Positions 1 to 64,000 of a DNA stretch of 64,000 bases are shown one piece after another. The notes under the pieces are model-generated. The model was given only the letters and a program-made list of their open reading frames with translations. It searched no databases and was not told where the DNA came from. Both the position numbers and the translations under genes were made by a program. Source of the stretch: Microbotryum violaceum (lineage: Eukaryota); assembly GCA_001244265.2 (NCBI GenBank), contig CDLV01000004.1, positions 310,001 to 374,000 of the forward strand, written 5' to 3'. Each line of letters opens with the position of its first letter. Positions within the stretch are counted from its first letter, which is position 1.

Positions 1-1126
1 ACGCTCTCGCTTATGCTTACCGCTGCGTCCGCAATGTCTGTTCTTACATACCCTGGGTGTGTCAAACGTGCTCAGAATCGGATCAGTCGAAATCGCAATC
101 CATCACCAAACTTGCCGCTCACCTCTGGAACTTCCTGAGAGACCAGGGGGACCTCGCATCTGCCCAACTTGGCGAGGACGACGAAGAGCTTGTTCGCGCG
201 GCTTTTGCAGCGGCAGAGGCCGGAGGTAATACGACTTTCGCTTCGATAGTACCACCCACCATCATCACACGGTCGCCATCCAACATTCCTTCCCCAACTC
301 AGATGGAGCAATGCAAACAGTACATTGCAGAGTTGCGAGACCTGGCGCAACGCATGTCCAAGCTGTACGGAGTGGAAACCCTGGCCTTTATTGTCCCTCG
401 TTATCAAGACGACGTGTCGCCAGCGACGAAGGCGACCGTGCATTCGATAGGTGGGCTCAGATTTGCAGCTCACTGCAACGACTTCAAGGATCCATCCGGC
501 AATTCCTTGTTGTCTAATTTTGCTTCCAAGATGAGCTGGGATGAGACACTCAAGGCCAATGAAGCGGCAGATCTGAAAGAGGGTGAGCCTTTCATCGCAA
601 GTTATACGCGCATGAGACCAAGTTACCGTTACCAATTATGTGACATATGTTTTCGTCTCATCTATCAGCAAGAACTCGCTCGATGGACAGTGCTACTCGT
701 GGCGTTCTTGGCAAATGACACGGCACTCTGTTCCGCGCCCAACTCAGTAAGTAGTCTGCATCTGATCGGGCTCGACTCCGTGCTAATCATTTCCGTCTTT
801 ACAGACTCTGCCCTCGAGACTATACATCGCCGTTCCGACACGGGATCATCGACAGGCGCTTTCACACCTCAGAAGAAGATGATATGGTCTACCTAGGGCT
901 TGAAGGCACTGGGTGCCAAATGCGGATCAAGCCCGGGACGAAGAGTAGATACGAAATGGCTCTGCATCATAGTGCAGAGACATCGCCCAAGCAAACCGTT
1001 GCTCAGCTCAAGGCTATCATTGACGACCTCCGTCACGGCCGCCTCGCTATCGTACCCTCGGCGGACCCGAACGACAACACGGAGGCAGAAGCAAGCGACA
1101 ATGACTTGGCGGAGAAGGACCCCTGA
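1..1126 (+). pseudogene. HMG-box-like KDZ partner gene, 3' part, spliced and probably frameshifted
   Basis: Motifs TKLAAHLWNFL, LYGVETLAFIV...VHSIGGLRF and KQTVAQLKAIIDDLRHGRL match the partner genes at 31331-33634 and 61237-63045. A GTAAGT...CAG intron lies at about 748-803. Confidence 0.6.
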
Positions 1127-3193
1127 GCCCAAGATTTGGTGGAGCCGGGGACGAAGGCGGAGAGGTACTCGGCGGAGAAAAAAGCGGAGAAGGGTGGCGG
1201 AGGAGACCGGAGGATGAATGAAGCAAAACATCGTCGATGTGAGACCGTTCTGATGTCTTTCTTTGGGCATACTATGCTCTGAGTCGGTCTGCAAGATGAC
1301 CGATATTTGTTATGTCTCTGTGGTTTGTGACGCGTCTTTCAGTGTAGATCCTTGAATTTAGTTTCAGATGATTGTCATGCACGCATACAGCGTCTCAGCT
1401 GCCATCTTGATTGTGGCAATTAATCTTAACAGGATTGTAAATCAATACGATCAGAACGCTCATTCTGTCAGGCTCCGCCAAGATCACTGGGCATACTCGA
1501 AACCCCCCCCCCCCCCAGCGGACTGTTTCCTACGTCAAGGCCCGGGGCCCCTGTGTGCTCCGGGCGCCGGCATCCCGTTCATCCACGGCCCCCTTCCAGA
1601 GATTACGCTGGAGTCTTTCTTCACAACCAATCGTTCCGCACCTTTGTCCTACAAGGACTCGGGGCGCACCGCATGGGCCGCAGCACAACGGTGTGGCGCT
1701 CGCATCCAGGCAAGGCGACATCTCTGCGCATCTATTTACCTTTGGGTCAACGAAATTAGAATAGCACTCGGCCGACGCATCTCCTCTTTCTTCTTCTTCT
1801 TCTTCTTCTGAACTTGTGATGTACAAGCAAATGGCCATACACCTTTTCCAACTTCGACCTCATCGCCGTTTCTTGCGCCTCCCGTTTCAAACACACTTGG
1901 GAACCGATCCCTCCTAATCATTATCATATCCATGTATCCATGCTTCGTCCGAAGGCACCGTACCATTGACCGGGTCTCGTTGCACAAGTCTGTTTGACCT
2001 TTTGGCCTACCGTTGTCTTCTTCCCTTAGATACAATCTGACTTCACCTTCAGGTCGGACCGGTTGCCACTGCATAACCCTTAACTGCCTGCGCGCCGCAA
2101 AACCGGACGGTGGACAACTGTGAGGGCATTCGGTGGGACTGCAATACAGGGGTCAGACGACAGCTCGACCTCTCCTTTCATGTCCCATCCTGAATTCACC
2201 CATCGTCGCAACTATAAGACCCAACTGAAGACCAAGAAGATGACCATCACAATGATGACAAGACGGTATGTCCCGTCGAAAAGAACTCTGAAAACACCCT
2301 CCCGGTTTGGGTACTTTCAGTCTGACTCCAACACGACGTGTTGTCCACCTTGGGTTTGAGCCCTGATTGGTGTCACAAAATACTATATGACCTGCCATCG
2401 CCGAAAACCACGGCAGGGCAGTCGGTCGGTCGATATTAGAAGGAGGCCTAGGCCACAACAGCGTGCAGAACTCTCAAGCCGCCTAATGCGATGAGAAAAC
2501 GTAGAGCAACGACAGAGCAAGGGGTGTATCAAGGTGAGTCTGACTCGCTCGTGGCTTTGTTCAGTAAAATACAGCACAATACTTCGGGTATGGGTGACTA
2601 TGACTTGCTGCAGTTCGACTGTTGAAACGCAAGCGCCCGTGATGACGTACTTCGCATCGAGATTACAGTGAGCGTGTGAACTACGCAGGAAGGAATTGCG
2701 ACAAAGCAGTACGCTGGATCAGGACTTCGTTCAAGTATACATCAAAATGTAGTCGGCAGTGTTGGAATATAATAAGTACTTTTGCAATCCCTGCTGACTG
2801 TTTGGGAAGTGTCACCCAAGGCACGACGCGGACTGCGCATGTGACTGACTGGCAGGGAGCGCGGTCTACATGTAGGAGATCTCAGTGCAGTCAGTGCAAC
2901 AAAGATGCAATGGACGCTTGTGTTCACTCCCTCAGTGTAGCGCGCTCTTCCTCTAAATCTTACCGGTCGTGTTGGGCTCCGGCTGCCAGCTTTACTCGAG
3001 CGACATTAGGCGAGCCACCGCAAGATCGAGCGATTTAGCGATGCCGGGTCTTGGATGTCTGATCGCTCTTGTTGCACTTCCGGGCGAAGCGTCGTATAAC
3101 GGGTAGAATTACTAGCGAAATGAACGCATCATTGATCTCTTTACTAGTGCAAGTAGCAACTGGGCAAAAGACTGCAACTATATATGATCAATA

Positions 3194-6100
3194 TCAAATC
3201 CCCCAAAAAACATCGCCATCGTCTTCATCAAAGTCCTCGTTGATCTCGTCACTGAAGGCGCCGTAATCGGTAGTGTCGACGGAATGATGACTCAGATCAT
3301 CGCCCGAATGATCAATGATGTCAAGAAGGGTGTCATGATCCGTGGTGATGTCGTCTGACTCTCCGACCATCCCATCATTGATGCAGTCTGGCCATGTGTG
3401 ATCCGGCAAGCCACCCGCTGAGATTCGTTGAAAAACATCAACGTCGTCGGTGCACCACATTCGAAGCTCGACCCACTCCTCCACTTGCGGTTCGCCGGTT
3501 TGCCGGGTGCATTCCCACAGGTGATCTAGGCCGCCCTTCGAAAACCATCGGCGCGCAATATTTCTAAGACGCTCTTCTTCTTGCTCGAGCATCATCATCG
3601 CAGAGTCATCCTGCTCATCTCGTTGGATTGATTGCTGGCGAACTTGCTGAAACCTCTTGCGACGGCTTATCAGCCACCGTCCAATGCGACGCACTTCCCA
3701 TGCAAGTCGCTTGATTTCTTGCTGGCATCTTGCGCGAGACAATACTGCTGGAATGCCGACACGAACATCATCATCGTAGGCCCACGGCTCAGTGGGATGA
3801 CTATATAATATGTTGTTCCAGAGCGGCGCTAAGATGTCGAGTTTGAGCAGTTCGTTGAGATCCTCTGGGGCTGATGGCGGTACCCTTCGGGTTCTCAAGA
3901 TCGGATGGGAATCCTGAGAATTGACGAGGATGGCAGCATACTTTTTCACCTCGTCGTTATACATCGCCACTGCCTTCATGAGTCTTGGACGCAAAGAATT
4001 AAGATTCTTGACCAGGAGACCAGGCGCTTTCGTACCTATGAGCTGGCATTGCTACACATCAGCGTTCCTTCTGCCGGCGCAGAAGACTCATGGATTTCCT
4101 ACCGAGGGCTTTACCGCCTAGGCGCGGGGCCGTAGCTTCTCAGCTCCCTGTCGATATTGTACGACCAAGTCCCACAGCGAGCGAGATGCGATAATCAATG
4201 TGCAGGCAAATTCATAGTCCGTGCCAATCAAAGGTATTGAAATATTTAAGCGAAGACAACGGGGATCACATCAGAGGGTCAGAATGGAAGAAGGGAGTGA
4301 CGTACCAGGGTCCAGGACACTGATGTTTATGTCCGACGTGCGTAAGGAGTTCAGTCGATCATCAAGAACCTGCCGTTGTTTGGCCAGCTGTTGAAGTTTA
4401 GTCGACTGTTCTATAAGCTTGTTCGTATCTATGGTGTTCACGCAGGCTAGGTCTTCCCTGTAGCAATCGAAAAATGAATACCGAAGTTAGGTTACCGGTT
4501 CGTGTCTCACTCCCAAACGACGACGATAGCTCAGACCCACCGGCATGCTGCGATGTCTCTGTTAATCAGCTCAAGCTTGAACATGACGTTGCGCATCTCG
4601 GCTACCTCTTTGCGCTGCTCTTTCAGAGGGATCTGCTTGGACGCTGCACGTTGCGCGTGTCATTGTTCAAGGAGGGTAGCGACCGTCCATTCGGCGGAGC
4701 GATTAACGACCTCAGCAATGACTCTGTCGGCTTCGGCCTTGAGCTTGATTGCGTTTTTGAGTCGAGAATTAAGTTTGGTCACTGGGCATGATCGATACGC
4801 CAAAGATCAGCGACATGGTAAGGTAGTGCATGAAAGACTGGACGCTTAGGCGAACCAAGTTCGGCCAGATGCTGCTTGTTATAAGCAGACGCTCGACGAT
4901 TGATGTTCTCCAGCCGATGGGAGGCACTGGATGATCGATTCATGGGTATCATGCCTCGAAGCTGCGACCACAAGCGCTCGGCTCCCTCGGCATCAGTCAG
5001 ACCAAAACTGGGTAGAAAGCGCGGATCAAAGTCAACCTGGCAGGACCACTTGTGCGCATAGGCATGCATCGACGAGAGAGCAAATTCTAGACGCGGTAAG
5101 TGGTCTGCCAGAAGATTGCGCTGCGCATACCGGGGAGAGATGAGCTGTTCAGCTACGGACTAAGCCAATGCTCAGGCTTAGTGTCACGAACAAACTCACA
5201 CGGCATAAGTGCGACGATAAGTTGCAGGCGATATCATACGCGACTCCAACGCGACTTCGATCCTGCCTCGAACTTTGGTGGGAGCCCGATCCCGAGCTGG
5301 ATCCGACGTTTGTAGCGTCACTGGTACGCGCAGGTCCCGTAGTACAATCCGTTTCTCCGACTTCAACTTCTTCGAGAATCCATTTCAACAGCGACACGGG
5401 ATATACTAACCTGCGGTAGACCAAACTCGCTTATTAGTGTCCTTGCCTGGAGTCACAGATGGCCGGTCCACACATACTTTTCACCTGATTGATGAAGGTT
5501 GCAAAGTCGCAGGCAATGATCATGACGGCACACTGCAGCAACGAGGCCTGTGTCGGCTACTACATTTGACGAAGCGGAGGTCACACCACCATCTGCGGCC
5601 TTCCAGTTCGCTGTGCATTCGTCCTATATGATAGAATAGCCCGTTTAGCAATCACAGACAGTCGGGTCAACGCATTATTGGGTTCGGGTGACCCGACACC
5701 AGCAGCACCAAGGTACCTGCTCGCCCGCTTCAGTCGATCCGTCGATCAAAGCTTGCTCGTTTCGAATCTTGTCTGGTGACAGGAATAACGCTGGACGTGA
5801 CTTGAGAGGATCAGCAGTTGCCCGCGCGAATCGTCGATGCTGAAAATTGCCGTCGACAGCAATGATGACATCGAGGTCATTCTCGCTCTTGCCGGCTTCA
5901 TCGATCCGAGGCCCAAAACATGCCGGACAAACGTCGGCCAGACGCTCGCGCGGGGAGAGGCCGATAAATTCGGCGGTCAAAGTTGCCTGCAGCTGTTGCA
6001 TAAATCGATATTCATCCATTGCGGCATGAAGATGCTGACGCACGGTTGGACCCTGGGAAGCTTCCAATATTTTCTGTAAGAAACAGTGAATGTTTCCGGC

Positions 6101-7464
6101 CTGTCCCTGTCCCAGAGCCCACCTTGTTAAAAGGATCCTCCGAGAATAATTCAGAGGACCAAAAGAGAATGAGCGCTTCGGACATGTCATAGATACCAAA
6201 AGGATCTACCCCCAGTAGGTGTCGAGATATTCGATCGTGCGAAAGGTGAATGCGGTGATGCCTTCTCTTTTTCGGATTGAAGATGACGACGTCGGGAGAA
6301 GACCGTGAGCTGCCAGGGTTTGGATCTCGGATAGCATGGGCAGTATCGTAGTTCTCGTATGCCTGCTCATGGTTGGGGGATATCAAATCAGTCCAAGACG
6401 ATAGCGTAGGGGTGATTGACAAAAGATGTGCAGCAGAAGCACCTACCTGCAAAGAACAGGTCGACAACCACCTGCAAAGAACAGGTCGACAACCCGGACC
6501 TTTCTGGTGACTCGGCGTTCATGACATGCGTCGCACCACCCCTCGTCGTCCGGGAAGGGACAAACCCGCTCTGTCGAAGCACTTCTTTGGCCTTTTTCTT
6601 CATCAATAGGTACGCCTGGAGAAGTTCAGCTTCGGCCCTCGCATTCCGGCGAAGATTGCGCTGCTTCTTGGCGTTCCTCTTGATCTGTGATCGCTTAAGG
6701 GAAGAGGGCGCTTGGTCTTGAGAAGCACCGTCTGGGTGGAATGGCGAATGCTCCGGTCCAGATGAGTATCCACCGCCGAAATAGTGACCAAAGTCGTAGT
6801 CGGGCTCAAAGTCAGGCGCGCTGTTAGGCTTGAAGTTGTGCTCGAAGCCGCCGGTCTCGGTGTCTAGAGGCCACGCCGTTGCGCCATCGGCAATGTCAGT
6901 CCAAGGCTCGGACGATGATTTGTGGAGGCCGGCAATGGATTTCTCCGAATGCTCCTTCCGACGACGCGTTGACCTCTGGACCGATGGTGATGTGGGAGGG
7001 CTCGGCTGACGTTTCGGACGCCTCTTCGTTGGAGAGCGGAAAATACCGAAATTGAAGCCGAACGTCTTCTCGAACAGCTCGCTATCCGGGGACAACGATG
7101 GCTCCCTTTTCCGTACTCGCTTGGTCCATAATCTCCTCCTCTTCATCTTCTTCGTCTTTGCCTCCTCCTCCGTTCCGACCGACGTCGTGGCCCCATTCTC
7201 GAACGTGTCCTTGTTGCTGCTGGTCACCTTCTTCCTCCTCCTCCTCCTCACGGTCGTGCTCTTCTTGCGCTTGGTCTTGTCAGGCGTTTTCCCTTCTCTG
7301 TTCCGACTGGCGATGCTGAGCGAGGTTGTAGAGGTGGTGGTGTGTGTGGTAGGATGTCCATGCTTGAAGCGATGGGTGCGAGCCTGCAAGGCCTTGGTTG
7401 GAGGGAAGTGGGGGGGAACTCGTGGTGCTGAGGCAGATGGACCATGAGCGGGGATAAGTAGCAA
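3194..7464 (-). pseudogene. KDZ transposase (CxC1-like + KDZ domain), multi-exon, disrupted
   Basis: Diagnostic motifs in order: CPACFG, IAVDGNFQH, ECTANWKAAD, DTGLVAAVCRHD, SGEK, GVAYDIAC, MHAYAHKWSCQ, FGLTDAEGAERLWSQL, then a helical and acidic tail. A 25-bp duplication frameshifts the N-terminal region. The start is uncertain. Confidence 0.85.
6445..6494. repeat. 25-bp perfect tandem duplication inside the KDZ transposase
   Basis: ACCTGCAAAGAACAGGTCGACAACC twice; the length is not a multiple of 3. Confidence 0.9.
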
Positions 7465-7489
7465 GTGCCCGGATTAGTGACCACTTTTG

Positions 7490-7652
7490 CCTCCGGGGCT
7501 GGGGGTTGGCAGGGCAATGGTGCACCTAGCCCGCACCAACGTTTTCCTGGGCCAAATCTTCGAAAAGCTCCCTAAACTCGCCGCGCGCGGGGTAGTATAT
7601 TTGTTAGGCTTATTTTGACCCGCATAGGTGAGCGTTAGGCGGCGTATTTGTG
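7490..7652. repeat. Right imperfect TIR of KDZ family 1
   Basis: The reverse complement aligns by eye with 44822-44985 (blocks CCCCGCG..GGCGAGTT, GCTTTT, TTTGGCCC, GTTGGT, GGTGCACCA.TGCCCT). The outer limit is approximate. Confidence 0.65.
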
Positions 7653-8461
7653 ATTCTTCGCCCTGAACCACACTTTGGCCTGCGCCCGATCGCGAGACGA
7701 GAAACGCCAGCGACCGCTCCTCTTCTGGCGTGTACCGGGCCCTATTCGCAATTCAAAAGACCAAATCAAGAGGGTGTGACCTTCCCGAGCTCTTACGTGA
7801 CAGAGGTATGTACACGGTATGCGCCGCTCGGAAGCGAGCGCTGACCCTGATCCACATTTGGACTGTCCGGTCTCTCTAGCTCTAAGCGGACATACTACAC
7901 CGGTTCAAAAGACGTTCAAGGAGAAAGGTGTGCGATACGACACTGTATTGTTCCAGTCTCGGGTGATCGCCTCTTGTACGGCCACCTTTCGACCAACTCA
8001 ACATCGTCTGTCTGACCCCGGTCTCACCGTAACCGCCCCCCTTCGTATCCCGACCCGGCTCGGCAGACAGATCGGGTGGATCCTACCGAGTCAGGTAGGC
8101 AGCTATCAAGCGGGGACTGTACCAGGTGAGTCGAGGCTGCGGGAAGGCAAAGCTGGCGGACCAAGTGGAGGCTATCTTCAGCAGCTGCCCTGGCTGCAGC
8201 ACGCGATGCACCGGGCATGACTCGCAGCGACATGTAGTAGATGAGTTACTGACCGTTTTTCTATCCGATCGATCGACTGTGTCTGTGATGTGCGTTGGGT
8301 TCGGGGCCCGGTTCCTGGTCTGACAGAGGTCCGACGCGACTCTCGCTAGTCCCGAGCTGTTGCACGGCCGACCGTGTCGCTGCCTACATCTCGTTCCAAG
8401 TACGCCTTTGCCATATTTTCATCGGGGTGAACGAGCGGCCGTCGCCTCGACCGATCGCCCG

Positions 8462-11400
8462 ATGGCAGACGCTCAGGCTGCTCCCAGTTCGACGAGCGCG
8501 CGTCCTCATTCTTCTCCCTCGACAACTTCCACCTCGCTCGCTCAGCCGACCCTGGCCTCCTACGACCTACCAGCGACATCCTCCAGCTCCCTGTCCAACC
8601 CCGTAGTCGACGAGTCCATGTCGATCACACCTGTAGCTTCCACTTCCGCGTTGGCCAATACACCGCTCGAACGTGCGCCGCCACGCATCAACACTCGACC
8701 GAGATCCCGATCCGGATCCGCATCCCTCGCTTCCTCTTCCGACCCCAAAGAAGGAGACGGAAATGGCTCAGTCGATATGGACCAAGGGAACGAAACGAGT
8801 GACGAGGATGGGGGTGGGGAGAACAAACCTATTGTTAAAGTAGAACTGGATCAGGTAAACGAAAAGGAGGAGGAGGACACTGAAGAAGAAGAAGAAGAGG
8901 TCAAGCCGATGCGAAGGCCGGCCAAAAAGACGAAAAAGGTGCAGGTCGTGTCCGAACCTCAATTGATAAAGGATTTACCCCGCGCGGAAGATCAGGTACG
9001 TTTACGAACCCTACGCACGCTCATGTATGGTCCGAACGCCGCGGTCCGGTCTCCCTGGCGGCTCAAGAACTGACCATCCCACCCCCACTGGTTCTCGTCT
9101 TAGGCCGGAAGATCCTATACCGAAATTACCGATTGCACGTACGCCAACAAGTCTCTGGGTAATCTCGCCTACTTTGACGAAGATTTGACCCGGTGCGAAT
9201 GCTCCTACACGGCTGGTCAGTCCATGCAGCATATCCCTCTTTACCATACTCAAAGTCCATGAATGCTGATGTTCTAGACTCACTTTTTGAATTGCTCGGG
9301 GCAGGCTTCCCCGTTCTCGAGCAAGCGTGCGGTGAGGAATCTCAATGCGTCAATCGGTTGATGCAGATCGAATGCGTCGCGGGCGATTGTCGATGCGGTC
9401 AACGCTGTCAGAACCAAAGGTGCGTCTTCAAAAAGAGGCAGTTCAGCTTTCGTCGGGGTATTGATTTGCCAATCTTTGTTTTGGCGTGAGGCACTAGATT
9501 CCAAAAGAAGGAATACGCCAAAATCGAGATCGTCAAAACGGAGAGGAAAGGTTTCGGCGTTCGTGCAACGCAGGACATGACGACGTGAGTGATGAGAAAT
9601 GAATTATGAATTGGCCCACGACGCGATGGAAGCTGAAACGCGTCTCTTTTCATCATAAAAGTGATACGTTCGTGTACGAGTATGTAGGCGAGGTCATTGG
9701 GCCAACGGTGTTCGCCAAGAGGATGAAGGACTATGCGAATGAGGGGGTGAAACATTTTTACTTTATGGCTCTTGACAAGGACATCGTAAGTCACTGGACA
9801 TATTTTTTTGGAAGTGCACTTTGCCAATACTGACTTGGACGTGCCCGATTTTCAGTTCATCGACGCGACCAAAAAAGGCGGCAAAGGGCGCTTCCTGAAT
9901 CACTCGTGCAACCCCAACTGCTTCGTCGCGAAATGGACCATCGGCAAAAAGATGCGCATGGGAATATTTACCAAACGTTCCATCAAGGCCAACGAAGAAT
10001 TGACGTTCAATTATAACGTCGATCGGTATGGTCATGTCGCGCAGGAATGTTATTGTGGCGAACCGAATTGTGTCGGCTTCATTGGCGGAAAGACGCAGAC
10101 GGATATTGGCGGGATGGATGATTTGTACCTTGATGGTCAGTACTGGGATATTGTCTGGTCATCTCGATGGGTCGGTTCCAGAGCTGACGGTCAACACTCT
10201 TGGCCCGTTCAGCTCTCGGTATCGCCGAAGAAGTCGAAGCGCTCGGATTAAGAGGAACCAAGAAAAAGAAGGGCAAGGAACTCGATGAAGATTTCCTGCC
10301 TCTTCTCCGCCCCATCGACATTGATGAAGTGCCCAAAGTATCGGCCGCGGTTCGTCAATCGATCCAAACGCGGCGTATCCTCGAAAAGATCTTGACCCGA
10401 ATTCAGATGACCAACGACCCCGAAGTCCTTTCCGACCTTCTCCGCCTTCACGGCTTCAACCTGATGACGCACATCTTGAAAGAGTACCCTACGGACGAGA
10501 GAGTGCTCACGTTGGATTTGGAGATTTTGACCAAGTGGGAGTTGAAGACGAGGAATAAGGTCGAGTCGTCCAAGATTGAACCGTGCGTCAAGGCGTGCCT
10601 TTTGGTCGAAAATAAGAACATTCAAACCCTCGCGCAAAACCTTCTCGATTACTGGGACTCGTTGGAGATGGGTTACCGAATACCGAGGGCTGTACGAACT
10701 GAATTGACGACGAGTGTCAATGGCGGTGCGGAGGCGGATCCATCGATTCCGAATGGTGCGCAAGGGGATGGGGGTAATTCGACGGCTTTGAACGAAAGGA
10801 AGCGGTGTCTAGGTGGGGAGTACTCGATTGACCAAATCGCCAAACGAGCACGAGCGGAAGAGGAAGCCAAAGCCTACGATCTCGACACACCTCGAAGACC
10901 GGCATGGGTCAAACCTTCCGCTACCGTGATGGTCGCTCCGACGCCTCCTACTTCTTCTTCGACGCTTCCAAGAGGGTGGAAAAAGCATATTGACAAGAAC
11001 TCTGGGGATCCGTATTACGAGAATACTTTGACGAGGGAGGTGCAGTGGACTTTACCGACGAAACATCTCATCGACCCCGCTCCATCATCCTCCTCGACCT
11101 TTTATCGTCCCTCGGCCGAGACGGTCCACACCCCCATCACGACCAAGATGAAAGCGACTGATGTGAACGAAATTATTGCCCAAGTCCAAAGGGAAGCCGA
11201 AGCCGTCGCAGTACGAGAGGAGAAAGAACGCCTCAAACGCGAACTCGAACTCAAACAAGCCGAATTGGAACAACTCAAAATGCGGTCTTCGTCTTCCCTT
11301 TCGAGATCGACGTCTTCTTCGAACGTCAATGGACATGGGTATGGGCATGGCTCGGACAGTGCCAAGGATAAGAAGGTGATGGCGTTGTTCTCGGGTGTGG

Positions 11401-11955
11401 TTGTTCAGGTGATGAGCAAGTACAAGGGGGCTTTGGATCCGGATCAATTCAAGAAGCGCGCCAAGGAGGTAAGTATCGTGCTAGCTGTGCCCTCTCGGCA
11501 CGTCGTCTCGGCTCACTGACCTGACATTTGCTTTCTATCAGGTCACCATCCTCCTTTGTGAAAAGGAAAAGAAGCACCCTTCGTACAACAAAGAACCGTA
11601 CGACTCGCTCACCCCCGAAAAAATGAGCAAAGTCAAAGCTTTCACCAAGGACTGGATCAAGAAACTGATCGAACGCAAACGCGCCCGAAACCTCAACGGC
11701 AGCGGTCGATCCAAGTCGAGTTCCTCAACTCCTGGAGGAACGGGAGCCGCTTCGCCTAGTCTGGGTTTGGATGGGACCCCTAGTTCTTCAACGCCTGTGA
11801 CAGGAGCCATGCCGACGGGTTTTGATTCTCCGAATGATAAGGCCTCACCTAGGAGTGCGGGATACGTCTTGGGTCATCTCGCGAGTCATTCGAACAGTTC
11901 GCTCAACAGCCCCAATCAACGCCCGACTTCGAACCTGTCCAAAATGACACCTTGA
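8462..11955 (+). CDS. set2: Histone-lysine N-methyltransferase, H3K36-specific (Set2), multi-exon
   Basis: AWS cysteines ([17 protein letters not shown]...CRCG..CQNQ), SET ([30 protein letters not shown]), post-SET ([10 protein letters not shown]), WW (LPRGWKK...[15 protein letters not shown]) and C-terminal SRI-like region (MSKYK...[13 protein letters not shown]). GT-AG introns, e.g. 8996-9103. Confidence 0.95.
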
Positions 11956-12942
11956 TCTATTTCGCCCATTCAAGGTCGTACATCTTAACACAACACACAT
12001 TCGAAAGTTGGTCTCTGTTGTCACTTGTTCCTTTTTTATTTCCCCATTCGCCTGTCCACTATACCTGATGTGTGCAGACCCCTCATGTACATGCTGTCGA
12101 AATCACAACCCCTAGCTTGCCTACTAGCTGAAGAATGCAGCGAGACATGACGAGAGTTGAGCTTGCAGTCCATTGTGATCTTGGGATCTGCACAGCCGTC
12201 CAGTGAACATGACTGAACATAGAAGTATCTATCTTGAACGTAAGTTGAATTCAGTTAAGACGAATACACACAATTTGTCGAATGCGTAGACCTTCTTGGG
12301 GGTGTCGGGGTGTAGGAGTCGGTAACTTCTTGTTGAACATACAGGCTACTTGCTCTTGGGGTGTCTGCAAGCTGTAGCTGACTTATCCTGCTCTGTTGGA
12401 GTTGTGAAGCCACACACATGCAATAAGAGTTTCGCTACATAAATACCTAGCGGCGACGTCGAGTGATCGCGCAGATATTGCTCTCGCCGAAGTTCGGAGA
12501 AGCCTGTCCGGCGCCACCTGACGAGAGTCGGTCACACCCGACTCGACTGAGCAGGATTTGAGAAAGAACGGAAAAGGGCTACCGCTCAACTTGAGAGAGT
12601 TGAGTCAGTTTGTAAACAGTATTGCCCACGATTTAGGTCTCTGTGGTCTATAGCATCGCCTCCTTGCTTCGCGTCCTGAGCAGAGGCACTTGCCGGCGGA
12701 CTTGCCCAAACTTTAATCGGCTCCTGTCGCCGACTCGCCGAGGCCACTGACAAGCTGCGAAACAGAAATCTGCCGCGTCTAACGTTACCGATTCAGACGT
12801 ATGAGATGTTAGACTTTAAACTTCGCGTTTTTCAGTAGTTCAGTTCCAAGTACCTAATTCATGGCTGCCACTCGAAAATCTTCCGAGTTCGCGGCGGCCC
12901 AGGAGTCAACTCTCACGCGGGAGGCTGGTAGGCGATTGCGTA

Positions 12943-15336
12943 TGAGGCGCCGTTGCTAACACGAGCGCCGCAGAAAAAAATAAAAAATAAATGCGCCGCG
13001 CGAGAAAAAAAAAAAAAAAAAAAAAAAGGTCCTCGACTCAGACGTTGCCCCTCGGGAGCAGTCGGGAGGAGCAGTCGGGAGCAGTCGGGAGCTCTGAAGC
13101 TTTGAGTCGCCGAGTGGCTGAGGTGACGAGTCCTCGTCTGCTTCGGTCCCCTCGAGTGCCCAACGCCCCGAGATGGCTACGTTGCCGCCTGTTCTCACCC
13201 ACCTTCAAGACGGCGATCAGCATGCCCTAGGGACGAAAGTCGGCGACGAAGTGCTGGACGAAGAAGCCAAGACAGCGCTATTCGAAGAGATCCGAGTTCA
13301 AGGTTTCCAATCTGATGCTCTTGAGATTGAGGAGGCGCGGCGGAAATATTGGTCGCTGTTCAATGGTCGGAAGAGAACCTTGCAATGTGACAGCTTTTCA
13401 AATCATACCCTATCGCTCGCTAGCTGGAATTGATGGTCCGAGCTGGGCCTCATCCGAGTGACAAAGTGACAGCCGCGCAGTGTCGCCGATGCGCCGATCA
13501 TCTCTGTCTCGCACAAGAGTCAAGATTTGGTACATGCTACAAATTTTATCTATAGTTTCAATCCGAACTCGCTAGTCTACAACGCATGGTTAGTCTCGTG
13601 GCCGCGGGGGACGAGAGGTTCGTTCCGAGCGTCGAGGGGAAAAAATCTCCGAAGGCGCGTTCGACAAGGCGGGGTAGCAAGGCGAGTGAGATCTTCTGGA
13701 GTTTCGGTCGAAGAGCTAGCGGTAGCAGGTTCCCTTCAGTCGGCAAGTGATTGCATCTGTTGCTCAATCACCTGCCTTGGCTGTCGCTTCGGACCAAAGT
13801 TCGGTGGTGGAGGTAACGGATCCGAATCTCCTGAATTCTTTGCTTCCCCGCAAGGATGTCCTGAACTTGACGCCTCTCCGCACTTGATTCTGAAAGCCCC
13901 GACGATGGTGAATCATCCTCGCTCGCTTTGTTGTCGTCGTCGTCCCGGCAGATCAACGCTTGCGCTCTTCCCCCAGTCTTCCTCTTCTTCTGCTTGCTCT
14001 CCACTTGCGAATGTTTGCACGCCCTTGCCCTTCCTGCTCTCCTCCTTACTAGCGGGCATCAAGTGCATCGCTTCGGCGGGGGAGGGGGAAGGGGCGCGCG
14101 AAGCGAATTTCTTGAGCCCCAGCTGAGCGCCACTCAGCCAGCCACGCGCCGAGCGTGCCGCTGGTGTCAAGAGCCCACCCCCATTGCAATTATTCGCATG
14201 TACCGGAGATGATCGCGACGTCCTTGCGTCGCTCGAGGTCGATCGGCTAAAAGCCGGGTCGGGCAATGGCGCGGCGGGAGCTGGATGACGGGTGGTCGAG
14301 GCGCGACTCGACGACTGCAAAAGAGTTGAGCTCGAACCCGAGGGATAGACGAGGGACGACTTGAGGATGTGGAAAAAGTCGAGCCGGATCTGAAGGGATG
14401 ACCAGTCGTTAACGTAAGCCTAAGGCACATTCTCCCGGATCTAGTCTACGAAAGCGAGAGCCGAGAGATCAGCAATGGGACACGGAACAAGGGACGGCAA
14501 ACGGCAAACGTGAATCGACGAGACTGACCTGTTTCCTCTCGACCCAGGTTGTGAGAGTTGATCAGCTCCAGATATGCTGCTGGACCTCGTTTGTCAGCCG
14601 CGACCCTAGCTTCCGTCTTGCCGAAAGCCATCGCGCGTTGTTCATTTGAGCGTAGATCGGCTCGGCGAGCTTCGATTTTGGCAGCCATGGCAGCGAATTG
14701 TTGTTCATTTTCTGGAGCGTTACCATCGGAGCGTTATCATCATGTTCATCATTTCGAGCTGTTGAACTGGAGTGAGTGGAGCTTGAGGTTGAGGTTTCTA
14801 AGAAGAGTCGGGCGCGAGCCCCACTACGCGCTCGGTATGTTGTTGTACCGAAGGAGGTGCATCGCCAGCGGTTGCAGCGCCAAAAGAAGAAGCCGTATTG
14901 AAATTCAAGGCCAAGCTGAACAAATCGTCGGTCGAGCCAGATGTTGATCCGTTCATGTTCATTAGGAGAGGCGAGGGGAAGAGAGTGGCAGGAGGGAAAG
15001 AGGCAAATCCAGGCCGAACTCGAGGCGGTTGCCTGGGCGCTGCGTGCGGGAGGGTGCGGGCCTCAGGCCTCAGGGTCAAGCAGCGCTGCAGCAGTAACAG
15101 CAGCAGGTTCAGCTAGGTGGGTGCAGAAGAGCTGATGGCTACGAATGAGATTCAAGAGACCTCTCTCTGTCCACTGGGTTGGAGGAAAGTCATGCCATGC
15201 CATGGGTCATGACGGACGACCTTGCGGCATGACTGTGCTGTGCTGTCATTTTTTTATTTTATTTTTTTCTTCTCTCGTCTTTTTTTTTTTTTTTTTTTTT
15301 TTTTCGCGCGGAACTCGTGTTAGCTCCGGCGCCTCA
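12943..15336. mobile_element. Non-autonomous TIR element, about 2.4 kb, flanked by TA
   Basis: TA|TGAGGCGCCGTTGCTAACACGAG at 12941-12965 is the inverted match of CTCGTGTTAGCTCCGGCGCCTCA|TA at 15314-15338 (2 mismatches). Mirrored poly-A/poly-T tracts lie just inside. No transposase recognised. Confidence 0.7.
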
Positions 15337-16745
15337 TAATCGCGCTCAGAAACTTCCGGATTCGGCAGTCCCCACCATCTGAAACCTCGGGCTTAAAATC
15401 TACTCGCCGTCGCGCGCTTATTAAAAGTAAAGTTGCGAAACTCTAGGGACGCTTGTAATAGCCTCGACTGGGCTTCACCCAATTGCGGGGCTGCACGGGC
15501 TCAGCTTCGTGAGTCGGACGCGGGCTGGTCATTTCCCCCACTTGACTCCTCCCGAAGTAGTGGAGCCCTCCTCACACTCCTCCATCACTTCCAATTCGGA
15601 TGGCCAGTTCGTGGTAGCTTGTTCCTCGCCTTGCACTGTTCTCACGTCTAGCCAAAGGACTAAGCACATTCCAACTCAACCACCCCAGCTGGTACAGAAT
15701 CCTCGACAGCATCTCCGACGGTCCTGCAGGGTCGACTTTTCGCGGCAAACCCAGACTCGCTAACCGCCCGAACTCCGGAACCTCGAACATACAGTAAATT
15801 GTGAAGCAGTTGGCTCAGCATTAATTTCTGGAAGAATCGCACGCTTTCCGTACCCATGGTTCTTTCGCCAGCATCAACCCCTGGAAATACGCTCGCAGCG
15901 AACGAAAAGACGAGCGAACTCCAGCATCATTGTCGAACCTCCTCTGCGACCAACTCTACCGCCAAGTCTCGTCTTTTTTCGACTTTGGCCCGCCTACCAG
16001 CAGCAGTGACAAGATCTGTCGGGATTACAACGAGCTCTAGAGGAAGGATACGTCCATTTGAGGATGATGGGAATGACTGCGGCATTCGGACACCACTTTT
16101 GGGGCATTCTTCGCCTCGAATCGCTCGGACAAGGAGGGCTATCGCAGAAAAGATGCGAGCGCGGAAGTAAAGCCTTTCGATAGGTGAGGGTGCACGACGC
16201 CGAGTAGTCAGGACCACAATGTAGAGCGAGTGATGAGAAAGCTATCAAGAGTAAACAGCCGCGCGGGAAGAAAGCCCCGCGCGCTCCCTAACTTAAACAG
16301 ATCAAACTCCAATACCAAAGTGACTAATGACTAAACGCACGCGCATCCGCGCAGATACCACAGGCAGACACATATCAAATGACGAGGGCCGCAAGCCTTG
16401 GCGCTCAACGTTGAGTGTTCCTTTTCCTGGTGCCGGTCATCGTCTTCAGCATGCTCGTCTTGACTTCACACTTCCAGAAAAGAGGCGTCGACGATCCGGG
16501 AATGAACGGTATGAATGAATATTTGAGCAACTCGACATCAACGCTTGCGACGAGCTCGCTTTCATCGAACGACAAGATGTTGCAAGGCAACGTGAACTCC
16601 TAGCTCAAGCGTGGGCGTCGCTCTTAAAAGACATCTCCGAAACACGCCTGGGCCCGAGTCACTTCGATCATCGGCTCGACCGATGCTTTCCTCACGTCTT
16701 TGACTCGGGCATTTTCCGGGGTCAATCGAGCGACTCTGTCATACG

Positions 16746-16934
16746 TGTTAGAAGTGGGGTCTGAGAGCCTAACTCATTGCTATTAGTCTTGGTTAATACT
16801 TTATTCTGCGCGCGCGCCTATCTTTGTCTTTGCGTCTTTTTTCCTTCTGGGTTCCTTCTCCACGCTATTCTCATCATCTTACTCGTGTATCTCGGAGCTG
16901 AGTCGTGGAGTACCTCTTAGTCCTTGTTGCAACA
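16746..16934 (+). repeat. 5' LTR of copia element 1 (189 bp)
   Basis: TGTTAGAAGTGGGG...TTGCAACA; direct repeat of 26457-26723. Confidence 0.95.
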
Positions 16935-16938
16935 GGTT

Positions 16939-23007
<6,069 letters not shown>

Positions 23008-23012
23008 GTAGC

Positions 23013-26000
23013 TGCCATTGGTGTAGATGAATCTGCATTGATGACCTACACTTTCTCCTATTCGCGAACGATGCCACGTTTTCCATGGATCATGGTGCTA
23101 AGGTCCATTGCGTTGGAGACAAGTCGGTCCTATCGGACGTTGTCTCTCAGCCTCTCAAAATTTCTGTCGCCGATCAATCTCAAATCGAATCTCCCGGTCA
23201 TGGCTCAGTGACGTTTCTTACCTCATATGGCGCTCGTATCACCATTAAGAGGGTCTACTACATGCCCGGTGCTCAATGCGGTTTTATCTCCATTGACCGT
23301 CTGTTGGAATCGATGACGTACGCTGTTGGTCCCCAAAGCAATCTCATTTTCAGCATCCGCGGCAAGTCGATTCTGCGCTCGCTTCCTGGTCGGGGGTTTG
23401 TCATGGATGCAGCTCCCGTTCAGCCTATCATGTCATCCTCACCGCCTTCAATGGTCGGAGCCAATCGTCTCACTGGAACCTGTACGTTGATGGAAGCACA
23501 TCGGAAGTTGGGCCATCATTCTCCTGCGGCGATCGTTTTGGCCGTCAAATCGGGGCTATCACTGGCATCACTCTGAAGGACGAAAAGGTTACTCCTTGCT
23601 TCTCGTGCATCCAGGCCAAGTCAAAGCGATCACCCTTCTCCAACAAGAGTACCAAAGCGCCTCATGCACTCTACCGCGTCTTCATCGATCTTGGGTTTGT
23701 CGAACATCCCAATCACCATGGCGATACTATCTATCTCGCTATCGTGGATCAGTATTCGACGGCTAAATGGACGATCGTGCTAAAGGACAAGAGGGCTGAG
23801 ACGATTATTGAAGCATGGTCGAAATTTCAAGCCGGGTCCGAGCGTCAAACGGGTCAGAAAATCAAGAGGGTCAGATCGGACAATGGTCGTGAATTCGACA
23901 ACTCATTGTTCCGGCCTCTTCTTGAAAAGCAGGGCATCATCGTGGAATTCACGGCCCCCTATACTCCGGAGCAAAATGGTCAAGTAGAGCGACTCAATGG
24001 ATCTTTCATGGGTCTCGTTCAATCAATGCTCCTCGACTCCGGTCTTCCCATGCGATTCTGGTCAGATGCTCTGGCCGTCGCGACATTTGTTCTCAATCGT
24101 CGACCACATCCTCGTATTCAAGGAAAAACGGCAATCGAAGTTCTTCTCGGCAAGAAGCCTAGTCTTGCTCATCTTCAGCCATTCGGATCTACGGCGTTTG
24201 TCCACGTTCCCAAGGAGCGTCGCTCCAAGCTTGCACCTCGCTCCATTCAGGGAGTTTTCATCGGGTACTCCGGTGAATACAACTACCGTGTCTGGGTCCA
24301 ATCGTCGAAACAGGTCTACGTTTCGCGTCACGTCACATTCCTTGAGACTCCTTCCGTCGTCACTTCGTCTCAAGATCGTGCGGACGCTTCTGATCCCGTT
24401 CATCATTCTCAACCTCCTCATCCTCCTCATCCTCCGCCAGATGTGTTGCCGTCTACACCAACTTCACCTGTTGTGGATCCAACTTTGCCGGATCCACAGC
24501 CTCCTCCGGTGGTTCCAATTGGAGTTGGTCAACAGGGGGGTATCTTGCAGTCGTTCCTCGTAAGGATGACGACAATGACGACAACGATGGACTCGACGAT
24601 GGACCTGATAACTATCATGACGCAGAAGAACCACTCGACGGTGAGGCGGAAGTCGCTCTCGCTCCTCGTGAAGGTTACGCCATCGTTCGCACTGGTCCAA
24701 ATCCTGGCCAATTCAAGAATGTTGATCCTTCCAACATCCTTCCTGCTGGTTCTCGTCGTCGACCTCAACCTCCGGAAAATATACTTCCCATCATTTCGGC
24801 TATCATGGTCGATGTCTTGGATACTCCACCCATGTTCCACGACAAGCTTTCCTACGATGCCTACTGTGCTGCCGTGTTCGCCGAAGAAGACATCGAGATA
24901 CCCAAGACATTCGAGGAAGCCATGAAGTCATCCTATCGCAATCATTGGAGTGCGGCAATGGTCTCAGAACTTCTACAATTCGATCATCATGGAGTCTTTC
25001 AGGAAGTCATGTGGCACGAAGGAATTCGGGTACTCGGCACGATCTGGGTCTACAGTATCAAGCGCGATGCAAACGGCAAAATCATTCGTTTCAAAGCTCG
25101 TCTCGTTGCTCAAGGATTTGCTCAACGCCCAGGCATCAACTACCATGACACCTACGCTCCTGTCGCTCGTTCTTCGACGATTTTGTTCTTGATTGCTCTG
25201 GCTGCTGCTCAGGGCCTGTATCTCGAACAGTTCGATTTTGACTGCGCCTTTCTCAACGGCAAGATGACCGAGGATGTCTATGTTCAATACCCAAAAGGAT
25301 GGAATCGTCCTCAATCCCCTGGCAAGTGCCTCAAGCTCGTGGGTTCCATGTATGGCACCAAACAGGCGCCCCGTGAATGGTATCGAGCCGTCAACGATCT
25401 CATGGTGTCTCGAGGCTACATGAGGGCAACTGCCGATGCTTGCCTCTACATCAAACATTCGGGCACTTCGTTTGCTATCATCACTCTCTATGTTGACGAC
25501 GGTCTCATCGCGTCCAACAATCAGTCCTTCTTGGACTCCGAGCTCGGATCGCTTCACAAGGCCTTCCAGCTCAAGCGTCTCGGACCCGTCTCCTACTTCC
25601 TGGGCTTCGAAATTCATCGCACCAAATATTACATCCTCGTTCACCAAAGCAAGTATGTCCGCACTATGCTCGAGAAGTTCGATTTCGCTTCTCCATCCAA
25701 GCGCCGTGCAGTCACGCCCATGGACGATCGCCCCTCGCTTCGAATCGATGCTACTCCGTTTGCCGATGTGTCATTGTACCAATCGGCTGTGGGTTCCCTG
25801 CAGCACGCGTCCACTCGATGTCGACCCAATATCGCGATTGCTGTTCGTGCCGTTGCTCAAAAGAACTCCTGTCCAACTGTCGACGATTGGGCTGCGGTCA
25901 AGCGTATATTTCGCTACCTCAACAGCACCATCGATTTGGGAATTCTTTATCGAAACAGTTCCACAACTCGATTGATGGTCTACTCCGATGCCTCGTTTGC

Positions 26001-26475
26001 GGATGACCCGGAATCTCACAGATCGGTGGGAGCCTATGCATCAATGCTCGCTGGCGGCGTTATCTCCTGGCAGTCAAAGCAACAATCTACGATCGCTACA
26101 TCCACTACCGAAGCCGAAATCCTCTCTGCATCCTCAGCCACTCGTGAAGCAATCTGGCTCCGTCGTTTGGCTGGTGATGTCGGCATTCCACAAGCACAGC
26201 CTACTATCATTCAAGAGGACAACGCCGCATGCATCCAGATCGCCAAGGATCCGGTCGATCACATGCGAACCAAGCACTTCGACATTGCTCATTTGTTCGT
26301 TCGAGAACGGGTTGCTTCTGGCGAGGTCGAACTTGAATACTGCCCTACCCACGTCAATGCCGCGGATATTATGACGAAGCCTTTGGGATTTCAACGCTTT
26401 GATCAACTTCGTGCGCTACTTGGAATGGTCTCGTTAGTCTCTTTGACCGGTGGGAGTGTTAGAAGTGGGGTCTGA
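23013..26475 (+). pseudogene. Copia pol (PR-IN-RT-RNase H), frameshifted
   Basis: [79 protein letters not shown]. Confidence 0.92.
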
Positions 26476-26723
26476 GAGCCTAACTCATTGCTATTAGTCT
26501 TGGTTAATACTTTATTCTGCGCGCGCGCCTATCTTTGTCTTTGCGTCTTTCTTTCCTTCTGGGTTCCTTCTCCACGCTATTCTCATCATCTCACTCGTGT
26601 ATCTCGGAGCTGAGTCGTGGAGTACCTCTTAGGTTAGTTACTGCAAAGCCACGCTATTCTCATCATCTCACTCGTGTATCTCGGAGCTGAGTCGTGGAGT
26701 ACCTCTTAGTCCTTGTTGCAACA
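26457..26723 (+). repeat. 3' LTR of copia element 1 (267 bp, with an internal 61-bp duplication)
   Basis: Matches the 5' LTR, but 26572-26632 is repeated at 26649-26709 around a 16-bp spacer. Confidence 0.92.
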
Positions 26724-26980
26724 GAATCGACCAATTCCGCCTCGTCGCTGCTCGAGAGCGCCTGAGGCGTGGGTTGCAGTAACCGGTTGGTCCAATTGAC
26801 AGCGGGATCGGCTCGACTGTTGTACGCGTCGAGGTGCTTCTTGGTCGTGGCGTGTCGGACGGCGCGACGATACCACATGCGCTCGCCACCACAGTATCGG
26901 CACACATAGCCGGCAGAAGCTCGCTGAGAGGACCATTCCAAAACAAAGTCTGTGGATGATGGCGATGAGGATGATGACAT
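26724..26980 (-). pseudogene. N-terminal C2H2 zinc-finger fragment, probably of a DNA-transposon ORF, cut by the copia LTR
   Basis: MSSSS...YVCRYCGGERMWYRRAVRHATTKKH (CxxC-x12-H-x5-H); the frame runs into the LTR. Confidence 0.5.
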
Positions 26981-27806
26981 GATGAAAGTGTTCGCGTCAA
27001 CGCGACTGCGAGCCGGCGGCCGGGCGTGGGTCCGAGTGTCGCAAGGAGTCGCTACCACCCAGGTCGGCCGGGAACCATGACGTCGTTAGCACCCACCATT
27101 CTCCATGACTTGTTCCAAGTCCCTCAACTGAACGGACATCGTGTTGGCTGTCGAGGGTGTGTTGTGCCCGGGACTGTCAAATGGGCAAACGAAAGAGAGG
27201 GTGGGGCTCCGCGAAGGCGCGAGGGCCGCTCCAGCTGGCTCCTCTCGCCTCCTCTCTCACAACCGGTCGGTCTCAGCCCCCGCCCCGGGCACGGCCGGAG
27301 CCACCCGCAAGCCGCAGACAAGCTCCGAGGGACCGAGTCGCTCCTGGGAGGCTGCTCGGCCTCGCACACGATGTTGAGCTTGAGAATGCAAGAAAACATA
27401 GTCGTATGACAAGGGTGGAAACCCACTGTACAATGATCAGCCCTGTAGACCGGAGTACTATCTGCGACCGAACGCGACTCTTGGGCTGACAACCATGGCT
27501 TCCAACGATCCCTATTGCTCCCATATGGCTGCACGAGGGCCGCCATAGGGCTCCCCAACCCCGATGCCTGAAGGATTTTCCCGATGGCCGCCGTATGAAG
27601 GCACTACGGTGACCGTATGCGCGCGCTAGGGGGAAATCCTTATGGCCCCGCCGTAGGGAGGCCCTAGGGAAGCCCTACGGAGGCCTTAAGGATTTTATTC
27701 TTATCGAGGCATTACAAAATGCCTTATGGAATCCCGAAACTTGCCCTACGGGCCTCATAAGGCAAAAGCTGCCTTATGCCCTCCTAAATTTTCGCGCGCG
27801 CATGTG
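26724..27806 (-). mobile_element. End of a CAC-terminated (CMC/CACTA-like) DNA transposon
   Basis: Terminus TTTCGCGCGCGCATGTG|TA. Positions 27500-27790 are packed with short palindromic motifs (CCATAGG, CCTTATGG, CCTAGG, CCTACGG, CCTTAAGG). The same terminus occurs inverted at 42673-42691. Confidence 0.55.
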
Positions 27807-27812
27807 TATTTC

Positions 27813-30788
27813 CACGCGCGCGCTGATTTTACCCAAGCGCGTGGTAATTCTAGCCGTCACTTGTAAATACCAGGCCGTCGGGTATTACCCAGACGCCTGG
27901 GTATTTCCAGGTCGCGAGGTGATATCGCCCAGGCCGAAGGAGAGTCTGCCCAGGCGCGTGGTAATACCAGCCGGCACCATTACTACCCTCGCCCGGTGGT
28001 TTTCCCAGCCAGGTATGGTATTGTCCACTTATATATTGGATCTAGATCCTAGTCATACCGCTACTCTCAGCTGTCTCAGCATGAGCCAAATGACTTCTAG
28101 CCTAGCAGATGGAAAACAGCTGGGAATGGATTACAAGTCCAAGATATTGGGCCGAGCTTCGTCCTCCAATCGGTCAAAAATATACTCGCGAGGCTCTTCT
28201 CGAGTCTCGACCCACCCTCCGATAGATGCGACCAGCTGAGCCTAAGATGCAGCGCAGATCTATAATCTCGATCGCTCCCAGAGTTCCTTGACCTCGAGTG
28301 AAAAACAAGTTTTGGTGCCTCTGCACACTGACAACAAAAGCAGCCTTTCTTTTTTGCCGCCTTTGCGCTGGCTTGGCCACCGGAGTCCGCTCGATAGCGT
28401 CGACGGCTTCCAATCGACTTAGATTAAGAGACCTGATCTTCCCTACCAGGAAAGTTTGTGGAGTGAGAGGCACAAATTAGTGTTTGTACGTGAGTCGTCG
28501 CCGTCGTCGTCGTCGTCGAATGGGAGCGAGCTACTAGAGCTGGAGCGGTCCTCGTATTCCAGGTCAGGAGACACCATTCCCCAATCAAATGCCGCGTCAA
28601 ACTGTTGTGTCGCGAAAATCTTCTTCGTCCAATCCTAGCGCTTGGTCCTCACTTGACCCCATTGATCCCCCGACCGAAGAAGCTCGCTCGGACTCGTAAT
28701 CTCCTTGAGAAGAGTAGGGACCTTTGGGACTGGTGGGCACTCCATATTGCGCTTCGTTTGTGGCTGATTGTGGTGGCGAGCGACTTGCAAACCAACCAGG
28801 AGTTGGTAAAGGGGCCTGGAACGATTGGGCCTCAGGAGCAAGCAACGTTGGAGGTTCCGATGGCTACCGCGAGAACTCGAGGATAGCAGTTGCGTCGGCT
28901 CTGGCAGAGTCAACAGGTTGTAGGCGTTTGTGGCGGTAGAACTAGTGTCGCTCTTGATACCATTGCATCATTGCACAACGAACAATGGCATAGGCGAGAA
29001 GACTGGTTGCGTGTCATGGTGGCGCAATCGATTGGTTAATTACCGTGAGACGTGAGACTGAAGAGCAACGAACGACGCTAAGTCCGGCAGGCCATCCGGG
29101 ACATTAGGGCTACAGTAATGAGCAATACGAGCAGCGATTAGGCAGATTTGATTATGTGCGCTGAAGAATGGCGCCATGCGTCCGCGCGCTTCTTTCCTTC
29201 TTTCGCCTTCGATCCACTTGTGCCCACGTCGAAGCTCAACCGTCCCCGCCTACGTCTTCCTACCATGACACGAACATCGTCGACCACGGCAAGACGTACA
29301 ACAAGGATGGACAAGGAGAACTAACCACCGCATGATTGGCGCCCACGTGTGTACAGAGAGCTGAAATCTTCGCGGTCTGCGTCTGCACCGCCACAGTTGA
29401 GGGAACTTGCTGACGTGTTCTTTTTCAACCCCGCCGCCGTCCTTTACCATCGGCCCACTGCGGCTACCTGTCTTCTTGTTTCTTCCAGCCAGAAAATACG
29501 TTGAAAAGACAAGGGTTCTATGAGCCTGCGCGAGTATACTATACTTGGGTTTGCGTGAGTACCGGCGGCTCAACGATCGGGCGCGACGCCATCTCGTCGA
29601 TCTGACTCCTCAGTGCTCACTATCTGTGTGATGTCCTTCGACCAGTCGGTTATACGGGATGCACTAGTAAAGGCAGGAATCACCACACCTGACCCCATCA
29701 ACCTTTATGGTTGGCATGTGGACTCCAGACTACCACACGCCTAAGGGGTTCAACCTCAAGGACGCGTTCAGGCTCATTCAAGCCAAAACGCAAAGCAACA
29801 CTACTGTGTGGGGACGTTTTGGACCTGCAAAACAACGAGATATCGTCAAATATGTGAGTTGCGTGGAACCTGCCAGTCTTGTACGGAGCGTGCGCTTGCT
29901 CGGGCACTCACTCGTCATCCTCTTTCAGATTCGTGAGCGCACGGCTTTCTTAAGGGTCATATCGGGCGACTGGCTCTATGAAGAACTTGTTATTGATGCG
30001 TTGGCGAATGTCCTGAGCCGCGTATAGACTGCAGTACGACCGTGAGGCCTGTCGGTTGGCGGGAATCATGGGACGGCTTTTCAGGGCGGGCATCACAAGA
30101 TTGCTCAACGAGCTAGGCGCAGGATCTGCTCTGAAGGTTAGTCGCTACTCTCGATTGAACAAGAGGCCCGGGTCAGTCAAAATCGGCGAAGGAGGCGAAC
30201 GCTAAACAATCTTCTCGCATTAGCCAGAAGACGATCACTAGGCGGGTCCGTCGCAGAGAAGAAAGCGAGGAAGAGCAGTCTCGGGTAGAGGAAGAGGAAG
30301 AGGAAGAGGAAGAGGAATAATTAGAGCCGACTAAAGGGAATAAGAAACGGGCAAGAGGAGCGGCAGCCGGAGCTTCGGGCGGTTTAGATCTTGATCAATC
30401 CGACAATCCAGACAAATGGGAGGAGCCTGTGACGGACGTGGACACTCAGTTTGCTGCTTTGTAGTGTACCTATATCATAATACAGTAGAAAACCCTGCAT
30501 TGAAAAACTACAATTCGGATATGAGCATTAGTAAATTCGAATACAAGTATCAGTAAATTCGAGTGTAAGCATTAGTAAATTCGAATATGAGCATTAGTAC
30601 TGCGAAGGTGACACCCATCACAAAAAACCTAATGCTAATTGCGCTCGGTCGTGCTCCGCACAAGAGCCCCTACTGAGACTTTTCGGGTGGAAATACCAGC
30701 TGAGAAGGTTAATACCCAACCGACAGAAATACCAGCGGCTTGGGTAATACCCCTCGTGAAGTGGTAATACCCGCACCTCGGGCAGACA
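27813..30788. mobile_element. Degenerate DNA-transposon-like segment with two divergent ORF relics
   Basis: GGTAATACC/AAATACC motifs cluster at both ends (27840-27990 and 30689-30772). A minus-strand relic reads MTRNQSSRLCHCSLCNDAMVSRAT (about 29017 leftward). A plus-strand spliced relic at about 29630-30460 includes FLRVISGDWLYEELV. Confidence 0.4.
30512..30599. repeat. 22-bp minisatellite, 4 units
   Basis: Consensus AATTCGAATATGAGCATTAGTA; units start at 30512, 30534, 30556 and 30578. Confidence 0.85.
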
Positions 30789-30895
30789 TAAAAAATACGC
30801 CTAAACAGGCGCGCGCGCAGCGCCCCATCACGTGCCTTCCAAGTCACTGCCCCAGCGGGGTGTACCCTTGCTACCCCAGGGCGCCGACTTGGCCC
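30789..30895. repeat. Left TIR of KDZ family 2
   Basis: TAAAAAATACGCCTAAACAGGCGCGCGCGC...GACTTGGCCC; reverse complement of 39764-39870. Confidence 0.95.
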
Positions 30896-31330
30896 CGTTG
30901 AGGTATGCCCACCTCGATGTCGAGCTACCGAGACGTTCACTCCCACTATAACTCGGTGGAAAACCTGGAAACAAAGGCACAGTCGGCGAGTAATAGTGCA
31001 TTCGGATTTTTGCATATTTTTTGAGAGTTACTATTGTCCTCTGCAAGCTGAACAAGAGCGCTACCTCAAACACGTGATTCGGCACGGGTCGCGCGGAACA
31101 ATTGGGGCCGGGACTGGCCGGGACGTCGACGCGTCACGACTCCGGAGACGCTGGAGAGGGCCGCGACGCGTCGCGCTCGCGCATACCGCCCATTCTTTTG
31201 CTTTGCTCAATCGCCCCCTACTACGTATACGAAGTAACGAACTAGAAACGAGCATCCGTGACTTTGCGACAGTCTGAAACGAACGCCCACTTCGAAATAC
31301 CGGATCAGTCATAGTCTTGCTGCTCCTGTC

Positions 31331-33634
31331 ATGATGAGTCAATCCCATCAACCACCTTCCAAATCGCAGCCAACGTTTGGCGCTCCGGCGATGAACAGCA
31401 GTATGTTTGCCGCCGATCGACACGGGTGCTCTGCCTGGACTACCGGCTCACGATCACATCTGACACATAGGTTCATAAGCTGCCTCTAGGTACGAGTCGT
31501 GCACCTTGCCTTGGACTCCCTATCAGTCCGCATATATCGACTATTCGGGTCCGTGGGTGGCCGTCGCGTCGATCGCGTATAGCATCGGTCTGGTCTGACG
31601 TTACACCGTCGTGCACCCGATCCAGCGTCCACTTCCGCTGGCGTAACGGCCATCTCGAACCCTGCGTCGTACAACTATCCATCGTCTCCGGGATCTGCTT
31701 CGTCCAATCAACCAGTTTACCGTCCCACGTTCCCCGATCCTGGACGCATCGATGGCCCATATCTAGCTCCGCCAACAAGCAACAATCTCGCAAGCATCGC
31801 AAGTATGGTCGAACAAGGAGGAAACAGTTCCGACAGCACGGGTATTGTCTTTGACGCGGCAGGTTTGCCAAATACTACTTAGCCTTCCGCTCACGATCGC
31901 CAAACGTCGCGGGCCGCACAAGTTTCCCAAAACGAGGAGGCAGGCCGCGCATCGCTGAACCACCCGCGAGCGTCCCGCAGTCAGTGTCTGCAGAGGACGG
32001 TGCCGGCGGTTCGATGGTCCATCAGTCGTTCCTTTCCACAGCACCTTACCAGTTCGCTCCGACCGGAATACCATCCAATGCTGCACTGAAAAAGCTCCTG
32101 GCTTCGACGACCGAGCGGAGGACAGCAAGTTGGACGCCGGCGAAGAGGCTGTTGCCGGAGGAGCTATACGAGCAGGCGTACTCCGCTGATACGCGCAACC
32201 CCAACAAGACGGAACGAGAACAACATAAGGCGTGGGCTGTGCAGAGGTTGTACGAAGAATTCGAATACTGCATCGAGAATAAAATTCGGCCGGACGACTT
32301 GAGACAGGTCACTTCGCCCGTTAGCCGGCTGTCGGCGAGCAACCCATGGAACGACTTTCAGAAAAGTCGATTCTTTGCAGCGCTTCTGATCAACGACGGG
32401 CATACCGGTAAGCCAGCGCTTCAACTTCGGCCTTCTCGTCTATCCTGACCAACTCAACGCTGAGCAATGCATTCTATAAGTACATTCAGTTCCAACCAAA
32501 TTGATGCAAAGGAAGGACCTAGCGCGCGTGTATTGGAACAGAATCTGCAGCAGTGAGGCTGAGAAGGTGGAGTGTCTCGCGGCTCTTGCATTGGAGCAGG
32601 CCGAGGACGATGCGGCCGCGCACCTTTCATCGGATCCACCGCTTCGAGCGGCCCACCTTGCATCGGCTCCGCAGCCTCGAAGCAGAACGAACCTGGCCAT
32701 GATCAAAAAGGCGAGGCAGGGACTGCAAGCATCCTTGACATCCTTGGTGAGAGTCCTTCTGAGTCCAAGCTTCAGATCGGAGGCCCTTTTGCTTATCGAT
32801 TCTTCACCGTTCCCTTTTCGGAAGGCCAATATCTTTTCGGACAACTACGGCATCGAGATGTTTGCTATCGCCTCCTCGAATTTACCCGAGACCAACAAGG
32901 AGCACTTTGTGGTCGCTTCCGTGGGCGGGGCGGCGTTTGCGCTTCGACAGGGTTGGGCCGACAAGGGGCAGGGACCGCTGGTCCGCGACTTTGCGCATTG
33001 CGTCGCAGGCACAGCGATTATAGCAGACAAGCGGGCCAGCATTGTCAGCGCCGGTGAGTGGCGAGATTTTACCGGATCTCAGGAAAGGGCAATAGCTAGT
33101 AGAGGTCAATTGATGTATCAGCGAATGTCTGCTCACAGCTTGGAACGCACCCGTGGCCGACAAGAACGTTGAGACCAAACGCCAATGGTACAGCCTCATC
33201 CTCAAGGAATTGTTCCGTGAGTACAATGAGTGCAGCCTGCCTACTCTTCCATACACGGTGCCTAATCTTGACCCGGCTCACTGTCTTCAGAGTCCGCGCT
33301 GCGCCGACGCTCCGTACTAGACGGCGAGAAAATCCAATCGCCCAAGTTCGTTTATAACGTAAAGGCCCTCCGGGACAACGCCAGAATCATTGTTCAGCGC
33401 GGCGCGCTCCTTCGCAAAGCGGATTTTCGAAGCCCGAGTGGCAAGCTCAAGTTGTTGGGACCCGACCTAGATCGGATCATCCCATTGCTGCGTGCAGGCG
33501 AGCTGAGCTTCATGCTGGAGGAAGAAGTAATCGGGTCAAGTGCCGACCAGGCAATGGCCGACGGCGGTGAAGGTGGCGACAGCGATGCTGACCGACGAAC
33601 TCGGAACACGAGCTCCGACGAGGACAGCGAGTGA
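31331..33634 (+). CDS. HMG-box-like KDZ partner gene, multi-exon (start and integrity uncertain)
   Basis: SNPWNDFQKSRFF, intron at 32408, KDLARVYWNRI, NYGIEMFAIASSN...FVVASVGGAAF, DFRSP...LDRIIPLLRAGELSF and an acidic tail. Confidence 0.65.
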
Positions 33635-35116
33635 GGTGACGATGGCCGAGCGCTCAGGGCCAGCCGGACTCGTCGACGCGCATGCTGAAGGGCCAGAATT
33701 CGTTGGACAACACAGGCCACCACGATCCTTCTTTTATAGTTTTGCTTCATATGCATCCGGCTCTTGGTGCCTAAAGGCGGAGAGGGTTATTGTTCGTTGG
33801 CCCTTCGTGCCTAATCTTCCCCAGGGCCGCTCGAGACCGACCTCTCCTTGTTGACGTGGGATGTGCCAGTGACGTAATCCTGCTCACAAACATCATCCTT
33901 CTTGTTCTGTTTTGTTTCCGAAGTGTTATGTAGAGTTGAATTGCCCTGTGAGAATGGAGTGCTCCCTGATCCGTGGTCCAGACGGAGCGTCTGCTTTCCG
34001 GAAGTGATTCTTTGAGCAAAGAATGAATGAACAGAAGTCGCAACGCGATTCCACAAATTGCAGTGTATGTTAGCATCTTCTTATCATCTCTCAACACTAA
34101 AGTGAACGGGCAAGGGTTGCATCTGGCCGGGCTCGGTCTTCGCCAAAGTGCCAATCAGAACTGCTGGGCCACGCCGGCCGATTGACTTCAAGCGGCGCGC
34201 GCTCCTAGAAGCTGAGCCTGAACGCGCAAATGAAGCGGAGCGGAACACGTAGGAAATCAGTCGTAAGTAGCGAAGTAGCGACGAAGTACGTGCTTGATGA
34301 GAGGCGGGTCGTACTCGATAATATATTCGGTGAGAACATGGAAGGCTTAAGCTTGTAACAGGCTTTTGAACCAAAAAGCCCAATTGACTCCGAGACACAG
34401 TAATCGATGCAGTGGCAAATCGGCAGCCGTACCTGGCGGCTGACTTGAAAGCGTCTGAAACTGGAAAGTTCTCGATGGGCCGCTCATACCTACCTCTTAC
34501 TTGAGAAACATCCCTTCTCGTCAATGAGATATGCCGCCAATCCTCAGACCACATGGTGAGTGCTCAAAGCAGAGAGAATTCTTGCATTAAGTTCGCCGCA
34601 CTAAGATGAATTGTCAGTGGCATTTCTGGTGAATCCGAATGTACAAAGACTCGGCGGTATGAAGCCATTCAGCTCTCATCGCGATCTTCGAGTTAGGCAT
34701 GTTCTCAGATTATGACTCTATGATATTACTCGGGCTCTGATGTATTGTCGGCCATGAGAGCCGTCCGAAGAGTGTCGCAGCATCGAGCGGTCCACTAATG
34801 GTTGACCTGACTTCCCGGATGGGTCTCCTGAAGCTCCTATCTAAGGGTTATAGTTGCATCATCATCTCTGTTTGCTGTATGCGCGGATCTAATTGATTTG
34901 ACGCCATGAAAGGTCTTGTTCGTCACCGGTGTGCGCAGTCTAGGAGGTGAGGAAAAACGATCTCCGATTTCCCGTCAAGCATAGACTTGTTGACACCAAG
35001 CTTTTCTTAAAACACGCGCAAGTCTCGGTAGCAGGGATGGGGATCAGTGCAAAGGTTCTTTGGCCGCGCCATGGCAGAAAGTCGAGTCCTTCGAGCGGGA
35101 ATTCTCAGAGAGAGTG

Positions 35117-36052
35117 AACCGCCCAGCCGTCTTGTTCGGAAGAAGATACATTCTCTGTAGTGATCGAACCCACTCACCCATCTTCACGGGGTAGACCTTC
35201 TAGGTACTCGAGCAGTTGCATGCGTTTTGACTGAAATGACCCTCGGCACTGGTAAGGGAAACCGCCGAGCCATCTTGTTCGGAAGAAGGGCTTGCACGCA
35301 CATGCCAACTTTGCTATTCAACTCTGTCCGAAGGTAGGAGATACATTCTCTATATTGATCAAACCCCCTCACCCATTTTCACGTGGAAGGCATTCTAGGT
35401 ACTCGAGCAGTTGCATGCGCTTTGATTGGACAGTCACCCGGCACTGGTAAGGGAAACCGCCGAGCCATCTTGTTCGGAAGAAGGGCTTGCACGCACATGC
35501 CAACTTTGCTATTCAACCCTGTCCGAGGGTAAGAGATACATTCTATATAGTGATCGAACCCACTCACCCATCTTCACGGGGTAGACCTTCTAGGTACTCG
35601 AGCAGTTGCATGCGTTTTGACTGAAATGACCCTCGGCACTGGTAAGGGAAACCGCCGAGCCATCTTGTTCGGAAGAAGGGCTTGCACGCACATGCCAACT
35701 TTGCTATTCAACTCTGTCCGAAGGTAGGAGATACATTCTCTATATTGATCAAACCCCCTCACCCATTTTCACGTGGAAGGCATTCTAGGTACTCGAGCAG
35801 TTGCATGCGCTTTGATTGGACAGTCACCCGGCACTGGTAAGGGAAACCGCCGAGCCATCTTGTTCGGAAGAAGGGCTTGCACGCACATGCCAACTTTGCT
35901 ATTCAACCCTGTCCGAGGGTAAGAGATACATTCTCTATAGTGATCGAACCCACTCACCCATTTTCACGTGGTAGACATTCTAGGTACTCGAGCAATTGCA
36001 TGCGCTTTGATTGAAAAGTCACCCGGCAAGTCACCCGGCAAGTCACCCGGCA
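35117..36052. repeat. 195-bp tandem array arranged as a 390-bp AB higher-order repeat
   Basis: Units start at 35144, 35339, 35534 and 35729, with a partial unit at 35924. Alternate units are near-identical. The array ends in 3 x AGTCACCCGGCA (36017-36052). Confidence 0.95.
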
Positions 36053-36225
36053 GGAGTCTAATAAGGCAGGCGCAGCCCAGAGATTAGGTCTGACAATATT
36101 TCTTTCTAGAAGACGGTGTTATTACTCTCACCCACCGCAATTGAGACGACTATAGTTTGCAAACACCATTTCCATTGTTTCAACATTAAGTTGCTCCACT
36201 AATTCAATTTACATCAGAAGCTAGT

Positions 36226-39200
36226 CTAAACGTCCGAGAAGTATTCGTCTTCCTGACCAGCGAAGTCATCGCCGTAGCTTTCATCTGAAGAGCTGCCCAT
36301 CTCACCGTCCTGCTCGAGGAGTTGTGCGGAGAGAGGCCCCACCTCCTTTGCGAGTTCAGCCCCGTCGCTCATATCCATCTGTGCCTCAATGGCCCGCACT
36401 TGCTGAACGTCACGGGCCGGCGGTGGAGGCCCCGCGGAGTCGTCGAGGCCAGATCTCTCCATAGTACCGCGTGTTCCGGATCGATTATGTGCAGGTCGCT
36501 CGTGATGTTTTGTCTTCTTGACAGCTCTTCCCGTTGCGTTCAATCGTTGATGTAAACCACGAAGTTCTGACAATGCAGGAGGCATGGGCTCGGAATGGCC
36601 CTCTGACTGCCCGCGAGTCTCGAGCCAAACATCGAAGAAATAGTTGTTCTGGGACCAAGAACATTCGCGCAACTGCAGAAGCTCCATCCGGCGATCTAGT
36701 ATGATGAGCGCGCGGCCTCGGATCTCTTCAACATCTTCAGTGCCGAATATGGACTTGGCATCAGCTGGGTCGATGGATTCAGGAAGGGTATCTGTTGAGA
36801 TGGTTTGAAAGATGTTAGGGCGACCTAAGAGGTGATATGGAGCACGCCGTGTCGAAAACTTACCCGACACGTTAGTCCAAAGTGTCTGGCAACTAGTGAG
36901 ACGAGCTTTTTCATCTTCGAGCCAAGCCAAAGCTTGCCGCACCTCGGCGCCGATCCGCGCTTTCTCCTCACCGACTCGATCCTTGGCGCGCACAGCTGTT
37001 ACTCCTCGCTTGACCCAAGGATTGACAGCCCAAGCAGCTTCAACACGCGTGAAAAAGCCGTCCTGCCAGAACGGGTCCGTCTCATCGAGGTCGATCGCAG
37101 AAGCTGTCGGAAATCCGGAGATTGTTGAGTAGGCTCGAAGGTGTTGATCCCATCGCGAGACGGAAGGCCTCAACGGCCTTGTTGTACGTCTTGCGAGCCT
37201 TTTCCGCGCCAGAATAAATCTTGCCGTCTGTAGCACGAGCTTTGCTGACCGCTCGTTGACCTAGCTTTGCACCTCCCTTGCCACGACCCGTCGAAAGTAG
37301 CTTCTCCCGACTGGTTTTGTAGGCAATCACCTCGAGATGAATTTTGCGCAACGCCACAGAGCACTGGAACAGATGTCGAAGTTCTGCACAGCACCTAAGC
37401 TATCAGTGCAAGCTACAGCAATCATGTGAGCAACACACATTAACTGACCTCTGGACGAGAGGCCCGTGACATAACGAGCCTGTGCCATTGCCGCTCGATC
37501 GATGTCCATCCCGAGGCTGCGGCGTTTGGCGCTTAGCGATTCCAAGACGTCTGAATCGGGCTCTTCGGTATCCCTTTGCAAAAGCCCAGCAAGTCAGAAT
37601 CATAGACAGTGAGCGACGGCCTGGCCAGATGATCTACGTATATTCGCGACTCAATCTTGTAGAGGCTCTCCATAAGTCCATAGAGGTCGCTCTCCCTCAG
37701 GCGATCCGCCTCCGATTGCTGCGCAGCTGTCTTTGGCACTTGCGCCAGTCGCTGTTCTTCCCACTCGCGGCGGAGCGCATCTTCGTTCAACCTCGAATCG
37801 TAGGCAATGATGCTATTAAGCTCTTCCTCAGCAGCGACACCCTTGTCGTTTGCCTCATGGTAGCGACGATAGAACCAGGCCCCTAAATAAAACATATCGA
37901 GTGTCAGCATTGTGATTGAGATAATTGCGATCTAGGTGCGGCTTACCCAGCTTGTTGACGGTCGCGTCATTCAGTGCTTGGATACGGACCGCCAGGTTGA
38001 CGAAGCGATGGGACTTGTTCGAGGGGCGGTTGATGGGAATGAGCGACCGTAGCCCGCTCCACAATCGCTCACAGCCCTCTCCATCAGTCAGCCCGAAGTT
38101 CGGAATGAGGCGCGGGTTGAACTCGACTTGGCAGGACCAGATATGGGCGTATGCATGGAAGACGCTCGTGGCGAACTCCAGTCGCTTGAAAAGCTTTGGC
38201 AGGAGCTGCCTCTGGTGACAAATGATAAAGTAGGCGCATTTGGTCAGTGCCAACGAAATTGAGGAGGAAGGGACCCGTCGTAATCGATGCGAACCTTTTC
38301 AATGTGGTGCTTGAAGTTACAAGCAATGTCGTATAAGACTCCGATCTTGGCGTGTTCAGGAAGGCGCTCTGAAATGTGCTTGAGGATGGCAAGCGCATAG
38401 TACAATCTGAGTGGTCGGAGGGGAATCTGCGCATTAGTACTGGGATTCGAGAGGAAAGCGGAAGCGACTAAGTCTCGCCAGACAGCTCCGCGCTTACTTT
38501 TCACCAGACCTCTCAAGATTGACCATTTTCAGGTTCACGTCATGACGGCATACGCAGGCAACGAGTCCGGTGTCGACTACTCGTGACGAGGTTGAGCCAG
38601 CTCCGTCGTCGGCAGCCTTCCACGACTCTGTGCACGCCTATGACGGTGGGTGGGTGTAGAGGCAAGCGATCCCATTAAGGCAAATGCAAAGAGCGGCATT
38701 ACTCACTTTTTTGGTCGGTCGCACCGAAGCTTTAACCTCGGCCTCCATCGCCTGAACCTCTTCCTCAGCCAAGAAAATGTCCGGAACGATTCCTTGGACG
38801 TCATGCTTCGAGTTTTTCTCACGCGTTTGCTGAAAGTTACCGTCGTATGCAAGCACGCAATCCAATGTGACGTCGTGACAAGGTTGATTAAGTCACGTTG
38901 GCCCGAAGCACGCGGGACACTTGTTGGAACGAATCGACGGTGCCTGCGAGAAGGTCCCCGCTGTCCTCCTCGCATGTTTCGAGAGCGCGGTACTCGTCGA
39001 TCGCGTTGCTTCCGAAGGTCTTTGTCCTGTATGCGCAGAAGGCAGGCTTTAAGCAAGTGCCCATGAGGCGATGGCGGCGTCCAAACTCACCCAAGGATGT
39101 CCCGTATAGTGACCCCGACCCCACCCACAACGGGAGTAATACTCTTTGAGGCCGTCCGCATAGCCAGTGATAGCGCGGGGGCTGACCTTCCAGCTTGCTT

Positions 39201-39378
39201 GGGCCTGCTCGACCAGTCGAAATGAGAAGGCGGTCATCGGCATTGAAGCAGTCGAAGAGATGAACCCTAGTTGGGCCAAGCGTTCGACGTCCGTAGCACA
39301 CCGCGACTCGGAAGCACAGAAGGTGACCTGCAATTTGTAGACCGACGGTTTGGACTTGTATCTTCTCTTCGGCGGCAT
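36226..39378 (-). pseudogene. KDZ transposase (CxC1-like + KDZ domain), multi-exon, probably frameshifted
   Basis: VTFC...LGFISS...TAFSFRL, CPACFG, AYDGNFQQ, ACTESWKAADD, DTGLVACVCRHD, IGVLYDIAC, VFHAYAHIWSCQVEFNPR, FGLTDGEGCERLWSGL. Confidence 0.88.
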
Positions 39379-39763
39379 GGCGATGCCGAGTCAAGTGCAT
39401 GAGCAAGAGGACTAATGCGAGCCGTGGGGCCTGTACAGTCGATGGCGACGCTACAAGGAGCTGTAGCGAAAGCAACGAGGTGAGGCGGCATGTCAAGTGG
39501 AAGGTCCCTCGCGTGTTGCGCTAGGCCTCGGCGCGCGTGGCCGACTGCCGACTGCCGCCAACGCGTGTGCTCGGACCCTTCGATCTCGGGACCGAAATCC
39601 CGCGCGACCGCTTCGGACACGTGACATTGACAACATCCGAAAGATGCGTGAAAAATATGAAGGAAGGAATGCATCTACTACCCACTTTCCTAATCAATCT
39701 AGCAGCTGTGAGAGTGTTGTGTGTACACAGAATCGACTCGAAGCAGAGAGTTGGGTGTAACCT

Positions 39764-39870
39764 GGGCCAAGTCGGCGCCCTGGGGTAGCAAGGGTACACC
39801 CCGCTGGGGCAGTGACTTGGAAGGCACGTGAGGGGGCGCTGCGCGCGCGCCTGTTTAGGCGTATTTTTTA
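39764..39870. repeat. Right TIR of KDZ family 2
   Basis: Reverse complement of 30789-30895. Confidence 0.95.
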
Positions 39871-39902
39871 GCACGCACACATAACCGCTCTACTCGCTTG
39901 TC

Positions 39903-40079
39903 ACTTTGGGCTCACATAAGGTCGGCTTTTGGGCCCACATCGGAGGCGAATCTGGTCCCACATCGGAGGCGACTTTGGGATCACATCGGAGCGGACTTTG
40001 GGATCACATCGATGCGGACTTTGGGATCACATCCGAGGTCATTCTTGTACCACGTTCATGGGAACTTTGGTACCACATA
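39903..40079. repeat. 23-bp degenerate minisatellite, about 7.5 units
   Basis: Consensus ACTTTGGGATCACATCGGAGGCG with an exact 23-bp period from 39903. Confidence 0.85.
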
Positions 40080-40638
40080 GTGTAGAGGCCTGTATCTCTT
40101 GCAATATGTAATGTATCACTCTGGGGAATGTAGTATGATGTATGTACAGGTCTATAGTACTTCTGGCGGGTGAGACGAGGCGGACAATGCAGTAGTTGCT
40201 ACATCGGGGTTCTTCCCCGCTGTGCCGCTCCGCGCCCGTGTCAGCGGTTAAACCTTACGCCGATCGTCACGAGGCAGCAAGCGTAGCTTGCAATAAATAT
40301 CATAGGGTGGAGCAAACGGTTTTTTCTTGCTGACTAGAATACTTATGCGGTAATGATATAATCACTACATGGGTGAGCTGTAGTGTTCCTTAGGCCTGCA
40401 ATCGTTAGCACCCTTATTCGAGAAAATTCAAATATTCGGCGAAAGCCCTGGGCCGCGCCAAAACTCGCAGGCGCTCGTCGTTTGACGGGCTACACCGGCA
40501 AACTCACGAATGCCCCTGAAAGCAGCTCCTTTCCTCAGAGCTTCACACGCTCACTGGTGTTTCCCCCACTCTCTCTTCTTCTTACACATAAAGTCCTCAC
40601 GTAAACACTCCTCCCTATCTTAGTCGCGCGGAAATACT

Positions 40639-41274
40639 GTGCATCTCGAGCAAACGACGCCCAGTGAGGGGTTTACCTTCAAGGTAGATGGCGCCAGTCG
40701 CACTCATCATGTCGACAGGAGAAATGAGCCAACTGCTCCAAAACAAAGGGGCCGACCACCCATCGCGTTGCAGGAACAAAGCTCCCCAGAGGGATACGCA
40801 TCGGAAGTTGACTCGGAAGTGGATGAGGATGAGGACAGTCTGCAAGTCTTGGCAGCTTTGGTCCCGGTTCCCTCAAAGTCCTCGATATCTAGCCCCTCCG
40901 CAGTCTCGGGGCTTTTAATCTCTCCAAAGAGCCGTTCGAGAGACTCCGACGAGGATTCGGCAGACGAGGGTTACTACGGAGTCGACGACGACAATTCGGA
41001 CGAGAAATCAATTGACAACATCTTCTCGGCACTACTCCTGGCTCGGAACGACAAGAAGATCCTTGACCGGCACACGTACGAGCCCTCTCGACAGGACAAA
41101 GAGTTATCAAACACGACGCGCGAGGCAATTTTCTCAAACATGATCCTCACGACTGCAGAGCACAACGAGCTCCGTCTCAGGCCGCTTGTTCTCAATTGTC
41201 GCAAGCCGAGGTCCGGATGGGAATTTGTACGCAAACTTCCTGTCCTGGAGCTCCCAAAGTTCATGGCTACAGAG
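40639..41274 (+). other. Possible exon of an unknown acidic protein
   Basis: 214-codon ORF with a RGRP motif and acidic tracts, ending at a GTATGT donor. No family recognised. Confidence 0.3.
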
Positions 41275-42170
41275 GTATGTTGAAGCTGCATGCTGCGCTG
41301 CGTTTTGTTTCGTCCTGTGAACGACCTAACTTTCATTGGTGCGATCTATTAACAGAAGCATGACTGGGCTCCACGCAAATATGAACGCTGTCTCGCTGTC
41401 GTCGAGCGACCTTACATGATACATGTTGCTCCTTGGTAATGATAAACACCCCCGTTCTGCATCCGACCCAGAGCTATCCTCTTGAGCGTCCTCCATGTCA
41501 ACGTCCGTAGAATCTGAGCTGAGTTTGTCGCAGTTTGATTCTTCGACTGGTGGTGGGTCTCCGCAGTGAGACAAGAGGTTACGGATGTGTCCACTGATGA
41601 AAGAGTTGCTTTCGACTGTTGCGTCGAGGCGTGCGTCAATCTGATCAGATGCCAAGACTTCAGGAGCCATGTCGTGGCTGGAGACGAAGGCGGATTTGGT
41701 TCGTTTCATCTCTTTCACAATGATTGAGTCAGACTGCACAGGTAGGATGCAAGTGTTTAAGAGGCTCTGCCGCGGTCTTGTATACTGATCTGATATGCTG
41801 GAGTGTTACCCACCTGGTTGGCGATCCAATCATTGGTTCGGCCTCGTACGTCTGGGCCATGTTCGCAGGCGAGTTGGAGTTGTATAATGAGATCAAGTAC
41901 ATGCTTGAGCCGGGTCCAATTACTGTTGAAGAGCTTTGGCCTATGATTGTGCACCATCGTGTTGCGTTGATGGGCTGAAATACCACGAGAGGTATTGACA
42001 TAGCGAGAGCTTGTGAAGCCGAAACCGAGCGAATAGATCCGCCTGACGGCGGCGATCCTGGCGAGTCGTCGAGTCATAGCGTCTGCGGTTCCGCGTCATT
42101 CGGAGATAAGCGCGGTGTTGCATCGAGAACAAGCGAAGAGCATAGTACCGGGAAGACGAGTGATGCGGAA

Positions 42171-42232
42171 TGCGACGGGAGAGAAACCGATGCGCACACG
42201 CTGCGACGGGAAAGAAACCGATGCGCACACGC
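42171..42232. repeat. 31-bp tandem duplication
   Basis: TGCGACGGGARAGAAACCGATGCGCACACGC twice, one mismatch. Confidence 0.85.
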
Positions 42233-42674
42233 CGAAGTGCGCAAGCCGGCGGCTGCAGCAGCGTGCTGCCGCTCGGACCAGTTGGGACCAAATTGACCAA
42301 ATTTACACACTTCAGATCATTATAGCTTCGTCTACAGATGGGGTATCCTCTTGCCGTTCGGCACCGGCCATTTTTTCTAGTAGAAGATCATCAATAGCTC
42401 TGCGTTTTGGATAATTGTCGGTAGATGCCACGCTACAAAGAACCACCCCAAAATGGCCTGGAAATTTCGGAGGGCAACTGGGCCAGGCGCGCCGGTAAGT
42501 CCTAAGCCCCTCCCAGAGGGAGGGCTTAGTTGAGCTTACGGACGGTCGTGCTTTCGACAATTGCGCGCGCTCCTTATTGGGCGATCTACGCCCAGAGGAT
42601 ATCAATTAGGACCGATTAGGAAACAATCGATTACACGCGGAACCCTCCGCTGGCTCTCATCGGAACCATTAGTA

Positions 42675-43250
42675 CACATGCGCGCGCGAAACTCATGGAG
42701 CCCATATGGAAAAACGCCGTATGTCTGCCAAGACCAAAGTTACCTTGCACCCAAAACTGAACGGCTTTCGAGGGGGCGTCCAAGGCTCGCCTCGTATCTC
42801 TGTAAATCTGGCAACAGCAGCTTTGTTCCAATGCTGTTCCAATTCCTACCTCTTCGCGTATGGCTCAGGAGTAAGCACTCTGCAAAGGACGGCCTTTAAG
42901 GACCTAACCGGGCCCAGGTCAGGTCAATCTCCTAGGAGAATTGGCCCGATCCGCTGGCTTAAATCCGAAGTCATAGTTCTCCCGGCGGCGCCCGGTACTC
43001 ATCGGTGCCAACTCTTCGGGGTGACCAATCGAATTGTTCTACGTCAAGGATTGCCAACTCAAGGCGCACAGAATTTGGACAGGCCTATAAGGCATGGCGG
43101 CCGTAAGCGCGTTGGTGACTCAACTGAACGACCTTGAGTGAAGCCATCGCATGGGCCCGGGCGGCCCACCGGCATTTCGAAGTCGAACCTCTTCTTGAAG
43201 TGGGCTTGATTAAGACCGAGTCGGATACGGCTCCGGAAGGGTTTTGAAGT
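42675..43250. mobile_element. End of a CAC-terminated DNA transposon (same terminus as 27806)
   Basis: TA|CACATGCGCGCGCGAAA followed by CCATATGG, CCTTTAAGG, CCTAGG and CCTATAAGG motifs. The inner boundary is unknown. Confidence 0.5.
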
Positions 43251-44821
43251 AACCCCAATAGATCTACAACACGACCTCGAACACGATTGGAGAGACCCTG
43301 TATTTATACCTGCCATACGCAAGTAAATCACAATCAGGTTCAGGTCACGGCTTGCGCTGTTAGGTCGACCCCTTGTCCTCTCGGTGGCGACCGCCGGCCA
43401 GGCTCTACTGTGGGGTCAAGGGGGCCCAATCGACAACCTATAACGCTCTCAACTATGTGCACAGAGGCCAAGCGGTTCCGAATCAGAAGTCCCGGAGGAC
43501 AGCACGCTGAGCTAGCATATTTCCATGAGAGGGCTACTAGCCCCTACGTGAAGTAGGTGTTTTAACCATTAAGCTAATCTCGCAGTTCCTCCAGCTCCCG
43601 CAGCCCGCAGCCGGCGTGCGGCGTGTTGGAATTTCGTTTCCGTAATTTCCGGCTTCAATAAGCACCACGAGAATTTTGAAGCAAATGATTCCTACCCCAA
43701 AAGTCAGGACATAGCCAAACGTCCCCATCACGGATTTCTCTCGCAGATCCGTTCCGACCAGTAAAATCGACGGCTGGCTCGACGAAGAAACGAAAGCGAC
43801 CGCCGCGCGGTCCCACCCCTCTCTCCTCCCATCCACCCACATCCCACACGGTAAGTCACTCATCCAAACCCAGTTATACGCCGAGCTATGACGACAATCA
43901 TGCCTTGATAGGGACATCACGAACACCTTCCTCCTTTTGGGGGGGAAGGTGGCCTGTTGAGAAACGTTCGATCAGCTAGTTTAAACTGAGCTCATCGTCA
44001 CCCCCCGTTCTTTACTGATGAAGGAGAAAGGGAACTCATACGATTTGAATCGTTAACTTTGACGCATGATGCTGACACTGTATACGTTGGCTTTGTTCAG
44101 TCCAGGTTGCAAGTGATCGATTGCGGTGGTTGGGCCGTGGTTGCGAAGCTTTTCCTCTGCGCCATCATCATTGCTCGACCCGCGCTCGATTCCGACTTCA
44201 TGTTGTATCCTATGTCTTCCCTTATATTTGACAATCCACAATCCAAATTGATTCTTCTACTCTCCGCATCGAGGAGCCAGGTCCTTGAGATCATGCATCT
44301 GGTTGAGCCTGGCAGGGTCGCATGCGTGGCCGTGTGAAGACGCTGGCTCCAGCCCACGTACTACTTGCTCACCTCTTTTCAAACGAGGCTGTCGTCGTCT
44401 CTAGAGACGCACTCGTGGCCTTTTGACGAGTCACCGGGTTGGCAGACCTTGCCGAGCAGGCGGGCCTTGCAGATTTCGCGCTGCAGCGGACTTCTCGAAC
44501 AGGAGCATTGCACTTTAACAGCTTGTTGTCAATCACGGCGCATTCCCATCTTTGTGACCGACAAAGCTATCTTCCTCTTGCCATGTTCCGGCCCGTCTCA
44601 ATACGGTCACGGATCACCACTGCAATGCTTGTGCTACAAGTAGCCTCTTAATCCGAAAAGCTTTCATAATGCAGCATCGTGACTTTTCCACATTGTCAAG
44701 AGCCGGTCTCAATATGTATCACTGACAGTCACCGGTTCGGCCTGAAATGAGCTCCTGAGCGATGAGCTCGTGAGCCTTTCGGTTTCGTAAGCAACCCAGC
44801 CGGAACACAGCGCAAACAGGC

Positions 44822-44985
44822 GCAAACTCGCGCAAAGGCCCAGATCGGCAGGTCCGTTAACCCAGCCAAATGAGCTCCCCCGCGGGCGAGTTAAGGCAGC
44901 TTTTTTGTTTTTTGGCCCGGTTGGAGGTTGGTACAGGTCGGGTGCACCAATGCCCTCCCCACCCCATCCCACCCGGCGCAGTGCA
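44822..44985. repeat. Left imperfect TIR of KDZ family 1
   Basis: Aligns by eye to the reverse complement of 7490-7652; the outer limit is approximate. Confidence 0.65.
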
Positions 44986-45681
44986 CCTCAAAGGGTCATA
45001 AGTAATAAGGGGCCACTAGTTCGTGTAAGACTCACCATCATCACGAATAACACTTTCCGAAGACTCCGTCGTAAGTTCGAATTATGTCATAAATGTCATA
45101 CAGCTTGTCGTACTCAGTCCATTCAATTCGTGTAGTTCCGTATACCATCAACTGATATGTGTACGACAGATCCTGTGTAGACCTTTTCTCATATTCGTTA
45201 ATTTGGATACGACGGAGGGAGTACACACCGCGTCTATTGGGCCCGAGGGAGGGATCGGTCGTGGTCCCTGAAATCCTGGATCGGTCCTCGGGCAGACAAA
45301 CGCGTATTCTGAACGGTGTGCACTGAGCATAGAAAATGAATATCTAGTGAAACCTCTTCGGACCGTCGACTTGGGTCCAGCGCCAATCAGTCCTGCATCA
45401 ATTCCTAGAGAGTAATTGAAGAGGCAAAATTGAGGCGGGGCTGTGCGGCCGCACGCGGAGCTCAGATTGGCGAGCGCTCTGCGTTAACACTTTGACCTCT
45501 GCACACTCACGTCAACGCGACAACGCGCATTCTTGACCCACGCCACGCCCCGCATCTCAATACGTTGAAACCTCCCCGCGCCTGTTGAACAAACATCGAT
45601 GCTATTGCCGTCTGGAGGTATGTGGACGCGTTTCCCCGCCTCACATCTCCCTCCTCATGGGCCTAACTGTGTTGCTCCACC

Positions 45682-47588
45682 ATGACGCGACCGTCAGACA
45701 TACGCGTGGGATCTAGGGAAGGTTCTCCGGCAGAGTCTATTTCCTTTGGCGCTCATCCGAGTGAGTGCTCTTGTCTGGTGTTCCAACTGAGATCCCTTGT
45801 AGCAGGGCTGAGAGCAGAGTGCCAGTCATCAACCTCATCCTTCTATCTACTCAATCCTGACGGACAGCTGAAGAAGTCTCTGTTCTCTCACACCTCTTGC
45901 AGGTCGGAGGGACGATCAAAGCCGTCGAGCCTCCTCACAAGCCAGTACAATTCTGGATGAACCGTCTCGACGCCCGACTCGGAAGAGAAAGCGGCGCATG
46001 CCCGTGCCCCAAACCCCTTCGTCCGACTCCGACTCTGACGAGCCCAATTTGGGCGATTCCAGTCAATCCTCGGCTGACGACAGTGACAGTGAAAGTGACA
46101 GTCACAGTCACAGTGAGAGCGAGTTTGAAGATGTCGCGATCGACCATCGAAGAGCTGTCAGGCTCTGGACGGCCATACATGGCTCGCATCGGAACGCGAC
46201 CGGTTGTATGAGTCAAAGAAAGTGGACCTCGCTGAAGCGCTGGGCCGCTCGAAGATATTACTCGGAGCTCAAGATGGCCGCGAAACTCGGCATATCTCAT
46301 GCAAGGCTCGTTCAGGCCGCCAAAAAGTTCGACAGGCTCGCTTCGAAGGGCAATGCGTGGTCTAAATTTCTCTCGGACCCTGTAATCAAGGTTTTACACT
46401 AGCGAGCAAGCAAGGGTGAGTGGTCCTCCGGGCGCTTCCGGTCATGCCCACTCCACTCTCCTACGCTCTCGCTTATGCTTACCGCTGCGTCCGCAATGTC
46501 TGTTCTTACATACCCTGGGTGTGTCAAACGTGCTCAGAATCGGATCAGTCGAAATCGCAATCCATCACCAAACTTGCCGCTCACCTCTGGAACTTCCTGA
46601 GAGACCAGGGGGACCTCGCATCTGCCCAACTTGGCGAGGACGACGAAGAGCTTGTTCGCGCGGCTTTTGCAGCGGCAGAGGCCGGAGGTAATACGACTTT
46701 CACTTCGATAGTACCACCCACCATCATCACACGGTCGCCATCCAACATTCCTTCCCCAACTCGGATGGAGCAATGCAAAAAGTACATTGCAGAGTTGCGA
46801 GACCTGGCGTAACGCATGTCCAAGCTGTACGGAGTGGAAACCCTGGCCTTTATTGTCCCTCGTTATCAAGACGACGTGTCGCCAGCGACGAAGGCGACCG
46901 TGCATTCGATAGGTGGGCTCAGATTTGCAGCTCACTGCAACGACTTCAAGGATCCATCCGGCAATTCCTTGTTGTCTAATTTTGCTTCCAAGATGAGCTG
47001 GGATGAGACACTCAAGGCCAATGAAGCGGCAGATCTGAAAGAGGGTGAGCCTTTCATCGCAAGTTATACGCGCATGAGACCAAGTTACCGTTACCAATTA
47101 TGTGACATATGTTTTCGTCTCATCTATCAGCAAGAACTCGCTCGATGGACAGTGCTACTCGTGGCGTTCTTGGCAAATGACACGGCACTCTGTTCCGCGC
47201 CCAACTCAGTAAGTAGTCTGCATCTGATCGGGCTCGACTCCGTGCTAATCATTTCCGTCTTTACAGACTCTGCCCTCGAGACTATACATCGCCGTTCCGA
47301 CACGGGATCATCGACAGGCGCTTTCACACCTCAGAAGAAGATGATATGGTCTACCCAGGGCTTGAAGGCACTGGGTGCCAAATGCGGATCAAGCCCGGGA
47401 CGAAGAGTAGATACGAAATGGCTCTGCATCATAGTGCAGAGACATCGCCCAAGCAAACCGTTGCTCAGCTCAAGGCTATCATTGACGACCTCCGTCACGG
47501 CCGCCTCGCTATCGTACCCTCGGCGGACCCGAACGACAACACGGAGGCAGAAGCAAGCGACAATGACTTGGCGGAGAAGGACCCCTGA
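45682..47588 (+). pseudogene. HMG-box-like KDZ partner gene, copy b, with premature stops
   Basis: Phase-consistent intron 45761-45902, RKRKRR motif, GNAWSKFLSD, intron at 46416. In-frame TAG at 46400 and TAA at 46810 (CAA in copy a). Confidence 0.65.
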
Positions 47589-48732
47589 GCCCAAGATTTG
47601 GTGGAGCCGGGGACGAAGGCGGAGAGGTACTCGGCGGAGAAAAAAGCGGAGAAGGGTGGCGGAGGAGACCGGAGGATGAATGAAGCAAAACATCGTCGAT
47701 GTGAGACCGTTCTGATGTCTTTCTTTGGGCATACTATGCTCTGAGTCGGTCTGCAAGATGACCGATATTTGTTATGTCTCTGTGGTTTGTGACGCGTCTT
47801 TCAGTGTAGATCCTTGAATTTAGTTTCAGATGATTGTCATGCACGCATACAGCGTCTCAGCTGCCATCTTGATTGTGGCAATTAATCTTAACAGGATTGT
47901 AAATCAATACGATCAGAACGCTCATTCTGTCAGGCTCCGCCAAGATCACTGGGCATACTCGAAACCCCCCCCCCCCCCAGCGGACTGTTTCCTACGTCAA
48001 GGCCCGGGGCCCCTGTGTGCTCCGGGCGCCGGCATCCCGTTCATCCACGGCCCCCCTTCCAGAGATTACGCTGGAGTCTTTCTTCACAACCAATCGTTCC
48101 GCACCTTTGTCCTACAAGGACTCGGGGCGCACCGCATGGGCCGCAGCACAACGGTGTGGCGCTCGCATCCAGGCAAGGCGACATCTCTGCGCATCTATTT
48201 ACCTTTGGGTCAACGAAATTAGAATAGCACTCGGCCGACGCATCTCCTCTTTCTTCTTCTTCTTCTTCTTCTGAACTTGTGATGTACAAGCAAATGGCCA
48301 TACACCTTTTCCAACTTCGACCTCATCGCCGTTTCTTGCGCCTCCCGTTTCAAACACACTTGGGAACCGATCCCTCCTAATCATTATCATATCCATGTAT
48401 CCATGCTTCGTCCGAAGGCACCGTACCATTGACCGGGTCTCGTTGCACAAGTCTGTTTGACCTTTTGGCCTACCGTTATCTTCTTCCCTTAGATACAATC
48501 TGACTTCACCTTCGTGTCGGACCGGTTGCCACTGCATAACCCTTAACTGCCTGCGCGCCGCAAAACCGGACGGTGGACAACTGTGAGGGCATTCGGTGGG
48601 AATGCAATACAGGGGTCAGACGACAGCTCGACCTCTCCTTTCATGTCCCATCCTGAATTCACCCATCGTCGCAACTATAAGACCCAACTGAAGACCAAGA
48701 AGTTGACCATCACAATGATGACAAGACGGTAT

Positions 48733-53401
<4,669 letters not shown>

Positions 53402-54328
53402 GGTATGTCCCGTCGAAAAGAACTCTGAAAACACCCTCCCGGTTTGGGTACTTTCAGTCTGACTCCAACACGACGTGTTGTCCACCTTGGGTTTGAGCCC
53501 TGATTGGTGTCAAAAGACTATATGACCTGCCATCGCCGAAAACCACGGCAGGGCAGTCGGTCGGTCGATATTAGAAGGAGGCCTAGGCCACAACAGCGTG
53601 CAGAACTCTCAAGCCGCCTAATGCGATGAGAAAACGTAGAGCAACGACAGAGCAAGGGGTGTATCAAGGTGAGTCTGACTCGCTCGTGGCTTTGTTCAGT
53701 AAAATACAGCACAATACTTCGGGTATGGGTGACTATGACTTGCTGCAGTTCGACTGTTGAAACGCAAGCGCCCGTGATGACGTACTTCGCATCGAGATTA
53801 CAGTGAGCGTGTGAACTACGCAGGAAGGAATTGCGACAAAGCAGTACGCTGGATCAGGACTTCGTTCAAGTATACATCAAAATGTAGTCGGCAGTGTTGG
53901 AATATAATAAGTACTTTTGCAATCCCTGCTGACTGTTTGGGAAGTGTCACCCAAGGCACGACGCGGACTGCGCATGTGACTGACTGGCAGGGAGCGCGGT
54001 CTACATGTAGGAGATCTCAGTGCAGTCAGTGCAACAAAGATGCAATGGACGCTTGTGTTCACTCCCTCAGTGTAGCGCGCTCTTCCTCTAAATCTTACCG
54101 GTCGTGTTGGGCTCCGGCTGCCAGCTTTACTCGAGCGACATTAGGCGAGCCACCGCAAGATCGAGCGATTTAGCGATGCCGGGTCTTGGATGTCTGATCG
54201 CTCTTGTTGCACTTCCGGGCGAAGCGTCGTATAACGGGTAGAATTACTAGCGAAATGAACGCATCATTGATCTCTTTACTAGTGCAAGTAGCAACTGGGC
54301 AAAAGACTGCAACTATATATGATCAATA

Positions 54329-54944
54329 TCAAATCCCCCAAAAAACATCGCCATCGTCTTCATCAAAGTCCTCGTTGATCTCGTCACTGAAGGCGCCGTA
54401 ATCGGTAGTGTCGACGGAATGATGACTCAGATCATCGCCCGAATGATCAATGATGTCAAGAAGGGTGTCATGATCCGTGGTGATGTCGTCTGACTCTCCG
54501 ACCATCCCATCATTGATGCAGTCTGGCCATGTGTGATCCGGCAAGCCACCCGCTGAGATTCGTTGAAAAACATCAACGTCGTCGGTGCACCACATTCGAA
54601 GCTCGACCCACTCCTCCACTTGCGGTTCGCCGGTTTGCCGGGTGCATTCCCACAGGTGATCTAGGCCGCCCTTCGAAAACCATCGGCGCGCAATATTTCT
54701 AAGACGCTCTTCTTCTTGCTCGAGCATCATCATCGCAGAGTCATCCTGCTCATCTCGTTGGATTGATTGCTGGCGAACTTGCTGAAACCTCTTGCGACGG
54801 CTTATCAGCCACCGTCCAATGCGACGCACTTCCCATGCAAGTCGCTTGATTTCTTGCTGGCATCTTGCGCGAGACAATACTGCTGGAATGCCGACACTAA
54901 CATCATCTTCGTAGGCCCACGGCTCAGTGGAATGACTATATAAT
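54329..54944 (-). pseudogene. 3' remnant of the family 1 KDZ transposase
   Basis: Near-identical to 3194-3809. Confidence 0.85.
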
Positions 54945-57900
54945 CGAACCGTCGAGAGGGCGGGTTTCCTGCAATCATCTCATCGGACTCCCCAAACTCC
55001 CTCCCGCAATCTGCGCACGGATTACGGCACGGGTCTCGCCCCGAACCTTGCGAGCCTTTTGCTCGGCAGTTCGCACGTCCGCAAAAACGACAGTGCTTTT
55101 TACGCCTTTTTCCGGCTCCCTCGACTCCATCATCAGCGGTCAAAGCAAGGGTCGCCGCACTTGTTTCTTGGAAAGCCTGTATGGCGACAGTTTGAGGTTC
55201 TGAAGCGACCACCTCCGCTTCCGAGCGCCGCCCCAGGGTTGGCGGAGCATGTCCGATCAAAGGTTTTGTCGGCAGCATGTCGACGTCTTGAGCGCGATCT
55301 GGGTCAAGCACTTTTTTTGGAGCGTCTTGATGTCATCCCCTGCCATTGCCAAAGTTGCTTGAGCATTGGCGAGCGTCGTACTTTTTGACATCCAAGTGAT
55401 GATGTGCTCGGGCATCTATTGAATGGCACGAACGTCGTTAGCCCGGTTCGCGTGCGAGTCGGTGTGAGTGAAAGAACGCCCACCTTATAGAAGACACCAT
55501 CACCATCTGCGTAATGATTCCAATCTCGAGTTATCTTGTTCACGCGCTTCTCTTCGCTCCAGTCTGGTGGCACGCGGCTGAGCAAGTACTTGAAGAGCGC
55601 GCGCTCTTTTGGAGAGTGCTCGTGCAGAATCACAAATCGAGTTCCTTGGCGTTCAGCAAGCCAGTCATGCCGAGGCTTCAGACGTTGTACTGTTAAAGTT
55701 GTCGATGTTGGCCAGCTACGTGGTTTCCACTCGAGAGGTTCCGAGCGTGGGACAGGGGTGAGAGGCACATACGTCTCGAGGTTGAGCCCTGACTGGGAGC
55801 TCTTTAACAAGTCGACGCGTGCCACACCTAAGCGCTCCGAGGACTCCGCGTATAGCGTCGGATCGATGATCTTGGAGGCTGTGGACTCGCGGACAGGCAA
55901 AAGATGTGCGGTTTTTTGTCGCAGTCGATACAGATCCAGAGTGAGCCATAAGTCGAAATGACCGGTGAAAGCCACCCCAGTGCGATTGTATGTGCCAACC
56001 TGCAAGTTTGAATCGTGAATGAGCTTCTTGTTGCTTGTAGTCAACACGACCGATAAACGTGCCGACTGACTGTAAGATTGTGTCCTAGTACATAGTCCAG
56101 CAGGCGAGCGTTTGCATGACGCGGAGTGACGCCTGACTTAGCGAAGCGCGCGCGGAGATTTCGATGGATGCCACCTTCGAGGCCGTTCGTGCCGCGCCGA
56201 CATGAATACAAGCGGACACCATCATCAGCTGTTCCATCAGGTCCACGACAACGTCCGAGGTCGGTGTAAAGCTCGATGCCCACTGGATCAGAAAGCTGTC
56301 CCTTTCGAACGAGTTCGAGACACCTTTTCGCGGCGAGGAGTGCAGCCTTATTGAAGAGGGGCTGCTTTGTTTTAGCATCGAGCAACGACCCGAACGCCTC
56401 GAAAACTTCCCTGACCAATGGCTCAAGAATGCTTGGAGGAGGAATCGTTCGTCGGACACGCTTCCAGATGTATTTGGCGTGAGCGGGCGACCGTGTGGCT
56501 TCGTCGAAAGTCATCATCGCTTTGGCGACTCGTATCGACACTAGGTGCTTGTCGTCTAGGTTGACGACATAGATGGCATCGGAGAGAGCGCGAAGGAAAG
56601 CTCTTGTAGCTCCGTGCTTTTTCGATAGATAGATCCTCTGGAAAAAATGGAAGGTATCCATGAGAATTCGGGGTTTGGGATCATCGAGCGACGAGGCTGA
56701 CCAGATGAAAGAGATGAAAATCAAATGAGCCTTAAATCAAACTCAACCGAGGAACCGGAGTGACCAACCTTTGTTTCCGTCGGCAGCGTCTAAGATGGCC
56801 GAGATCTCAACCGCAGTCGTCTCGCAACGTTCGAGTAAGAGCGCTTCTTCGAACTCAGCGGTCGCCGCATCGAGACTGTCGTCGAAGTCCTCCGTGTGCT
56901 CTTCCATCTCCGTTTCTCTCGTGCAGGAATTCGCTACGGCGCCAACGTCCAGTGCTTTTGAAAGCGAAGATATCTGAGCCGAGGACAGCGACGGCTTGTG
57001 AGCGGACGTGAACGTGTGAGCTGAGCTGTGGACGGAACTCTCGATGGTGACCTCATCGTCCAAGTCGACCACGAGAGCATCGAGCGCAAAAAGGAACGGG
57101 AATGATCCGTCACCGCATTGGGAGCGAACGTTGCTGTCAGTGTTCTGTTGAATTGAGAACGCTCGTAAGGCCAAAAGATCGCGCTGTGAAAAGTCATCGC
57201 AGTTGGTGTTGTATTTGGGAACGAGCGCTCCAGGAATGAGGATTTGCGTGATGGCAACGACAGCGCGGCTCTTGCCCCATTTGAATCCGTGAAACTCGGG
57301 TGGAGGCGCGCACGTTTCGTCGATCGAGGAATCAACTGTCTGGATGACACCCGCGCGATTGGACGATCAGGTTCATACATGATAGCGACTTGAGTGCCCA
57401 CACACGGAAGTACCAGAGGCGACAATGGTCGCGTGTGACTTTACTGATCGCCTTGTAGACGAGAAGCGACGCGTAGGCGTCGAGTGCAGCGTACATGATG
57501 TGGCGTGGGGGCAGCGTCGTCTCAGCCCAATCCATTGATCGACGAATTGATTCGTCTTTCGGCAGCCGTTTCTTGAGGAAGCGTTTCGAAAAGTGCGCGA
57601 GGCTTCGAGATCCAACTCCTCTCCCGAGCATGTGGCCGCTCAGGTTCGCGTGCTGCGCCAGATCCAATCCACCGCGATGCTTGAAGGTTTCGGTAAGACT
57701 GATCGGATTCTCCTCATCGATCGCAAGTTCCCAGCGCTCCGCGTTCGTGATGGCGTTGACGATGCGAGTGAGGTCGCCAGCAACGCCGACGCCCACCTTC
57801 AAGATATCCGCGCGTTCGAGAAAATGCCGAAAGGGCGGGGGCAAACACCATTTGAAGCACTTTTGTATGATCTGCGAGAGCTGTAGACATGCAACAATTT

Positions 57901-59971
57901 GGTAAGTTTTTTTGTTCGACTTTAAGTGGAAGAGCACGGGTACGAAAAGCTCACTTGAATCACATGAATGAACAAGTCTCCCTCCAGTGATTCCCAGGCG
58001 AATTGGACGACGTCAACGGCTTTCTTGGGGGCCGCAATGGCCATGTTGCGATACGAGTTTGCGGGAGCGGTTGCCCATTTGGCGTCAACACCAACCACAA
58101 GTTTTCCGTCTTTGGGGATGTTTTCTGTTATCTGCCTCAGCACTTGGGTCAACGCGGAAACGGTGTTCACTAGAATAGGGGTCGTCTCAGGAGGTAGCAT
58201 GAGGTCGCCTTGGCGCGGGCCTGCGTTGGTGCCGAGAGTCGGAGCAAGCGAGGGAGCGTTTGTATCAAGAATGTAGTGTCTTGGTCGGGCTGATCCGTGT
58301 AGCAGATGGATGGTTGTTCGTGACCATACAATTTCAGATGCTTCGACATGTCCTCGAGTGGTGATTCGAACGGCGCGTGGCCTTTGGTCGCGGTGAGGAC
58401 GGTGAGTCGAACTTCGCCGTACTCGTTTCCGACCATCAGGAGCGCATGAAAGGGAGGAACGCCATTGATCTTGGCGATTTGCTTCGGGACCTGAGATGAA
58501 GAGAGACTCATTGGGTTAGCACAATTCGAATTGATCAAGGGTTTGCTTGCCCCTTTTCCAAGTTCTCACCTTGTAGCTGTGATCGAGTGACATGATTGTG
58601 CAAGGGCCAAATGAAACATGGTGGCGTATGAGCGACTCGTGTCTGAGAATGGGCAAAGCAAAGAGGGTCAGCAGAGAAGATTAGAAGCAAGTATCCGCAA
58701 TGCTCGATACTACAATCCGGCCTTACTCTTCTATTTTCGCATTGAAAAAATTCGCAAGGACCTTCGATGTTGGCACATAGCCGCAATTGCCCGCCGGGTC
58801 ATCCCAATCACTGATGTCCTGATAAGGTCCCGGCTTTTGGCGCGCGAGCATGGCCGACCTATAGTCGAGCTCTAGCCTGTTGTGGGCGGCACGATGAAAG
58901 CAGACAAGCATGTCGGAAATTTGCTCGGCTCCCAGACCGTAGTGGAAGGAAGATCGCACTAGATCGAACACCTCCGAGGTAATGGCGGTGCGATGTGACA
59001 AACAGAACGGGAACATCGAGCGCAGTGATGGATCCAATTGGACAAGGACCTCTGGCGACCAAGACCGATACGTTTTGGAGCACTTGTAAGAGCGGCCGAT
59101 GAGATAGACGGACTTGCGGAGACCACACGCTCGGCGCGGCCGATCCAAGAACCCGTTCAGCCTCAACATGCCTTTTTTGAGGACGGCTTCGTTGAGCTCG
59201 CACTCCATGCACCGCAGGCCGACACCCGCTCGCTTGTCATCTGGCTAGCCGATCATTAGGAGGGGATCCCAATAGAAGAACTGTGGTGCGTAGATGTCCA
59301 GATTGGCGTTGGAGATGCGGCCGTCATAGAGCCTAGTCCAAGCCGACTTGACAGGTAGAAAACCGTGAACTAGCTCATCACCGCTCTTGTGGTGGCGTGC
59401 TTTGTTGGAATAGTTGTTAACACGCCTGATATGCGCGAGGTGGTGGGTCGTTTGCGTTTGGAGCCAAGCGGGGTGCTTCCAACGTTCACTTCCTTTGGTC
59501 GCCCCTGTGGCGACTTCATCTTCGTCGCCGTCGTAAAGCTCGCCGCCTCCTCCATTGCAAAGGGGTACGCCAGCCTCGATGAAATCTGACGCCTGCGTGA
59601 AGGCTTTTACCTCTACTGGCAATGGCCGAGTTGACTGCGGGCGTTGCTGGCTCGAGTTGGCGATGGTGGTTGAGCTGGAGAGCCCCGCGACACGTTGCTG
59701 AACGTTGGGCGAATTTGATTCCGAAGGACTAGAGGCATTGGAGCTCGAGCAAACGAGCTGAGGCGCTTGAGGGCTTGAACGGATTCCTTGCGATGCGAAC
59801 GATAGTTTCGTTTTACTACCTCTATATACGAAAAAGGTGAGTTAAGGTATGTACCTAAAATCGCTGTTTTTGACTAGGTTGCGGCCCGGAGGGCCGCCTG
59901 TGGTGGATGTACCAGCCACTTTTGTGTCTGCCGCACCTGCCTGTGGCGTCGGGGTTCCGATCAGAAGTCAT
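54945..59971 (-). pseudogene. Putative DDE transposase (DUF6729-like N-terminus) with an inserted DnaQ/WRN-like 3'-5' exonuclease domain, multi-exon, disrupted
   Basis: PQFFYWDPL, PRR..GL...YLIG..YKC, FPFCLSHR; MSLDHSYK, GNEYGEVR, ICYTD; exonuclease VGVDAKW, FLERADILKVGVGV..D, DW....L....MYAALDAYAS; then MDTFH, RVRRTIPPP, LSDP, RGTNGLEGGIH, GHFDLWL and a Cys-rich tail. The start is approximate. Confidence 0.7.
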
Positions 59972-60453
59972 GTAAAAGCCCTGTGGTGACTTTTGTATTA
60001 CCCGCGCCGTTCCAACGAAGCTACAGCGCTCCCAGTATTTTCTTTCCTTTTTCAGTTGAAGTCAAACAATGCTTACACTTATATTGCATTTAATGGACGG
60101 CAAGCGCGTGGCTTTGCGTGACATTGGCGCCTGGCGGCTGACGCGCGGGCGAGGGCTAACATTTGTCACGTGATGCGGCGCGCCCGCCGTGTCATGGCCC
60201 GTCCGGCAGTCGACCACCGGCATTAGGGGCTAAACAACAAAACAAACCACGTAAATAATACTGTGCCACTCCCTCGAATCTTTCCTTTCTCCCTCCCACT
60301 CTCATCCAATTTTAGTGACACTCATTCAAGAACAAACCTTCGCTACTGTGTAATGCCCCGGTCCCACGGTCGCCAGGGAGGGCCATCGCAACCTCGCCAA
60401 GTCTTGGGCGTGAGGGTAGCGCCGTACCATAGGACCCCCGAAAGCCCAGCCGG

Positions 60454-60590
60454 AGGCGCATTTTTTTTTTTTTTTTGACATTTTGAGGACCCAAAATCCT
60501 GAAAATCGTCGAGGCGCATTGCAAAAAATTGACATTTGGGACGAAACACACGTTTCGCCCCCGAGGCGCATGTCCAGAATTTTGACATCT
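60454..60590. repeat. Three spaced GAGGCGCAT...TTGACAT modules, probable subterminal repeats
   Basis: Modules start at 60454, 60511 and 60563, upstream of the exonuclease-transposase. They are followed by CGCCT repeats ending near 60726. Confidence 0.55.
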
Positions 60591-61236
60591 TCCCGTGATT
60601 TTGGCCTACCCTTGTTGAACTGCATTCTGCCAAGCCTTCGAACAATTCGACTTCGGGCCGCCGTTTGACGGGCTTGTCCGCCTTTCGCCTCGCGCCTTCG
60701 CCTTGGCGCCTTGACACGCGCACCTCTGGCTATATATCTAAGCACACCAAAAAGTGGCGCGCGCGGCGCCCCTTCCAGCGCCACTCTTAAGCGGCGTACC
60801 CATACAGGTTGCCCCCCCCCTGCAACCCGGGTTGTTCGAGGGCCCGAGGCCAAGGGCACACGGAGGCTTGTGTGGGCTCCAACAGTTTCATCTCATGTAC
60901 GTGTGTGCTCAAATCAGGTTATTCTAGTCATCGTAGTGTGTAATTCGTATTTGGAACACTCAGCGTCAATTTTTTCGGTAAATTATCAGCGAGGAGAGGT
61001 TCGATTAGGAAACATCATTACTAAAGTGATAAAATGGCATTATTGAACGTGATAGAGTCTCGTGCCCTTTCACCACGCTAACAAACGCAAGCGACACTGA
61101 GTGACAACGAGCGACTTGACGCCTTTTCACGCTTGACGCGCCGCTATCGACCACGTGCAGTCCTGGTCTTACCCCTTCCTGTCGCCGTTACGCTCTTCGT
61201 CATATATCTATACTTGACGCCATCCGACGATCCGAT

Positions 61237-63045
61237 ATGTCCAGCCTGTCTGCTCCCAGCAACGCGTCAGACTTTGCCGCTCCCACCCGTGAGACGCGTC
61301 CTCGTGTTTGTGATATGGGTGGTCCTTCTGCTCACCACCGTTCCTCGCTGTTTCTGCACAGCTGCTTCCCAACAGCGCAGACATGGGGTCCGTACTGTCT
61401 CCAATTACGGTTCAGACCCAACAGAACTACCTTCCTGCGCCCAGCGGCGCGACTCCCGAATGTGGACGAAGCACACCGCTCGCCTCAAGGCCGACCTCGT
61501 CCAACTCAATTGATCAACAAATCAAACAGATTCAGGAAGAGATTCGAGCTCTCCATGATGCCGTTCGTGCGTTGCCTTCAACTTCGCGAATGTCGTCGTC
61601 GCAGAAGCAGCCCCATGTGCTCTATGGCTTGCAATGTCGCCTCGAGACAATGAAGTATTGTCTGCATCACGGCGTTTGGGACGACGACCTCGACTCGTAC
61701 ATGCCTCGTGCGATCTGAAGGAATGTCACAAACGACTGGAAAGCTTTCAAGACGAGCCGCTTTTTCCACCCGCTCGTCGAGAAGGACGGACTCGAAGGTG
61801 GGCGCGGCGTCTGCCTTTCTAGCTCATCCCGAGATCGTTCATTTTGGCATTGCAAGACGCTCCTTTACGCTTCTTTGACTCACAAAGTGATCACTATGTA
61901 CCCCTACAAAGTCTCGCAAGGTTTTTCTACGCTAAACACAATTGGATCGCGCTACTGGGAAAAAGTCAAAGACTCGCCAGATCTTTATGAACAATGGAAG
62001 GAAGCGTGGGCAAGTGAAGCCGAAGCGCGTGAACATGAGCAGACCACTCGTCCCTTCAAGCGATGGCGAATCGATCCTGCTGCCATCACCAAACTGAGTC
62101 ACAAGTACGAAAAGGGGGTTCACGAACTGGTCCGTGACAATTCAGCTCTTCTCGTTGGGCTCTCCTCAATTCTCATGATCCTCCCGCTGACTTAGATAGC
62201 TTGGCACTGAATCAGGTTAATCAGCATGCTGACACCTACGGATTCGACGCGTTAGTCATCGTCGGCTCGAACAAGCTCGAGAATAAAAATGATCGTTTCA
62301 TCGTTTCGACGCTTGGCGGCGCAGCTTTCATGCGGCGCCAAACTGGGGTTCTCAAAAGAACGATGTGCTCGTTAACTTCACGGAATGCATAAATGGCACC
62401 CGGTTCAATCAGGAGCGAGACGAGCAATTCAAGATGGAAGGTCTGTCAGACAAGCTTCAGAACGGACCTTGTGCTCGGCGATAGATTGGTGCTGATTCCA
62501 AGAACTGATGAGCAGCTCATCATGGTGATGTTGACAAGGCGTCTCACCGAGTGCTCTGCACATGGTATCGCATTATCATTGATGATTACTATAGCAAGCA
62601 ATCATTCCACCGCTCTGCGCCCACATTTGGCAGCCCATGACTGAAGTTTTGTGGCCGTGCAGATCAAGCGCTCCGTCGTCGCCACAACAGAAACAAGTCT
62701 ATTCAGCCCTACGTGCCTTCCAAGCTTACGAGCTACAACCAGGAAACTCTTGCGAAGGATCCAACCGCTCTTGTTGTCGAGCTCGAAAACGGTCTTCACG
62801 AGCGTGATTTCCGCAGTCCTACCAATGGCAAGAAGCCGACCGTTGACAATTTGAGAAGAATTGTTCCATTGATGCGACAGGGTGGGCTTACGTTTTCGCT
62901 CAAAGAGGATATCGGCCAGGTCTCTTTTGACCGCACTCCTGCCGAGAGTACTTTGATGAGCGAGCAGTCGGAAACGGAGCCAGAAGACCAAGACACTGGT
63001 TCTGATTCTGGTTCTGATTCTGATTTGGGAGCTGCAACATTTTGA
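61237..63045 (+). pseudogene. HMG-box-like KDZ partner gene, family 3, multi-exon, apparently frameshifted
   Basis: TNDWKAFKTSRFF, intron at 61798, NTIGSRYWEKVKDSPDLYEQWKE, TYGFDALVIVGSN...FIVSTLGGAAF, DFRSP...LRRIVPLMRQGGLTF and an acidic tail. Confidence 0.65.
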
Positions 63046-63072
63046 TTCCGAATCCGACTCCATTTCTATCGT

Positions 63073-63935
63073 TCAGTATATTGTTGGTGCGCCTATCGCG
63101 CGTTGAGGTAGATTGCCAAACTTTTTGTAGTCGTTGAGGTGATATCGACTTGTGTGTGGCAAGAGGTATTCAACAAGTTTCCACGCATCTTGACTAGCTT
63201 GACTGTCCGTCCGTTGATCAATTATGCGACGCATTTTTGATCGCAAAGCAAATCGCAAAGCAAATAGATTTACCCGCGCTAAACGTTTCAGATTTTACTC
63301 CATAGATTCAGGCAGATAATGGATGTTCAAATAAAGCACTCACTCATCCTACCTACTGTCAAACTGCAGTTAAGCTCGTCCCAGAGCTTGGGGGTGACCA
63401 ACAGCAAAGCACCCAGATTTCTTCCACTACCCCTTCGGACCCCCCGAGACGCCGGTGAAGTGACAGCAGAACCTTGTCGAGAATGTCCTTAATAACACGC
63501 TTCGCGTAGGGTTCTTCAAACAGCGTGCCCACGGTGAGAAGGAGAGCCGAGATTATTCGTTGGCGCTGGAACAATAGACATAAAACAGAAGCAGGGAACA
63601 AGGTAGTTCACCACTTCTGACCTGCAGACGCAAGATCGCAAGGTGTCCGAGCTTGCTAGCTGACCACGGTGTTCTAGCTGAGGGCCAGGGAAATACGACG
63701 CTGCATTACGCGTAATCAATGCCTTTTCTGCTGAATTGTCAATGGAAGGGGGCGTAAAGTCGGCATCGAGATAGTGGCAGCTTGGTGCTGAGGCGTCAAT
63801 GACTTCGTAGTAGCAATTCTCGTTGTTGGCCGAGTCGCTTGCATACAAGCTACAAGCGCTAGCGTTCATAGGTCGCGCTCGGTGCCGACTACGTATTGCT
63901 TCACGCCTGGGACAGGCAATGTGCCAGGTGGCCAC
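63073..63935 (-). other. 3' exons of a possible unknown gene convergent with the partner gene
   Basis: Three successive minus-strand ORFs with protein-like composition, separated by intron-sized gaps. The stop lies 27 bp from the partner gene stop. Confidence 0.3.
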
Positions 63936-64000
63936 TATATCTCGTCTCGTGCAAATACTCGATGATCTTGATCTTTGTGTCCCGCAGACAGAATCGCTGG

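Follow-up and report, generated by a model that had tools for sequence, protein, structure and literature searches.

A candidate dimeric DNA-binding partner encoded beside the transposase in KDZ transposons of Microbotryum violaceum

KDZ transposons of Microbotryum violaceum carry a second conserved gene, here called the partner, the subject of this text. The gene is spliced and evolves under purifying selection; it is inherited along with the transposase, and elements can dispense with it in cis. Structure models predict that its product contains an HMG-like box, a MADS-like domain through whose first strand two copies would pair, and a C-terminal domain that resembles either a GTF2I repeat or the DNA-binding domain of NRF1, in the NRF1 order of dimerisation followed by DNA binding; as modelled, the protein would work like NRF1 plus an HMG box. 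It is quite possible, and our preferred reading, that these transposons have the partner as their second core gene, which acts in trans as a dimeric DNA-binding cofactor of transposition.

KDZ elements are large and active in fungi, and passages of PMC11588098 report extra genes in them without predicted domains. The elements KDZ1, KDZ2 and KDZ3 of Cryptococcus neoformans (Dileera clade) are described in passages of PMC11588098 and PMC12810828 as being 9-11 kb in length with TIRs of 139-241 bp and mostly 8-bp target duplications and, like the elements reported here, which much resemble them, combine CxC1 and a KDZ transposase with extra reading frames; CNAG_00127 and CNAG_07313, two of these extra genes, compared here by description, are given there as unknown products without predicted domains. 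According to passages of Kojima 2025 (PMC12730594), a KDZ transposase with an 8-bp duplication is also found in Dileera elements of rusts and mushrooms and CA..TG termini in Kyakuja elements, both as here; those passages treat TET/JBP cargo and contain no MADS/NRF1-like domain, whereas the family-2 element here shows two genes only, and the term HMG is absent from the text of that paper by term search. No MADS- or NRF1-like protein was described in KDZ elements in the literature searched (titles and abstract openings, subscription papers being outside the scope). An HMG-like companion gene in mushroom KDZ elements was reportedly found by Iyer et al. in 2014; the HMG part of the partner is therefore probably already known, and only the MADS/NRF1-like assignment and a conserved CG run are offered as new. 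For one KDZ extra gene, the present analysis proposes a predicted architecture, a site that it may bind and a role that can be tested.

The window analysed here is a stretch of 64,000 nucleotides (G000:C2:310001-374000) from an intron-bearing assembly of 33.2 Mb. The features of its family-2 element are as follows:
30774..39870, no strand: defective family-2 copy of a KDZ (CxC1) DNA transposon, length about 9.1 kb
30774..30895, forward: left TIR, 122 bp, CA terminus; seven other loci start or end at the same base
30809..30818, no strand: subterminal palindrome of 10 alternating C and G bases, candidate site for protein binding; six families have it at the matching position, in 12 of 12 ends
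31805..33634, forward: partner gene, exons 31805-31862, 31922-32407, 32490-32746, 32825-33053, 33139-33216 and 33291-33634
32335..32610, forward: predicted HMG-box-like three-helix domain (blocks 1-2), split by intron 32408-32489
32690..33013, forward: predicted MADS/NRF1-dimerisation-like domain, helix-strand-strand-helix (block 3), split by intron 32747-32824
33139..33520, forward: predicted C-terminal GTF2I-repeat/NRF1-DNA-binding-like domain (short exon and block 4), then acidic tail
35138..36028, no strand: tandem repeat, 195 bp, between the two convergent genes
36226..39378, reverse: KDZ transposase gene with CxC1 domain, intron-rich (Pfam matches and splice joints)
39764..39870, reverse: right TIR without its terminal 15 bases
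39841-39850: CG run in the right TIR

The first-pass annotation began this element at 30789, which is corrected to 30774. The transposase matches the Pfam families PF18758 (KDZ; E 7.2e-22, 78.6 bits, cut-off 26.6) and PF18802 (CxC1; E 5.7e-8). The window copy lacks one base in the N-terminal part of the partner, has an in-frame stop between CxC1 and the catalytic core of the transposase and is clipped at its right end, hence its target duplication is unreadable; 8-bp target duplications were found at three other copies (L072, L074 and L079). RNA cover in the guessed-RNA runs was restricted to the two genes, and an Rfam search of the element returned no matches.

The four 3' introns of the partner appear as GT..AG joints in contigs of runs X2 and X4, with exact skips of 32408-32489, 32747-32824 (X2 only), 33054-33138 and 33217-33290, and these contigs also splice the KDZ transposase. 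Both runs come from one study of a related strain and are guessed to be RNA; they have no RNA label on record, but skip GT..AG introns. Runs X6 and X9 contained no partner splice joints. The first intron and the start of the gene were placed from database models and other copies. A start at 31331, as first annotated, is unsupported, since seven of seven other family-2 loci read open from the Met equivalent to 31805 to block 1; the exception is one stop in two overlapping loci of one copy. Over this interval the window gene is one base shorter than the other loci (a deletion near 31975), its conserved core being still open. All three window partner genes are damaged, and open copies exist elsewhere in the genome.

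Four ordered blocks had been noted in the partner genes of families 1, 2 and 3, and these are present, in order and at the claimed places, in all three. The phase-1 donors at 46416, 32408 and 61798 were likewise confirmed, with the split codon being the 19th or 20th after the block-1 Trp. The three families share an exon plan in which one phase-1 intron follows block 1, another follows block 3 and a third follows an exon of 26 codons; families 2 and 3 also have a phase-0 intron inside block 3. Similarity between families 2 and 3 is significant: a search with the last exon of family 3 recovers family 2 at E 1.8e-7, and the full-length database models P0002 and P0019 align by BLAST at 27% over 438 residues (E 3.5e-34). 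The claimed three-way similarity holds by BLAST for these two families, whereas family 1 joins them through profile-profile comparison (probability 97.5%, E 5.8e-12, 318 columns), in which seven of seven controls (one reversed, six block-shuffled) stayed at or below 0.9% probability. Family 1 had no BLAST match to any of the seven other cluster representatives, and its block-3 exon found no other family at E<=0.01; exon HMMs reached family 1 only at E 0.01-1, yet it was the top outside match for all three.

Database proteins with identities of up to 99% to the family-2 exon carry the label Microbotryum. When 1.84 billion representatives were searched with a profile, 27 proteins came back, including four distant ones (E 4e-20 to 1.5e-5), three of which are from Sporobolomyces johnsonii, Phenoliferia psychrophenolica and Phenoliferia sp. 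In the ESM Atlas the matches were clusters from Basidiomycota, scoring 0.96, 0.95 (this one auto-named HMG box) and 0.94. The searches recovered no homologue from agarics, the named matches being from Microbotryum, Sporobolomyces and Phenoliferia only. A7 and P0061, used in word-based searches, retrieved nothing beyond their own members, and metagenome scans with A9 and P0055 gave 172 and 239 pattern matches, none of which was confirmed.

The window also contains parts of two further families:
1..7630, no strand: family-1 element, extending leftward about 3.4 kb past the window start; partner 3' part (forward, 1-1126) facing the KDZ transposase (reverse, KDZ domain 4782-5159)
44841..54944, no strand: second family-1 copy, cut on the right; copia insertion 48733-53401
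about 45998-47679: partner of the second family-1 copy, three stops and frameshifts
60721..64000, no strand: left part of family-3 element, TIR 60721-60854
61237-63045: family-3 partner, one stop and one frameshift

Families 1 and 2 had been described as convergent on a KDZ transposase inside TIRs, in elements of 9.1-9.2 kb. This stood for family 2, whereas the ends of family 1 are weaker (inverted repeats of only about 73% over about 100 bases) and its full copies larger, at about 9.27 kb. Its target duplications are exact 8-bp repeats in three of six left ends read and 9 bp in one, and none of 49 CxC1 matches lies at a family-1 place. The family-3 element extends past the window to G000:C2:386191 and includes a third gene (without a Pfam match), a copia insertion and a KDZ gene on which the partner converges beyond the window end, inside 135-bp TIRs. 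The TIR-bounded families 4, 5 and 8 follow the same plan, family 6 keeps a convergent transposase remnant and no convergent transposase was seen at the single family-7 locus.

Across this genome the partner lies mostly near a convergent KDZ gene. A convergent PF18758 match was found within 10 kb at 24 of 36 family-2/3-like places and at 17 of 22 family-1 places, the chance expectation being about 1% per place, and a partner is present at 41 of 68 KDZ places. Two of the 27 KDZ places without a partner within 10 kb have one at 10.3 and 11.6 kb; for the other 25, over the 10 kb downstream, 24 are fragments of families 1-5, either truncated or with deletions, and one diverged copy (L100) has no partner. 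Identity of the KDZ core (82-84% among families 2, 4 and 5, 60-67% to family 3, 55-58% to family 1) tracks partner divergence, with the exception of 3a/3b, whose core is 99% identical. Between subfamilies the partner is under purifying selection, with Nei-Gojobori dN/dS over 157-243 codons of 0.24 (3a/3b, dS 0.48), 0.19 (4/5, dS 1.06) and 0.19 (2/6, dS 1.97); in the other 25 of 28 pairs dS is above 1.2 or saturated. Within families, pN/pS is 0.32, 0.87, 0.48 and 0.62. The conserved two-gene module proposed in the first-pass annotation is supported. One internal deletion, in which most of the partner is gone, is common to six of the 25 partnerless places and L079 (at least seven copies), and the partner is thus not needed in cis. 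A required accessory factor, as originally suggested, remains the simplest reading, but not in cis, where the deletion subfamily spreads without most of the gene.

The assignment of blocks 1-2 to an HMG-like box has tentative backing from the predicted fold only, and the Pfam HMG-box profile gave no match at E<=1 or 5. Blocks 3-4 had been taken as one unassignable domain, and the predicted fold instead points to two, the first MADS/NRF1-dimerisation-like and the second, tentatively, GTF2I/NRF1-DNA-binding-like. Two partners with 18% identity were modelled; in both structures the same three segments are assigned three DNA-binding folds, and in both NRF1 ranked first over two domains, in the right order; GTF2I was missing from the fold-match list of model P0013. 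An alignment-free homodimer model predicts a MADS-type interface, pairing via the first strand, and the models have both the helix-strand-strand-helix fold and the dimer through a shared sheet that are typical of MADS domains. At the sequence level, Pfam searches of the partner exons, full models and distant homologues gave no match above cut-off, and the Pfam Nrf1 DNA-binding profile was not among the partner matches. None of the ten PF00319 (MADS) matches in the genome is a partner exon, and the score of a host MADS protein against the partner profile was not significant (13.9; shuffles 9.8-17.4). A PDB sequence search with profile A4 gave one unrelated match (E 0.18), a viral fold library gave none at E<=0.001 and the best named ESM Atlas cluster for blocks 3-4 scored 0.80, with no family. 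Because the sequence signatures fail, the partner is not classed as a member of the MADS, NRF1 or HMG family.

Human NRF1 (PDB 8k4l, 8k3d), in passages of PMC10810270, has a MADS-like dimerisation domain and then a separate small DNA-binding domain, an order that is tentatively predicted for the partner models too. The partner differs from it in its identity of 10-14%, the absence of a Pfam match, an extra N-terminal HMG-like box and its being transposon-encoded; it is likened by fold ranges, not residue pairs, to the NRF1/EWG family, whose features are the base-reading residues R206, N242 and R244 and GCGC binding. SRF, MCM1 and MEF2, of the MADS-box family that recognises the CArG box through its MADS domain, have the helix-strand-strand-helix fold and first-strand dimer predicted for the partner, which in contrast lacks the PF00319 signature, is 9-25% identical to them in structural alignments and continues into a second DNA-binding-like domain.

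An alternating CG run starts 36-44 bases from the terminus in all 12 ends of six families and is at least six bases long in ten of them. Nothing else of the kind occurs within 120 bases of the terminus, apart from one adjacent repeat in families 5 and 8; as background, a CG run of 6 occurs in 1.5%, and one of 5 in 4.3%, of 3199 window bins. Passages of PMC10810270 describe NRF1 dimers as binding two GCGC half-sites, which resemble this subterminal run, and the partner may bind it.

Under our preferred reading, a partner dimer would read the palindromic CG run, which lies 36-50 bases in from either end, bending of the element end would fall to the HMG box, and together these steps would load or pair the ends for the KDZ transposase. 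Analogous end-loading helpers are TnpA in En/Spm, a two-component DNA transposon, the Harbinger Myb protein and, for RAG, HMGB1. If the cofactor role is true, KDZ would be a two-component system like Harbinger or En/Spm. Harbinger also has a second conserved gene with a DNA-binding fold (Myb/SANT), a pair stated for Nuwa in passages of PMC12730594, and a convergent gene arrangement in passages of PMC12477816; both Harbinger and En/Spm differ from KDZ in having an unrelated transposase superfamily and an unrelated partner fold.

A possible but doubtful alternative is that the same folds serve expression, the partner being the element's own transcription activator or an anti-silencing factor acting at the CpG-rich ends, where transcription of both genes would start and run inward. 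HMG, MADS, NRF1 and GTF2I are all transcription-factor folds, the protein has an acidic tail, both gene starts lie within about 0.5-1 kb of a TIR and the site consists of CpG alone; anti-silencing proteins encoded by transposons are known from Vandal and, as TET/JBP, from fungal KDZ elements (passages of PMC12730594). However, the spacing between CG run and cut site is constant although only 7-15 of the 28 intervening bases (7-34) are shared between families, so a geometric role fits better than a promoter. Such a role is compatible with that of a cofactor, and may be a second job of the same protein.

It is unlikely that the likeness goes as far as the partner being a true transposon-borne member of a MADS/NRF1/GTF2I superfamily, with KDZ a two-component system whose NRF1-like subunit reads GCGC in the ends and with NRF1/EWG and GTF2I repeats sharing ancestry with such mobile genes. 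Homology, if that is what underlies the MADS/NRF1 likeness, would link a mobile gene to a transcription-factor fold; the link of NRF1/EWG to SRF was left unexplained in passages of the NRF1 structure paper (PMC10810270). We consider it quite unlikely, on the other hand, that the likeness is a coincidence of small common arrangements, in which case the partner would be required and conserved with a fold of its own and could work via the transposase instead of DNA, as against the agreement of both divergent models on three folds, the first rank of NRF1 in each and the predicted MADS-type dimer. A role in targeting, with the partner holding the transposase to selected chromatin or to GC-rich DNA of the host, would suit the DNA-binding folds and the several alike, pyrimidine-rich target duplications of family 1 (three of seven right flanks read), but the three family-2 target duplications read have no common motif, and this reading is improbable. 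That the partner is a captured host gene carried passively is highly improbable and largely refuted, for in spite of many broken copies, within-family pN/pS of 0.32-0.87 and the spread of the deletion subfamily, it keeps its place and orientation down to 20% identity, dN/dS of about 0.2 between subfamilies, conserved introns and open frames in many copies.

The idea that the partners of family 3 or of families 7/8 serve a neighbouring DUF6729/exonuclease element was dropped, because the family-3 partner faces KDZ within its own TIRs and family 8 holds a decayed CxC1/KDZ. The database fusion protein P0021 is more likely a gene-model chimera.

The two halves of the family-3 KDZ element appear to have been exchanged or homogenised between its subfamilies 3a and 3b (loci L110 and L112), since the KDZ cores are 99% identical whereas the convergent partner genes differ at a dS of 0.48. 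A third gene was also located within family 3, and a search of this gene against Pfam returned no match. Separately, several families carry tandem repeats of ~190-200 bp in the interval that separates their convergent genes, with arrays resembling that of family 2 found in families 3, 5 and 8.

L055:2099-3633 (G000:C2:374099-375633), partner's strand: third gene within family 3, encoding a CxxC motif
Window 35138-36028: tandem repeat array between the convergent genes of family 2

Other features were also noted in the window.

Window 8300-11950: host gene between transposon clusters, a Set2-like histone methyltransferase judging by its motifs
Window 16745-26724 and 48733-53401: LTR elements of the copia and gypsy types in a nested arrangement
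Window 54809-60433, minus strand: mobile gene with many introns, encoding DUF6729 (E 1.4e-10) together with a 3'-5' exonuclease-like domain

The copia element at 48733 shares 99.6% identity with a copia within family 3 just past the window end. The second family-1 copy is cut by the DUF6729/exonuclease-like gene, which is distinct from the KDZ elements; the genome contains 13 matches to DUF6729.

Rearranged, derivative and diverged loci were found elsewhere in the assembly.

L106:1814-4086: rearrangements at the family-7 locus
L106:6000-7149 (G000:C1:1980909-1981122): host SRF-type MADS gene; the partner locus of family 7 is ~3 kb away
G000:C10:558518-560120: diverged CxC1-KDZ copy (L100), 35% identical to the family-2 core

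At the family-7 locus the block-1 exon of the partner is present as a 295-bp inverted duplication, and an 800-bp fold-back lies upstream. The proximity of the MADS gene, a copy of which with equal score lies at C2:1952637-1952850, is probably coincidence or the result of segmental duplication. Neither a partner nor TIRs were found in the surroundings of L100, which may be either a relic or a domesticated gene. Family 2 has also given rise to a non-autonomous derivative of ~5.8 kb, with at least seven copies (L079, L094, L095, L098, L101, L103 and L104) that have in common deletions affecting both genes.

Follow-up and report, generated by a model that had tools for sequence, protein, structure and literature searches.

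A minus-strand gene in a 64,000-nucleotide stretch of Microbotryum violaceum DNA (contig CDLV01000004.1; hereafter the window) raises the question of how a 3'-5' exonuclease comes to lie within the catalytic core of a DDE transposase, what kind of element would carry such a gene, and what part the exonuclease might play in its movement. The element's own sequence runs from 54946 to 59813 on the minus strand, ~4.9 kb of an estimated 6.1 kb, and is shared with four further genomic copies (A–D), dispersed and 95.8–98.1% identical to it, which bears out the multicopy transposon proposed in the initial annotation; all five copies are disrupted. Taken together with the mechanism set out below, the sequence at 54946..59813 is very probably a dead copy of a ~6.1-kb transposon of the exonuclease-bearing fungal and algal branch catalogued as Dada.

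Gene structure and decay of the window copy

Both catalytic aspartates, the exonuclease, DxxH and the catalytic glutamate are encoded in a single gene of seven exons and six introns (Table 1). The motifs occur on the minus strand where the initial annotation had placed them (D1 in SLDHSYK, D2 in ICYTD), with a DnaQ/WRN-like fold between D2 and DxxH, and its supposition of one spliced gene is upheld: the spliced reading, with X at the breaks, was reconstructed at 1474 codons and matches positions 85–1447 of 1459 in a profile built from 37 full-length homologues (E 4e-291). Splicing is seen in related contigs of X19 and X20 that lack six GT-AG introns; these are taken as putative transcripts solely because the six introns are skipped, no run being recorded as RNA. 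The D2 exon is joined to the exonuclease exon across the intron in one contig.

Table 1. Features of the window copy and its surroundings; motif coordinates give the first base of the codon on the minus strand.
Feature	Coordinates	Strand	Remarks
~620-bp multicopy repeat, not part of the element	59814..60433	.	contains ATG at 59971
First retained coding exon: low-complexity N-terminal part, DUF6729 cysteine domain	58727..59813	-	stop 59247-59245; 15-bp loss near 59086
Intron before D1 exon	58726-58643	-	skipped in contigs of X19, X20
Exon encoding catalytic D1 (58584)	58570..58642	-
Intron after D1 exon	58569-58491	-	skipped in contigs of X19, X20
Exon encoding catalytic D2 (58295) plus Exo I (D 58086, K 58080)	57955..58490	-	1-bp loss near 58255
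Intron between Exo I and Exo II exons	57954-57881	-
Exon encoding Exo II (D 57775), Exo III (D 57481), beta-rich domain, acidic linker	56769..57880	-	1-bp losses near 57443, 57352
Intron before DxxH exon	56768-56697	-
Exon encoding DxxH (D 56658), helical insertion domain, catalytic E (56178)	56071..56696	-
Intron before post-catalytic exon	56070-56000	-
Post-catalytic exon	55484..55999	-
Intron before last exon	55483-55416	-
Last exon, C-terminal cysteine cluster	54946..55415	-	1-bp loss in A run near 55318; ends abruptly at 54946
KDZ-type transposon interior, not part of the element	53402..54945	-	joined by deletion truncating both elements

On its predicted gene structure the window copy is a dead, doubly truncated DNA transposon, because both ends are lost and the gene bears one stop and four 1-bp frameshifts. 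Relative to the estimated full element, ~911 bp are absent on the 5' side and 271 bp on the 3' side. The start earlier set at 59971 is ~160 bases off, its ATG belonging to a separate repeat that stands in place of the native 5' end in both the window copy and copy A; in runs X1, X18 and X20, matches that break off at 59813 carry on into sequence of the B/C/D type. On the opposite side, the KDZ Pfam match (E 8e-19) falls in sequence running on from the other copy in the window.

Loss of the first exonuclease motif in the window copy, suspected in the initial annotation from its D-A-K reading, is confirmed by a lysine where most relatives carry glutamate, and breakage extends far beyond Exo I. 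The glutamate is present in three of the five genomic copies (B, C and D), in contigs of X18–X20 and in 60/63 homologues, and the E-to-K change is common to the window copy and its sister copy A. With C-to-T changes at 3.0% in TCG contexts against 1.2% elsewhere, the substitution reads as decay by TCG hypermutation and no family trait, and the exonuclease of the family would normally be active. The 15-bp loss deletes one zinc-finger cysteine; the N-terminal CxxC...CxxC finger is found in copies B, C and D and in the putative-transcript contigs, with its fourth cysteine gone from the window copy and copy A. The MDTFH of the initial annotation contains DxxH; the four other copies read D-P-F-H rather than D-T-F-H.

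Architecture and relation to Dada transposases

A scan of 10 pieces of the window element against Pfam returned DUF6729 (E 1.4e-10, 58726-59244), on which no paper was found in the open literature, and DNA_pol_A_exo1 (E 3.6e-4, 57380-57880; under that family's cut-off), with nothing else at E<0.03. The exonuclease is of the DEDDy type, with YxxxD as Exo III, and its placement between D2 and DxxH separates those two by 498 aa, the D1–D2 spacing being 70 in the window copy and 68 in Dada-U6_DR. The DxxH-E exon as query recovers 1222 protein clusters at E<=0.001. An identical domain order was identified in Basidiomycota, Mucoromycota and one chytrid, and homologues bear no database name beyond '3'-5' exonuclease' or 'hypothetical'; proteins combining DUF6729 with DNA_pol_A_exo1, filed in databases as host '3'-5' exonuclease', thereby gain names.

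The same exonuclease insertion at the same place was described by Kojima and Jurka in 2013 for Dada transposases of Laccaria and Ectocarpus, to which alone among Dadas it was ascribed, with a proposed role in processing 3' ends (PMC3706591); it is noted again in the 2025 Ectocarpus library, where the Dada-1_Ec32 entry is 'incomplete' with TSD '?' (PMC12477816 supplement). The architecture has thus been known since 2013, and the 'poorly classified' label of the initial annotation falls away; its Mutator/hAT/P/Kolobok list lacks Dada, the group that fits. What is added here is the ends and the 8-bp insertion scar. Dada-1_LB, Dada-2_LB and Dada-1_ES/Dada-1_Ec32 share with the window family the DEDDy exonuclease between D2 and DxxH, introns, a length range and the N-terminal four-cysteine finger, and differ in that ends and target site duplication (TSD) are defined here. 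Sequence kinship with Dada-1_LB and Dada-2_LB is supported indirectly: their Fig. S1 motifs agree with Exo I–III of the window, P0117 (E 5e-33, found by the window's DxxH-E exon alone) has 49/63 of the first residues of the printed Dada-1_LB exonuclease, counted by eye, and P0105, also found by that exon, carries the Dada-1_LB Exo I region.

The tie to fish Dada is taken from the published paper. With fish, Daphnia and Perkinsus Dada (PMC3706591, PMC8869645) the window family has in common a D..D..DxxH..E core of similar spacing. Those elements, in contrast, lack the exonuclease, have no described terminal inverted repeats (TIRs), leave 6–7 bp TSDs and insert into snRNA, tRNA or 5S genes, whereas here there are TIRs, 8-bp TSDs and unrelated flanks. 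Among the marks of Dada and of its exonuclease-bearing branch, the DDE triad with DxxH, the N-terminal CCCC finger and an exonuclease with four acidic residues are present, and TIR absence, 6–7 bp TSD and an snRNA/tRNA/5S target are not found. A C-terminal cysteine cluster is present in the window gene, with histidine absent at the CCHC spacing of fish Dada. A word-limited search with the fungal profile for animal Dada proteins gave 45 matches, all named ones fungal, which is weak evidence.

The predicted RNase H fold, also anticipated in the initial annotation, comes from a model of homologue P0028 (pLDDT 78.8), which is 32% identical to the window model over residues 291–1144, so that the structure is that of the homologue and not of the window copy. 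Residues 65–831 around its exonuclease align with the transposase of ISCth4 (Z 13.3, rmsd 4.3, 248 aligned, 13% identity), which ranks 22nd and is the sole transposase among the 50 matches listed in the wide fold search; Foldseek, and a second look at its result with VIA, gave exonucleases alone among the matches listed. The DxxH-E exon folded from its own sequence alone (pLDDT 42) was set aside. The exonuclease, residues 207–415, aligns with that of WRN over 185 residues (rmsd 2.1).

In 75 homologues of at least 800 aa, counted where the residue is present, the transposase residues are kept at D1 in 64/64, D2 in 67/68, DxxH D in 73/75 and H in 72/74, and E in 72/75; for the exonuclease, the aspartates are kept in 58/62 (Exo I), 62/67 (Exo II) and 67/70 (Exo III), and the Exo I glutamate in 60/63. 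Retention of its acidic residues in 92–96% places the exonuclease under selection, and this bears on the reading in which it acts off the transposition DNA, either as an RNA nuclease resembling RNase D, MUT-7 or EXD2 that weakens silencing, or as a passenger in a permissive loop. That reading could draw on the RNA-acting DEDDy enzymes among the structural matches, on the restriction of reported exonucleases to Laccaria and Ectocarpus Dadas, and on genome matches of at least 62 for the DxxH-E exon against at least 15, at seven or more places, for the exonuclease exon; it is rendered improbable by the conserved residues, by fusion of the exonuclease within the catalytic core, and by the clear lead of WRN among the matches (E 2e-37, with EXD2 at 3e-25; Z 25.9 against 18.4).

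Element ends and insertion sites

Terminal repeats and target duplications, which the initial annotation had proposed to define from genomic copies, were found at ~25 bp and 8 bp. The family TIRs are imperfect, of the form GG-N10-RTGT-N4-GG with positions 3–12 varying, and the left end (from copy C) matches the right (from copy D) at 20/25 terminal bases. Copies A, B and D have the right end in common, each next to a flank of its own; for the autonomous family the left end comes from copies B and C, whose flank is one and the same. Non-autonomous copies of ~2 kb bear these ends too. End-pattern matches in the genome number 23 left and 17–22 right, against 0–1 in controls. Nine end pairs stand at the same place, with a perfect 8-bp TSD at one, none at four, and in the remaining four a match of 5–7 bases accompanied by small indels on the left side; right junctions are exact and left ones often ragged in this genome, and no autonomous copy here combines both ends with a TSD.

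Target duplications were also sought in metagenome loci, 25 of 79 being scanned (the other 54 mostly held a partial gene or one reaching the contig end). An 8-bp TSD with TIR was recorded in 8/25 (null 0.0) and no 8-bp match in 17; one of the eight, most likely L103, was dropped as a self-complementary stretch. The seven retained loci (six elements; null 0) share the family end consensus, 8-bp duplications and an Exo I D-x-E, their left and right termini matching each other at 16–22 of 25 bases, and include one apparently intact 5643-bp element at two sites (L095/L096); at a further locus, L101, both ends are present and the flanks match at 5/8. Among other lengths, 9 bp was recorded in 0/25, 7 bp in 1/25 (null 0.4) and 6 bp in 4/25 (null 0.5), three of the latter listed being 8-bp sites read one base outward. 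Eight-bp target duplications with an A/T-rich core define the insertion scar of the family.

No preferred small-RNA target was detected: snRNA, tRNA and 5S families were absent from 18 loci at E<=0.1, with flanks differing among themselves, tRNAs from 25 loci, Rfam families from 12, and small-RNA genes from five rebuilt empty sites and 79 metagenome loci, many genomic flanks being only 30–90 nt, where split small-RNA genes could escape. The only matches were of miRNA type, lying on a hairpin insertion in copy D and scoring far under the cut-offs. The published definition of Dada (2013/2022) comprises no TIRs, only short subterminal repeats, 6–7 bp TSDs and snRNA/tRNA/5S targets, and requires a qualifier, with the authors themselves stating of Dada-U1 that they 'cannot rule out' 8-bp TSDs and the main text of PMC3706591 giving no target for Dada-1_LB, Dada-2_LB or Dada-1_ES; no paper assigning TIRs or 8-bp duplications to fungal Dada was found in the open literature (Repbase, Dfam and subscription journals lying outside the search).

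These insertion sites bear on whether a domesticated single-copy host gene is involved, or a host WRN-like exonuclease gene lodged by chance inside an unrelated transposase. A domesticated Dada exists in fish, and the homologues' names would suit a host gene, yet five dispersed, disrupted copies at 95–98% identity, the contig joining D2 exon to exonuclease, the domain order shared across three fungal groups and TIR-bounded copies with TSDs leave this explanation scarcely credible; for the window copy it is refuted by the disrupted copies, the joining contig and the TIR/TSD loci.

Proposed transposition mechanism and possible part of the exonuclease

For the transposon reading, the transposase would bind the conserved subterminal part of the TIR (positions 13–25), cut at the terminal GG and join the 3' ends to target DNA with an 8-nt stagger, after which host fill-in would yield the TSD. 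By analogy, excision is most likely of the cut-and-paste kind with breaks on flanking DNA, a view held with modest confidence and drawn from the C/DxxH insertion domain shared with MULE and hAT. Similarity to MULE/MuDR (Muta1; PMC5499845) extends to 8–10 bp TSDs, although TIRs there typically exceed 100 bp, against ~25 bp, and DxxH lies 15–45 aa past D2, against about 500. The exonuclease would lie where the insertion domain begins, a domain that faces flanking DNA in ISCth4, and, granted the rest, there is about an even chance that it trims the 3' ends of broken donor flanks or a gapped junction. Another C/DxxH-group transposon, KolobokD (PMC9587614), also encodes a DnaQ-fold exonuclease, though of DEDDh rather than DEDDy type and, in Kolobok, with a 4-bp TTAA TSD in place of a variable 8-bp one.

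The same element might instead move by IS256-type copy-out/paste-in, one end attacking just beyond the other, at a distance of a few bases, so that a circle forms and then inserts with an 8-nt stagger; the exonuclease would resolve the single-strand bridge or spacer. ISCth4 of the IS256 family (PDB 6xg8; PMC7780238) moves through circles and resembles the window family in its RNase H core, helical insertion domain and C/DxxH (the fold here being from the homologue), in 8-bp A/T-rich TSDs and in imperfect TIRs whose variation falls within the first 14 bp, the subterminal part being conserved; it differs in being prokaryotic and ~400 aa long, without exonuclease or introns. Its standing as the only transposase in the fold search, the asymmetry of exact right and frequently ragged left junctions, and the occasional replacement of target bases on one side or on both in fish Dada all favour such a route. 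However, Muta1, the nearest tested eukaryotic IS256 relative, forms flank hairpins, and the donor bases predicted at the right end were not borne out: a two-base carry-over (6-bp TSD plus two foreign bases) was rejected when an empty paralogous site, found for one of four flanks searched, proved to carry the right-side eight bases, which are therefore target-derived, the left side having a 10-base filler, and another site agrees. Circle-based movement is an unlikely alternative to cut-and-paste.

With the ends, the TSD, the apparently intact L095/L096 element and spliced putative transcripts in hand, the 2013 conjecture on the exonuclease is now directly testable. A bolder and doubtful proposition is that the exonuclease-bearing Dada of fungi form a eukaryotic lineage, widespread and IS256-like, that is marked by a distinct DNA signature (GG-N10-RTGT-N4-GG, 8-bp TSD, no fixed target) and represents the ancestral Dada state, that the 'no TIR, 6-bp TSD' of fish elements is partly a misreading owing to fixed targets, and that movement is asymmetric, possibly circle-based, with the WRN-like exonuclease processing one junction; were the last true, it would account for the contrast in this genome between right junctions, which are exact, and left ones, which are ragged.

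Gene structure and protein family

Read across six introns, the minus-strand gene encodes the transposase motifs D1 and D2, the exonuclease motifs Exo I-III, then DxxH and E, in the order proposed by the initial annotation, whose observation of an exonuclease inside a DDE core is confirmed. Exactly these six introns are skipped in contigs of two sequencing runs (X19 and X20, two of the four compared, from one study), which are taken as transcripts of a related copy from a different organism, not of the window copy itself. A single contig runs from the D2 exon over a spliced intron into the exonuclease, and a second, overlapping it by 30 bases, continues from the linker into DxxH and E; no X19/X20 contig spans the whole gene.

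Features of the window
Feature	Position	Strand	Details
Seven-exon gene remnant	54946-59813	minus	
Six GT-AG introns	58726-58643, 58569-58491, 57954-57881, 56768-56697, 56070-56000, 55483-55416	minus	from sequence and homologues
KDZ-type DNA transposon, first copy	1-3809, onward to ~6500		Pfam KDZ, E 8e-19 at 4782-5159
KDZ-type DNA transposon, second copy	46463-48732, 53402-54945		split by LTR retrotransposon
LTR retrotransposon	48733-53401		inside KDZ-type element; 279-bp LTRs, 99% alike; gag-integrase ORF 50381-53125, RT ORF 48996-50459
~620-bp repeat	59814-60433		≥10 further copies (85-89%)
Ends of another TIR family	60431-60612, 12941-15338, 27749-44919		TATGAGG/CCTCATA-like; long A runs
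Inverted repeat pair	30789-39870		107 bp, 99%, 8.9 kb apart
195-bp tandem array	35144-36028		~4 copies; within inverted repeat pair

Among named proteins, those of Microbotryum come closest (95% to an M. lychnidis-dioicae model). A search with the DxxH-E exon returned 1222 protein clusters at E<=0.001, the same motif order recurring in long members from Pucciniomycotina, Agaricomycetes, Mucoromycota and a chytrid, and the catalytic residues of both transposase and exonuclease are conserved among homologues (75 rows, excluding the 3-13 gapped rows per column). The predicted structure of one homologue, P0028 (37-row alignment, pLDDT 78.8), places a WRN-type exonuclease at residues 207-415, and the modelled core wrapped around it aligns to the IS256-family transposase ISCth4. 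One chytrid protein model (P0096, 3352 aa) carries three tandem D-D-exonuclease units. The 33 Mb genome (20 contigs) also holds at least 62 matches to the DxxH-E exon, more diverged relatives at 53-78% protein identity, many on contigs C1 and C2; most lack a nearby exonuclease match, and an exonuclease-less or deleted subfamily may therefore exist.

This architecture is already known: Kojima and Jurka (2013, PMC3706591) described Dada elements of Laccaria bicolor and Ectocarpus in which a DEDDy exonuclease follows the second D and precedes DxxH. The description 'poorly classified' is not supported. A fungal survey lists 1,023 Dada elements across four phyla (PMC5751038), and a 2025 Ectocarpus library notes a WRN-like domain in an element left incomplete, its TSD entered as '?' (PMC12477816). 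At the protein level, the present element is placed in the catalogued branch of Dada-1/2_LB and Dada-1_ES.

Decay of the window copy and its close relatives

The window copy is dead. Compared with four further genomic copies, A-D (95.8-98.1% identical), a stop at 59247-59245 and three 1-bp losses are private to it, it has a short A run near 55318, and a 15-bp zinc-finger loss and the Exo I E-to-K change, suspected earlier of inactivating the exonuclease, are common to it and copy A. As to whether D-x-E is intact elsewhere, the E is retained in B, C and D and lost in A, and N replaces the Exo I D in B. The Exo III D is replaced by N in copies A and C, a stop immediately follows Exo I in C, and all carry frameshifts, so that none of the copies compared is intact. 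E-to-K is a C-to-T change in TCG context on the opposite strand; among the copies, which are not independent, C-to-T occurs at 38/1263 TCG sites versus 126/10,663 other C contexts, and TCG hypermutation has been reported for Microbotryum (PMC12730594).

On the right, a deletion fuses the remnant to the interior of a KDZ-type element; on the left, native sequence has been replaced by another repeat containing the ATG initially taken as the element's own start, the native 5' part being retained in B, C and D. A common flank of B and C holds, ~1.3 kb upstream (L035, L038), an ORF duplicated together with the element, whose signal-peptide-like start and His-rich repeats make its product look secreted.

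Termini and target-site duplication

TIRs and an 8-bp TSD could be defined from further copies. The same right terminus occurs in A, B and D against three different flanks, and the left end in B and C is its imperfect mirror. The left end has 23 genome matches and the right 17-22; at eight places the two lie ~2 kb apart (left terminus deleted at one) with no DxxH-E exon match found between them; these are non-autonomous copies. Over 23 left and 19 right flanks, a common A/T-rich profile covers the final six bases on the left and bases 3-8 on the right, and perfect flank pairings number 6/437 against 0.49 expected, reached in 0/5000 shuffles. Of nine pairs with both ends at the same place, a single pair shows a perfect 8-bp duplication; in four more the duplication is exact on the right with the left altered by 2-10 bases, and the other four show none. 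For the altered pairs, right-side exactness is shown once by an empty paralogue and inferred for the other three. Two further 8/8 matches join ends at distant places, one of these matches lying in a tandem repeat and perhaps reflecting two insertions.

Among 79 related metagenome loci, 25 with a near-complete gene were scanned: an 8-bp direct repeat adjoins an inverted repeat in 8/25 (swapped-flank null 0), a 9-bp repeat in 0/25. Seven loci are convincing (L095, L096, L105, L136, L143, L156, L166; 5.4-9.1 kb; 26-40% identity to the window protein), representing six distinct elements, with the L095 element also present at L096 and its alignment breaking exactly at the ends. All seven retain D1 and the Exo I D-x-E, and their end consensus, GG-N10-RTG[T/G]-N4-GG, is fitted in the same register by the Microbotryum ends. 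The pattern extends beyond the genus, tying the termini to this transposase lineage and fixing the TSD at 8 bp.

Published Dada have no TIRs, 6-7 bp TSDs and small-RNA targets (PMC3706591; PMC8869645), whereas this family departs on all three points and is therefore filed as a variant of the exonuclease-bearing branch, not a typical Dada. The genomic and metagenome flanks searched yielded no tRNA, snRNA or 5S gene; of 36 genomic flanks, at least 10 match other repeats. KolobokD has an exonuclease of another type and a different TSD (PMC9587614). Ends and target are the part added here; Repbase entries and paper supplements may already record such ends. The defined ends allow the exonuclease's role to be tested.

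Left end C2:750091 (L076) and right end C2:1365487 (L049) lie 615 kb from each other, with their elements oppositely oriented, and have one common 8-bp flank, possibly through inversion between two copies. Ends at C2:2154191 (copy D), C2:445257 (L071) and C2:3291117 (L070) lie in one short-tandem-repeat family, through either target preference or joint duplication. At L080 (C17:569413), a left end has inserted head to head into another copy's right TIR.

Transposition and neighbouring repeats

In ISCth4, TIRs vary within the first 14 bp and the insertion domain contacts flanking DNA (PMC7780238); together with the element's anatomy, this suggests that the transposase would bind the TIR at its conserved inner half and insert with an 8-nt stagger. 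For excision, the favoured reading is cut-and-paste through hairpins on the flanking DNA, which have been shown for the MULE Muta1 (PMC5499845); the main rival is copy-out/paste-in. At two ragged left junctions, stretches of neighbouring sequence recur as short inverted copies, which fits hairpin opening or template switching without proving either. Because selection acts on the exonuclease and WRN is its closest match, the best guess is that it trims 3' DNA ends at the donor break or gapped junction; Kojima and Jurka named the processing of cleaved 3' ends as its probable role (PMC3706591). Its absence from most described Dada marks it as accessory.

The two KDZ-type copies are 99.5% alike, with at least 24 further genome matches. 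The LTR retrotransposon is presumably Copia-type, from its motifs, and another copy begins just right of the window. Two ends of the exonuclease-bearing family lie in the subterminal region of the TATGAGG/CCTCATA-like family.
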